Of a stretch of DNA of 52,216 nucleotides, positions 1-52,216 are shown one piece after another. The notes under the pieces are model-generated. The model searched no databases. It was not told the DNA's origin and worked only from the letters and a program-made list of their open reading frames with translations. The translations under genes and the position numbers were made by a program. This DNA comes from a virus (lineage: Duplodnaviria > Caudoviricetes), in the IMG/VR virus record IMGVR_UViG_3300003177_000008, positions 1-52,216 of that record, one strand, 5' to 3'. Positions within the stretch are counted from its first letter, which is position 1, and the number at the start of each line of letters is the position of its first letter.

Positions 1-88
1 CGTTTGTAGCTAACATATACTTAGGATATTCATTATCCAACTGCTCTAACTCTTCAATTTTCTGAAGTATTTTCTCTTTTGTATTCAT
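1..88 (-). CDS. hypothetical early protein, N-terminal part (MNTKEKILQKIEELEQLDNEYPKYMLATN...), runs off window
   Basis: ATG at 88 after AAGGA SD and the conserved early promoter cassette. Confidence 0.7.
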   Translation of the reverse strand, partial: MNTKEKILQKIEELEQLDNEYPKYMLATN

Positions 89-150
89 CTTTCTATCCTT
101 TTCTCTTTATATAATATATTATAGTATAATAAAACTTAAAACAAGTTTAA
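89..150 (-). promoter_or_regulatory. early sigma70-type promoter plus RBS cassette
   Basis: Minus strand TTTAAG-N11-TATAAT-ATATTATATAAAGAGAAAAGGATAGAAAG-ATG; near-identical copies at about 1356-1410, 26485-26545, 27032-27095, 49476-49530 and 51827-51880. Confidence 0.75.
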
Positions 151-153
151 ATA

Positions 154-363
154 TTATCTTTCACTCTTTTCAAATAAATTAATAATGTATTTGTCTCTAG
201 TATCACAGTACTCACCTTCGTATTTTTTCTTCTGAGTTAATCCGCAATCTTTACATTGCCTATAATATTCAGTACCGCTACTCCAGAAACATATATCACT
301 ACAATCATAATATACTTCTTTACATACCCAATTATGCCATATACATTTTCCGAATAACTTCAT
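154..363 (-). CDS. hypothetical Cys-rich small protein
   Basis: ORF track; tightly packed in operon. Confidence 0.6.
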   Translation of the reverse strand: MKLFGKCIWHNWVCKEVYYDCSDICFWSSGTEYYRQCKDCGLTQKKKYEGEYCDTRDKYIINLFEKSER

Positions 364-367
364 TTAC

Positions 368-754
368 CTACCAATCAATATCAATACCGTAATCTCCGGC
401 CTCTAAAAGACCTTTTTCATATAAATCATTAAGTACCATTTGAGTATCTGGATAAAAGTTTCTTTCCCACCATAATTCTAAATCCCCTTCTTTATCGTAA
501 CTTTTTTCATTATCATTTAAGAATTGTTTAGGATCTCTTTCTAACCAAGCTTTAAAGCTAACACCCATTTCAGGACCATTTACAATTTCCGGTACTGTAT
601 CATTTGTAAAATCATCCGCATAATCAGGAACTTTGAAATACTCTATACCTCTTTCTTTACAACCATCTTGTTGTTGAAAACTATATGTTCTATTATAGGT
701 TTCAGTAACTAATTTATCAAACTCAAATACTCCAATTACTTTAACATTTTTCAT
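368..754 (-). CDS. hypothetical phage protein
   Basis: ORF track; overlaps upstream stop. Confidence 0.75.
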   Translation of the reverse strand: MKNVKVIGVFEFDKLVTETYNRTYSFQQQDGCKERGIEYFKVPDYADDFTNDTVPEIVNGPEMGVSFKAWLERDPKQFLNDNEKSYDKEGDLELWWERNFYPDTQMVLNDLYEKGLLEAGDYGIDIDW

Positions 755-1355
755 CTTTTTCCTCTAATATATCAATAAACTCTAATGGGGCTACATTATC
801 CCAGTACTCTTCTGTATAATCTGCATAATATCTAGCTACTTCATGGCTAGTACCAAAAGTTTCGTCAAGACATTTTGTTCCATATTTACTTACAAAATAC
901 TCATTACAATTATTATCCCAGAATACACATAGTTCACCATTCTTTGGTTCCCACTTTTTAAAGTTCTTTTTAATCATATTTTCATAAGCTTGTATTACAA
1001 AGCCTGAATTTTTATCTTGTACCCAATCACCTACTTTGAATTTTGGTTCATCTGGTTTGATGCGATAATACTTTGCAGGAACAGCTTCTGATATATTAGC
1101 AACATCAATATATTTATGCTTTCTTTCTTCTGGCACACAACCAGGACTCATATTGTGTTGAATACTCTTACCATCAGCTAGTGCTTTACGAAATTCGTAA
1201 TACTCATCGTTTTGAACATAAGCACAGTTTAAATCGAAAGCTGGAGATAAAGTTAACATCCATTCACCAGCTCCGTTCCACCAAACACCTTTGTCAGTAT
1301 TATCTACCCACCATTGAATTACTTCTTTATGTTTTAATGCTTGTTCTTTAGTCAT
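741..1355 (-). CDS. hypothetical phage protein
   Basis: ORF behind early promoter cassette and SD. Confidence 0.75.
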   Translation of the reverse strand: MTKEQALKHKEVIQWWVDNTDKGVWWNGAGEWMLTLSPAFDLNCAYVQNDEYYEFRKALADGKSIQHNMSPGCVPEERKHKYIDVANISEAVPAKYYRIKPDEPKFKVGDWVQDKNSGFVIQAYENMIKKNFKKWEPKNGELCVFWDNNCNEYFVSKYGTKCLDETFGTSHEVARYYADYTEEYWDNVAPLEFIDILEEKDEKC

Positions 1356-1415
1356 CTTTCTATCCTTCTTTTTCTTTATATAATATATTATAGTATAATA
1401 AAGCTTAAAAGCAAA

Positions 1416-1673
1416 TTACTTCAACCTATATATGTTGTTATCTTCAGTATCATCACCAAATACACAAGATATTTTTATCTTATCATCTATCTGATGTACT
1501 ACTACATCTTTTGATATATTTTTAGCAAATTTTAATATCTGTTCTGCGACCTTATTATTTTTAGTATATACTACTAGAAGGGGTGCTCCATTATATCCTT
1601 CTTTTATCTCTAAACTATATATATCTAACTCAATAGACATTTTAATAAGACTCTTCATATCTGGTGTATACAT
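1416..1673 (-). CDS. hypothetical protein
   Basis: ORF track. Confidence 0.65.
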   Translation of the reverse strand: MYTPDMKSLIKMSIELDIYSLEIKEGYNGAPLLVVYTKNNKVAEQILKFAKNISKDVVVHQIDDKIKISCVFGDDTEDNNIYRLK

Positions 1674-1674
1674 T

Positions 1675-1986
1675 TTAACTCACTCTAGATTTAAGATATG
1701 AGTTGAGATACCCCTCAATATTAGCTTTACCTACAGGATTCGCAGAATGAACATTAAATTCAAAAAATTCAGGAATAAACTCACCACCCATATCAATATC
1801 CATTTCTACTAACCATTTAACTATCTTCATAGCATCATCATCCTCACCTAAATCATGATCAAAAGATATATGATCAGGACAACCATATCTCTCAATATAG
1901 TTAATAGTTTCTTGACTTGATCTTGTAATTTTATCAAATTCTCCCTTCGGATTTCTGATATCGTCGATATATAATCTCACTTTCAT
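1675..1986 (-). CDS. cyclic-phosphate-processing receiver-like domain protein
   Basis: Motifs LYIDDIRNP, ISFDHDLG, VHSANPVG. Confidence 0.75.
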   Translation of the reverse strand: MKVRLYIDDIRNPKGEFDKITRSSQETINYIERYGCPDHISFDHDLGEDDDAMKIVKWLVEMDIDMGGEFIPEFFEFNVHSANPVGKANIEGYLNSYLKSRVS

Positions 1987-2036
1987 ACCTTCTCTTTTAT
2001 TTAATATATTATATTATATATGTTCTTAAAGTTAGT

Positions 2037-2729
2037 TTAAATTCTTCTTTTTCTTTTAAAACTATCCCAGTCATTAAAGATAACTGTGACTTTATCACCT
2101 TTAGAAATTTCAATTTTTTGAACATTATGAACAATATTATTTTGACCATCTACCCAAAGAACAACAGAAGATCTGGATTTACAAGTAATTGAAGTTCTTT
2201 TAGGCTCTATTACATAATGGATTTTTCTATTAGTTTTATCACCGGTAATACTCCAGTTTTTTGAGCCTAGTGGAAGGATAACTCCTCCATTATTTTTATT
2301 AATACCTGTAGAACCTTGGGCGGTACTGATAATTACACCTCCACCTTTAAAGCTACCAATAATTTTATCAGCGTCATGAACATTAAATTCAATCCAAGCA
2401 TCCATATCACCACCAAGCATTATTTCATTAAATGCTTGAAATTCTTTAGTTATGGTTGTAGGATCCTTAAGCTTATTTGGTGTTTGATATGTTACCTTTA
2501 CCTTAATGAGTCTAAAAAATTTAAATTTAGCATTATTTGAAATATTTACTGAGTCATTCATAAGAAAGTTCATAGTTCCTGCACCAATACCGAAAAACGG
2601 CTTATTTAGGTGTCTATATTTGTTAATTGCTTTAAGAAGAGTACCATCTCCACCCTTAGCAATTACGATATTCCCTCTTGCATCAATAAATTTATTTTCA
2701 TCGTAACTATCTTGATAAAACATTTTCAA
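2037..2729 (-). CDS. NAD kinase
   Basis: GGDGT motif, G(T)MNFL, AFNE, STAQGSTG, VDGQ. Confidence 0.85.
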   Translation of the reverse strand: MKMFYQDSYDENKFIDARGNIVIAKGGDGTLLKAINKYRHLNKPFFGIGAGTMNFLMNDSVNISNNAKFKFFRLIKVKVTYQTPNKLKDPTTITKEFQAFNEIMLGGDMDAWIEFNVHDADKIIGSFKGGGVIISTAQGSTGINKNNGGVILPLGSKNWSITGDKTNRKIHYVIEPKRTSITCKSRSSVVLWVDGQNNIVHNVQKIEISKGDKVTVIFNDWDSFKRKRRI

Positions 2730-2741
2730 TCCTCCTATTAA

Positions 2742-3488
2742 TTACCACAGCCATTCTTTAAGTTTAAAATACACTCTCGCATCTAGAAGATGCTTCATAC
2801 CTTCTATATTCTCTCTAATATCTCTAGCATTGGCATTTATTTTTACATCTGTTCTTTTTACAAATTGTACTTGTTTAAGAACTATTCCTCTATCTCTAAA
2901 AATATCAGTATAAAATGTATTTTTATATTTTTTGTTATTAAAAGTAAATGATGTTCTATCTACCTCTTTATTATGACTAAAAAGAACTATATCATTTACA
3001 ATATCACCATTATAGTCAATTTCTTTATGTAGAGTATCTCCTATATCATTTGTAAGATTACTAAACCACATATCCCAATCAGAATAATCTACTCCTCTAA
3101 TAAAAATTATAGGAATGTTAGGGTAAATAAGTCTTATCAGCTCTTTACGTTGTGCATATGTAAGAGGATTTTTAAATCTATCTCTATCGTCATTAGAACT
3201 TCCAAGAACTATAATAGGAGTAAGCCCTTCAAGCAAAATTTCATTTATAATTTCTTGATGACCTTTATGAAATGGTTGGCATCTTCCAATAAACAATCCA
3301 AATTTCTTTTTAGGTTTTTTAGTTTCATCATATGATTTATTTTCTAGAGCTATTTTTACCTTTTCTAGAGTTTCATCATAATTTACATCGAATGAAGTAA
3401 CTACATCTTTAGTTATTTCTTCAGCTTTTATATCATCACCATGAAGTTCTTTATGAATTCTTATGTAGTGGTTAATATTTTCAATCAT
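2742..3488 (-). CDS. NMN adenylyltransferase (cytidylyltransferase-like, NadM type)
   Basis: IGRCQPFHKGH (HxGH), LGSSN..NPLTYAQR; next to NadV. Confidence 0.8.
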   Translation of the reverse strand: MIENINHYIRIHKELHGDDIKAEEITKDVVTSFDVNYDETLEKVKIALENKSYDETKKPKKKFGLFIGRCQPFHKGHQEIINEILLEGLTPIIVLGSSNDDRDRFKNPLTYAQRKELIRLIYPNIPIIFIRGVDYSDWDMWFSNLTNDIGDTLHKEIDYNGDIVNDIVLFSHNKEVDRTSFTFNNKKYKNTFYTDIFRDRGIVLKQVQFVKRTDVKINANARDIRENIEGMKHLLDARVYFKLKEWLW

Positions 3489-3662
3489 AATATTCCTTTA
3501 TTTAAAACTAACTATAAAAAACTGCTCGAGGAGTGGTACTAAAAGGGATCTCTTGCATAAATCATCCTATAACATTCATATATAGTTTTCTTATTAAACT
3601 CTACTAAATTTGTTCTACTCACTTTTATTACTTCCTAATAGTCGATTTAACCATTTTCTTTA

Positions 3663-3944
3663 TTATATATTTTTTTTTAATCTTTTTCTAGTTTTCATAG
3701 TTGGATATACCTCTAAATCATAAATAGATCCATATGCATATGGATAATTTCCTACCCATATTGTGATATTTACGTCATTAAATTTCATAGTATAACGATT
3801 TATCACAATATCTACATCATCATCCATTAATTTATTAAGAAATTTATCATAATCCTTATCTATAAATCCTATATGATTAGAATCTATATAATACCAATAA
3901 AAACTAACACCTATAATGATAAAAGTTAATATAAAAACAAACAT
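3663..3944 (-). CDS. small membrane-anchored hypothetical protein
   Basis: N-terminal hydrophobic helix; may be frameshifted at the A9 run near its end. Confidence 0.6.
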   Translation of the reverse strand: MFVFILTFIIIGVSFYWYYIDSNHIGFIDKDYDKFLNKLMDDDVDIVINRYTMKFNDVNITIWVGNYPYAYGSIYDLEVYPTMKTRKRLKKNI

Positions 3945-3953
3945 ATTTTTTCC

Positions 3954-5366
3954 TTAAGCGTTATTTTCTCTTACTTCTGTAAGAGTATATGTTTTAGTTA
4001 TTTCACCATTTTTAAAAACAGTTTCAAGTACATCATAACTACCATTCTCAAAATCAATTCCAACCCTATCAACAAAATATGACTCGGTAGTTGGATTATA
4101 ATATGTAGTAATTTTACCTCTCTTGGATACTTTATTTGGAGCTGTTACAGGATCTTTATAGACATCAATATCTTTTCTAGCACCATTATCATTTATAGTA
4201 ATACTTGAACATTTTACAGCCCACCCTTGAGTATCTCTATCGTGTTGCTGCATAAGCCAACCACCACTACCAAAGGCAATATTTTCAGTACTATATCCAT
4301 TTTTAACAAGAATATCAAGCATAATCTTCATACTTTCCGTATTAATACCATCTCCCCAGATAATTCTCATTTTATTCCAAACCTTAAATCCTTTATTGTT
4401 TATTGTAAATGGAATTTCATTTCTTTCCATAATCTTAAGAGTCTCTGGAATTATTTCAGCTGGATTACCACTATCTGGACGAATTACAAAAATTGGGTAT
4501 TCTTCAGAATTGATTTTCTTTTGAAATTCACTATCCTGTTTAGTAATCGTATCAACACATTTGAAGTAATCATATGAGTCACAAACTGCTGCAATAATAG
4601 GTTTTCCTTTATTATTTTCGAGATGATTCATAATCATATCAAATTCATTTTCTTTTGTCCAAGAAGTTGTGCTTGAGTGTTCAGTAGCTGGAATACTATG
4701 AGCAATTTCATGTATATTTCCAAGATAATTTTGATACGTAAATTTAATACTTTCAAAATTATCAGTTCCCATAAATCCTGCAGCGAGATGCGCCATACCA
4801 CCAATACCTGCTGATTCAACACTACTTGAACCGCGATCTCCAAAGTTATGATAGCTATAAGCTACAAACGGATTATCTTGAGTTTTTTCTGCATATTCTT
4901 CAAGCATTTTTCTAACAAAATAGCTTCTTGTAGCAACATTAGATGTGTACCAAACTTTCATAAGAACTGTTTCCATCCAAGAAGCTACCCAAAATACCTT
5001 AGGATTAGTACTTTCAACTGTAAAAAGAACATTCTTAACTGGAATTACTTTACCTTCTGGAATAGCTTTAATTTCAACCGGAAGTTTACCTCGGAGTTCA
5101 GTTGCAATATATCTCCATCCATTGTACTCAAAATCAATTCCGTGAGCATCAGCATACATTTTAGCTTCATCCACTTCACTCATTGTAATTGGAGTACTAA
5201 AATATTGTTTTAGAATATATTGTAGACCAAAGAAAAGAGTCTTATCATAAACCTTTCCACTTCTTGCTTCAGCATAATCAAACATACTTATTGTATTACT
5301 TGGATATTGTTTTGGGTGACTGTACTTATAACTATCAGCCAACATAATTCTATTTACATTAATCAT
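3954..5366 (-). CDS. nadV: nicotinamide phosphoribosyltransferase
   Basis: ADSYKYSH, HNFGDRG, SIPATEHS, VIRPDSG, WGDGI, FGSGG, KDPVT motifs. Confidence 0.92.
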   Translation of the reverse strand: MINVNRIMLADSYKYSHPKQYPSNTISMFDYAEARSGKVYDKTLFFGLQYILKQYFSTPITMSEVDEAKMYADAHGIDFEYNGWRYIATELRGKLPVEIKAIPEGKVIPVKNVLFTVESTNPKVFWVASWMETVLMKVWYTSNVATRSYFVRKMLEEYAEKTQDNPFVAYSYHNFGDRGSSSVESAGIGGMAHLAAGFMGTDNFESIKFTYQNYLGNIHEIAHSIPATEHSSTTSWTKENEFDMIMNHLENNKGKPIIAAVCDSYDYFKCVDTITKQDSEFQKKINSEEYPIFVIRPDSGNPAEIIPETLKIMERNEIPFTINNKGFKVWNKMRIIWGDGINTESMKIMLDILVKNGYSTENIAFGSGGWLMQQHDRDTQGWAVKCSSITINDNGARKDIDVYKDPVTAPNKVSKRGKITTYYNPTTESYFVDRVGIDFENGSYDVLETVFKNGEITKTYTLTEVRENNA

Positions 5367-5395
5367 TTTCTATCCTTTTTCTTCTATATTTTTCA

Positions 5396-5872
5396 CTACA
5401 ACACTGAATTTCCAATAAATTCATTATTATCTAATTCATGTTCAGCATCCTTAGTCTTTTGATATCCAGTAACGTCTACTAAATATAAACTACACATCTG
5501 AGACATCTGAGAGCTAACTAGAGTTTCTCCTACAAATATAATATTTTTTAATGGAATTTCATAACCACTTTCTTCGAGAACCTCTTGCTGACAAATTTCT
5601 TGATAAGGTTTATTATTATCAATAGAGCCTCCAAAAGCCGTAGTCATTTTTACACTACGACCTTCAATTTCATCCCTAGGAGGTTTTGATTCGTTTATTA
5701 AAGCATACTTTTCAGTATTTGAATCCCATAAAATGAAAGCTATTGAATCTATTCCACCTCTTTCTCCATATTCATAATATCCTCTAGACTGTTTTACAGT
5801 AAAGAAAGGATTTCCATCTGGTGTTTTACCTTCACTTTGATATTGAATCTTAGCTGTAAAATCTTCATTCAT
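5396..5872 (-). CDS. Nudix hydrolase, possibly C-terminally truncated
   Basis: Nudix box GGSID...CQQEVLEESGY. Confidence 0.8.
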   Translation of the reverse strand: MNEDFTAKIQYQSEGKTPDGNPFFTVKQSRGYYEYGERGGIDSIAFILWDSNTEKYALINESKPPRDEIEGRSVKMTTAFGGSIDNNKPYQEICQQEVLEESGYEIPLKNIIFVGETLVSSQMSQMCSLYLVDVTGYQKTKDAEHELDNNEFIGNSVL

Positions 5873-5926
5873 TACTTCCTCCTACTTTAATTTATGTTAT
5901 TATATAATAAAGATCCTTAAAAGTAA

Positions 5927-6415
5927 CTTATAAATGATAAAGAAAAGTTTGTTGATATTGTCTGGGATCTTCTTACTAAATCATATGCTAACATAGGTGG
6001 AATTAAAGGTTCAGGATTTCAATCTAAAAATAACATGATAGAAAAAATCAAAATGTGGAAAATATCAAGAAGAGATAATAAAATAGTAGCGGGGTTACTT
6101 TACAAAGATAAAGGAATGAGAAAAACTGTAGCTGTATTTACTGATGGATCTTCAGTAGGTAAAAAAGATTTAGAGAAAATGCTTCGTGATGATTTTGAAA
6201 GAAGTTCTATTGAAGTATCTCACTCTCTTATGAAATTTTTAGAAAAGAAAATACCCTCTACGGTTAAAAAGTATGTAGTAGATACCTCTAAAGTATCTGA
6301 TATTTTAGGAAAAGATATAGAGATTATAGATGATACTCACTATAAAAGAGATATTAATGGCACAGTAATTACTAAAATGATGTTAGGAAATATAAAGAAA
6401 TTTTATGAAGTTTAG
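5927..6415 (+). CDS. hypothetical phage protein; frame open from 5927 without a start codon, apparently 5' truncated
   Basis: Frame upstream of the 6035 ATG reads NDKEKFVDIVWDLLTKSYANIGGIKGSGFQSKNN. Confidence 0.6.
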   Translation, partial: LINDKEKFVDIVWDLLTKSYANIGGIKGSGFQSKNNMIEKIKMWKISRRDNKIVAGLLYKDKGMRKTVAVFTDGSSVGKKDLEKMLRDDFERSSIEVSHSLMKFLEKKIPSTVKKYVVDTSKVSDILGKDIEIIDDTHYKRDINGTVITKMMLGNIKKFYEV

Positions 6416-6821
6416 GATTTCATGACTTGCTATTTCTAGATTATTGAATCTATGTTTTTTTATAATCTATTAATTCATCTCTACTACCTAGAAGAACTAG
6501 TTCTTCTAAAACTAAAAATTCTGGTGTAGGAATTCTAGGAACTTTCACTTCTAGCCTATTAAATACCTCTTTAATATCAATAACAGGATTAATAGATATT
6601 AGTGGAATGTTATATCTTTCACATGCATTTCTAGCGAGATATGATCCTGTACTAGATGATATAATAAGATCATAACTTTTCATATTTTCTATTATTATTC
6701 TATAATCATTATCTTTTTCATAGTCTATTAGATTAAAATCAATTTTAGTATTTAATATATTTTCTAGAGTTTTAACTTTACTATTCGAACCTCTAAAACC
6801 ATTAACATATAGAATTTTCAT
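6384..6821 (-). pseudogene. YqiA-like alpha/beta hydrolase with internal deletion or frameshift
   Basis: ILYVNGF, SSSTG nucleophile region, INP, DELID; the His segment HRFNNLEIASHEILNF follows in another frame. Confidence 0.65.
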
Positions 6822-6915
6822 TTCATATCCTTCATATATTTAATTATATACTATATTATCTTAAAATCTGCTTAAATTTCTATTTAGTGGATGTATTAAA
6901 GTAGTGGTGGATTAA

Positions 6916-7216
6916 TGGTGGAGTAGTGGGGAATCGAACCCCAGTCTTAAATTATTTTTTCAGTTGATTTTTACAAGTTTTGAAGTAGGCACAAAAAAGT
7001 ACTAAAAAGTACTGTATGTTTTATCTCATTTACCCAAGAGATTGAGGTTCTAGATTCTGTTGCTAGGCTACTAGAAAGCCCCGTAGCATTAAGCTACAAG
7101 CGCCGCTGGCGTATAATCTGTGTTGTTTACAGTTATTTTTGTTAAGAATTTTAAGTTTTCTTAAAACTACTTGAATCAAAAGATAATCATAATCTAATCG
7201 AAACCTTGTCAACCCC
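6916..7216 (-). ncRNA. ssrA: tmRNA; tag (A)VNNTDYTPAALVA encoded at 7130-7089
   Basis: 5' GGGGTTGACAAGGTTTCGA; 3' GACTGGGGTTCGATTCCCCACTACTCCACCA with G3:U70; ATAACT before the resume codon. Confidence 0.93.
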
Positions 7217-7277
7217 ATAAGTATTAGGAGTTCTTTTATATAGCGTCGTTCCTAATACCAACGCAAAGTCTATCAAC

Positions 7278-7475
7278 TTATTTCATCATATTTTTAGCAA
7301 ATTGAGCCATCTTTCTGACGTGTCCATCATTACTCTTCAAGCCTGCTTCAACTGCCTTCATTGGAATTTCATCATCCATAGAATCTATAAATCCTTGTTT
7401 AATAGCCCATTTATGAAAAGCACCTTTCTTTAGTTGCTCTTCCTCATCTAATCTGAAGTACTGTAGAAAACTCAT
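7278..7475 (-). CDS. putative internal head protein
   Basis: TATAAATA late promoter at 7501-7508; N-terminus MSFLQYFRLDEE. Confidence 0.6.
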   Translation of the reverse strand: MSFLQYFRLDEEEQLKKGAFHKWAIKQGFIDSMDDEIPMKAVEAGLKSNDGHVRKMAQFAKNMMK

Positions 7476-7504
7476 ATTAATTCCTAGTTTTGGTATATAA
7501 TATT

Positions 7505-7632
7505 TATAGATTTAGAATATCCTACTAATCATAACCTACTAACCTTGGTCGTCTAGGACCTACTCAAAGTGTTCATTAATATTATTTACCCGATAATATA
7601 CATAGTGATTAATAAGATATTCTAAATCTATA
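7505..7632 (-). ncRNA. candidate structured RNA with about 27-bp closing stem
   Basis: Perfect 17-bp inverted repeat 7505-7521/7616-7632, extended by G-U pairs on the minus strand. Confidence 0.55.
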
Positions 7633-8149
7633 GTGGTCAAGCATTAGCTTCTCAGAGGTGTGACAAGGACAAGAACATTCACACTTGAGCCAAAAGATAT
7701 GTAAAGAATTTGCTAACCCGTGTCTTGTCGTTGTCGAGGGTATTCTTTACTCTTTTGAAACCACATGTAAAACTAAAATACCAATACGATTTATAAAACT
7801 AGAAAATACACCTAGATTATAATGCGTTGATATGTAATTATTAGCATTAATTTAAAGTTCAATTTCTTTGAATTAAAAATCGACTCATATTCCTCTTGGT
7901 TTTTACAACCGTAATCTGCTTAGGGACTAAACCCGAATCTCCACTTTCTCCAAAGTGACGTAATAAGTATTTTATACTAAGCAGGTTATTTTAATATAAG
8001 TCTAAGTGTCCTGAGTAAAAACACTTTAAAACCCTAATCTTCTCAAAGGCTTTTTTAAAGTGTTTAGCTCAATTTTAAAAATTCTATCTTTCTCTTTATA
8101 TAATATATTATAATATAAAGCTCCTTAAAAACAACTTAATATTATAATT

Positions 8150-8596
8150 TTATTTACTAAATTTATCAGCAGCTGTACTTGCACACCAAGAATCTGGCTT
8201 ACAAACTGGTTCTACACCAACAACACCCATAATATATCCTCGGGCTGCATGATAAGCAACATTAGAACCAGTTCCTTCCTTTGGATTTACATCAATATGT
8301 ATTTCAAAGTCTTTATCATAAAGAACATCTTCAAGAGCATTATATAGTTCTGTAACTTTTTCTACCTCCTTCATCATTCTATTAAATGGACGAGAAAGTT
8401 TTCCATCTGTTATGTTCTCAAAAGTAATATCAGCGAAAATCTTAGCTCCATTACATCCATTATAATGAAGAACTAATACGGTAGCGAACTTAACTCTTTT
8501 TTTCTTTATTCTCTGAGAATCTACTCCGAGATAAATTCTAGCGTTTGGATTCTCTTTAATAAATTCTTTTATATATTTTATGTCAAATTTTTCCAT
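8150..8596 (-). CDS. RNase H-like YkuK (DUF458) family protein
   Basis: IYLGVDSQ, EIHIDVN..GSN, KPDSWCASTAAD. Confidence 0.85.
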   Translation of the reverse strand: MEKFDIKYIKEFIKENPNARIYLGVDSQRIKKKRVKFATVLVLHYNGCNGAKIFADITFENITDGKLSRPFNRMMKEVEKVTELYNALEDVLYDKDFEIHIDVNPKEGTGSNVAYHAARGYIMGVVGVEPVCKPDSWCASTAADKFSK

Positions 8597-8611
8597 TTTT
8601 CTTTTCTTATT

Positions 8612-8689
8612 TGGTATCCCTGATAGGACTCGAACCTATGACCCTCGGAGTCGAAATCCGACGCTCTAATCCATCTGAGCTACAGAGAT
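8612..8689 (-). tRNA. tRNA-Arg(TCG)
   Basis: Cloverleaf, loop TT-TCG-AC, encoded CCA. Confidence 0.92.
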
Positions 8690-8694
8690 ATTTT

Positions 8695-8768
8695 TGGAGT
8701 CGATAGAGAATTTCGAAATCTCAATCCTGAGGTTGCAACTCAGTGCCTTTCCTTTTGGCTATATCGAC
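8695..8768 (-). tRNA. tRNA-Cys(GCA)
   Basis: Cloverleaf, U73, CCA. Confidence 0.92.
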
Positions 8769-8775
8769 ATATTTT

Positions 8776-8861
8776 TGGTGGATAGTATAGGATTCGAACC
8801 TATGCATGTTTTACCATGACGGGTTAGCAACCCGCTCCTTTAACCACTCAGGCAACTATCC
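8776..8861 (-). tRNA. tRNA-Ser(GCT)
   Basis: Cloverleaf with long variable arm, CCA. Confidence 0.92.
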
Positions 8862-8866
8862 ATATT

Positions 8867-8940
8867 TGGCAGGGTATAGAAGAATCGAACTCCTGTTAAC
8901 GGGTTTGGAACCCGTTGTTCTACCATTGAACTAATACCCT
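8867..8940 (-). tRNA. tRNA-Trp(CCA)
   Basis: Cloverleaf, G73, CCA. Confidence 0.92.
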
Positions 8941-8947
8941 ATTTACT

Positions 8948-9018
8948 TGGTGCCTATCCCTGGAATCGAGCCAGGCTATTAGAAGTTATGAGCTTCTACT
9001 GTCACCTTGACGATAGGC
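8948..9018 (-). tRNA. tRNA(CAT), probably elongator Met, with atypical shortened D region
   Basis: GCCTATC/GATAGGC acceptor, loop CT-CAT-AA, T loop CTCGATT, CCA. Confidence 0.75.
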
Positions 9019-9019
9019 T

Positions 9020-9095
9020 TGGTGTGATCGCAGGGAATCGAACCCTGGTACCTCGAGTCACAGTCGAGTGTACTAACCACTGTACTACGACCACC
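9020..9095 (-). tRNA. tRNA-His(GTG)
   Basis: Cloverleaf, G-1 present, A73. Confidence 0.9.
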
Positions 9096-9131
9096 TCAAA
9101 AACTTCCTAAAAAATCTCTAAGGTGATTGTT

Positions 9132-9206
9132 TGGAGCGAACGAGGAATTTCGAAATCCCGACACCCGACTTGGAAGGACGGTGCTCTGCCTCTGAGCTAC
9201 GTTCGC
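9132..9206 (-). tRNA. tRNA-Gly(TCC)
   Basis: GCG start, U73, CCA. Confidence 0.9.
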
Positions 9207-9218
9207 ATATTAAAAATT

Positions 9219-9293
9219 TGGTGGTCTAAGCTGGATTCGAACCAACGACCTATCCGTTATGAGCGGAGGGCTCTACCACTGAGCTATTAGACC
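9219..9293 (-). tRNA. tRNA(CAT), probably Ile2 (lysidine type)
   Basis: Cloverleaf, CCGCTCATAACGG anticodon arm; identity inferred. Confidence 0.85.
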
Positions 9294-9375
9294 AAAGCGC
9301 TGTTTGTCTAATCACCTCCAGACAAACAAAAGAGGTTTCTTTCTTTCAAATGTTGCGCGCTAACATTATCAATAA

Positions 9376-9468
9376 AAGTTTATAAAGTTTTAGGGACTCG
9401 AGCCCTATATATACACCAGATCTTAATGGGGATCGAACCCAATACTAACCAATAGAACTTTAAAACTT
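9376..9468 (-). ncRNA. candidate RNA with two T-arms inside one closing stem
   Basis: TGGG-TTCGATC-CCCA and TAGGG-CTCGAGT-CCCTA inside AAGTTTTAAAGTT/AACTTTATAAACTT. Confidence 0.55.
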
Positions 9469-9578
9469 CGTTAAAGAAAATAGGAGATTAACTCCAAAGA
9501 ATATAAGTTATTTTTACTCTTTGGAAATAACCTTTTATATTTTTTATTATATAATAAAAAACTTAAGTCTTATTTAAA

Positions 9579-9665
<87 letters not shown>

Positions 9666-9671
9666 ATATTT

Positions 9672-9747
9672 TGGTGCATCCGGTGAGATTCGAACTCACA
9701 TTTTTCCGCTTAAAAGGCGGGTACCATAACCATTAGGTGACGTATGC
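9672..9747 (-). tRNA. tRNA-Lys(TTT)
   Basis: Cloverleaf with one acceptor mismatch, CCA. Confidence 0.88.
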
Positions 9748-9953
9748 GACGATAAACATTTCTTTATTTAAAGTCGCATCCGTGAACCTATGTCTATCAG
9801 TTCAGGCAACGACTATGATTTTTGAACTCTTCATAGTACCTCTTATTTTTAATTATTTTTTGACATCAATTTCTTGACGGATGGAAACTCATAAACCATC
9901 TATTTTTGTTTCGCTACACTGGAAGAAATATCATCTCCGCTCGATATGTTTTT

Positions 9954-10028
9954 TGGTACTCGATAGTAGATTCGAACTACTGACCAATTCCTTGTAAGGG
10001 AATCACTCTACCACTGAGTTAATCGAGT
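9954..10028 (-). tRNA. tRNA-Val(TAC)
   Basis: Cloverleaf, CCA. Confidence 0.92.
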
Positions 10029-10031
10029 ATT

Positions 10032-10107
10032 TGGTGGAGATATGCAGACTTGAACTGCACTCTCAAGTTTGCAAAACTTGTGTTCTACCCAGATGAACTA
10101 TATCCCC
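10032..10107 (-). tRNA. tRNA-Ala(TGC)
   Basis: GGGG start with G3:U70, CCA. Confidence 0.92.
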
Positions 10108-10109
10108 AT

Positions 10110-10285
10110 TATTTTAACTAAAAGAACATATAGTGCTGTCGACTTCTTCCTGGCCGGTCAATCGACGATGGATAACGATACACCGAAAGTGATGATATTA
10201 TGTACACTTAATCTTCTAAAACCACGCTCGCCACCTCTTACACGCGGAACTTCACTTTCTATATATGTTCTTTATAATTAAAATA
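10110..10285 (-). ncRNA. candidate structured RNA with long closing stem
   Basis: Inverted repeat 10121-10132/10262-10273 plus outer TATTTTAA/TTAAAATA; GC-richer internal hairpins. Confidence 0.5.
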
Positions 10286-10548
10286 CTACTTAACTCTTAA
10301 TAGCTTAAGATTTTTAGAATTAATTTTTTGATACGGATTATTATATCTTCTATTATAATATCTTCTCAAATTTTTAATTTTTTAATGCCATCTTCATAGC
10401 TATATGCTACAATGAATCCTCGTTTTGCTAAACTAAAGGCATCATCTTTCTTAATATAATCAAAATATCTTCCATTATATAGTTTAAAATGTTTTTTATC
10501 AATATAATCTGTAATTATATAACTTCTCATATTTTATCCTTCTCTTCT

Positions 10549-10826
10549 TGGTATCCTCATATGGAATTGAACCACAAGTATTTGGCTAAGTTTTACCATA
10601 GCATATCTCGTTAATATACCCTATATTATATTAAACCATTCAATAGGGGAATAAATAACAAAAGTCCGTTTTAAGGTTTTCCAGATTACTATGTTGTATT
10701 TTCTTTCTTATATAAGTCGGTTTAGAACTTCTATAATACTCGAAAATTCGTAACTCTATTCTAAATCAATTACTTTTAGAATTTCCTATTTCAAGGACCA
10801 AATACTCCAAACCGCTTGGTGAGGAC
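10549..10826 (-). ncRNA. 278-nt tRNA-headed RNA with tmRNA-like topology and a non-Ala acceptor
   Basis: GTCCTCA/TGAGGAT-A-CCA acceptor, D-like hairpin, 9-bp helix, T arm, 212-nt insert. Confidence 0.7.
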
Positions 10827-10837
10827 ATTCTTAATTA

Positions 10838-10912
10838 TGGCGCCCCTGAAGAATTTCGAAATCTCGACCTCTCGGCTGACAACCGAGCGCTCTTCCTCTG
10901 AGCTACAAGGGC
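10838..10912 (-). tRNA. tRNA-Asp(GTC)
   Basis: Cloverleaf, G73, CCA. Confidence 0.92.
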
Positions 10913-10918
10913 ATATTT

Positions 10919-10994
10919 TGGCTCCGATAGCAGGGCTCGAACCTGCGACCCGATGATTAACAGTCATCTGCTCTACCAACTGAGCTATATCGAA
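10919..10994 (-). tRNA. tRNA-Asn(GTT)
   Basis: Canonical cloverleaf, U1-A72, G73. Confidence 0.93.
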
Positions 10995-11001
10995 ATATTT
11001 T

Positions 11002-11078
11002 TGGTTGCTGAAATGCCAGAGTTGAACTGACTTAACAAGGGTTATGAGCCCTCGTGAGATTCCGACCTCCCACCAGCG
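11002..11078 (-). tRNA. tRNA-fMet(CAT)
   Basis: C1:A72 mismatch; GGG/CCC at the anticodon stem. Confidence 0.85.
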
Positions 11079-11086
11079 ATATTTAA

Positions 11087-11162
11087 TGGTGCCTACGGTT
11101 GGTTACGCTCCAACTCCTTTAGTTTTTCAGACTAACGATTCTACTAAGTTATCTTCGTAGGC
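11087..11162 (-). tRNA. tRNA-Phe(GAA) with non-canonical D and T loops
   Basis: All stems pair; T loop AGCGTAA. Confidence 0.8.
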
Positions 11163-11175
11163 ATTGCTTATAATA

Positions 11176-11262
11176 TGGAGGATGTGGTGAGACTCGAACT
11201 CACAACGGTTTGACCCGCACACGGTTTTCAAGACCGGCTGTCTCCCTACTGACTACACATCC
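11176..11262 (-). tRNA. tRNA-Ser(TGA)
   Basis: Long variable arm, loop CT-TGA-AA, CCA. Confidence 0.88.
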
Positions 11263-11374
11263 AAGTAATTTCAAATAACTCTTTTTCTATACATATTATA
11301 TAGAAATAAAGCTTAAAATTCAATAAATCGAGCGATATTTACTAAATATTTCAATATCTTTTAAAAACTCGATT

Positions 11375-11560
11375 GTAAGATTTATAAGGATTTTCTTACT
11401 TCCTTTGTCTAGGTTCCCGCTTACATCTTCTAGATATAGAAATCTATTAATGCTGAAAGGCGCTGATTGCCTGCATTTTCTCACCACTTTGTTTTTCGAA
11501 GAAACAAAGAAAACTTTCTCAAAGAGACTGTAAACACTCAAAATGCAAAGTGCTTATTAA
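11375..11560 (-). ncRNA. candidate multi-pseudoknot RNA
   Basis: Several nested and crossing complementary segments between tRNA genes. Confidence 0.5.
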
Positions 11561-11577
11561 TATCTTTGTGTAAAATA

Positions 11578-11662
11578 TGGTGCATCTACCCAGATTTGAA
11601 CTGGGACATCCTAGGATAATGAGTCTTAAGCCCATCGCGTCTGCCAATTCCGCCACAGATGC
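11578..11662 (-). tRNA. tRNA-Leu(TAA)
   Basis: Class II cloverleaf, CCA. Confidence 0.92.
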
Positions 11663-11670
11663 ATTTTTAA

Positions 11671-11747
11671 TGGTCTGTGTAGTAGGGATCGAACCTACGA
11701 CCTCTCCACCCCAAACGGAGTATTCTACCAATCTGAACTATACACAG
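11671..11747 (-). tRNA. tRNA-Pro(TGG)
   Basis: C1-G72, A73, CCA. Confidence 0.92.
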
Positions 11748-11755
11748 ATACTTTC

Positions 11756-11831
11756 TGGTGACGCTATCGGGACTCGAACCCGAAATACTACCGTGAAAGG
11801 GTAGTGAGATAACCAATTTCTCCATAGCGCC
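11756..11831 (-). tRNA. tRNA-Glu(TTC)
   Basis: Cloverleaf, CCA. Confidence 0.92.
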
Positions 11832-11832
11832 A

Positions 11833-11908
11833 TGGATGAGGTAGAGGGTCTCGAACCCCCGACATACGCGCTCAAAACACGTCGTTCTACCAACTGAACT
11901 ATACCTCA
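11833..11908 (-). tRNA. tRNA-Gln(TTG)
   Basis: U1-A72, CCA. Confidence 0.9.
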
Positions 11909-11913
11909 ATATA

Positions 11914-12000
11914 TGGTGGAAGTGGTAGGATTTGAACCTACTATCCTAAAAAGGCACGGTTTTACAGACCGCTGTGACTCTCCAACTTCACCGCACTTCC
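11914..12000 (-). tRNA. tRNA-Tyr(GTA)
   Basis: Class II cloverleaf, CCA. Confidence 0.92.
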
Positions 12001-12004
12001 ATTT

Positions 12005-12088
12005 TGGCTCAGGTAGTAGGATTTGAACCTACATTGTCAAAAGACACTGATTAACAGTCAGCTGCATTACCAAGTCTGCCATACCTGA
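12005..12088 (-). tRNA. second tRNA with Asn anticodon (GTT), long variable arm
   Basis: Loop CT-GTT-AA; arm GTC-TTTT-GAC-AAT; G73, CCA. Confidence 0.85.
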
Positions 12089-12093
12089 ATATT

Positions 12094-12167
12094 TGGTCCT
12101 CAGGGAAAGAATTGAACTTTCGTCTTTCGATTATCGGTCGAACGTTCTACCATTGAACTACCCGAGG
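12094..12167 (-). tRNA. tRNA-Ile(GAT)
   Basis: Cloverleaf, loop CC-GAT-AA (C33), CCA. Confidence 0.88.
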
Positions 12168-12172
12168 ATTTA

Positions 12173-12249
12173 TGGTGCCGACATTCAGATTCGAACTGAA
12201 AGTCTTTCGCTTACAAGGCGAATGCATTAGCCAATTTTGCTATGTCGGC
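12173..12249 (-). tRNA. tRNA-Thr(TGT)
   Basis: Cloverleaf, CCA. Confidence 0.92.
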
Positions 12250-12324
12250 AAGTTAAAATTTAGAGTGATTTTTGATTGTTTTGAGGAATCAGAAACCACT
12301 TAGTAGCTTCTGATTTGAAAGAAG

Positions 12325-12468
12325 CTACTTGGTTAAAATCTCCTGATTTAGAATCGGAAAATTCCCGAGTCTAGAATCATTAGAATTTTTCACCATAAAT
12401 AAGGCCGTACTATATGCAGGTTTACAATATGAATGTTGTTTTTCTACTATATACGATAAACGTAACAT
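12325..12468 (-). CDS. 47-aa putative leader peptide of the tRNA operon (MLRLSYIVEKQHSYCKPAYSTALFMVKNSNDSRLGNFPILNQEILTK)
   Basis: AAGGA SD at 12479-12483; promoters directly upstream; stop codon lies inside a hairpin arm. Confidence 0.6.
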   Translation of the reverse strand: MLRLSYIVEKQHSYCKPAYSTALFMVKNSNDSRLGNFPILNQEILTK

Positions 12469-12491
12469 GTACTTTTTTTCCTTATTTTTAG

Positions 12492-12701
12492 TTTATTTAT
12501 ATTTTTAAAGAAACATATATTTTACTATATATCCCTTTAACTTCTATAATTATATAATAATAATCTTAAACCAAGATTAATTATATAATGTTTTATTTAT
12601 ATTTTTAAAGAAACATATATTTACTATATATCTCTTTAACTTCTATAATTATATAATAATAATCTTAAACTAAGATTAAATATATAATGTTTTATTTATA
12701 T
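12492..12701 (-). repeat. tandem about 100-bp promoter unit (two copies plus a partial) heading the tRNA operon
   Basis: Near-identical units; TATAAATA at 12494, 12594 and 12693; TTTAAG..TATAAT in each full unit. Confidence 0.85.
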
Positions 12702-12729
12702 CTAGATAAATTGTTAAAAAATTTCTTAG

Positions 12730-13122
12730 TTATTTTATAACATTAACTAGATCATCTAGTTTTAGCTTGCTTGGTGATATAGAAAAATAGAAATCTAGCG
12801 AGCTGGGTAGCGGCTTATCATCTGTAGTATCATAATCAGTAACGCCAAAATAATCTTGCAACTTCTCAAGATCTTTATCTGCTGCAATACTTTTTAATAC
12901 TCTTGAATATTTAGTTTTATATTCAGAACCAACAACATACCAGCCATTGTCTAATTGATATACTGTCCATTTTCTTTCTGCACCATCGTAAAAACTACCA
13001 TTAGTAGAAATTTTTATAGTATATGTTTTTAATTTCTTACCTTTAAAACCTTTAGATTTTAAAAGCTTTAAAATATTGGCAGGTGTAACATTTTCTGACT
13101 CTAATAGTTCTCTAAATTTCAT
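12730..13122 (-). CDS. putative internal head protein
   Basis: N-terminus MKFRELLES. Confidence 0.65.
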   Translation of the reverse strand: MKFRELLESENVTPANILKLLKSKGFKGKKLKTYTIKISTNGSFYDGAERKWTVYQLDNGWYVVGSEYKTKYSRVLKSIAADKDLEKLQDYFGVTDYDTTDDKPLPSSLDFYFSISPSKLKLDDLVNVIK

Positions 13123-13654
13123 AAATATCCTTATTTATTCCTAACTTATTACATTTGTTTTTAAAATCCTGATAGTCTCTCATAAAAACTTCATCATCTA
13201 AAAAGTATGATACTAAATCCTCTGGAGTGCTATTTATAACTATCTGCATTAAGGATGTAGAGCTTAAAATCTTTCTAATTCTCTTCTCTATTTCAGCTTC
13301 TGATGGAGTAACTAGAATAGGAATTTGAAAACTAACTACATATATATTATCTTCACTAAGATTGTCTTCTATACGTATCTTTTCACCACCAAAAGATTTC
13401 GCGTCCTTACTTAATTGTTTATTTACTCTATCATCAGTTATTCTAACGCTAACAGAGTCTTTATTAATACAAAATACTATAAAATATCTTGATGATTCTA
13501 GATAAGTACACTCTCCTTCCTCATCTATTATTTTAGTATTTCCATATTTCTTTTTTAATTTATCTAAAAATTGAGATTTAATATCCTGTACTTCACCTTT
13601 AAAGATATATTTAACACCTTCTTCTATATTAATAAATTTTGATTTAAAACTCAT
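13112..13654 (-). CDS. putative internal head protein
   Basis: N-terminus MSFKSKFINIEEG. Confidence 0.55.
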   Translation of the reverse strand: MSFKSKFINIEEGVKYIFKGEVQDIKSQFLDKLKKKYGNTKIIDEEGECTYLESSRYFIVFCINKDSVSVRITDDRVNKQLSKDAKSFGGEKIRIEDNLSEDNIYVVSFQIPILVTPSEAEIEKRIRKILSSTSLMQIVINSTPEDLVSYFLDDEVFMRDYQDFKNKCNKLGINKDIYEI

Positions 13655-13662
13655 TTATTCTC

Positions 13663-13917
13663 CTATAATACACTTATAGATATCTTTTCGAATTTAGTCA
13701 TATATTCATCCATAAGATCTTCATACGCTTCGAAATAATCATCCTCATAATCATCAGGATCTATATTCTTATATTTCTTTCTAAACTCTTTAATAAGTTT
13801 TTCAATTTTTTTCTTATTTTTAATACTAGCTGTTCCTATAATCTCTTGATCAAGATCTTCACCTGTAGTAAATTCGAAAGTCTCTTTAGACTCTACAAAT
13901 AGTTCTCTAAACTTCAT
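13663..13917 (-). CDS. putative internal head protein
   Basis: N-terminus MKFRELFVES. Confidence 0.65.
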   Translation of the reverse strand: MKFRELFVESKETFEFTTGEDLDQEIIGTASIKNKKKIEKLIKEFRKKYKNIDPDDYEDDYFEAYEDLMDEYMTKFEKISISVL

Positions 13918-13981
13918 TTTATATCCTTTTTATATATTAAAACTAAGACAACCAGAATAATTGGTAGCCATAAATATTGTT

Positions 13982-14257
13982 TTATTTTTTCGATATCTTA
14001 ACCTTAAGATCTTTTTCTGCTTTCTTAAATAGGGGATTTAGTACATCGTCATCCGATAACAAATCCATAGCATCATCATCTCCGTACTCCATACCTTCAT
14101 CTTCTACTTCTTTAATAAAGAGTTTTTCTATATAGTCCTCAAACTTAGAAGCATTCTTTCCTTTAATTAAATAAGTATTACCATCCGGAGCATCAAACTC
14201 TATGCTAGATTTTTTAGATTCACTAAAACCTTCTGTAAATAACTTTCTAAAACTCAT
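13982..14257 (-). CDS. putative internal head protein
   Basis: N-terminus MSFRKLFTEG; late promoter at 14322-14329. Confidence 0.65.
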   Translation of the reverse strand: MSFRKLFTEGFSESKKSSIEFDAPDGNTYLIKGKNASKFEDYIEKLFIKEVEDEGMEYGDDDAMDLLSDDDVLNPLFKKAEKDLKVKISKK

Positions 14258-14266
14258 CTTATATCC

Positions 14267-14312
14267 TATTTAAAGCAAATATTTAAAGCAAATATTTAAA
14301 GCAAATATTTAA
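14267..14312. repeat. 13-bp tandem repeat TATTTAAAGCAAA, 3.5 copies
   Basis: Read directly from the sequence. Confidence 0.9.
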
Positions 14313-14331
14313 TACTTTTTATATTTATATA

Positions 14332-15475
14332 TTACCAGTCATCTAGGGTATCTGTAGTTCTATATACATTCCATTTTAGTGGTTTAGTAATAATTTCTAT
14401 CTTCTTAAGAAAATCTTTCTCCCAGTGTTGTTCATAATCTGCAAATTCTCTAAGATTAATCTCTTTACTAAATCTAGGATCTGTAAAACCTAAGGCACTT
14501 ATAACTCTATATTTATTAGGTTCTCTTACATATACATAACTAAGACTATCTCCTCTTTCAATAGGTGGAAATCTTCCCTCTATACCTAATTCTTTAACTA
14601 GTCTATTATGCTCTAGCGCTGCAGTACTTCCAAGTGGAGCAGTTAGCCAACTTCCATTCTCTTTCTGTCGTTTGTATTTACCATCTTTTTTAATATAATC
14701 TAAATTATTTACTTTAGCAATACGTACAAACTCCACAGGATCTATCTCCCCAAAATCTCTTCTAGCACTATTAATATAATCTTGTAAAGCTCTCTGATCT
14801 TTATCTAAAACTATATCTAATACAGGTCTTAATTTTTGCTTTAAAAACTCCGGAGTACTATATGATACTAAAGATACACCAGTTACTTTCATCTTAGGCT
14901 TAGCTAGAATATGACCATCATTTACTATAACTCTGGTGAAGTATCTTTTACTAGCAAGAGATACAAACCCTCTTGTAATTACCTCATTTTCCATAGCTAG
15001 AGCTGAAGGTTCTCTTAGATTAAAGGTATCTCCTATTTTCTTTAGAGTATCATTAATAATTTTTTGAAGTTTCTCTTCCGAAAACTTCTTAATAAATTTA
15101 ATCTTATCATCATCAGTAAGATCTTTAAATTTTGGAAGTTTCATTAGATTTTGTAAACATACATATCCACTATCTGTATCTGACTGCATAATAAATTCTA
15201 ACTCTTCTCTTTTAGTTTCTAGTCCACAAATATCAGATAAATAATCATTAATAGCCATCATAACCATCTGATTACTCATACGACCACTAGTAGTAATACT
15301 AGCACCTGTTAAAGTACCATTAGCGAATGGGTTGGAATTTAAAGAACTTACCCCGTATGAGCTGTTAAAGTAAAACCTTTAAAACAGTTGAACGATTTTC
15401 ATGAAAATCCTCCTGCTGCTGTATTTTATGTTTAAGACTCAATAATTCAGAGTCAGATAGTTTCTTTATATTCAT
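14332..15475 (-). CDS. gp43: B-family DNA polymerase C-terminal subunit (gp43B-like); needs a +1 frameshift at 15370-15364
   Basis: AAGGAG then ATG at 15475; MNIKKLSDSELL...LKVLL then, in +1 frame, NSSYG...TTSGR (motif B), QSDTDS (motif C), SKRY. Confidence 0.85.
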
Positions 15476-15567
15476 ATATTCTCCTTTTTATATTATATTA
15501 TATAGTAAATTTCTAAAAGTATTATTAAACTTCTAATAAATATAAATAGTTTATAAAGGTATTTAAA

Positions 15568-16488
15568 ATGATTATAACAAAAGAAAATTATGAAGATATA
15601 TTAGTAGGTAAAAGTCAAAGAATCTCTAGAACAAAAAAGAAACTATATAACTTACCAAAGGATAAATGGTTTAAAAGTATAGCAGAGGCTATTTATTGTT
15701 TTAAACATAATATAGAGGATGAACCTCATTGTTATTGTGGTAATAAATTAGAGTTCGTAAGTACTCTAGAAGGATATCCTTCTCATTGTAGTCTTAAATG
15801 TGCTAGAAGTAAAGAAAGACCTACAGACAATAATGCTAAAGTTCTTACAAAAGATAATGTAAAAGAAATATATTCCGACTCAGGAAAGGTCAAACAAGGA
15901 GCTAGAAATAAGTTTATCATCCCTACAAATTTATACTGGTGTAAATTAATATCGGAAGCAGCTTGTTGTATTATAAACGATATTAAAGAACCTCCAAGAT
16001 GTAAGTGTGGTAAATTGGTTAGTTTCGCTCAGGGAGAGGGTTATAGAAGATTTTGTGGACCTCAATGCTCTAATGGAGATGAAACTACTAAAGACCGAAG
16101 AGCTAAAACTCTTTTAAAGTACTACGGAGTAGAAAATGCATCTCAAGTAGTAACAGGCCTCACTAACTCTAAGAAATATTCACCTGAAAGATATCATCTT
16201 CAAGGCTATTTATATATAATGAGAAGTAAATCGAATAATATGATTAAGGTGGGAGTTTCTACTAATCCAAGAGGTAGGCTAGGTAATTTAAAAAAATATT
16301 GGATAGATCTAAAGCTTGAATTTATATCTTGTTGGATATCTCATGTTTATATGTATGAGGACTTTTTACATAAAAAATATGGAGAATATAATATGAGATT
16401 ATTAGAAGGAGATGGTAGAACTGAATTTTTTCAGGAACATATTTTAAACGATATTAAAGAGGATATCAAAAGTCTAGATATCTTCTAG
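15568..16488 (+). mobile_element. free-standing homing endonuclease (Zn-binding repeats plus GIY-YIG/T5orf172-like C-terminus)
   Basis: Two CxCG..CxxxC repeats; GYLYIM..IKVGVS..RL..GRTEFF; late promoter at 15541. Confidence 0.75.
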
Positions 16489-19400
16489 ACCCCTTCTTTT
16501 TATTTCCTTTTTAATATCCTCTAATACACCCTCTAATCTCTGAGCCTCTCTCTTCTCCTTAACCCTTTCTAAGAAGAATCTCTCCATCTGAGACGAAAAC
16601 ATACTCTGTTCATCTATTCTATAAAAGTATCCATTAGCAGTAACACATACATTATGCTTCTTAAGAACCTTAGAAATCTCTTCAGAGTTTTCTAATAAAT
16701 TAGTATAATACTCTCTTTCCTCAACAAGATCATTAATCTCACCATTATGTTTTTTAACTATTTCTCCTAATGGTAGGTAGCGACCCTCTTCTATAACGAT
16801 TCCGTCTTTTTCAACCTTATCCGGATACTCTGTTCTATTTAGTTTTTCTTTTATAAAATAATTAAAATATTTTTTTCTTATTTCTTTCAGATCTGGATGA
16901 AGTTCATAATCCTTTACCAAAGTATCTCCACCTATATTAAACGCTCTAATAAGTGAAGGATATAGGGATGTAAAGTCAAAAGATGATACAAAATCATATT
17001 TCCCTGGAACCGTTCGAACCCATCCAGCTAAGAACTGTACATCTTCTTCTGAATATTGTTGTTTTAGTGGTAGAACTAGATTTTTCTTCATAGACTCTTT
17101 AAACATTAAAGCCACCCAGTGTTTTTGAGTACCCCAGTTATCGTCAGGTGATACTCCACAAAAGTATGCAATTTGTAGGTGAGAATCTAAATACTTAGTA
17201 AGATCATCAAGCTCTACAAGAATCTCAACATCTCTCAAAGAATAATCTACGAATCTGTCATATACTACCTGTTCTAACATTTTCTTATTTTCAGGTGTAG
17301 GATCATCTCTATACCTCTTCTGAGCATCAAATATAGGATCTTCTCCTATCTGAGGCTCCTCTAGAGGAAATATGTATCCGTCTCCCGTATAACTACCATC
17401 GAAATTTTTATAAGAGGAGTTATCAATTTTTTGACTTAGACCGAAATGATTAGCTACATTCTTTAAACTATAACTAGGAAGTCCTAAGAAGCCATACTTT
17501 AAAGCTAACTCTCTATAATCAAGTAGTAATCTTCCCCTCCAAAATACCTCAACTCCATCCATTCCATCTAGTGTGTGAGTATCTTTACCATTAACTACAC
17601 CTAGAGGAGATAATCTATTAACATTAGGCATATCTATATAGCTATTTCTCTTATTTAGTTCTTCTTTATAGTTACCATTAAATCCATCAAGAACTCTAGC
17701 TATTCTATTAGTTAAGTAAGGAAAGTCAAACGTTTTACAGTTATGTGTATATATTCCCTGATACTCAAAGTAGTGATTACTAGTCTCTATATCTCTCATT
17801 AGTACACTATCACCCTCTTTTATATCTTTTATACGAATAAAAAAACTACACTTATCTGTTATAAAATATGTAGTATTAAATTGTTTTGATTTTTTTTCTA
17901 GCTTTTCTAACCTTTTAATATTAGTAAATCTCTCTTTAATTTTTATACTATCTTTTAAAATATCTAGAGACTCCGAATCCATGAATGGTCTTAGATACGT
18001 ATTATTCTCTAAAACAAAAGATCCATTCCATCTTAATAATTCTGATACGTTAGAGATATCATTATTAAAATTACAAAAAGTTCCATCTATAGAGCCATCT
18101 CCATCTACTAATCCTGAGTAAAAATATAAAAATTGCTTTTTAGATAGCTGACTTAGTAAGTATATATCTATACATTTTTTAGATTTAGCATTAATATGAT
18201 CATATATTAAAGCTTTAGCTATTAGAAATCTAGCATTACTTAAAAATGCAAATTTAAAAATATATGAATCTTTATGATCTTCAGACTCGAACTTTTTGTA
18301 TTTAAACTTATATTTATCTTTAAGATTTTCAACTACTTTTATATTAGTATTAGTAATAGATGCTTCAGATTTATAACTAGATGTTCCGTCTGTATACCAT
18401 AAACCTGCTAGATACAAAATATCTTCAGATATAACATCATCTAAACGTTCTAATATAGATGTTGTAGGCCTTTTATCTCCATTATATCCGTTATTAAATA
18501 TTTTAATAGATTTACTTCTTTCTATAAATTTAATAACCTCATTCTTTCCTAATTTTTCTAGTATATGTTTACTACTAAAAAAATCCATTTTCTTCTGATA
18601 GATCTCTCCCTCGTAATATTTAGATAGTTTTCTAACTATTTGAGTATCCCTAGTATAAATAAAAATCCCCTTCTTATGAAGAATATCTAAATTTTCAATT
18701 AGTAGTTGTCTATACGTAACATCTCTATTAGTATTATTATGAATTTTATGTTCTAGATATATATAATGATTATCTAGAGAATTAGAAATATTCTCTACAG
18801 TCATGTCCTCTTCTATTAATTCTCCAGAATTATAAGGTGTAAAATATTTACCTTTCGGTACTCTATATGTTTTAAATATATGATCCTTAGATGATGAAAC
18901 TTTCATTCCGTTATCTAATATAATATCAAAAGATTTTTTCTTACTAATAGGAAATATATTTTCTACATATACTCTATCTTCTGACAATCTATCTTTATAT
19001 TTTATATCTGTAAGCTTCTTAATTTTATTATCTGTCCAAATATTAGAATCCAGAGGAATGCAGTTAAAACCAGAAATAATAGAAGGATTATGTTTCTCTA
19101 AAAGCTTTATGAAAAATTCTAGAAGATCTCTCTCATCTTCAATCTTTATAAATTTTACATTATCCTTTTCAAATTTTCCTGTAAAATTCTTTCTTCCTAG
19201 GACTATATATTGATTCGTAAAATTATCATAAATCTGAATCATTGTAATCTCTTCAGGAGCCATATCTGCATGAGGAAAGTGTTGCACTGCATAGTTAGAT
19301 CTAGTCTCAATATCTAGCATCCAAATTCTATGAGTATGAAAACTACTTTCAGAATCAGGAAATGCTCTTTGTAGGAAGGTATGACCTAAATCTAAATATC

Positions 19401-19782
19401 CGAAAGCATCATCTTCAAAGATAGTTTCCTCTATTTCTATCTCTTCTCCATCATACTCAATAGTTTTAATTTCACCTGTCTTTATTTTAATATTTTTTAC
19501 AAATTTATTAAACTCATCTAATGATTCAAAAGATTTTTTAGTAAGAGGTATTTTCTTATCTAAGTAAGACTTATACGGGGAATTTGGTGATTTATTATCT
19601 GAAATAAATATATCAGGAATACTATAATCTGTAACATCTCTAAAAAAAGATTCTTTAGTCTTAGGATCGAAAAGTCTTACTACTACTTGTTTAATTTTTT
19701 TAGTTCTTTTTCCTGATGGTATCTCTTTAGTTAGTGTAAAGATACTTTCATACTGATATTTAGAATAATCTGGTAAATTCAT
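16474..19782 (-). CDS. gp43: B-family DNA polymerase N-terminal subunit (exonuclease plus motif A), with intein
   Basis: LDIET (ExoI), GFN..FDFPY (ExoII), YSLRD (ExoIII), FDFTSLYPS (motif A). Confidence 0.92.
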   Translation of the reverse strand: MNLPDYSKYQYESIFTLTKEIPSGKRTKKIKQVVVRLFDPKTKESFFRDVTDYSIPDIFISDNKSPNSPYKSYLDKKIPLTKKSFESLDEFNKFVKNIKIKTGEIKTIEYDGEEIEIEETIFEDDAFGYLDLGHTFLQRAFPDSESSFHTHRIWMLDIETRSNYAVQHFPHADMAPEEITMIQIYDNFTNQYIVLGRKNFTGKFEKDNVKFIKIEDERDLLEFFIKLLEKHNPSIISGFNCIPLDSNIWTDNKIKKLTDIKYKDRLSEDRVYVENIFPISKKKSFDIILDNGMKVSSSKDHIFKTYRVPKGKYFTPYNSGELIEEDMTVENISNSLDNHYIYLEHKIHNNTNRDVTYRQLLIENLDILHKKGIFIYTRDTQIVRKLSKYYEGEIYQKKMDFFSSKHILEKLGKNEVIKFIERSKSIKIFNNGYNGDKRPTTSILERLDDVISEDILYLAGLWYTDGTSSYKSEASITNTNIKVVENLKDKYKFKYKKFESEDHKDSYIFKFAFLSNARFLIAKALIYDHINAKSKKCIDIYLLSQLSKKQFLYFYSGLVDGDGSIDGTFCNFNNDISNVSELLRWNGSFVLENNTYLRPFMDSESLDILKDSIKIKERFTNIKRLEKLEKKSKQFNTTYFITDKCSFFIRIKDIKEGDSVLMRDIETSNHYFEYQGIYTHNCKTFDFPYLTNRIARVLDGFNGNYKEELNKRNSYIDMPNVNRLSPLGVVNGKDTHTLDGMDGVEVFWRGRLLLDYRELALKYGFLGLPSYSLKNVANHFGLSQKIDNSSYKNFDGSYTGDGYIFPLEEPQIGEDPIFDAQKRYRDDPTPENKKMLEQVVYDRFVDYSLRDVEILVELDDLTKYLDSHLQIAYFCGVSPDDNWGTQKHWVALMFKESMKKNLVLPLKQQYSEEDVQFLAGWVRTVPGKYDFVSSFDFTSLYPSLIRAFNIGGDTLVKDYELHPDLKEIRKKYFNYFIKEKLNRTEYPDKVEKDGIVIEEGRYLPLGEIVKKHNGEINDLVEEREYYTNLLENSEEISKVLKKHNVCVTANGYFYRIDEQSMFSSQMERFFLERVKEKREAQRLEGVLEDIKKEIKRRGLEDI
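17740..19062 (-). mobile_element. 441-aa intein with LAGLIDADG endonuclease in the ExoII motif
   Basis: Junctions GFN|CIPLDS and IYTHN|CKTFD; LAGLWYTDG and YSGLVDGDG. Confidence 0.92.
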
Positions 19783-19818
19783 CTCTCTCCTTTTCTCTTT
19801 ATTATATAATAACTTTCT

Positions 19819-20571
19819 TTAATTTCTCATAAAATTTATATTTTTATATAAAAGTTTCATATCCCAGTCTATATCCTCATCGAATATATCATGAATAATA
19901 CTTTTAGGCTTTTCTTCTATATCTTCAAGATCTCTTCTCTCATATGTACAAACTACTGGAAGGCTTGTATCCATACTATCTATAAATTCTAAACCCGGAA
20001 TATTAAACTCTTGAAATTCGTTAGGATGAAGAGAGCCTAGTAAATGATGTTTTCTTTTATGATTAATAACTCCATCTATAAACATCTTTTTAATTACTAT
20101 AGATCTTTTTGTATCTTTCATAAAAGAATCTCCACCTGAAAATGCAATTATATCAGAATCTTTAGAATGCTGATCAAAATATCTATAACACTTAACATAG
20201 TCATCATAATCTCTTCCGTGAACTACTAGAATCTTCTTAAAAGATATAAGTTCAATATTATATTTACTTATCCAATTATTAAACAATTCTATATTAGATT
20301 CTGAAGACTCATATGCGTCAGGTAGAATATAATATGTAGGTTTAATATCTAAAATATAGGCTACATATTTCTTTTCATCGAAGGGGATACCTGTAATTCT
20401 ACGCTCATATAAGCTATTATCTAACCATACCTCTCTACCTAAAGATATAGATTCTTTAAAGAAATTATAATAATCTTTATCATCGAATTTAATATCTAAA
20501 GCGTAATCAAAATCATTAAAGAATCTAGAAATCTGAAGAAGATTTCTAGGGGTTTCGTGACTAAATCTCAT
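19819..20571 (-). CDS. TGT-fold (DpdA-related) 7-deazaguanine transglycosylase-like protein
   Basis: WLDNS, ILPD, VVHG, HHLLG, SMDTS motifs; near queC. Confidence 0.65.
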   Translation of the reverse strand: MRFSHETPRNLLQISRFFNDFDYALDIKFDDKDYYNFFKESISLGREVWLDNSLYERRITGIPFDEKKYVAYILDIKPTYYILPDAYESSESNIELFNNWISKYNIELISFKKILVVHGRDYDDYVKCYRYFDQHSKDSDIIAFSGGDSFMKDTKRSIVIKKMFIDGVINHKRKHHLLGSLHPNEFQEFNIPGLEFIDSMDTSLPVVCTYERRDLEDIEEKPKSIIHDIFDEDIDWDMKLLYKNINFMRN

Positions 20572-20574
20572 TTT

Positions 20575-21192
20575 CTATCCTTGATATTCTTCCGGATCTA
20601 TTTTTATAGTACGAAGAATTTGTCTCGCTCGTTGCTTAACACTTCCAGAAACTGTAGTATATACTGTTCTAGTACCTTCTAAAAATTCTTTAATATTATT
20701 ATCAATTTCTTTTTGGAATTTTTTACTATCACTTCGAAGATCTTTTGACTCAATCTCAAACTCGATAGGAACATAAAAAGTATAAACTCTAGAATTATTA
20801 TCCTCTAGTAATTTTCTATTATTTTTAAAATTAAGAGATATAAGTTTTCTAAAGTCTTCTTTCATCGTTTTATCTAATGAGTATTTAAGATAAGCATAAC
20901 TATCAGCAAACCCTCTAGAGCTTAGAAATGAAGTATTAGCTAAATATTCACTTGAGGCATATTCATAAATCTTCTTCTGAGCCTCAAGATATCTTTTCGA
21001 CGAAACATCTTTAAAATCATCTTTATTAAAGAATTTCTCAGACATACTATCTATAATTTTAACTCCCGGGTAGTGCTTAGAAATGATATCTTTAATAGCG
21101 TTATTTAGAGTTGTTTTACCCGTACCTTGAGCTCCTGTTAATATAATTTTAATGTTCTTATTTTTCATTTTATTCCTTAATATATTTGTCAT
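20575..21192 (-). CDS. P-loop nucleotide kinase (AAA_28/NadR-like)
   Basis: TGAQGTGKTT; YVPIEFEIE..D.R. Confidence 0.75.
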   Translation of the reverse strand: MTNILRNKMKNKNIKIILTGAQGTGKTTLNNAIKDIISKHYPGVKIIDSMSEKFFNKDDFKDVSSKRYLEAQKKIYEYASSEYLANTSFLSSRGFADSYAYLKYSLDKTMKEDFRKLISLNFKNNRKLLEDNNSRVYTFYVPIEFEIESKDLRSDSKKFQKEIDNNIKEFLEGTRTVYTTVSGSVKQRARQILRTIKIDPEEYQG

Positions 21193-21910
21193 AAATTTCT
21201 AAAGTTTCTGTGTCTTCCTGACCTCTAGATAATTTAGTACCTACTCTATCCCTAATTTCTTTAATATACTCTTCAGTATAAAAATCTCTAGGATTAGTAT
21301 CATACATATACGATGTATCCTTATACGGCAACATAAATAGCCACTTTCTTACACATGGTTTACATTTTCCGCATTGCTTTTCATTTACCGGAGTATAACA
21401 AGACATGCTTTTTTCTACTAAATCATCTAAATCGTATCCTAGTTTTAGGTACTCATCTACTAGTTGTTTTTTAGTCCAATCTTTATATTTAAGATTAATG
21501 TTAATATCTCTACCTTCTGACCACCAACTATTTGAATAAATTCTACTAAGAAGATTAGATGTTTTTTCTGCAAATTCTAAATCTTTATCTGTAGATCTAT
21601 CTCCAGCAGTAGCTCCTAAAATAATTTCATCACCATAATATGTTCCGATCATAGCTAAAAATAAATTTCTTAAAGGAACCAGAGCTGATTTCATTTCTAC
21701 ATCGCTAAGATCTAATCTTCTATCGATTTCTACCTCTATTCCTTGTTTCTTAAGAAACTCAACTTCTAAATCAGCATATTTACTTCCAGTATGGATATAT
21801 AGAAGAGTGTCGAATTTCTCTAACTTACTAATGATATATGAGTCCATACCTCCACTATATAAAAGAACCTTTCTATTATTAATTTTTCCTAGGTCTTCTG
21901 TTTCAATCAT
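21170..21910 (-). CDS. queC: 7-cyano-7-deazaguanine synthase-like protein
   Basis: SGGMDS, VPLRN, SCY..CGKCKPCVR. Confidence 0.85.
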   Translation of the reverse strand: MIETEDLGKINNRKVLLYSGGMDSYIISKLEKFDTLLYIHTGSKYADLEVEFLKKQGIEVEIDRRLDLSDVEMKSALVPLRNLFLAMIGTYYGDEIILGATAGDRSTDKDLEFAEKTSNLLSRIYSNSWWSEGRDININLKYKDWTKKQLVDEYLKLGYDLDDLVEKSMSCYTPVNEKQCGKCKPCVRKWLFMLPYKDTSYMYDTNPRDFYTEEYIKEIRDRVGTKLSRGQEDTETLEIYDKYIKE

Positions 21911-21947
21911 TTATTCTCCTCTTATTATTATATAGTAATTTTCTTTA

Positions 21948-22421
21948 CTAAGACTTTATTTTACTCATAAGATATTCAAAAATTTCCTTCCAGTTATCCT
22001 TATACAGAATACATTCAGCATCTTTAACATCTTTAAAGAAAATACTTCTATCATCAATAATATAATCAAAATGAATTCGATGCTTCTCATACATATCTAT
22101 AAATCCATCAAATTGAAAGAATTTTAAAATAAACTCGATTTTAGACTTAAAGTGTTTTGGAGTACAATGACTAACAAAAAATATATGAAAGTGTTTATGA
22201 AGCTCGGAGATATATTTAACAGTGTCTTTAATAGGTCTCTTATCATCATATAAATCTTCTTGATTCCAAAACTCTAACATTCTCTCATCTTCTACAGGTT
22301 TAGAGTAATCAGGAGTAACTCCTAGATTATCCTGACACCATTTAGTCCAGTGAGAGTGCATCTCTACTACAGTTTGATCTACATCTATAGCTATAATAGG
22401 TTTACCTTGTTTATCAGCCAA
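21948..22421 (-). CDS. HAD 5'(3')-deoxyribonucleotidase
   Basis: IAIDVDQT, IIDDR. Confidence 0.8.
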   Translation of the reverse strand: MADKQGKPIIAIDVDQTVVEMHSHWTKWCQDNLGVTPDYSKPVEDERMLEFWNQEDLYDDKRPIKDTVKYISELHKHFHIFFVSHCTPKHFKSKIEFILKFFQFDGFIDMYEKHRIHFDYIIDDRSIFFKDVKDAECILYKDNWKEIFEYLMSKIKS

Positions 22422-22424
22422 AAT

Positions 22425-22979
22425 CTATCTCCTACATTTACTAAAATCTGCTTTATACCAATTAGCTTGAGCTTCAGGAGATTTATCTTTTAGCCATTTT
22501 TTATGTTCTTCAGAATAACTACCAACTCTAGAGTTAATCTCCTTCATAACCTCATCCATACATTTAGAAAAATCATATCCTAACATTTCTACTTCTCTAC
22601 CTGAAGTTACAAACATATTTTTCATAGCTTCAAATTCCTCTTCAGGAGTCTTAGCTTCTAAAAATTTATATAGAAGGTAGTTCATTTCAAAAATATAATT
22701 TTCTGTCTCGAACTCATAAAAAGTATCAGAAAGAGACTCAGTTACATCTTCATTATCTTTAATAGAGGTAACGTCAAATTTTCTTTTATACATATCACCT
22801 ACTGCAAATACAACTATATCACAACAAGCATCTATGTATGCCTCTGCATCTTGTTTAATAATAGCATCAACAGCCTCCCCAATCTCTTCTGCAATAAATG
22901 CACAAAATCCATTTCTATCGGGTGTTTGATTATTAAGTCCTCTTTCTTCAGACCATTTGTAAATTTCAATTAATTTCAT
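22425..22979 (-). CDS. MazG-like all-alpha dNTP pyrophosphatase
   Basis: W..ERGL, EEIGE, IDACCD, EINSR. Confidence 0.7.
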   Translation of the reverse strand: MKLIEIYKWSEERGLNNQTPDRNGFCAFIAEEIGEAVDAIIKQDAEAYIDACCDIVVFAVGDMYKRKFDVTSIKDNEDVTESLSDTFYEFETENYIFEMNYLLYKFLEAKTPEEEFEAMKNMFVTSGREVEMLGYDFSKCMDEVMKEINSRVGSYSEEHKKWLKDKSPEAQANWYKADFSKCRR

Positions 22980-23030
22980 TTTTATCCTTTTTATTTTAGT
23001 ATATTATATAGTAATAAATTTATTTTAAAC

Positions 23031-23573
23031 TTAAAATACCTTATCAGCCTCTATATAATCTATTGTTTTTATCATTTTATCATATCTTTCTTTTACATCT
23101 CCGGTAAGAGTAACGTATGGAATTTTATTCTTATCTAGAAATTTTTTAATATTTTTATCTATTTTATTTCTGTATTTTTTATCTTTTGATCTAAATTTAT
23201 CTTGTTCTAAATCAAATTCAATAGGAATATAAAAATGAATAATTTCTTTATCTTTAAGTAATTTTATAAAATCTTTTTTAATTTTCTTATATTGCCTCTT
23301 AGAAATATTTTTAGCCATTTTTGACCAAATCATATAGTCTACTAGGCTTCTATCAGAAATCATAAACTCATTTGTGATAATTTGATGAGACATAAATGCA
23401 GTCACTGCATATTGAAATTCATATGAGGTATCTTCATTTAGAGGAAAATTAAAATAACTATGCATCGTTCTAATAAAATTATCTGGTTTATAATACTGCG
23501 AATGATCTAACAAAAATTTGTCAACCAGCGTAGTCTTACCCACCCCGGATGCTCCTGTAAATAGTATTCTCAT
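23031..23573 (-). CDS. P-loop nucleotide kinase (AAA_28-like), paralog of 20575
   Basis: TGASGVGKTT, SDRSLVD, YIPIEF. Confidence 0.75.
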   Translation of the reverse strand: MRILFTGASGVGKTTLVDKFLLDHSQYYKPDNFIRTMHSYFNFPLNEDTSYEFQYAVTAFMSHQIITNEFMISDRSLVDYMIWSKMAKNISKRQYKKIKKDFIKLLKDKEIIHFYIPIEFDLEQDKFRSKDKKYRNKIDKNIKKFLDKNKIPYVTLTGDVKERYDKMIKTIDYIEADKVF

Positions 23574-23583
23574 TTTTTTCTCC

Positions 23584-23817
23584 TTAAATAAATAAATGTG
23601 GAAATTTTTTTAAATCTTTAATATCTATTAGATTTTTTTTAATAAATTCCAACTCTACACCTGAGACTTTGAGAGAAATATCGTTTTTTGTATCAACTTT
23701 CCCATTAATGTCGGTGACCATAAACGCACATATATTATAATCACTTATCGCTTTGTGTAACTGATAAACAAAAAAGACTTTATGGTTATATATAAAACAT
23801 GAATTTTGCAAAATCAT
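23584..23817 (-). CDS. hypothetical protein ending FPHLFI
   Basis: ORF track. Confidence 0.65.
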   Translation of the reverse strand: MILQNSCFIYNHKVFFVYQLHKAISDYNICAFMVTDINGKVDTKNDISLKVSGVELEFIKKNLIDIKDLKKFPHLFI

Positions 23818-23853
23818 ATTTTAAAAAGTTCTCTCACATTCAACTCTTTTATA

Positions 23854-24171
23854 TCAGGAAAAAAAGTGATATACTATCATATTATAATATTCATCTGCTA
23901 ATTTTTTATTTTTAAAATAAAAATTTGCTTTTTTAGTTTTAATTATATAATCATAGGTATTCATCTTACTGATGTTTTCATAATCAGGAAATTGATATGA
24001 AAACCGTTGCACTCCAAACATATGTAATTCTATATCTTGCTTTTCTAAAATTATTTGATGTATTGGGTATATAAAATATTCAACTGTATTAAATTCAAAA
24101 TTTGAATCTTTAAATGGGTCCCATATAACTGAGTGAATATATACATCAGGCATATCTTTAACTAATAACAT
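23854..24171 (-). CDS. hypothetical protein
   Basis: ORF track. Confidence 0.6.
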   Translation of the reverse strand: MLLVKDMPDVYIHSVIWDPFKDSNFEFNTVEYFIYPIHQIILEKQDIELHMFGVQRFSYQFPDYENISKMNTYDYIIKTKKANFYFKNKKLADEYYNMIVYHFFS

Positions 24172-24172
24172 T

Positions 24173-24583
24173 TTAGATTACCAATGTTTCTTTGGTTATT
24201 AGATAACTAGCGAGTTCACTTTCATTTTCAAACTCTTTAGATATAAATGACCGTAACCAAGGAGAATCCGCTTGTTGACTTCGCTTGAGAGATTTACATG
24301 TAAAAGCATATTCTGGAATATTTAATTTAAAAGCTTCATAACATTCAATTATTGCCCCAGTAAGGTGGTGACTGATATCTTGTACTCCAAGATTTAGAAT
24401 TAAAATATGAGAATTTTTAAGCCTTGCTAAATCAGTATGCACTATGAAATTATCAGTGTCTTTGAATCCTGCTTTTGTTGTTCTAAATTTGTGGTTAACC
24501 TTTTCTGCAAATCTTTCTGTCCACGCATTGTAAAATAGTGGTGATGGTGTCATATTTCCTGATAGATATAAAATTGGTTTCAT
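24173..24583 (-). CDS. nucleoside 2-deoxyribosyltransferase-like protein
   Basis: LYLSG, DL..L.NS.I, TGAIIECYEA...IP; start MKPIL after SD. Confidence 0.65.
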   Translation of the reverse strand: MKPILYLSGNMTPSPLFYNAWTERFAEKVNHKFRTTKAGFKDTDNFIVHTDLARLKNSHILILNLGVQDISHHLTGAIIECYEAFKLNIPEYAFTCKSLKRSQQADSPWLRSFISKEFENESELASYLITKETLVI

Positions 24584-24603
24584 TTTTATTTCCTTTTTAG
24601 TGT

Positions 24604-24819
24604 CTATAATGATAAAGCAAAAAATAATATACATAGTAAAAATGATATGATCATCTGAATATAATAACTTTTTACTTCATTAATGATTTTTGTTCGAAGA
24701 TTTTTATTTCTATGCAAATTTATGTCTTCAAGATTATCAAGTGTTACTTTTCTTAATTTCAACAAATGATAAAGAGTTACCAGAAACCAAAGCCCTGATA
24801 TAAATGATAATATTAACAT
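24604..24819 (-). CDS. small protein with two TM segments
   Basis: Two hydrophobic segments. Confidence 0.6.
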   Translation of the reverse strand: MLILSFISGLWFLVTLYHLLKLRKVTLDNLEDINLHRNKNLRTKIINEVKSYYIQMIISFLLCILFFALSL

Positions 24820-24868
24820 TTATGTCCTTTTTGTTTATATCTAATATTATAATATAAAATAGTTAATT

Positions 24869-25099
24869 TTATATGAAAAACTGAGGAAAGTCATTATAAA
24901 AGTCTTTTTTATTTTCTCTATATCCCATTATATCATCAAGAGGAATTCTTACGACCCTGTGTCCATAGGGGATATTTAAGGATATATTTAAATATCCTCT
25001 TTTTAGATCTTTATAAAGCTCTTTACGTTTTTTAGGTTTATAGTATTGTTCAACTCTATATTACCCCTCGTAACAGAACAACACAAAACAAGTTTTCAT
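24869..25099 (-). pseudogene. 77-codon frame with in-frame TAA at codon 13, ending FPQFFI
   Basis: TAATG overlap with the ligase stop; manual translation. Confidence 0.55.
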
Positions 25100-26484
25100 T
25101 AACGAACCCTTTCTTTCATTTCCATTGCCATTTCTTTTTGCTCTAATGCTCTTTCTAAAGTGTCAGTTTCTTTTTCTGGTCCTCTAAGTTCTTGATATCT
25201 TGGGTGACTTAATGCATAATGGTCATTATTTTTACCTTTTGTAATATCATTACAATGAAGTGTCATAACATTTCCAATAACTTTATCACGGTTTTCATGA
25301 AACCAATCCCGTACATCTTCAGATAATGTTGTAACACCTACACTACCTATGATGGTTCCTTCATCATTTGCATATTCGATGCTAGAAAAATAATCTTCGT
25401 TTTTAGTTCCTTTATTTCCTTCTGATAACCCTGTAATACGAACATCTAACTCAATAATTAACTTAACTTTTAGTTGTTTTTTTGAATTGCCGTCTTTATG
25501 CGTCATATCGTATGCTTTGATAACAGTTCCTTCATCACCTCTTTCCGTAACTTCTTGAAAATGTTCATATGCTTCTTTCATATTTTTAACGATTCTGTAT
25601 TCAATAAGTTCGACATTATCTAAATCATTATAACCAAGTAATGTTTCTAACATTTGAAGTCTATCTTCATATAAAGATAATGTTCCAGCTTTTTCTGCAG
25701 CTTTAATTTCGTCTTTAGTCATACCGTATTCTTGAACGGGAACCATATCCCAAACTGTAAACAAAACATCTTCGTGTGGAATATCATCTGAGTTAATGGT
25801 ACCGTTACCGATAGAGCGATTTTGTTCACCCCTAAGAGTCATTTCACCGATGAATACATAACCTTCTATATCTAAAGATTGTAGTTGTTTTTCTATTAAT
25901 GGAAATGAACTTTCTATGCCTGGTCTTGATGTTATTTCAACATTTCCTCCATCTACAACTGCTCTACGAAATGTTCCGTCCATTTTTAATTCGGAATATA
26001 CTTTATTTTTAAAGTTTCCGTTTTTGTCTAAAGGCATATTTTTTAGGATATTTTTTTCTGTACCAATTTCGCAGCGAGTATAAGGAGGTTTTACAATAAG
26101 ATTTTTAAATACTTTATTAATTTCTGTTCTACCTAAACGGATTTTTAAATCACGGTCAAGAATTCTCTCAATAACAATTCTGTCAGTTTCTGACATTGCT
26201 TCTAAAATATTTTCTACTAAACCTATAGCCGCATTTCCAGTTGTGTTTCTTGTTGCTAATTCATTTTCAAGTAAATCCAACGCCCATCCTAATGTATTTG
26301 TGTTTTCAGAAGTACCCGCACGAACATTTTTCATAGTGACGCCGTACGTGAAGCTTACTTTATCATTTGCCATTTTAAGTACTCTTTTAAGTAACTCATT
26401 ATCTTTATATTTTTCAAGTACTGCTTTCTTGTAATTTGAGCCATTTTCTAAGTTGATCTCATTAATGATGCTGTATATATCCAT
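25099..26484 (-). CDS. gp30: ATP-dependent DNA ligase
   Basis: ELKMDG (KxDG), IGE, EGTVIK, HPR. Confidence 0.9.
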   Translation of the reverse strand: MDIYSIINEINLENGSNYKKAVLEKYKDNELLKRVLKMANDKVSFTYGVTMKNVRAGTSENTNTLGWALDLLENELATRNTTGNAAIGLVENILEAMSETDRIVIERILDRDLKIRLGRTEINKVFKNLIVKPPYTRCEIGTEKNILKNMPLDKNGNFKNKVYSELKMDGTFRRAVVDGGNVEITSRPGIESSFPLIEKQLQSLDIEGYVFIGEMTLRGEQNRSIGNGTINSDDIPHEDVLFTVWDMVPVQEYGMTKDEIKAAEKAGTLSLYEDRLQMLETLLGYNDLDNVELIEYRIVKNMKEAYEHFQEVTERGDEGTVIKAYDMTHKDGNSKKQLKVKLIIELDVRITGLSEGNKGTKNEDYFSSIEYANDEGTIIGSVGVTTLSEDVRDWFHENRDKVIGNVMTLHCNDITKGKNNDHYALSHPRYQELRGPEKETDTLERALEQKEMAMEMKERVR

Positions 26485-26564
26485 TTCGCTATATCCTTTT
26501 TTCTCTTTATATATTATATAATAAAATACCTTAAACTTTGATTAAATATTTAATTAATCATTAT

Positions 26565-26780
26565 TTATCCTTTAATTTCTTCTAATAATTTTTCATTAAA
26601 TTTAATCGCCCTAATACAATCATTAATACGAATACTATCTCTTATTAAATAATGTTCCTTAATAAGTTTACTAATTAGGGCTTCAGCTAATGAAATTTTA
26701 ATTTCAAGAACTTCTTTATATGCTTTTTGAGATAATCCTCTGAGACTATCTCTTCCGTATAAATATTTAGAATCTTTCAA
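26565..26780 (-). CDS. hypothetical protein
   Basis: ORF track. Confidence 0.6.
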   Translation of the reverse strand: MKDSKYLYGRDSLRGLSQKAYKEVLEIKISLAEALISKLIKEHYLIRDSIRINDCIRAIKFNEKLLEEIKG

Positions 26781-26785
26781 TATTT

Positions 26786-27031
26786 CTACTTATAAAACGA
26801 TACAGTATCGTTAGCAACTTCAGTCTCATAACACTCAATCATATCTTCAAGAGTAAACTCTGTAGCCACCATTGATAAAGTATCTCTATGATCTACTAAC
26901 AATGCGCCTGTAGAATCTTCCAACTGGTATGAATATTCACGTCCTAGTTTTGGATTAGGGTTTGGGCATTTACTTTTTATCAAGGTAAGCTCCGGGTTTT
27001 GCTCAAGTGTCAATCTAGTTTCTCTTTTCAT
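26786..27031 (-). CDS. hypothetical early protein
   Basis: Early promoter cassette and SD upstream. Confidence 0.7.
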   Translation of the reverse strand: MKRETRLTLEQNPELTLIKSKCPNPNPKLGREYSYQLEDSTGALLVDHRDTLSMVATEFTLEDMIECYETEVANDTVSFYK

Positions 27032-27123
27032 CTTTTTATCCTCTTTCTCTTTATATACTATATTATAACATAAAATACCTTAAATCTTGATTAAATATAA
27101 ATAAAAAAAAAAGGAATATACAT

Positions 27124-27825
27124 ATGTTTAAAAAATTATTCACGGAAGCTAAACTAAAGCCTCTTGACACCCCTCTGACAGATACAGAACAGAAGAAATT
27201 AAAATCATTAAGAAATATGATAAGTACACACAAAAGATTAAGACCGAGCGCATTGGATCTTTTACAAAACTTAGAAGATAGGGAAAATATAAAGCCCGCA
27301 GAACCTCTTAAATTTGAGTTAATGTCTCTTACCCAAATTAAAAAAACAGGCAACTCCATGAGCGCGCTTAAGGGCGTTTATTATGGTGCTACAGATGGAC
27401 ATTATGCTAAGCAATATTTAAAATATGCAGAAAAAAATCAGAAACTTAGTGCTGATGATATAAAAGAATTTACATTGATGTATAAACCCCAAATGCAAAG
27501 AATGGTAAAATCAAAAGCATTCAAAACTCTTTTAATAAATATTATAAAATCCCAAGCGGAGGAAAATAATTATTGGAGTGATGTACCTAATCAAATTAAA
27601 ACATGGGTATATAACATTTTAGCAAAATCTGATATTAAAGATCTTATTAGTATAGATCCTTGGAAATTATATCAAGACATAGAAGTGAATAACAGCGAAG
27701 AAGGATGGACATCGAGACAAGGCGCTTCAATGACTACTAAAAAAGCGGAGGTTACTTTTAGCATAGGAAACAAAGAGTACAGAGAAGACTTTCATTTAGA
27801 TACTTCAGGATATTGGAACGATTAA
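27124..27825 (+). CDS. putative internal head protein
   Basis: TATAAATA at 27096; N-terminus MFKKLFTEA. Confidence 0.65.
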   Translation: MFKKLFTEAKLKPLDTPLTDTEQKKLKSLRNMISTHKRLRPSALDLLQNLEDRENIKPAEPLKFELMSLTQIKKTGNSMSALKGVYYGATDGHYAKQYLKYAEKNQKLSADDIKEFTLMYKPQMQRMVKSKAFKTLLINIIKSQAEENNYWSDVPNQIKTWVYNILAKSDIKDLISIDPWKLYQDIEVNNSEEGWTSRQGASMTTKKAEVTFSIGNKEYREDFHLDTSGYWND

Positions 27826-27838
27826 GTTCCAATATTTT

Positions 27839-28939
27839 TTATAAACTATCCCATTCATCTTCTGACATCTCAGAAACCATACCTATTTTATAATCTGTAA
27901 TTTCAACTTCCTGTGGAAGGACCTCTTCTCTACCCTGGCCTAACCATTGGTCCATCCAGGGTAACGGATTTTGGGCTACATTTTCAAACATTTTAGGTTC
28001 TCTAATCGCTCGTAGTCTTGTGTTCACAATATATTTCATATATTTTTCAAGTATCTCAGCGTTTAACCCTATAATAGAGCCTTCTTCAAAAAGATATTGT
28101 GCCCATTCAATCTCATTCATAGCTGCATCATAGAACATCTCACGTACATCATCTTTGCAATCTGATATAACTTCTAAAAAACCTTCTTCTTTATCTTTCT
28201 TTAAGATATTAATTAGTTTTTGTGTTACCTGGAGATGAATTAACTCATCCCTAGCAATTAATTTAAGTTCTTGAGCATTACCTGTCATTTTTTGGTTTTC
28301 TGCGAAAGCAAAAGTACATGCAAACGATACGAAAAATCTCACACCTTCGATAATATTCCAAGCTATTAATGCCATCCATGCATATGTTTTCATATCTTTT
28401 AGAGTAGGCCTAGCAGGATCAGATTTTGGTAACGCCTCCCATTTTGCTAATGCAATGTAAAACTTTTCATACGCTTCAGTAATTTTACCTGTATGTTTTT
28501 TAATAATCACATCATCACCAATTTCATCGAAAACTTTTGACGGATCCGGATAAACGTTTCTCAAAATATATGAGTAACTGTCAGAATGATTAACCTCTTG
28601 ACCTTGAAGTTTAGTTATTGCTGCTTCTAACGCAGAATTAGTAGTAATTCTTCCAAAAGTTAATAAGGGGCTTCTCCCTTGGATAGTATCAAGTACCATC
28701 TGTCTTTTTATATTTAATTCAGATATTCTAGATTCACTAGTTTCTAACGCTTTAAAGTCAGCTACATCTTTTTCGAGGGATATCTCTTGAGGTTTCCAAA
28801 AGTTTTCATCCATTTTTTCAGCATATTCATAAAATATCTTATGTTTCATTACATCATATCGTTGTAACCCTCGTCCCGAACCGAAAAATATAGGTTCACG
28901 CATAATATCTATTTTTATATTTTCGTCATAAATTTTCAT
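27839..28939 (-). CDS. nrdB: class Ia ribonucleotide reductase beta subunit
   Basis: LDTIQG, EVNHSDSY, EGVRFF, RDELIH. Confidence 0.95.
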   Translation of the reverse strand: MKIYDENIKIDIMREPIFFGSGRGLQRYDVMKHKIFYEYAEKMDENFWKPQEISLEKDVADFKALETSESRISELNIKRQMVLDTIQGRSPLLTFGRITTNSALEAAITKLQGQEVNHSDSYSYILRNVYPDPSKVFDEIGDDVIIKKHTGKITEAYEKFYIALAKWEALPKSDPARPTLKDMKTYAWMALIAWNIIEGVRFFVSFACTFAFAENQKMTGNAQELKLIARDELIHLQVTQKLINILKKDKEEGFLEVISDCKDDVREMFYDAAMNEIEWAQYLFEEGSIIGLNAEILEKYMKYIVNTRLRAIREPKMFENVAQNPLPWMDQWLGQGREEVLPQEVEITDYKIGMVSEMSEDEWDSL

Positions 28940-29441
28940 TTTTTTCCTTCAAATTTAATATCTTTTTAATATCTTTTATATCATTAATCTCTTTATAATC
29001 AAAATCTTCTAATATATTTAATATTATATCATCAATTTCTTTAGATTCACTTAAATTTTGTTGCCTACCATACTTTTGATATCTAAAATTTCCTCTTTTT
29101 ATAAAAAAGTTTATATTATTATATGAGTTAAATACGGTATCTACTAATGGGTTAAATGTTTTAGGATCTACCGATTTATTATAAATTTTAGAAAACAACA
29201 AAGGACTGTCAACGATTACATAATCTACCTTATTTTGTAACCTAAATAATCTGTGATGTTGTTCAGCAAAAACTAAAAGTTGATCTCTCAGTTTAACATT
29301 TTCATCTGCGTATACAAGATCTTTTGCAAATTCAGTAGATAATTCTACTTTATAATGAAGCTTTTTCATCATCGTAAAGAGTTCTGAGGCAAGGGTAGAT
29401 TTTCCACTACCAGGACCTCCAAATAAATTGATTACCATCAT
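28926..29441 (-). CDS. P-loop kinase/ATPase (AAA_28-like)
   Basis: GGPGSGKST, VDSPL. Confidence 0.75.
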   Translation of the reverse strand: MMVINLFGGPGSGKSTLASELFTMMKKLHYKVELSTEFAKDLVYADENVKLRDQLLVFAEQHHRLFRLQNKVDYVIVDSPLLFSKIYNKSVDPKTFNPLVDTVFNSYNNINFFIKRGNFRYQKYGRQQNLSESKEIDDIILNILEDFDYKEINDIKDIKKILNLKEKNENL

Positions 29442-31669
29442 ACTTTACAGCCTCCTCCCTCACAATCATCTTCAAGATCACTATCAGTTTTATTTATTGT
29501 ATCAATAAACGTACTATAATATGTTGTTTTTAATCCTGCTTTATACGCCGCAATAATAGTTTTAATCATTGTTTTGTTTGGAAATTTCATTTTTCCATCT
29601 TTTGGATCTTTGATAAAATCTTTTTCCGGTGTCCAGTACACGTTAGTGCTGATACCTTGATCAATATACAATTGAATTTTACCTAACATTTTAATATACG
29701 CAATATTATCCAGTTCTGTTGCTAGCGTATAATAAGAGGCTCCTTTACTAAAGTTGGGTACTATCTGTTTAGCGTTGCCTACTTTAGATTTTTTAGTAAC
29801 TATCAAATCTCTAGGCATATCAATCCCGGATGTACTATTAGATACATCTGATGAAGTACCTGCTGGGGGAATTGCGCTTAGTGTTAAGTTTCTTAGACCA
29901 TATTTTATGATGTCTTTTCGAAGTTGTTCCCATTCTTCTTTAGGAATAAATCTCCATTTACCATCATTAGGTAACCATCCATCAGCATATTTTGATTTTT
30001 CTCTAAACCACTTAGCTTCACCTTTTTCTTGAGCTAGTTTACACGAAGCTTTTAATAAGTTAAACTGTAAGTGTTCAGCGAATTCTTCTGCTAAATCTAG
30101 GGCCTCTTGGGTGTTATATCTTACTTTTTTCTTTGTTAAATAATGTACCCAATCTGAAATACCAATTCCCAAATATCTCGCGTTCACCGTAGGATTCTCT
30201 GCTGCCGGTATAGGATACTGCTGGATATCTATAATATTATCTAAAAAATATACTAAATTTTCCGTAATTCTAGGAAGTTCCTCTAATTTAACTCTACCAG
30301 CGTTTACATTACTGAGAATACAAAGAGCTACCTGTCCATCTTCTGTCCCATATAAGTCGGTCATCGGTTCTGTAGGTAAAAGAATTTCTAAACATAAATT
30401 TGACATTTTAATAACATCTTTTAAAGGACCTTTATTAATCAAATCTAAAAATATCGGGTAGTATCTACCTGTTTCAAATCTTTCTTTAGCAAATAATTCT
30501 AAAAGTTTTCTTGCTGAAAACTTACGTTTTCTAATCCCTCTTTTCTTTTCATAATCTAAATATGTTTTCTCCCAAAGATTATAGTTATCTAAATTACGGA
30601 TAAGATCTGGTGTTTCTTCAGCACTAAACAATGTTATATCTTCATTATTTTTTACCCGTTCAAAAAATAATCTATTAAATCCAATACCGTAATCTAATTT
30701 TTTAACTGAATTTTCAGGTGTACTTTTATTGGATTTTAAAGTAAGAACCTTGTCAATTTCCCAATTCCAGAACATATGAAAGCTCGTAGCTGAACCACCC
30801 CTAGACCCCTGAGAAGCCCATTTAACGGCGGATTCATGCCATCTGAGAATAGACACAACTCCGTTATGAAGTATTCTTCCATTTTTGACAGATGCGTTAA
30901 TACCTCTAATTGAACCGTTAAAAATACCAATACCTGCAGCGTTTGTGGTCATTAAAGAACACGCGCCATTTGCTGCAATTAATGATCTTGTTGTATCTCC
31001 ACCGTCAATGAGACAACAAGATGCATATGATGTACTCATAGTTCTTAACCCGGACATAATAGGACTAGGTAGTGATTCTTTAAAAGTACTTAGGTCATCA
31101 TAAAATTCTAAGATTCTTTTAACTCTATCTTCTCTGTTTTTAAATGCCACCATTGGAACTAACATAAACAACTCTTGAGGTGTTTCAAGCATTCGTTTAT
31201 CTTTAATTTTAACAATAAATTTATCTATAGTGGTTCTCAGCCCTATATATGTGAAATCTAAATCTCTCTGATATTTTATTTTAGAATTAAAAAAATTGAT
31301 TTCATCTTCAGTATAATACTCTAAAATATTTTCATAATGCCCTGATGCAATATTTTTCTTTACAGTTTCTAGCAATGGTTTAGGATCGTATTGACTCCAA
31401 ACTTCTTTTCTCAGTTCCATGATAAGACTTCGTGCTGCGGCGTATTGATAATTAGGTGATCTCAATGAAATAAGATCTGCCGTTGCTTTAGTAGTAGCTC
31501 TATGAATATCTGCAGTTTTAATACCATCATAAAAATTAGGTCTAGCAGCTAATTCTATTTCAGAAACACTACAACCAGATAATCCCTCTATCGTCCAATT
31601 AACCATTTTATGATACTTTTCAATATCTAATGGTTCTCTTTTACCTTTTCTTTTTGTTACATTAATCAA
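29438..31669 (-). CDS. nrdA: class Ia ribonucleotide reductase alpha subunit with ATP cone
   Basis: VTKRKG, SCCL, SNLCLE, C-terminal CEGGGC. Confidence 0.95.
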   Translation of the reverse strand: MINVTKRKGKREPLDIEKYHKMVNWTIEGLSGCSVSEIELAARPNFYDGIKTADIHRATTKATADLISLRSPNYQYAAARSLIMELRKEVWSQYDPKPLLETVKKNIASGHYENILEYYTEDEINFFNSKIKYQRDLDFTYIGLRTTIDKFIVKIKDKRMLETPQELFMLVPMVAFKNREDRVKRILEFYDDLSTFKESLPSPIMSGLRTMSTSYASCCLIDGGDTTRSLIAANGACSLMTTNAAGIGIFNGSIRGINASVKNGRILHNGVVSILRWHESAVKWASQGSRGGSATSFHMFWNWEIDKVLTLKSNKSTPENSVKKLDYGIGFNRLFFERVKNNEDITLFSAEETPDLIRNLDNYNLWEKTYLDYEKKRGIRKRKFSARKLLELFAKERFETGRYYPIFLDLINKGPLKDVIKMSNLCLEILLPTEPMTDLYGTEDGQVALCILSNVNAGRVKLEELPRITENLVYFLDNIIDIQQYPIPAAENPTVNARYLGIGISDWVHYLTKKKVRYNTQEALDLAEEFAEHLQFNLLKASCKLAQEKGEAKWFREKSKYADGWLPNDGKWRFIPKEEWEQLRKDIIKYGLRNLTLSAIPPAGTSSDVSNSTSGIDMPRDLIVTKKSKVGNAKQIVPNFSKGASYYTLATELDNIAYIKMLGKIQLYIDQGISTNVYWTPEKDFIKDPKDGKMKFPNKTMIKTIIAAYKAGLKTTYYSTFIDTINKTDSDLEDDCEGGGCKV

Positions 31670-31680
31670 TTAAATTCTCC

Positions 31681-32448
31681 TTATACACCAGGTTTGTCAT
31701 TCCATGCTCTAATATGTAATCTATCGGAATAATTAAATCCTAACTCAACACATTTTTCCATAACAAATCGACAATTCTCATCTACTTCTGATTTATTTTC
31801 ACCCATAGGCATTAGATATACATTAGCAAATACAGGAATACCTCTTAAAATTTCTTTAATTTCTTTCCAGTCTGAATTCCACGTATCTTTAGATACTACA
31901 AACTTTAAATAACTTTCTGGACAATGTTCAAGAATATTAGTAATATTTTCTATATTTACTCTTTTATGTTCAGGCTCACCTGAGTTAGAAAGCTTTACAG
32001 ACATAGAAAACATAATATCTTCTTGATATTTTCTAGTAAATTCAATATCTAAAGATGCATTTGATTCAATAGTAACCTTGTGACCTCTAGATATATAGTG
32101 AGATAAAACTCTTTGAATTACATCTTCCTTCCAATGAATTAGTGGTTCTCCACCTGTCAAAACAATATCAGGTTTTAGAAGGTTTTCTTTAGATAGATTC
32201 GGCATAGTATTATCTATTCTATTAACTAGATCTAGGTAGTCTACATAATAATCCCATGAATCTTTAAATTTAGTAGATACAGCTCTAATACTATCGCAGC
32301 CCTTAATTATATCTCCATCCGGTGATTTTAAAGAACATCCAAAACCCTCACACTTAAAATTACACAATCCTGTTCTTACAAATACTGAAGGTACGATTCT
32401 TTTACCTTCTCCTTGTATAGAATAGAATGTTTCTACAATTGGTACCAT
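31681..32448 (-). CDS. queE: 7-carboxy-7-deazaguanine synthase (radical SAM)
   Basis: ETFYSIQGEG, CNFKC..CDS, LTGGEP, RLH. Confidence 0.9.
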   Translation of the reverse strand: MVPIVETFYSIQGEGKRIVPSVFVRTGLCNFKCEGFGCSLKSPDGDIIKGCDSIRAVSTKFKDSWDYYVDYLDLVNRIDNTMPNLSKENLLKPDIVLTGGEPLIHWKEDVIQRVLSHYISRGHKVTIESNASLDIEFTRKYQEDIMFSMSVKLSNSGEPEHKRVNIENITNILEHCPESYLKFVVSKDTWNSDWKEIKEILRGIPVFANVYLMPMGENKSEVDENCRFVMEKCVELGFNYSDRLHIRAWNDKPGV

Positions 32449-32495
32449 ATTTTATTCCTCTTTTTTAATTATATAATAACTTTATTAAATTATGT

Positions 32496-32846
32496 TTATG
32501 AATTACTAGTTCTAGTTTTTAAATAGCTAGGAATATTATTAATAGCATCGATTACTTTAGCTATATTATAGACCTCTTTTCTATCTATTCCTTCTTTATC
32601 TGCAATAAAATCTACAAAATCACCCTCAAAGTCTCTTGAATTAAATATAAATTCTCGTGATAGATTTGAAAATGTTTCAGATAGGGATTTTTGTATTGTT
32701 TCTTCCTCTAATCGTCTAGAGAAACTTCGAGCATCAATAGTCTCAAATGTAGCAGCTTTATATGCTCTATATTTAATATCTTTTATAATTTCGTAATTGC
32801 TACTAAATGTAGTATCTCTCTTGGGTAGCGTATCTTTATTATTCAT
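32496..32846 (-). CDS. hypothetical protein
   Basis: ORF with SD. Confidence 0.6.
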   Translation of the reverse strand: MNNKDTLPKRDTTFSSNYEIIKDIKYRAYKAATFETIDARSFSRRLEEETIQKSLSETFSNLSREFIFNSRDFEGDFVDFIADKEGIDRKEVYNIAKVIDAINNIPSYLKTRTSNS

Positions 32847-32903
32847 TTATAGTCCTTTCCTATTAGTTACTATATATTATAGTAGAAAGAACTTAAATGA
32901 TTT

Positions 32904-33215
32904 TTAAAGGGAGTCGTTAATGCGCTGAATATTATTATTAAGGTCTTCTATAATTTTTTTAAGCATTTTAGGTTCAAAACAATCCACCTCAATATGTTTA
33001 GATCCACTTTCACCACCTCTAAATTCTCCATTGATAGTGATACCACGCTTTCTTCTATCTATGAGTGGTTTAAATTCAGATATTTCAATAAATTCTGCAA
33101 TTGCAGACTTAATTCTATTGACACAAGTACCTTCACGTAAGTCATTATATTTAGATAAAATATTATCTATAAGTTTATCTAATCTAGATTCTTTTAGGTA
33201 TGTTTTAAATTTCAT
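32904..33215 (-). CDS. putative internal head protein
   Basis: N-terminus MKFKTYLKES. Confidence 0.6.
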   Translation of the reverse strand: MKFKTYLKESRLDKLIDNILSKYNDLREGTCVNRIKSAIAEFIEISEFKPLIDRRKRGITINGEFRGGESGSKHIEVDCFEPKMLKKIIEDLNNNIQRINDSL

Positions 33216-33224
33216 GTTTCTTCC

Positions 33225-33974
33225 TTATATTATATAGTATTTAATGTTATTTTCTTTCAAAAAGTCTAAAACTTTCTCACAAATTATTTCTAAACTATCT
33301 ATATCAGAATAATTCTTGATAGTTATTTTATTAAATTTTTTGATTTTCGTAAAATCTTTAATTTTTTCCTCAAATATATTAGGATCTTTTCTAAATATTT
33401 CTATACAAATATTATCTATACATATATTTACGTCAGTATCTTGAAAGAATATAGTTTCTAGCTCTTGAATTTCGTATAATGTTCTCTTAAGAGTACTCGA
33501 TGTTGAATTTACTATACTAGAGAAGAGAATACTTTTATCTAAATTATCGTCTATATTATTTATCTTCTCTTCAAGTAAATTATAAACCTTCTCATGAGTA
33601 TCTATCCAAAAATTAATAAATTCTAACTCTTTACCTTTAAAATTCTCTCTCAATAATTCCTCATAATATCTTTTACGTTCTCTAGCAAGATCTATTATTT
33701 TAGATTTAATTTCTATTATATTATTTTTTTCATCACATAGTAGAAGTTGTTCAATCTCATTTATCCAATCATACCATATATCATATTTTAATAACATTAT
33801 ATCTTTAGAAACAGTAGAAAATTCGAAATTTGTATTACTGTACATCTGCTTTAATATAAACGCCTGTTGAATCTTAAATAAACTAATATCTTCACTAGAT
33901 TGGATTCTAAATTTTATATTATTATGAATAAACTTTCTAGGATGAAAGTAGTTATTTAATTCTTCTTGTCTCAT
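33225..33974 (-). CDS. hypothetical protein in the lysis operon
   Basis: ORF track; ATGA overlap. Confidence 0.6.
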   Translation of the reverse strand: MRQEELNNYFHPRKFIHNNIKFRIQSSEDISLFKIQQAFILKQMYSNTNFEFSTVSKDIMLLKYDIWYDWINEIEQLLLCDEKNNIIEIKSKIIDLARERKRYYEELLRENFKGKELEFINFWIDTHEKVYNLLEEKINNIDDNLDKSILFSSIVNSTSSTLKRTLYEIQELETIFFQDTDVNICIDNICIEIFRKDPNIFEEKIKDFTKIKKFNKITIKNYSDIDSLEIICEKVLDFLKENNIKYYII

Positions 33975-34351
33975 TTTATAGCACCTTTGACACTTAAAAA
34001 CATCATGGTCTCAACTTTAGACGAGATTTGATTTAAGTCTTTCATTAGATTATTAATTTTATCATGAAAATCTTTTTCACTATTTTTAGCATCTTGTTCA
34101 ATCTCACTAATATCTGTTCTTAACTCTTTTAATAATTCTTTTATAGATAATATATTGTCTATAATTTCTTTAGTTTTAATATCCATATGATTTTTATTTT
34201 CTTGAAAGCTAGTAGCATCAGGAATTGAGTTTAAAAATGGTTTTACTCTTTTATAGTAGAATGTAAGTACCGCTACAGTAAGAATCGATATAGAAACATC
34301 TCCATAATGTACTTTTAAAAAGGATAAAATTGAACCTAGAATTATCTCCAC
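33971..34351 (-). CDS. membrane protein with coiled coil (holin-like)
   Basis: One TM segment plus coiled coil; lysis context. Confidence 0.5.
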   Translation of the reverse strand: MEIILGSILSFLKVHYGDVSISILTVAVLTFYYKRVKPFLNSIPDATSFQENKNHMDIKTKEIIDNILSIKELLKELRTDISEIEQDAKNSEKDFHDKINNLMKDLNQISSKVETMMFLSVKGAIK

Positions 34352-34353
34352 AC

Positions 34354-34590
34354 CTAACCTTTAAATGATTTAATTATATCTGATATTTTATCAAGAGAGT
34401 TTATTCCGAATGTAATAATAATTAGAGCTGCAATAAGTGCATATGTAATTATTTGAACATATCCTATTCCAAGAGGAATTACAAAAGCATATACAAATAT
34501 ACCAATAATAACAAGAACTATTAATCTAGTAAATACTCTATGTTTATCTAAAATATCTACAGGTTTTTTCTTTTCTATATTATTTTCCAT
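34354..34590 (-). CDS. 2-TM holin-like protein
   Basis: Two TM segments; lysis context. Confidence 0.55.
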   Translation of the reverse strand: MENNIEKKKPVDILDKHRVFTRLIVLVIIGIFVYAFVIPLGIGYVQIITYALIAALIIITFGINSLDKISDIIKSFKG

Positions 34591-34861
34591 CTAAGTTCTC
34601 TTCACACCAGTTTTTATATAGAATCCAATTATTCTTAAGAATGATAGCGTCATTCTTTGGGATTAATATATAATTCTTATTATTTATATTAGTAAAATAT
34701 ATATTATATTTTTCAAACCTAGGCTTTTTAGTAATAGGAGGTCTAGGTATTTCTACATACTTGATCTTTACAGTAGGCTTACACTCATCCTGACTACAGC
34801 CCTGAAATATACTACTTACCAATAGTAGAAACAGAATCGTATAAATTTTTGAATTCTTCAT
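34580..34861 (-). CDS. o-spanin-like lipoprotein
   Basis: Signal peptide with FQGC lipobox, Pro-rich; overlaps i-spanin. Confidence 0.7.
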   Translation of the reverse strand: MKNSKIYTILFLLLVSSIFQGCSQDECKPTVKIKYVEIPRPPITKKPRFEKYNIYFTNINNKNYILIPKNDAIILKNNWILYKNWCEENLDGK

Positions 34862-35276
34862 CTTTTATATCCTTTCCTTCAATTATAGGAATTTTACAAT
34901 CTTTAATCTTGATAATTTTAGATGGTTTAGTATCTAATTTCTTTTTAAGCAGATGGATATCCTTTCGAAGAGATGATATAATTTCATCTCTAGAGTCTAT
35001 CTGTTTTTTATATATAGACTCTACTTCACTATATCTACTCTTAATAATACTAAGTTCTTTAATATTATTAGCATTAGCATCCTTACAATTATCTCTATCT
35101 ATCTTAACTTTTTCTATTCTTAAATTTAGAATATTTACATCTTTCTTAAGAGACGATATTCTAAAAGTATCATATGTTATCACTGATAGAACCGCAACTA
35201 TTAGAAGAGTCTTTATATTAAAAAGTTTAGAAAAGTTAAAGCTAGATAAAAAACTAAATATAGATAGAAATCCCAT
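34812..35276 (-). CDS. i-spanin-like protein
   Basis: N-terminal TM segment plus long coiled coil. Confidence 0.7.
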   Translation of the reverse strand: MGFLSIFSFLSSFNFSKLFNIKTLLIVAVLSVITYDTFRISSLKKDVNILNLRIEKVKIDRDNCKDANANNIKELSIIKSRYSEVESIYKKQIDSRDEIISSLRKDIHLLKKKLDTKPSKIIKIKDCKIPIIEGKDIKDEEFKNLYDSVSTIGK

Positions 35277-35278
35277 AG

Positions 35279-35692
35279 TTAAGCCTTAAATTTTAAAAGT
35301 TCTGTTCTGCTTCTAGTATCTAAGTGTACCCAAGTAATATCTATTTCTAATCCCTTAATATATGGATATACATCCGGATTATCTATAATATCCTGACGAA
35401 CCTCATCTGGAGTATATTTACTAAATACTATATCTACCGCTCTTCCCCACGAATGCATACTAGAGTATGAATAATATGGACTATCAGGAGTACGAATTCC
35501 ACTCCAGTTTCTATTACCATTCCATAGCCAATTATTAATAGTTGCAGTACCTTCAGGAAATCTCTCTTTAATAGTATCTATAGATTCTATTAATTGAGGA
35601 TCTAGAAAATCCCAACATTTATCTCCATATTTTTTAAAAAGTTCTCGAGGAACTAGTTCCTCAATTTTAAAGTGTTTTGATTTTAAATACAT
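35279..35692 (-). CDS. peptidase M15 family endolysin
   Basis: SGIR, SMHSWGRAVD, WVHLD. Confidence 0.8.
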   Translation of the reverse strand: MYLKSKHFKIEELVPRELFKKYGDKCWDFLDPQLIESIDTIKERFPEGTATINNWLWNGNRNWSGIRTPDSPYYSYSSMHSWGRAVDIVFSKYTPDEVRQDIIDNPDVYPYIKGLEIDITWVHLDTRSRTELLKFKA

Positions 35693-35706
35693 TTCTTCTC
35701 CTTATT

Positions 35707-36591
35707 TTATCCACTAAACATTCCGAGTGCTTCTGAATATCTATTTAATAAATCTTCATCTAATTTTTCTAAAATCGTTTCAGATTCCGACTTCATATCG
35801 GCATAATTAATCTCTGCTCCACCTACTAATGCCTGGGAATATTTTCCTGTTATAGTACCCCATAAATATTTAGTCTTATTAAGAGCATATTCTTTAATCC
35901 ATGGATGATTATATATTTCATCATATTCGGGATTAGGAACATATTCTACAGCTGCCTCTACTAGGAAAGGTCCTGTTACGTTCTCAAATATTCTTAATAT
36001 TTTACTATTACTGTTAAATTCAAAGTTTACACCTACTCCAAATAAAGATTGAAGAGTATCTCTTTGAGATATTGTAACATAAGCATCTACTGCATTATCT
36101 AAAGTACTTCCTGTAGCCAAGCCTCCCGCTATACCACCTGAAATGCCTCCCGCTATACCATTAGCACCTTCTAGACTAGAAACCTCTCCTTGCATAGTAA
36201 TATGAGGAACATATCCTATACCTACCGTACCCCAACCGGGTCCTAGATTAATACCTCCAGCTCCAGGCTGATTAACACTTCCTAAACTATTAGCAAAAGA
36301 GATTGATTGAATTGCTTGTACCCTATAATCTAGAAGATAATCTTGTATATCTTCCTTTCCCTCTATTATAAATGATACAGTTCTCTCTCCTCCATATGCA
36401 TAATCTGAAAATTTACGTATAGTTTCATCTATTACCAATGCTATCTGATCATTAGACACGTCTACCGTTATCATCGGTTCACCTAACATAGTTCGAATAT
36501 AATTAATTAGTTTATCTTCACTATCTATTCTTCGAGATCTTTGCTTAGTATTAACAATATCTGGTTGATTTCTACCTTGCATACTACTCAT
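35707..36591 (-). CDS. gp13: neck protein
   Basis: LINYIRTMLGEP.ITVDV..DQI; WIKEYAL..WG...GKY. Confidence 0.85.
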   Translation of the reverse strand: MSSMQGRNQPDIVNTKQRSRRIDSEDKLINYIRTMLGEPMITVDVSNDQIALVIDETIRKFSDYAYGGERTVSFIIEGKEDIQDYLLDYRVQAIQSISFANSLGSVNQPGAGGINLGPGWGTVGIGYVPHITMQGEVSSLEGANGIAGGISGGIAGGLATGSTLDNAVDAYVTISQRDTLQSLFGVGVNFEFNSNSKILRIFENVTGPFLVEAAVEYVPNPEYDEIYNHPWIKEYALNKTKYLWGTITGKYSQALVGGAEINYADMKSESETILEKLDEDLLNRYSEALGMFSG

Positions 36592-36615
36592 TTTATACCT
36601 TATGTTTATTTACAA

Positions 36616-36629
36616 TATTTATATAAATA
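36616..36629. promoter_or_regulatory. overlapping divergent T4-type late promoters (TATTTATATAAATA)
   Basis: TATAAATA on both strands; further copies at 38164, 39859, 40687, 43734 and 45707. Confidence 0.8.
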
Positions 36630-36648
36630 AATTAAAAATGGAGCTTTT

Positions 36649-38160
36649 ATGGATTTATGGGAGGCAATTAAAAAACCCTTTATTTCAGATACTTCAGATA
36701 TAAAGAAACCTTCTAGTGAGACTAGACCTGAGAATATCACTGTAGAGCTATCTGATGAATATACAGGAGTGGTAGCGTTTTCTTCAGAAGATTCGGGAAA
36801 AGGATTTAACTCTTATTCTGAAACTATGACACCTTTAGAGTATCAAAATAAAGTAATAAAAAAATATAGGGTATTAGCAGAACATTCTGATGTTAATTAT
36901 GCTATTGATATTTTAGTTAATGAGATGATCTTTTCTATAGATAATGATATACTAAAAATTAATGTATCTAATCAGAGTGATAAAATAAAAAAGAAAATTA
37001 TTGAAAAATTTAATAAAATTATAAAAACAGTTAATATAAAAGATAATATAGATATTATATGTAGACAACTATATACAGATGGTCAACTTAATATAGCTCT
37101 AATATATGACAAAAGTGAATTAAAATCAGGTATTAAGTCAGCTAAAATCCTAGAACCTTTTAATCTATTCTATGATAAATCTGATAAATTATGGAAGTTT
37201 GTAGAGAAAGAAAGTGATTCTTTATATTCAACTGAAATTAAATATGATGAAACATACTCTTCAGATGAACTAGTGCATGTAGATTTCAAGCTCTATAAAA
37301 ATATAACACTGAGCGAAGATGAAGTAACTAAAATTAATTATGGATATCTAGAGAGTGTTAGTAAGTATGCTAATCAACTAGATACTTTAGAATCTCTACT
37401 AGTTCCTTTAAGATATTCAAGATCTGTCTCTAGAAGGTTATTTAATATAGATGTAGCAGATCTTCCACCTAAAAAAGCTAAAGAATTAATGAATCAGATT
37501 AGAAATGAGTTTAAATATAAGAAAACATATGATACTACTAATGGTACTATTAAAAATATTAATGCTACTCAGCCTATAGTTGAAGACTACTGGTTATCTA
37601 ATAGAAATGGGGGTCGTGGGACTACCGTTGATACAATGGATGAGAAGGGTGCTCTAATGGATTTAGATGATATTATATTTATCTCTAAAAAACTTTTCAC
37701 CTCTTTAAAAATTCCTAGTAATCTCAACCCATATCTAGATGATATTGGAGATTTTAGTTATGATTCAGATACTGTTTCTGGAGATAATATGTCATTCTAT
37801 CTCTTTATAGATAAATTAAGAAAACCTGTAATATCTCTTATGAAGAGAATCTTAATGAGAGAGTTAATATATACGGGTGATATTACTGAACAAGAATGGT
37901 ATCAACTTGAAGATGATATAGAAATTGATTTTTCTAGTAAATCTCTATTTCTAGAGAATATGAAAAGAGATCTGTTCTTAAAAGGAATAGGAAATTTTCA
38001 GGATATTAAAGAGGATATAGGAAAAATAGTTTCATTAGAAACTGCATTAAAAACTACTCTTGGATGGTCTTCAGAAGATATAAGCGAGGAGCTAGAAAAA
38101 ATTAGAAAAGAAAAGGCTAACCCACTATACAATAATTTTTATAGTGATTCGGAATTTTAA
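36649..38160 (+). CDS. gp20: portal protein
   Basis: RRLFNIDVADLPPKKA, EDYWL..R.GGRGT.VDT. Confidence 0.93.
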   Translation: MDLWEAIKKPFISDTSDIKKPSSETRPENITVELSDEYTGVVAFSSEDSGKGFNSYSETMTPLEYQNKVIKKYRVLAEHSDVNYAIDILVNEMIFSIDNDILKINVSNQSDKIKKKIIEKFNKIIKTVNIKDNIDIICRQLYTDGQLNIALIYDKSELKSGIKSAKILEPFNLFYDKSDKLWKFVEKESDSLYSTEIKYDETYSSDELVHVDFKLYKNITLSEDEVTKINYGYLESVSKYANQLDTLESLLVPLRYSRSVSRRLFNIDVADLPPKKAKELMNQIRNEFKYKKTYDTTNGTIKNINATQPIVEDYWLSNRNGGRGTTVDTMDEKGALMDLDDIIFISKKLFTSLKIPSNLNPYLDDIGDFSYDSDTVSGDNMSFYLFIDKLRKPVISLMKRILMRELIYTGDITEQEWYQLEDDIEIDFSSKSLFLENMKRDLFLKGIGNFQDIKEDIGKIVSLETALKTTLGWSSEDISEELEKIRKEKANPLYNNFYSDSEF

Positions 38161-38201
38161 TCTTATAAATAAAAAATATATAACACTTAAAGGAAACTAA
38201 A

Positions 38202-38465
38202 ATGGATCAAGCAAATACTATGGATTTAATCAAATCTGCAGAAGAAAGAAAATATGTTAAATTTGAAGAACTAGCACTAGATACTCTTAAAGATAAGCTA
38301 GATAATCATCCTAAAGTACAGGAATTCAGAGATACCCTAAATTCTATCAGTGAAGCATCTAAAGACGAGGATGAAGATGGTGATGATGATACTACAGAAA
38401 AAGGTGATACTGATAAAGATGAGGATGAAGAGGAAGAAGAGGAAGAAGAGGAAAATAAGAAATAA
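38202..38465 (+). CDS. acidic prohead core protein (gp67-like)
   Basis: Position after portal; poly-acidic tail. Confidence 0.6.
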   Translation: MDQANTMDLIKSAEERKYVKFEELALDTLKDKLDNHPKVQEFRDTLNSISEASKDEDEDGDDDTTEKGDTDKDEDEEEEEEEEENKK

Positions 38466-38484
38466 TTCTTAAATAAGGAAAGTT

Positions 38485-39603
38485 ATGAAGTTAATTCTGG
38501 AAGAAAGCCTAGATATCGAAGCTGTAGTAGAGTTAAATGAAGCTACAGGAGAAAAAACATATGTTATTAAGGGTACTTTTAGCACCCCTGAACTTAAAAA
38601 CAGAAATGGTAGAATCTATCCGATGAAAATCTGGAAAGAGAATGTAGATAGATATCAAAGTGAAATCGAAAATAATACTCAAAATACTTTAATGGAAAAA
38701 GAACATCCTCCTAGAACTGAAGTAGACCCAACTAAGGCTGTTGCCAGAATTCGCAAGCTAGAAATTCGCAACGGTGTAGTATATGGAGAATCTGTAATTT
38801 TTAATAAACCTGAAACAGAGGATATAAGAGAAAGTATAGATAAAGGTCAAAAAGTAGGAGTATCTTCAAGAGGTGTAGGTAGGCTTAATGGTGATATAGT
38901 AGAAGAATTTAATCTTATTACATATGATATAGTAGCTAATCCATCAGATTGGAATGCTAGTTTAGATGGGTTTAATGAATCTTTAATCCTAGAAAGTGTA
39001 GAAATTGAAGCTGATGGACATGGAGGGTGGATATGTACTCCTTCAGGATGTACTCTAGTAGAGTCGAAAGATATTACTAAAGAAGTTGAAAAAAGACTTA
39101 AAAATGAACCTGTTATGATTACAGATGAGACTGGAAATGTTATTACTATTGAACATAAAGATGGTAAGTTTTTCTCTGGAGTAGATCAATATGGTAATGG
39201 TATAGAGTTAAAAGGACTTAAAGGATATATATTAGCAGAGTCTAAAAAAGAAACTCCTTGTACTAAGAAGGCTCTAGAACTAAAAGAAGCATTAGAAAAA
39301 ATTGCTAGATCTAAAGAACTAGAGAAACAACTTAAAGAAGAGAAGGAGCTTAAAGAAAAATTTAAGGTACTTACAGGTACAAAAGATAATCAAGACGTTT
39401 CAGAATCATATATGGAAGATGATATAAAAACTAAAAATATTATAGATTCATTAGAAAATATTCTTAAAGAAATTTTTTCTCTTAAAAAAGGATATAAAGA
39501 TCCTGTTTCTACTAAACATCTTAAAAAGGCTATGGGTGATATAACTCGAGCTTCAGATAGTATAGAATCCTTTTATGAGTATGAATTTGGAAAGGAGTAT
39601 TAA
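38485..39603 (+). CDS. gp21: prohead protease with C-terminal extension
   Basis: NRNGRIYP, EHP, GVSSRG.G, DIVANPS. Confidence 0.9.
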   Translation: MKLILEESLDIEAVVELNEATGEKTYVIKGTFSTPELKNRNGRIYPMKIWKENVDRYQSEIENNTQNTLMEKEHPPRTEVDPTKAVARIRKLEIRNGVVYGESVIFNKPETEDIRESIDKGQKVGVSSRGVGRLNGDIVEEFNLITYDIVANPSDWNASLDGFNESLILESVEIEADGHGGWICTPSGCTLVESKDITKEVEKRLKNEPVMITDETGNVITIEHKDGKFFSGVDQYGNGIELKGLKGYILAESKKETPCTKKALELKEALEKIARSKELEKQLKEEKELKEKFKVLTGTKDNQDVSESYMEDDIKTKNIIDSLENILKEIFSLKKGYKDPVSTKHLKKAMGDITRASDSIESFYEYEFGKEY

Positions 39604-39863
39604 TGTCCTTATTTAATTTTGAAGAAGTTTTTTCGGAAGCAGTTAAAAATGCTAAAGTACATGGGTATAAGGAATTTTATAAAAGTCCTCTTACTGAAGA
39701 GATAGTATGTTATGTAAACGAAAATAATGATATTTTCGATCTAAATAATAATATTATAGAGAATCAAAGTAGATATAGAGAGATGATAGAGTCATCTGCA
39801 CTTTTAAAAGTAAATAGATTAGATATATCTAAACCACTTTTATCGGAAATTGGATTTATATAA
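39603..39863 (+). CDS. hypothetical head-region protein
   Basis: ORF track; TAATG overlap. Confidence 0.6.
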   Translation: MSLFNFEEVFSEAVKNAKVHGYKEFYKSPLTEEIVCYVNENNDIFDLNNNIIENQSRYREMIESSALLKVNRLDISKPLLSEIGFI

Positions 39864-39955
39864 ATAAATATAATAATAAATATTAAGATAGAGTTGAAAA
39901 AGAGTGAAATCATCGATAGATGAGTCTTAATACACAAACAAAAAGGAATTCTCAG

Positions 39956-40684
39956 ATGAATGAATTATTTGAATCGTTAAGTATTGACGATAAAACAAAA
40001 GCTGAATTATCAGAGGCATTTGATAAGGCTGTTATGGCTAAATCTGTTGAACTAATGGAGTCTCATGTTCAAGAAAAAATTGAAGAGGCTAGAGTTGAGC
40101 TAGAAGAAGAATATAAAGAAAAGGTTGAGGATCTTGAGGAAACTCTAGACGGATATTTAACTTCTGTAGTTGAAGAGTTTGTTACTGAAAACGAAGTTAA
40201 GCATCAAAGAATTATTGAAGAGTCAAAAGTAGAAAAACTTTTAGAATCTTTTGATACAATGCTTAAAACTATGGGTGTTGAAATGTTAGAAATTCAAGAA
40301 GCTAAAAGCGAAAAAGAAATTCTAGAGGATGAAAATTCACTAGAAAATAGACTTTCTAGATTAGAAGATAAACTATCTGAAAAAGAACACGAACTTATCG
40401 AAGCTAGAAAAGAAGCTCAAGAATATCTTAGAGCTGGTATTATTGCAGAACTTTCAGAAGGACTTACTCTTACTGAAAAAGAAAAATTCGAAACTTTAGC
40501 TGATATGATTGAATTCTCTAAAGATGAGAAATATGTAAGTGCTCTAGAAACTATTAAAGAAAACTTAATTGATAATAGAGGTGATAGTATTCAGGAATCA
40601 GCAGAAGCATCTCTTCCTGCTAAAGCTTATAAAACTGAAGAAGTAGATGTAGCAGCTGCTACAGATTTTAGTAAATATATCTAA
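39956..40684 (+). CDS. gp22: prohead scaffold protein (start MNELFES)
   Basis: LDGYL..VVEEF..EN; SD before 39956; precedes the major capsid gene. Confidence 0.85.
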   Translation: MNELFESLSIDDKTKAELSEAFDKAVMAKSVELMESHVQEKIEEARVELEEEYKEKVEDLEETLDGYLTSVVEEFVTENEVKHQRIIEESKVEKLLESFDTMLKTMGVEMLEIQEAKSEKEILEDENSLENRLSRLEDKLSEKEHELIEARKEAQEYLRAGIIAELSEGLTLTEKEKFETLADMIEFSKDEKYVSALETIKENLIDNRGDSIQESAEASLPAKAYKTEEVDVAAATDFSKYI

Positions 40685-40821
40685 TATATAAATACTAAAA
40701 ACTTGAAAAGTAGAAGTGAAATAGAGCTGAAACAACAAGGGGTTGGCTTTTCAAGGAACTTCAATCTTTAGATTGAAAACAAAATAAAAATAAAACTAAA
40801 AATAAAAAAAAGGAATTTAAA

Positions 40822-42198
40822 ATGGCTGATTATAAAGCACTTTTAGAAAGTTCAAAATACGCTCCTCTTGGAGAATTTGAAAAAGGCACACTTGCTGCTA
40901 TTATGGAAAACACAGAAAAAGAAACTAAGCAAATGATTGCTGAAGGTACTATTTCTGCAGATATCGCTCAGTTTACACCATTCTTAATGCCAATGTTACG
41001 TAGAATTTATCCTACTCTTATTGCTAATGAATTACTTGGTGTTCAACCAATGTCAGGACCAACAGGTTTCATCTATAGTTTAACTAATCGTTTCGATGGT
41101 AATACTGCTAATGAAATTGATCCTAATATTCAAGCTCAAGTTCTTGACCTAAGTGCTGCTAAAGTTGTTGGAGATACTCTTACAGGTGCTACTTCAGGTG
41201 CTACTGGTACTGTTGTTTATGTTGAACCTGCTACACATGGTTTCGGACATGCTAATAAATTCGCTGGACGTGTTCTTGTTGAATTAAGTGCTGGTTCTGT
41301 TAAGTTTATTGCTGGTGAAGATGTAGATGGTGGTACTACAAGTACAACTGCTGTTTATTCTAATCAAGCTGCATGGCAAGCTATTCTTCCTAACTACTCT
41401 GGTACTTATACTACTGCTGAAGGTGAGGTAAGAGGTACAACTGGTAATGAAATGAATCAAGTTGGTATTGCAGTTGAAAGAAAACAAGTTGAGGCACGTA
41501 CTCGTAAACTTAGAGCTCAATATACAATTGAAATGTATCAAGATCTTAAATCTATGCATGGTGTTCTTGCTGATCAAGAACTTATGAGTCTTATGAACTA
41601 CGAAATCAAATCTGAAACTGACCGTGAAGTTGTTGATTTTGTTAATGCTAACGCTACTGCTCAATCTGACTTCGTTGTAGATGTATCAGGTGCTGGACGT
41701 TCAAGATGGGAAATTGAAGATTATCGTCTTCTTGCTACTAAACTTTCTGATATGAGTCGTGAAATTGGTAGATTAAATAAACGTGGAGCTGCTAACAAGT
41801 TACTTGTTTCTCCAAAAGTTCTTACTATGCTTGAGCAAATCGGTGGATACTATGCTTCTGATGTTGATTCAACTGTTAATCCACAAGCTGCTAATACAGC
41901 TGTAGCTGGTAGATTTGATAATAAATTCTCAGTTGTAGTTGATAACTATGCTAAATCTGATTATGCTACTCTTATCTATAAAGGTTCTAATCAAGATGCA
42001 CTTGGTGTTTGGGCGCCTTATACACCTGTTCAAATCCAAAAAGTAACTAATGTAGAAACTGGTCAACCAGCACTTATTGCTATGACACGTTATGGTCTTG
42101 CAACTAACCCTTGGGTAGATGATGCAGTCTCTATGGGTGAAGCTTCTCCATATGCTTCTACAATTGGTGTAGACTTCGCTAACTCAGTTCTTAAATAA
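40822..42198 (+). CDS. gp23: major capsid protein
   Basis: RRIYP.LIANE..GVQPMSGPTG, RTRKLRA.YT.E..QDL, TRYGL..NP. Confidence 0.95.
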   Translation: MADYKALLESSKYAPLGEFEKGTLAAIMENTEKETKQMIAEGTISADIAQFTPFLMPMLRRIYPTLIANELLGVQPMSGPTGFIYSLTNRFDGNTANEIDPNIQAQVLDLSAAKVVGDTLTGATSGATGTVVYVEPATHGFGHANKFAGRVLVELSAGSVKFIAGEDVDGGTTSTTAVYSNQAAWQAILPNYSGTYTTAEGEVRGTTGNEMNQVGIAVERKQVEARTRKLRAQYTIEMYQDLKSMHGVLADQELMSLMNYEIKSETDREVVDFVNANATAQSDFVVDVSGAGRSRWEIEDYRLLATKLSDMSREIGRLNKRGAANKLLVSPKVLTMLEQIGGYYASDVDSTVNPQAANTAVAGRFDNKFSVVVDNYAKSDYATLIYKGSNQDALGVWAPYTPVQIQKVTNVETGQPALIAMTRYGLATNPWVDDAVSMGEASPYASTIGVDFANSVLK

Positions 42199-42221
42199 GA
42201 ACTAGTTAGTATCTACTAACC

Positions 42222-42243
42222 TAAACCTCCTCCTGGAGGTTTA
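42222..42243 (+). terminator. terminator-like hairpin after the major capsid gene
   Basis: AAACCTCC-TCCT-GGAGGTTT; second hairpin at 42248-42278. Confidence 0.6.
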
Positions 42244-42328
42244 AATAGGCTTAAGAGTCTTCCTCCTCCTCTTAAGTCTACTTAAACTTCTTTAATTCTC
42301 TCTTAAGAAAAAAATCATATAATATTAT

Positions 42329-43730
42329 ATGAAGAAAAATTCTATAAAATCACTAAATATAACTGAAGAATATTTTAAAGAAATATATTTTAATAAATCC
42401 TATAAAGAGATCTGTAGTATGCTCGATATTACAGAGTATGGTATTACCACTATAGCTAAAGATTTAGGATTATCTAAAAAGAAAAAAATTACTTTAGAAA
42501 CTCTAGATCTAACAGAAGAAAAATTTAAAGAGTTATTTTATAGATACTCATATTACGAATTATCAAAAAAATTAAATGTAGGAGAACATATAATTCTTAA
42601 ATTAGCTAGAGAATTATCACTTAAAAAAGATAAGAAAAATATAGTTGATAAGGATAAGTTTATTGAACTATTTAACTCTCATACATATAAAGAAATGTCG
42701 GATATATTAGGCTTAAAAATAGGTACTATTTACAAAATTAAAGATGAATTAGGTATATATAAAGTAAAGAAGATAGATATAGATAATATAGATTCAGAAA
42801 AATTAGCTAAGGATATGAAAAATAAAACATGGAGTGAAATTTCAGAAGAATATAAACTTTGCGGAACCTCTCTTATAAAACTAGCAAAACATCTCAATCT
42901 TAAAAAACATATTAAGTACAATATGGAAGAAAAAATTAATTTCTAAAGAACTTGATATTTATTTTCCTGACTATAACTTTGCTATTGAATATAATGGAAG
43001 TTTATGGCATTCAAAAGGAACTACATTTCCCAATAATTTCGAAAAATTTGAAAACTATCATCTTTTGAAAAAAACAAAAGAATGTGAGCAAAATAATATT
43101 CAATTATATCATATATTCGATTACGAGTATAACGATGAAATAAAAAGGGATATATGGATATCCATGATAAGAAGCAAACTAGGATTATCTGATAGAATAT
43201 ATGCTAGAAAATGTATAATAAAAGAGATAGATACTAAAACATCTAAAGAATTTCTGAATGAAAATCATATGCAGGGTGGAAATGTTCCTAATAATTTAGC
43301 TTTTGGTCTATACTATAATAACGAGTTAGTATCCTTAATGACTTTTGGAAAATCTAGGTTTAATAAAAAATATGATTATGAATTATTAAGATTCTGTAAT
43401 AAGAAAAATACTACAGTTATTGGAGGAGCATCAAAGCTATTAAAGTACTTCACTAAAAATTATCCAGGTTCAGTAATATCTTATGCTAATCGTAGATGGT
43501 CTAACGGAAACTTATATGAAAAAATTGGATTTAAGAAAATAAATGAATCTAACCCTAATTATTTTTATATTAAAGATGGAAAAATATTTTCTAGAAATAG
43601 TTTTCAGAAACATAAACTAAAGAATAAATTAGAAAATTTTAACGAAGATCTATCTGAAGTACAGAATATGATGAATAATGGATATAGACAATTATTTGAT
43701 TGTGGGAATTTAGTATATGAATTAATATAA
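42329..43730 (+). pseudogene. Hef-like (Vsr/DUF559-type) homing endonuclease, disrupted near 42945
   Basis: HTH-like repeats, then out-of-frame KELDIYFPDYNFAIEYNGSLWHS continuing to IYARKC and DCGNLVY. Confidence 0.75.
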
Positions 43731-43745
43731 TACTATAAATATAAT

Positions 43746-44453
43746 ATGAAAGAAAATAAAATAATTGAATCATTTGATCTTAATATCTCAGATACAATAG
43801 GAATTAATAATTTAAAAGAGATATTTACTATAGATCCTTTTTATGATAATAATATATATAATGAATCTCTTCAGGCTCTCGAAAATAATAGAATAAAATA
43901 TGAGGAATTTATCCTACTTAAAAATCCCTATAACTTCTATCTTCGATTAGAAGATAAGAAACTTCCAGTAATGTTAAACTATGAAATGATTAGTAGGTCA
44001 AGGTGGGAATTCTTAGTTACAAAAGTTAGACCATTAGTACCTAGAGATATTTTAAAATTATATAGATTTAATAGAAGTGTATCATCTATTAAAGAATATA
44101 TAAACAATGATGTATTTTCTGAAGCTCTAAAATCTAAAACAACAATAGTATTTAATTATAAAAATAGAGAACAACTCACTAACCTTTCAAAAAAATATGG
44201 AAAAATTTATATTATAGGTAAATACTATAATACATTTAAATTGGCAATATGTTTTAATCCTGAGATTAAAAATGTTCTTCTACCCAATGATGTTTTAATC
44301 ACGCAAGGAGAACATAAGTTAGGAGAGTTGGAATTGAATATTAATAAGAATATTCTAAAATCTAAAGAGAAAATTATTAAGTACACGAGTACACCATATT
44401 TTAAAGATGGGAGGTTCTTTCCTACTTCTCCTGTATCTCCTATTAAGGTTTAG
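43746..44453 (+). CDS. hypothetical late protein
   Basis: TATAAATA at 43734, only 4 nt before the ATG. Confidence 0.65.
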   Translation: MKENKIIESFDLNISDTIGINNLKEIFTIDPFYDNNIYNESLQALENNRIKYEEFILLKNPYNFYLRLEDKKLPVMLNYEMISRSRWEFLVTKVRPLVPRDILKLYRFNRSVSSIKEYINNDVFSEALKSKTTIVFNYKNREQLTNLSKKYGKIYIIGKYYNTFKLAICFNPEIKNVLLPNDVLITQGEHKLGELELNINKNILKSKEKIIKYTSTPYFKDGRFFPTSPVSPIKV

Positions 44454-44455
44454 AA

Positions 44456-44971
44456 ATGAAGAATATATTTAAAACTGCTTCTAAAAAAGCTAAAGATTTT
44501 GTAAAAGATTTTAAAAAACTAGGAAGAAGTGCAAAAAAGAAATTCCTGAGAAAATTTCAAAAAGAGAATAAAACTAAAAAGGCCCCTAGTTCATTTAAGG
44601 AAGGAAACTTTTTATTCTTTAAATATAATGCAATCCATGAAGAACATAAATTTGATAGAAATCCCTTAATAATATGTTTAGGTAAATCTAGACAAAATCA
44701 AAAACATATTTTAGGATTAAATGTTCACTGGATGCCTGAGAATCAGAGAGTACTCTTAGCTTCTCTTATATCTGAAATAAAGAAGAGAAATAGTGGTAGA
44801 GTAGTCTATGAGGATATAAAACCTCTTATAAAAAGATTTGAAGGATCTCCTATCTTAAGAAGATATGCTATAAGAAGAATTTCTAATACTATCTTACAGA
44901 TGGATGACAATGAATACTTAGCGGCTGCTTCAATAAGCTTTCCAGAATGGTCTCAAATATCTGAAAGGTAA
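44456..44971 (+). CDS. gp2: DNA end protector-like protein
   Basis: FFKYNA..FDRNPLII...LGLNVHW.P..R; RRY. Confidence 0.75.
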   Translation: MKNIFKTASKKAKDFVKDFKKLGRSAKKKFLRKFQKENKTKKAPSSFKEGNFLFFKYNAIHEEHKFDRNPLIICLGKSRQNQKHILGLNVHWMPENQRVLLASLISEIKKRNSGRVVYEDIKPLIKRFEGSPILRRYAIRRISNTILQMDDNEYLAAASISFPEWSQISER

Positions 44972-44975
44972 ATAA

Positions 44976-45440
44976 ATGATTTCAAGAGCAAAAAGATTTC
45001 AAGCTAAAAGAAAAAGATATAGAACTAATAAAGAGGGTGGTAGAAGTCGTTTCGAAAGAGGTTTTTATCAGCCTATAAATGAGGACAAATATCGTAGACC
45101 TCTTAATAATTATATGAATAAACATGAATTTCCTGAGTATAGAAGTTCCTGGGAGAAAAAGTTTATGAAATACTGTGATCTTAATAAAGATATAGAGTAT
45201 TGGACTACTGAGCCCTTTGCTATTGAATATATATCTCCTAAAGATAATAAAAAACACAGATACTTTCCAGACTTTCTAATAAAATTTAAAGACGGAAAGA
45301 AGAGATTAATTGAGATCAAACCTGAAAATCAGTGGAATGATCCAATTAATATAGCTAAATGGAAATCAGCTGAAAAGTTTTGTAAATTTCATGAATTAGA
45401 ATTTGTAGTGCTTGGTGAAAAAGAACTAGGGATAAAATAA
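44976..45440 (+). CDS. gp4: head completion nuclease (TnsA-like)
   Basis: YRSSWE..FM..CD; HRYFPDF; IEIKP; N.AKW..A. Confidence 0.88.
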   Translation: MISRAKRFQAKRKRYRTNKEGGRSRFERGFYQPINEDKYRRPLNNYMNKHEFPEYRSSWEKKFMKYCDLNKDIEYWTTEPFAIEYISPKDNKKHRYFPDFLIKFKDGKKRLIEIKPENQWNDPINIAKWKSAEKFCKFHELEFVVLGEKELGIK

Positions 45441-45456
45441 AATTTTTATATAGAAA

Positions 45457-45687
45457 TTAATCTATAAAGATCGAACTTCCATCTATTTTATCTGTTTTAG
45501 CTACTTTAGCAGCAGTTTCAGCGTCTTTAGTATTAAAAAGCTTTACCTCTATCCCGAATCTAGTAGGAATAATTTGCTTAATCTTTACTTCTTTTCTAAT
45601 TTTTTCTAAGATATCTTCTGTATTAGAACTTTTTTCTATAATCTCTTCTTGCTTACTAGATTCTTTAAAGAATTTTTTAAAATTCAT
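45457..45687 (-). CDS. putative internal head protein
   Basis: Late promoter at 45707; N-terminus MNFKKFFKES. Confidence 0.65.
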   Translation of the reverse strand: MNFKKFFKESSKQEEIIEKSSNTEDILEKIRKEVKIKQIIPTRFGIEVKLFNTKDAETAAKVAKTDKIDGSSIFID

Positions 45688-45709
45688 AATAAACCTCTTT
45701 TATTTTTAT

Positions 45710-45997
45710 TTATATTAGTAAATGTGGTATAGAATTTTTTATTTTATTAGTAGCCTTATATATAAAATCATCTACATTCTCTATTTTATTAGTATTAATA
45801 GTAATACTTTTATTTTTTATACCAGCACTACTCCAAATTTCTACTACCATAAAAATATACTCTCTATAATATCCGTTAAAATTAATAAAAATTTTATCCT
45901 CTTCATCTTTAGATATCATTTGATTAATATTCTGCTCAATATTTAATGCTATTTTTATATAATCAGAATCCTTCGATAGTAATTTAGATATTTTCAT
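45710..45997 (-). CDS. hypothetical protein ending IPHLLI
   Basis: ORF track. Confidence 0.65.
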   Translation of the reverse strand: MKISKLLSKDSDYIKIALNIEQNINQMISKDEEDKIFINFNGYYREYIFMVVEIWSSAGIKNKSITINTNKIENVDDFIYKATNKIKNSIPHLLI

Positions 45998-46005
45998 ATA
46001 GATCC

Positions 46006-46221
46006 TTATATAATAAGAAAGGGATATTTTTTAGTCATTTCTTTCTCTATTATGTTTTTTTGTAGATTATAATTAACAACACTAACCACCTTTATTACTA
46101 TATGTGGCTTATAAAACTTTATACGTAAATGAGTAGCTAGATCTTGTTCTAATACTATATCTACCTCGACTTCTCTACCGGTTATATTTTTAATAAAATT
46201 TTTTATTTTATATGTAATCAT
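46006..46221 (-). CDS. hypothetical protein ending YPFLII
   Basis: ORF track. Confidence 0.65.
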   Translation of the reverse strand: MITYKIKNFIKNITGREVEVDIVLEQDLATHLRIKFYKPHIVIKVVSVVNYNLQKNIIEKEMTKKYPFLII

Positions 46222-46532
46222 ATTACTAGATTCGGTCTCAATCTTTGAATATTTTCATAAATTACTTGTTTTTTAATATTTGTTCCGGTTACATCAAATT
46301 TAATAGTATCATCAATATCTTTAAAATTTATAGTCATAATAAATACTCCAAGTCTGGTTAAATCCTCTACTATTTCTATAGAGTTTTTCAGACCTGTTAT
46401 AGATTCCACCTCCGATACTAACATAAAATACTCACTAAAAGCATAATCAATATCTAAAAATGTATCATCTGTCACCATCGCAGTACTTCTTCCATCCGCA
46501 GTAGTCACATAATTTTGTAATATGTTTTTCAA
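46218..46532 (-). CDS. hypothetical protein ending RPNLVI
   Basis: ORF track. Confidence 0.6.
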   Translation of the reverse strand: MKNILQNYVTTADGRSTAMVTDDTFLDIDYAFSEYFMLVSEVESITGLKNSIEIVEDLTRLGVFIMTINFKDIDDTIKFDVTGTNIKKQVIYENIQRLRPNLVI

Positions 46533-47202
46533 ACCTAGAATCTACTTCTATATTTCTAATATTTTTTAAAAGAAACTTTATATATGTATTAAGATTTTCT
46601 CTTTTCATTGTATAGGTGCTAAATGTTCCGTGTTCTACAAACACATACATTAACTCAATTTCATCTACAGGAAAGTTATGAAAATACCATGCTGCATAAT
46701 AAATTAATTGATCAGGTTTTTGAGCAAACTGTCCTGCAGATCTATCTTTCCCCGTTTTCCAGTCAATTATGAATACTTTATCTGTTTCTCTATCAACACA
46801 CACATAATCAATCTTACCCCTAAATACACAATCAGGATCTAAAAAATCGCAAGTTACTATATTTTTACTTTCTATTTTTAATCCTACATCTAATTCAGCA
46901 CCCAAAGGAAAATATGAAAATATTTTTTTACCTAATGGAGATTGTATAAAATCATTATAAATTCTTTTAGACTCTATTACAATTTCTTTTGGAATTTTTT
47001 CTTTTTTAATTTCCTTGAGAATTTTTTCTTTAGAAAATTTAGCAGTATGATTTTCTAAAAACAGGTGAGTACAAAAACCTTTCTTGAGAGGTGTATCATC
47101 CTGAGGCTCTCTAGGAATTTTATCAATGTAGCTGTACTTAAAAGATCTAGGACATTGATTCCAAAGAGCTATTCTAGAAGCTGAATATGGTGAGTATTTC
47201 AT
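46465..47202 (-). CDS. Cas4/RecB-like PD-(D/E)XK exonuclease
   Basis: QCP, GKID, IDWKTG, QL..Y, C-terminal CxxC.....C. Confidence 0.85.
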   Translation of the reverse strand: MKYSPYSASRIALWNQCPRSFKYSYIDKIPREPQDDTPLKKGFCTHLFLENHTAKFSKEKILKEIKKEKIPKEIVIESKRIYNDFIQSPLGKKIFSYFPLGAELDVGLKIESKNIVTCDFLDPDCVFRGKIDYVCVDRETDKVFIIDWKTGKDRSAGQFAQKPDQLIYYAAWYFHNFPVDEIELMYVFVEHGTFSTYTMKRENLNTYIKFLLKNIRNIEVDSRFEKHITKLCDYCGWKKYCDGDR

Positions 47203-47699
47203 TATAATGCCTCTTCTCTAACCATTCCATATAGGGATGCATCTTTTTTAATCATATTTTTAACACTTTCTATAAGAATAGCATCATTTGAATCTTCTTT
47301 AAGTTCACTTACCATTTCTTTAAAAGCCTTATCTACTGCAGTAACTTTAATACCCTCATCCTTCATTTCATCTTTAAGCTCTTTAAGCTCTTCTTTTAGG
47401 GCTTTAATTTCCTCATTGATTCTATATCTCTCACTAAGGTATTTTTTTACACTATCCTGAATATCTTCAATATATTCTTCTAAGTACTTATCTGAATCTT
47501 CGGATTTTTTAGCTTTTTTCTTAGTATCTTCTAATGAATACTTATGAACAAATTGAGATATATCATCTATTTCTACAGTATCATTTACAGTATCATCTAC
47601 CTTTATAGCTTCTAGATCTACATTATTTTCTGTAGAATAATCTTCATTTGTATCAGAACTAACTTCATTTAATAGTTCGTCTAGATCTAAATCACTCAT
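47202..47699 (-). CDS. acidic coiled-coil protein, possibly T4 DsbA/GapR-like DNA-binding protein
   Basis: I.EEIK.LKEE..E.KDEG pattern. Confidence 0.45.
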   Translation of the reverse strand: MSDLDLDELLNEVSSDTNEDYSTENNVDLEAIKVDDTVNDTVEIDDISQFVHKYSLEDTKKKAKKSEDSDKYLEEYIEDIQDSVKKYLSERYRINEEIKALKEELKELKDEMKDEGIKVTAVDKAFKEMVSELKEDSNDAILIESVKNMIKKDASLYGMVREEAL

Positions 47700-47700
47700 C

Positions 47701-48153
47701 CTACTCTCCTTTATTTTTTATTAGTATAGATAATTCATTAGAAGATCTAATGAGATCCTCTTCTGTACTAAAATCATAATATACAGCACTAGAAGTTATC
47801 TTATAGGAATCTTTTAAAGTAGCACCTACATTCATATTAAAGATTAATCTAAATTTAGGATTATGTCCTAATCTAATATACTCTTTAATAAATGTTACAT
47901 TATCTAGATTAACATAAATATTAGAGTTATCTGATAGTTCGAAGGTAATAAAACCTTCACTCTTCAGAGTCTCTTTTAATTCTTTTCTTTCTAATGCGTC
48001 AATTTCCACATATGTATAATCTGGAGAAATCATTCCATCTACTATAGATATCTCACTATTATAGTTAAAAATAACTCGATTCGTCTCAAACTTAATACTA
48101 GTTACATTACGTAAATTGATATAATTAGTTCCTACTTCTATAAACTTTCTCAT
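47701..48153 (-). CDS. hypothetical protein with internal duplication
   Basis: YINLRNVTSIK..RVIFN repeated as YVNLDNVTFIK..RLIFN. Confidence 0.65.
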   Translation of the reverse strand: MRKFIEVGTNYINLRNVTSIKFETNRVIFNYNSEISIVDGMISPDYTYVEIDALERKELKETLKSEGFITFELSDNSNIYVNLDNVTFIKEYIRLGHNPKFRLIFNMNVGATLKDSYKITSSAVYYDFSTEEDLIRSSNELSILIKNKGE

Positions 48154-48227
48154 CTCTTCTTTCCTTTTTTTATATATTATATATTTTTTATTTTAAAATA
48201 CACTTAATCTCATGTCATTTTTATCTC

Positions 48228-49475
48228 CTATTTATTCTTAATATTAAAAATTTTATGATGTCTAAGAATTTCAGGCATCTCTCCTGATGTACTTAGCCAA
48301 AGAACAGGTTTTTTAAATTCTCTCCAATTACTATCTGAAGTAATATCTTCGATAAACATATCAGAAATCATAATAAGAACATCACACTTTTCTTTTTTAG
48401 ATTTAATAAATTCCGGACAGGCTCCCATATATGTACCACCATATCCCTTTCTCTTAAATCTTTTAAAATTATTTTTATCAAAAGATTCTACTCTTTTAAT
48501 ATTTGTATCGATCTGAATAATTTTAAGCTCTCCTACATTTTTGATAACTTCATTAATTTCTATTAAACCGTCTAAAACATCACTATCATTCATAGAACCT
48601 GAAGTATCTACACCTACTAACACTATCTGCTTATCTTTCTGTACTTTTTTACCTCTTAGGTCAGCTCTATGTGGAAATCTTCTATTTTTTCTTTTGATAG
48701 TCTCAATTCTAGATCCATTCCTAGAGCTAAGAATTTTTCTTAGCTCCTTTTTCCATGAGATCTTTGCCTTACGCTTAAGTAACTTAAGAATTTGTTCGAT
48801 ATCTCCTGGTGTGTTTCCTCTAGATTGAGAAATAGCTTCCTTCACCATATTCTCAGTAGTAGATTTCATAAGTTCCTCTATACTACTATCACACTCAGAA
48901 TCTTTCCACTCATGAACATCTAATGTCTCATCACCATCTAAATCTGTAAGGTCTGGTTTTTGTTCACCTTGTGAGTTATCTTCAGGTCCATTCCAATCTT
49001 GACCTTGAGATTCTGCCTTATCTTTATCTTTTTGTTGATCTTCTTGTTCTTGCTTTAGTAGTTCATAGTATGTTTCAGCACTTTCATTCTCTGGAAAATC
49101 ATAATCACTAGGATATTGTACACCCTCTGGTAGATTGTCAATTAATTGATTGATTGCAATATCTGCAGCAATATTAAATAATTTATGATCTCTCTCACCT
49201 TTACGAATTAAATGTAGACCTAAAATATGTCTACACTCATGAATAAGAACCGCTATTCTTTCTTCTTGACTGAGTGTATTAAAATAATTACCAATTTTTA
49301 GATTATAATTAATAGAGTCTTTATCGAAATTTACTCCTAAAGTAGGAAATTTAGGATCAAAAATAACATTCATCTTAGCTAAAATAAATCCATAAAAACT
49401 TAATTTCACGTATGTAGGATTGCTAATTAATTTAACAATTGATTCTTGATAATTTTGTTTAATTAAATCTTTCAT
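48228..49475 (-). CDS. DUF2201-type HEXXH metallopeptidase-like plus vWA domain protein
   Basis: LIHECRH, NIAADIAIN, VDTSGS (MIDAS), GYGGT, ISD. Confidence 0.85.
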   Translation of the reverse strand: MKDLIKQNYQESIVKLISNPTYVKLSFYGFILAKMNVIFDPKFPTLGVNFDKDSINYNLKIGNYFNTLSQEERIAVLIHECRHILGLHLIRKGERDHKLFNIAADIAINQLIDNLPEGVQYPSDYDFPENESAETYYELLKQEQEDQQKDKDKAESQGQDWNGPEDNSQGEQKPDLTDLDGDETLDVHEWKDSECDSSIEELMKSTTENMVKEAISQSRGNTPGDIEQILKLLKRKAKISWKKELRKILSSRNGSRIETIKRKNRRFPHRADLRGKKVQKDKQIVLVGVDTSGSMNDSDVLDGLIEINEVIKNVGELKIIQIDTNIKRVESFDKNNFKRFKRKGYGGTYMGACPEFIKSKKEKCDVLIMISDMFIEDITSDSNWREFKKPVLWLSTSGEMPEILRHHKIFNIKNK

Positions 49476-49539
49476 CTTTCTATCCTTCTCTCTTTATATA
49501 ATATATTATAGTATAATATAGATTAAATCTAGATAAAAT

Positions 49540-49788
49540 CTAGATAAAATACTGAGGTAACAACTCTATAACTTGAGTTCTAATAGATTTAATTTCAGGT
49601 AGTATTTTAATAATATTACTATAATATATTGTTTCTGGTTCTGTATACCACTCTCTTAGAGATATCGCGATCTCTGGATTGACCTCTAAACTATCATTAG
49701 AAAGACTTATAATATTACCTACATATAAATCGTGATTTTCAGAATCCTCATATAAAATAAAATCACCAATATTTAAATCATTTTTCAT
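49540..49788 (-). CDS. hypothetical protein ending LPQYFI
   Basis: ORF track. Confidence 0.65.
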   Translation of the reverse strand: MKNDLNIGDFILYEDSENHDLYVGNIISLSNDSLEVNPEIAISLREWYTEPETIYYSNIIKILPEIKSIRTQVIELLPQYFI

Positions 49789-50362
49789 CTAAATCCTGCT
49801 TATCTAAATCCTGCTTGAGAGAAACCTTTCCATTTATAGTAGTCATTCTCTCATCTCCTAAAAGTCGAGTCTCTTCTACTCTTTCAAAATACTCTTTAAT
49901 TTTTTCAAAATCTACTAGTTCAAAATTATGTTTTTCTGGAGACACATCATAATATCTAGGATCATCTAAAATACTTGCGTGAAGGTGTCCATGAATATTA
50001 CCCTTTCGATTTCTTAGCTCTTGAGAATGGATCGGACAATGACTTAACCAATAGCTTTTATAACTTCTAAAGGCAAATACCTCGTCGAAAACTTCTAAAT
50101 ATTTTTCAACATCTAAATAATCATGATTTCCTAAATACAAGACTTTCTTACAATAATTAAGTTCTTTTAATTTATCTAATCCCTCTTCAGTAAAAGCAAT
50201 ATCACCAAGAAAAAATACCGTGTCTCTCTTTTTAATAATTTTATTAAAGTTATCTATAAATGTTTGATCATGTTCATCTATTGAATTAAATTGAGGTCTG
50301 TACCTCAATATATTCCCATGGCCTAAATGCCAGTCTGAGCAAAAGTATGTTTTTGACATCAA
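49778..50362 (-). CDS. calcineurin-like metallophosphoesterase
   Basis: SDWHLGH, LGD, GNHD, HCP, HGHLH. Confidence 0.9.
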   Translation of the reverse strand: MMSKTYFCSDWHLGHGNILRYRPQFNSIDEHDQTFIDNFNKIIKKRDTVFFLGDIAFTEEGLDKLKELNYCKKVLYLGNHDYLDVEKYLEVFDEVFAFRSYKSYWLSHCPIHSQELRNRKGNIHGHLHASILDDPRYYDVSPEKHNFELVDFEKIKEYFERVEETRLLGDERMTTINGKVSLKQDLDKQDLDEK

Positions 50363-50496
50363 AATACCTCCTTATTTACATAGCGACTTAGATTCCATAC
50401 AAAGAAGACTATTAATAAGAAGTATATAGAGACTAATCCTAAAACTATTAAACAAAAAACTAATAATAAATATAGAAATATATTCATATTTTTCTC

Positions 50497-50727
50497 CTAT
50501 ATAAAATATTGAGGATTATTTTTCTCAATATCATTAATTTTTATAAAACTTCTATTATTTAGAGCTACATCGTAGTCCTCTGTATCTGATTTAGCATATA
50601 AATCTCCTATTGTAGGAGTTATATCATAACTTAAAACAGTACCTGTTTTAAATACACCATTCATACACCATAATATTCGATCACCTGGCTTAACAGGTAA
50701 TCCGAAAAAATCTTTTATGTTTTTCAT
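50497..50727 (-). CDS. hypothetical protein (MKNIKDFFG...) ending NPQYFI
   Basis: ATG directly after the AAA ATPase stop. Confidence 0.65.
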   Translation of the reverse strand: MKNIKDFFGLPVKPGDRILWCMNGVFKTGTVLSYDITPTIGDLYAKSDTEDYDVALNNRSFIKINDIEKNNPQYFI

Positions 50728-50728
50728 C

Positions 50729-51826
50729 TTAATTGTTAGCGATCTTAAGAATTTTTCTAAAGATATAGTAATCAGGAACAGTTTCACTCCAGTTAAGGTA
50801 AAAAGATTCAGTATCTGAATCTTCTTTCCAAGTTTTAACAATACTTGTGAATACTTCTACATTTAAACTATCAAGATAAATAGTTAGAATATCATTCCAG
50901 ATTGCATCTTTTTCAGTAAGTTTCTTCATCTTATTAGCAAGCTCTGAAGCAGCTAATGCTTCGATATCTTTTGTAATTTCAGAAACCTTTTTTGCTTCCT
51001 TTTCGAAATAATCTTGATCTTTTTTAAGATTTTCTATATCTATAAGATCTTTAATATCTTCTGGTTTAACAATTTTAACATAGTTGTTATAGAAGTGGAG
51101 GAAGCTATATCCTACAGTTTCTCCTAACTTACTATTAATAATTTCACTAAAAATACCCTTGTTAATTTCAAGAGATTCTACACTTTTAATAATATCTGAA
51201 AGCTTAGCCCAAGATCTTGGTGTAGCACCCTTATCATTTTCATCCTCTGGAATAAAGTGAAGCTTATCCGGAAACTCTGCTATATAATCAGAAATTACAG
51301 GTGAAATATTACAAGCTCTAGCCCAATTTAACCAACCCTGAACATCTACAGTATAGTTTCCGAATCTGTCTAGAAGTGCATCATCAAGTTCATCTGTTTG
51401 ATAGATATCACTTGGATTATCAGCAGCTACTATTAAAGTTTTTAAGTCATTTAGTCTTGGAAGTTCGTGTTCATGAATTCTTCCTTCAAGTACTAATTGT
51501 AATGCACTTTGTCTCACTTCAATTGGAGCTCTTGCGAGTTCATCTAGAAAAAGAACACAGTGTTTACCTTGTCTGTTAGCTTCTAACATTCGTTCTAACC
51601 AAATAGGTCTTGTCCAATAAGTAACTCCATCTTTCATATCTGGAATACCGATAAGATCCGCAACTTCGTTCTGACTTAAGAACAATGTCTCAATATGATA
51701 ATCATTTTCTATAGCGAATTGTTCAACTACCTGAGATTTACCAATACCGTGAAGACCTACCATACGAACTGCATCATTACTCATATGAGCAACTTTAAAA
51801 ACATCTTTCATTAATGAAATTTTCAT
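50729..51826 (-). CDS. MoxR-like AAA+ ATPase
   Basis: GLHGIGKS, LFLDELARA, ADNP, LDDALLDRF, TPRSW. Confidence 0.88.
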   Translation of the reverse strand: MKISLMKDVFKVAHMSNDAVRMVGLHGIGKSQVVEQFAIENDYHIETLFLSQNEVADLIGIPDMKDGVTYWTRPIWLERMLEANRQGKHCVLFLDELARAPIEVRQSALQLVLEGRIHEHELPRLNDLKTLIVAADNPSDIYQTDELDDALLDRFGNYTVDVQGWLNWARACNISPVISDYIAEFPDKLHFIPEDENDKGATPRSWAKLSDIIKSVESLEINKGIFSEIINSKLGETVGYSFLHFYNNYVKIVKPEDIKDLIDIENLKKDQDYFEKEAKKVSEITKDIEALAASELANKMKKLTEKDAIWNDILTIYLDSLNVEVFTSIVKTWKEDSDTESFYLNWSETVPDYYIFRKILKIANN

Positions 51827-51880
51827 TTTCTATCCTTCTTTCTTTTTATATAATATATTATAGTGTATTTTAACTTAAAT

Positions 51881-52216
51881 CTAGATTAATCTGTGAGGAA
51901 ATTTAACTCCTATATATTCATCAAATATATCATCACTTAAATCTGTATGATTTTCTTTCTGAAATGGAAGATGTTCTAGAGAAGTTAATTGATTATTATA
52001 ACAATAGAAATTATCCTTTACAGTCCTTGGAGCACCCTCTAGAGAAGTTAGTTGATTATTATTACAATCAAAACTACCCTCTACAAACTTTGGTGCACCC
52101 TCTAGAGAAGTTAGTTGATTATTATTACAATAAAAACTACCTACAACCTTAGGAGTTCCTTCTAGAGAAGTTAGTTGATTATCGCTACAATCAAAATATC
52201 CACTTACAGTCTTAGA
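51881..52216 (-). CDS. C-terminal part of a leucine-rich-repeat-like protein ending FPHRLI
   Basis: 21-22-aa repeats FxCxxNQLTSLEGxP in an open minus-strand frame. Confidence 0.8.
   Translation of the reverse strand, partial: SKTVSGYFDCSDNQLTSLEGTPKVVGSFYCNNNQLTSLEGAPKFVEGSFDCNNNQLTSLEGAPRTVKDNFYCYNNQLTSLEHLPFQKENHTDLSDDIFDEYIGVKFPHRLI

What the first reader, a model, noticed from the sequence alone, without database searches (positions are those of the whole stretch)
12287..12483. Codon-sampling leader peptide with alternative hairpins heading the tRNA operon: candidate pan-tRNA attenuator
Seen: between the promoter repeats and the first tRNA lies an SD-led 47-codon ORF (12468-12325). It uses 33 different codons and 19 amino acids (no Trp), including GC-rich codons that look rare in this AT-rich phage (TCG, ACG, GCC, CTC, GGG, CCG, ACC). 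Its TAG stop lies in arm A (12320-12329), which pairs with arm B (12302-12311, 10 bp). B can instead pair with arm C (12303-12315 with 12287-12299, 13 bp including G-U). Known: amino-acid attenuators couple leader translation to mutually exclusive hairpins, and host defences can cleave tRNAs. Inference: stalling on any depleted tRNA would flip the switch and raise expression of the 25 tRNAs. Caveat: B:C has no clean poly-U tail.
Basis: partly seen in the sequence, partly recalled or inferred. Interest (0 to 1): 0.85.

Follow-up and report, generated by a model that had tools for sequence, protein, structure and literature searches.

The report
Translated leader switch heading phage tRNAs
A short translated reading frame that ends inside a set of competing RNA hairpins sits in front of this phage's tRNA genes, and related phages suggest that such leaders let a phage tune its tRNA supply to how well ribosomes are decoding.

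Summary
The 47-codon ORF (12468-12325, minus strand), its SD, the TAG inside arm A, the perfect 10-bp A:B hairpin and the rival B:C pairing are all present.

The module recurs in three other uncultured phages (L005, L018, L145), and an analogous one of unrelated sequence occurs in L147. In each, an open frame of 40-54 codons stops in or beside arm A, the peptides are unrelated, and B:C forms once a ribosome covers the stop.

The codon-sampling claim fails its own test. W has 33 distinct codons against 29.4±2.4 in composition-matched random ORFs (P 0.10), and the relatives lie below random. No hairpin in W carries a U tract.

In relatives L147 and L144, however, four SD-led leaders match the tRNAs that follow (39 of 44 residues in one, P 6e-10). 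The two L144 leaders are followed by canonical terminators whose 5' arm can pair with the end of the ORF.

My best reading (0.5) is a ribosome-mediated attenuator of the tRNA-tmRNA operon, with W as a generalist version whose termination step is unresolved. All evidence is computational.

The parts
12521..12701 (-). Two tandem copies of a ~99-nt promoter unit. Each holds a sigma-70-like promoter (the 25-mer at 12569-12545 and at 12668-12644, with -10 TATAAT) and a TATAAATA motif (12601-12594 and 12700-12693).
   Evidence: Direct repeats D2 and D4. The 25-mer gives 2 matches in the window against 0 expected. The same 25-mer precedes an ordinary gene in the records of 175,720 and 177,534 bases, which are the lengths of Campylobacter phages CPt10 and CP220.
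12494..12501 (-). Third TATAAATA motif (T4-type late-promoter-like), 33 nt before the leader ATG.
   Evidence: 19 motifs in the window, several of them 12-40 nt ahead of gene starts, including the portal gene. The motif is conserved at the same place in L005 and L018, and in a similar form in L144, L145 and L147.
12479..12483 (-). Shine-Dalgarno AAGGA, 10 nt before the ATG.
   Evidence: AAGGA or AGGAG stands at the same place in all eight leaders aligned.
12325..12468 (-). Leader ORF of 47 codons plus TAG. Its codon usage is random-like, and the peptide matches no family.
   Evidence: No Pfam or PHROG hit. The only peptide relatives are the L005 and L018 peptides.
12320..12329 (-). Arm A, which contains the TAG stop (12327-12325).
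12302..12311 (-). Arm B. It pairs with A (10 bp), or, extended to 12315, with C.
12287..12300 (-). Arm C. It pairs with B (12-13 bp, -14.2 kcal/mol when A is masked) or with D.
12264..12277 (-). Arm D, new in this report. It pairs with C at 13 of 14 positions, with one C-A mismatch.
12250..12289 (-). G-free tract of 40 nt with scattered C, running from within arm C to the base before tRNA-Thr. It holds no T run of 5 or more.
   Evidence: P 0.028 for a run of 37 or more in random 75-nt windows of this strand.
12173..12249 (-). tRNA-Thr(UGU), the first gene of the array of 23 tRNAs, which ends with a tmRNA at 7216-6916.

Best explanation
The element is a ribosome-mediated leader switch (attenuator) at the head of the phage's tRNA-tmRNA operon.

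Transcripts from the tandem early-type and late-type promoters begin with a translated 47-codon leader. What matters is how fast the leader is read, not the peptide it encodes.

- Ribosome keeps pace with RNA polymerase and reaches the TAG inside arm A: it covers A, and B pairs with C as soon as C emerges. This is the B:C state, with D left single-stranded.
- Ribosome delayed anywhere in the leader, or absent: A:B forms first and C is then locked away by D. This is the A:B + C:D state.

Related phages have the same module with a canonical terminator. By analogy with them, A:B is the antiterminator and B:C the terminator-equivalent. Slow decoding would then raise transcription of the tRNAs, and fluent decoding would lower it. 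C:D would act as a latch that keeps the 'on' decision once it is made.

Shown by computation:
- the anatomy;
- conservation of the open frame and of the three pairings;
- the ribosome-dependent switch in the predicted fold;
- matched leaders and terminators in relatives.

Inferred:
- that the ORF is translated;
- the direction of control;
- how B:C stops transcription in W, where there is no U tract. Rho loading on the 40-nt G-free tract is one candidate.

W's leader is a generalist (19 of 20 amino acids) in front of an array that serves all 20 amino acids. That fits a sensor of overall decoding capacity, but it is also close to what a random ORF would give.
For: 1. Anatomy: late-type promoter, SD, ORF, stop codon inside A. 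Free fold: A:B + C:D, -23.3 kcal/mol. With the RNA masked through stop+13, the best fold becomes B:C, -14.2 kcal/mol.

2. Open frame. It survives 2.0% (W), 1.0% (L005) and 1.4% (L018) of shuffles. By composition the chance is 5.9% for L145 and 8.2% for L147-1. The peptides do not align: W is 26-29% identical to L005 and L018 in an alignment with long gaps.
   - L005 against L018: 25 nt differences fall 7:10:8 over the three codon positions, counted by hand from the list.
   - dN/dS is 0.41.
   - Codon usage is random-like: 33 distinct codons against 25.0±2.8 in windows of real genes.

3. Pairings across W, L005 and L018.
   - A:B has 2 pairs changed on both sides.
   - B:C has 1 changed on both sides and 1 changed on one side.
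   - The U-to-C change in C follows the A-to-G change in B and creates a mismatch with D.

4. B:C forms with a ribosome on the stop in 5 of 5 leaders. In W, L005, L018 and L147-1 it is the overall best fold. In L145 it wins only while D is not yet transcribed. The L147-1 arms are unrelated in sequence: a 12-bp perfect B:C.

5. Relatives found through the array's PF04308 gene.
   - Of 48 ORFs in tRNA-array gaps, 4 pass Bonferroni for enrichment in the amino acids of the next tRNA block. All 4 are SD-led and lie 108-196 nt upstream of the block.
   - The four are L147-1 39/44 (P 6.4e-10; this set is the single best of 77,520 possible 7-amino-acid sets), L147-2 18/55 (2.5e-6), L144-1 13/35 (3.4e-4) and L144-2 14/27 (4.2e-4).
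   - Each leader scores best against its own block.
   - Controls: 106 ORFs in six distant loci give a lowest P of 0.0048. 22 ORFs in Vibrio phage phiKT1024 give a lowest P of 0.12.

6. Both L144 leaders are followed by a 15-bp stem plus a run of 8 T. In transcripts cut before the terminator's 3' arm, its 5' arm pairs with the ORF's last codons and stop codon.

7. All eight leaders share the same 5' layout: (T/C)ATAAATA, an A-rich stretch, SD, ATG.

8. The element is single-copy in the window and in the 183-kb record that holds L005. The three hairpins after gp23 are not cross-complementary (read).
Against: - W, L005, L018, L145 and L147-1 have no U tract after B:C or C:D. The defining terminator of a classical attenuator is therefore missing, and the output step is unknown.
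- Codon diversity and rare-codon content equal those of random ORFs.
- W's leader is not enriched for its first tRNA block (24/46, P 0.27). Nor are L005 (P 0.66), L018 (P 0.56) or L145 (9/39, P 0.91). L145's leader uses all 20 amino acids although ARAGORN finds only 11 tRNAs in the locus.
- Covariation rests on one branch (W against L005 and L018), and shuffle controls are not significant: 56/500 and 183/500.
- A resembles C and B resembles D, so B:C could be a by-product of a duplicated hairpin.
- The whole tRNA module of L005 and L018 is 88-98% identical even between tRNAs. That pair therefore says little about constraint. The ORF staying open over their 25 differences has a chance of 0.16.
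- dN/dS of 0.41 does not exclude a small protein.
- In L144, full-length folds keep the terminator at all 7 tested ribosome positions in both leaders. The antiterminator is seen only in truncated transcripts.
- I chose the block limits myself (gaps over 150 nt).
- The tRNA-Tyr of L147 appears only at a relaxed ARAGORN threshold and not in Rfam.
- Ser and Leu, which are common amino acids, carry much of the L144 signal.
Confidence: 0.5

Rival explanations
1. This is an ordinary small late gene. Its two 3' hairpins stabilise or delimit its mRNA after RNase P cuts at tRNA-Thr, and they do not regulate the tRNAs. The B:C complementarity is a by-product of an old tandem duplication of one hairpin.
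For: - The late-promoter, SD and ATG geometry is the same as for real late genes.
- Gene callers predicted this ORF on 3 contigs.
- dN/dS is 0.41.
- gp23 is also followed by tandem hairpins without a U tract.
- A resembles C in 8 of 10 letters and B resembles D in 7 of 10 (read).
- There is no terminator in W.
Against: - The peptides are unalignable between lineages, have no family, and show no excess of third-position changes.
- C follows B rather than D at the one informative column.
- L147-1 has the same A:B / B:C logic with unrelated sequence.
- The gp23 hairpins are not cross-complementary.
- Matched leaders in L147 and L144 are hard to explain if the ORFs are unrelated small genes.
Confidence: 0.25
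2. This is the reader's strict version: a leader built to sample nearly all codons, so that shortage of any single tRNA flips an intrinsic terminator (B:C) off.
For: - W-type leaders hold 19, 19, 18 and 20 of the 20 amino acids. L145 has all 20 in 40 residues (P 0.008). The combined P is 0.008 for W, L005 and L145.
- The arrays of W, L005 and L018 serve all 20 amino acids.
- The direction of control matches the L144 logic.
Against: - Codon diversity: W P 0.10, L005 P 0.86, L018 P 0.76, combined 0.10-0.23.
- Rare codons are as in random ORFs.
- The amino-acid signal is post hoc and falls to 0.026-0.047 when L147-1 (12 of 20 amino acids) is included.
- B:C has no U tract.
- L145's leader is not matched to its 11 tRNAs.
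Confidence: 0.15
3. The tandem hairpins act on RNA polymerase or on RNases, independently of translation. They could be a put-like processive antiterminator protecting a 5.3-kb untranslated operon from Rho, or an RNase III-type processing site. On this reading the ORF is secondary.
For: - Two stem-loops 1-2 nt apart stand just downstream of strong promoters and ahead of a long untranslated, structured operon.
- The sequences of the C and D arms are nearly invariant across W, L005 and L018.
Against: - No Rfam family matches the leader at E up to 1.
- This reading does not explain why the frame stays open, why the stop sits in arm A in every lineage, or why leaders in L147 and L144 match their tRNAs.
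- The HK022 put comparison is recalled from memory and was not tested.
Confidence: 0.1

Closest known systems
Ribosome-mediated transcription attenuators of amino-acid operons (trpL, hisL, pheL, ilv and leu leaders). Recalled, and described in the abstracts of PMC1183508 and PMC3082878, which I saw only in search listings.
   Same: A short SD-led leader ORF, mutually exclusive helices, a helix that overlaps the end of the ORF so that ribosome position chooses the fold, and a peptide of no importance in itself. In relatives L144 and L147 the leader is enriched for the cognate amino acids, and in L144 a canonical terminator is present.
   Different: The genes controlled are tRNAs, not biosynthetic enzymes, and the owner is a phage. 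W has no run of regulatory codons and no U-tract terminator. The stop codon lies in the first arm, so a ribosome at the stop frees arm 2. In trp it covers arm 2. W also has an extra arm D.
The pheST (pheM leader) attenuator of E. coli, where charged tRNA-Phe controls a translation-apparatus gene. Recalled, not checked here.
   Same: Feedback from decoding of leader codons to the supply of a component of the translation apparatus.
   Different: It controls a synthetase rather than tRNA genes, uses a run of Phe codons, and has a canonical terminator.
Rho-dependent leader-peptide switches (tnaC, mgtL, corL, toiL upstream of topAI). Recalled; the review PMC12360218 was seen only in a search listing.
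   Same: Translation of a leader decides whether an unstructured, G-poor RNA stretch is exposed. No intrinsic terminator is needed. As recalled, toiL senses stalling at many positions, which is the closest parallel to a 'general decoding' sensor.
   Different: No rut site or Rho dependence is shown here. The G-free tract is only 40 nt and is followed by structured tRNAs.
Leaders of tRNA blocks in related uncultured phages L144 and L147
   Same: The same 5' layout ((T/C)ATAAATA, A-rich stretch, SD, ATG), ORFs of 28-56 codons, structure beginning at or just after the stop codon, and a position 108-196 nt ahead of a tRNA block (75 nt in W).
   Different: Those leaders are specialists matched to the next tRNA block. 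L144 has canonical terminators. W is a generalist without one.
T-box riboswitches.
   Same: An RNA leader that reads tRNA status and controls translation-related genes.
   Different: A T-box binds uncharged tRNA directly and needs no ORF. There is no Rfam T-box match in the leader.

Membership tests
Ribosome-mediated transcription attenuator (trp/his type) | Short leader ORF with a ribosome-binding site, upstream of and co-oriented with the controlled genes | tested here: met
   ORF 12468-12325, AAGGA 10 nt before the ATG, tRNA-Thr starting 75 nt after the stop.
Ribosome-mediated transcription attenuator (trp/his type) | Frame kept open in relatives while the peptide sequence is free to change | tested here: met
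   W, L005, L018, L145 and L147-1 have frames of 40-54 codons. The chance of staying open is 1-8% each. The peptides do not align.
Ribosome-mediated transcription attenuator (trp/his type) | Regulatory codons cognate to the product of the controlled genes | tested here: inconclusive
   W: 24/46 residues for its first block, P 0.27, and codon diversity P 0.10. A generalist leader before an array for all 20 amino acids cannot show enrichment. The feature is met in relatives: L147-1, L147-2, L144-1 and L144-2.
Ribosome-mediated transcription attenuator (trp/his type) | Mutually exclusive helices, with the choice set by a ribosome at the end of the leader | tested here: met
   Predicted folds with and without masking. 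This is computation only.
Ribosome-mediated transcription attenuator (trp/his type) | One alternative is an intrinsic terminator (G+C-rich stem followed by a U tract) | tested here: not met
   No T run of 5 or more between the stop and tRNA-Thr, and no terminator-like site in the leader. The feature is met in L144: 15-bp stems followed by a run of 8 T.
Ribosome-mediated transcription attenuator (trp/his type) | Read-through responds to leader translation or tRNA charging | not testable with these tools
   No RNA run holds the sequence, and no host is known.
Rho-dependent leader-peptide attenuator | C-rich, G-poor unstructured stretch exposed in one conformer | tested here: inconclusive
   W has a 40-nt G-free run (P 0.028). 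L145 has 37 nt and L147-2 has 41 nt, but L005 and L018 have 23-24 nt. D is single-stranded only in the B:C state.
Rho-dependent leader-peptide attenuator | Termination depends on Rho | not testable with these tools
   This needs an in vitro or in vivo assay.
T-box riboswitch and other Rfam cis-regulators | Match to a curated covariance model | tested here: not met
   cmscan of 6500-13500 at E up to 1 gave only tRNA, tmRNA and chance matches, with nothing in 12250-12500.
Intrinsic terminator of a small gene | Hairpin followed directly by a U tract | tested here: not met

The most novel reading that the evidence does not exclude
A clade of T4-like phages regulates its own tRNA genes by ribosome-mediated attenuation. 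Each tRNA block carries a leader peptide that reports how well the ribosome can decode the amino acids whose tRNAs lie downstream. Specialist leaders are seen in L147 and L144, and a generalist leader heads the 23-tRNA array of this window. Loss of tRNA function, for example through host anticodon nucleases or starvation, would then switch on phage tRNA synthesis.
Probability: 0.4. Interest if true: 0.9.

Novelty: new variant of a known kind. Interest (0 to 1): 0.78.

Why it matters
Why phages carry tRNA arrays, and how they express them, is still debated. Current proposals are codon compensation and escape from tRNA-cleaving defences (the abstract of PMC10264068, seen only in a search listing).

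A leader that couples decoding capacity to transcription of the phage's own tRNAs would be the first attenuator known to me that controls tRNA genes. Three full-text searches listed no paper describing one.

It would give a direct, testable link between tRNA depletion and a phage counter-response. It would also provide a compact natural sensor of translation speed. The specialist leaders in L147 and L144 make the idea testable with single amino acids.

Tried and rejected
- blastn of the leader against 50,697 phage records: no match.
- Exact hairpin pattern in IMG/VR: one chance hit, in a GC-rich contig without tRNAs.
- Upstream 130-aa protein and the PolB C-terminal piece as single queries in IMG/VR: no relatives.
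- A relaxed arm pattern gave chance hits only:
  - 12 of the 13 metagenome stretches (the 13th was L018);
  - all 11 genome-contig stretches;
  - all 114 matches re-examined by script in the loci.
- Peptide profile searches of 5.8 billion and 1.84 billion proteins: only the three known peptides. Two long repetitive proteins also matched; I judged them spurious without checking.
- Covariance model R1: one copy in the window and one in the record that holds L005. The three records with the lengths of Campylobacter phages gave nothing. One hit at E 0.18 lay far from any tRNA. L145 was recovered at E 0.033.
- Sequencing runs: no RNA holder was listed. A hydrothermal-vent DNA run holds a relative about 95% identical, but its contigs do not cover 12170-12403.
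- Enrichment of W's, L005's, L018's and L145's leaders for their first tRNA block: none.
- The same test in six distant loci and in Vibrio phage phiKT1024: nothing.
- Pairing of free arm D with tRNA-Thr: no complement found by eye.
- boxA-like and put-like readings: recalled only; no model was available.
The ENA and Logan contigs of closer relatives (P0002 81%, P0003 72%) therefore could not be read.

Full report
**What the window is.** The window is an IMG/VR contig of 52,216 bases, estimated to be 24% complete. It encodes T4-type portal and major capsid proteins, a family-B DNA polymerase split into two ORFs, ribonucleotide reductase, a ligase and an NAMPT-like enzyme. Its G+C content is 26-37%.

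Its polymerase is at most about 31% identical to any cultured phage. The best matches are Campylobacter phages. A near relative occurs in a run labelled hydrothermal vent metagenome.

On the minus strand, 23 tRNA genes run from 12249 down to 8612. A PF04308 RNase H-like gene (8596-8150) follows, and then a tmRNA (7216-6916).

**The observation.**
- The ORF 12468-12325 has 47 codons, 33 of them distinct, and 19 amino acids.
- AAGGA lies 10 nt before the ATG.
- The TAG lies inside arm A (12329-12320).
- A pairs perfectly with B (12311-12302).
- B extended (12315-12303) pairs with C (12299-12287) over 13 bp including two G-U.

Three additions:
- A TATAAATA motif lies 33 nt before the ATG. In this window such motifs stand 12-40 nt before several real genes, including the portal gene. 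The leader therefore looks like a normally initiated late message. Two further copies of this motif and two sigma-70-like promoters lie in a tandem ~99-nt repeat upstream.
- A fourth arm D (12277-12264) pairs with C at 13 of 14 positions. The free RNA folds as two adjacent hairpins, A:B and C:D.
- No T run of 5 or more lies between the stop and tRNA-Thr. Instead there is a 40-nt G-free tract.

**Is it more than chance?** Shuffling the ORF's own letters leaves the frame open in 2.0% of trials, and the other two frames hold 5 stops each.

Codon diversity is high compared with real genes of this phage: 33 against 25.0±2.8, with 0.9% of 221 windows reaching 33. It is ordinary for a random stop-free ORF of the same composition: 29.4±2.4, P 0.10. 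The rare GC-rich codons are likewise as frequent as in random ORFs: 9 against 8.4±2.6.

So the ORF is open by selection, but its codons are not adapted and are not specially diverse.

**Relatives.** Five other loci carry a comparable leader.

- *L005.* A profile of the polymerase C-terminus found L005 in a 183-kb IMG/VR contig. It shows the same order: polymerase, the same 25-nt promoter core, TATAAATA, SD, a 54-codon ORF, TAG inside arm A, arms B, C and D, then tRNA-Thr.
- *L018.* An arm pattern found L018 in a metagenome contig, with the same layout.
- *L144, L145 and L147.* A profile of the array's PF04308 protein found these three.
- *L145 in detail.* It has a 40-codon ORF ending in a TAG inside a recognisably homologous arm A, then B, a GAAA loop and C.
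- *L147 in detail.* It has a 45-codon ORF whose TAA stands one base before an 11-bp hairpin of unrelated sequence. The loop and 3' arm of that hairpin are perfectly complementary over 12 bp to the next segment.

The peptides of these leaders do not align. They match no family and have no other relatives in 5.8 or 1.84 billion proteins.

**Limits of the L005-L018 pair.** Their polymerases are only 50% identical. Their whole tRNA modules, spacers included, are 88-98% identical. The 85% identity of the leader ORF is therefore not evidence of constraint. Its 25 differences fall 7:10:8 over the codon positions (counted), dN/dS is 0.41, and staying open has a chance of 0.16. The informative comparisons are W against L005/L018, L145 and L147.

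**Pairings.** Between W and L005/L018:
- A:B keeps all its pairs through two double changes.
- B:C keeps its pairs through one double change and one single change.
- C:D has no covariation, and in each phage it keeps one internal mismatch.
- The U-to-C change in C matches the A-to-G change in B and mismatches D.

With three sequences the shuffle controls cannot reach significance (56/500 and 183/500).

Folding with the RNA masked through 13 nt after the first base of the stop codon turns the best structure from A:B + C:D into B:C:
- W: -14.2 kcal/mol.
- L005: -16.5 kcal/mol.
- L018: -17.5 kcal/mol.
- L147-1: -12.5 kcal/mol for B:C alone, in the truncated transcript.

In L145, B:C (-16.0) wins only while D is not yet transcribed. 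A ribosome five or more codons upstream leaves A:B and C:D in place.

**What the relatives add.** I tested every ATG ORF of 20 or more codons in the gaps of the six arrays (48 ORFs). The test asked whether each ORF is enriched in the amino acids of the tRNA block that follows, with blocks split at gaps over 150 nt. Four pass a Bonferroni threshold. All four are SD-led and lie 108-196 nt before their block.

| Leader | Residues from the block's amino acids | P |
|---|---|---|
| L147-1 | 39 of 44 | 6.4e-10 |
| L147-2 | 18 of 55 (Asn + Gln) | 2.5e-6 |
| L144-1 | 13 of 35 (Ser, Trp, Val) | 3.4e-4 |
| L144-2 | 14 of 27 (His, Arg, Ser, Leu) | 4.2e-4 |

- In L147-1 the seven amino acids are those of the block Tyr, Glu, Ala, Asp, Ile, Ser, Thr. 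Of 77,520 possible seven-amino-acid sets, this is the single best.
- The highest count in 4,960 windows of real proteins is 31.
- Each leader scores best against its own block.
- Controls are clean. 106 ORFs in six more distant loci give a lowest P of 0.0048. 22 ORFs in Vibrio phage phiKT1024 give a lowest P of 0.12.
- Caveats: the tRNA-Tyr of L147 is called only at a relaxed threshold and not by Rfam. The block limits were my choice. Ser and Leu are common residues.

Both L144 leaders are followed by textbook terminators, each a 15-bp stem followed by a run of 8 T. In transcripts cut before the terminator's 3' arm, its 5' arm pairs with the last codons and stop codon of the leader. A ribosome that reaches the stop would block this antiterminator, and a delayed ribosome would allow it. 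In full-length folds the terminator always wins (7 of 7 positions in both leaders), so this reading is kinetic.

All eight leaders share the 5' layout (T/C)ATAAATA, A-rich stretch, SD, ATG.

**Reading for the window.** By position, layout and logic, W's leader belongs with these modules. C:D is then best explained as a latch that removes C once A:B has formed.

Two things remain unproven for W:
- *How B:C reduces transcription.* There is no U tract in W, L005, L018, L145 or L147-1. The G-free, C-containing tract that is single-stranded only in the B:C state hints at Rho, but weakly: P 0.028 in W, and shorter tracts in L005 and L018.
- *Whether the leader is built to sample many tRNAs.* Codon diversity says no. 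Amino-acid diversity (19, 19, 18 and 20 of 20) gives only a post hoc combined P of 0.008-0.047. W-type leaders are not matched to their first blocks.

**Rivals.** There are two main alternatives:
- A small late protein with stabilising 3' hairpins (0.25). This fits the gene-like start and the hairpins after gp23. It does not fit the unconserved peptides, the C-follows-B change, the unrelated but equivalent L147 structure, or the matched leaders.
- A translation-independent RNA element (0.1). This leaves the maintained frame unexplained.

**Novelty.** Three full-text searches listed no paper describing leader-peptide control of tRNA genes. I saw only listings and abstract openings. Supplements were not consulted. 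The mechanism class is classical, but its use on tRNA genes, by a phage, and with specialist and generalist leaders, appears to be new.

No expression data exist for this sequence.

Noticed in passing
window 6916-7216 (-); L005 16942-17229; L144 8060-8417; L157 3356-3744: These phages encode their own tmRNA at one end of the tRNA array. In W its tag peptide ends in ALVA.
   Followed up: partly
window 8150-8596 (-): A PF04308 RNase H-like protein sits inside the tRNA array. Relatives were found in 14 IMG/VR loci. Of the 10 scanned for tRNAs, 8 have tRNA genes nearby. It also occurs in 80 cultured-phage records, 58 of them Vibrio phages, including KVP40 and close relatives. It is a candidate tRNA-processing or repair factor.
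   Followed up: partly
window 14332-19782: The family-B DNA polymerase is split into two ORFs (16474-19782 and 14332-15279). A T5orf172-domain ORF lies on the other strand between them (15568-16488), and the N-terminal piece has a weak LAGLIDADG match. L005 and L018 have single polymerase ORFs of 1006 and 1000 aa.
   Followed up: no
window 12545-12569 and 12644-12668; L009 2316-2340; L010 3149-3173: A 25-nt promoter core is identical to one upstream of an ordinary gene in records with the lengths of Campylobacter phages CPt10 and CP220. The stretch 12638-12754 has far higher depth than its flanks in three metagenome runs, because many other contigs share it. This suggests a consensus promoter of a Campylobacterota-like host.
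   Followed up: partly
window 42199-42290 (+): Three tandem hairpins without a U tract follow the major capsid gene. They are not complementary to one another. Canonical terminators seem scarce in this phage.
   Followed up: no
L005 12047-12407 and 12741-13114; L018 9869-10245 and 10658-11043: Spacers of 360-390 nt between tRNA blocks are 93% and 98% identical between two phages whose polymerases are 50% identical. The tRNA module is mosaic or recently exchanged, and the spacers may hold unknown elements.
   Followed up: no
L147 5914-5999: A tRNA-Tyr(GUA)-like gene with a long variable arm is called only at a relaxed ARAGORN threshold and is missed by Rfam.
   Followed up: partly
window 10995-11086 (-): The gap between tRNA-Asn and tRNA-Phe resembles the stretch of L005 that holds a tRNA-Met. 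Relaxed ARAGORN calls a Met tRNA in that block. This may be a 24th tRNA.
   Followed up: no
window 3954-5366 (-): A nicotinamide/nicotinate phosphoribosyltransferase-like gene (NAMPT_N and NAPRTase domains) is present, which points to phage NAD salvage.
   Followed up: no
window 12685-13124: A relative about 95% identical, in a run labelled hydrothermal vent metagenome, joins 12685 to 13124 and so lacks the 130-aa ORF 12730-13122.
   Followed up: no
L144 8718-8760 and 10730-10775: The two L144 leaders share a repeated tail of roughly 45-50 nt after their terminators, as read from the tails printed. This suggests that the leader modules are paralogous copies whose ORFs diverged.
   Followed up: no
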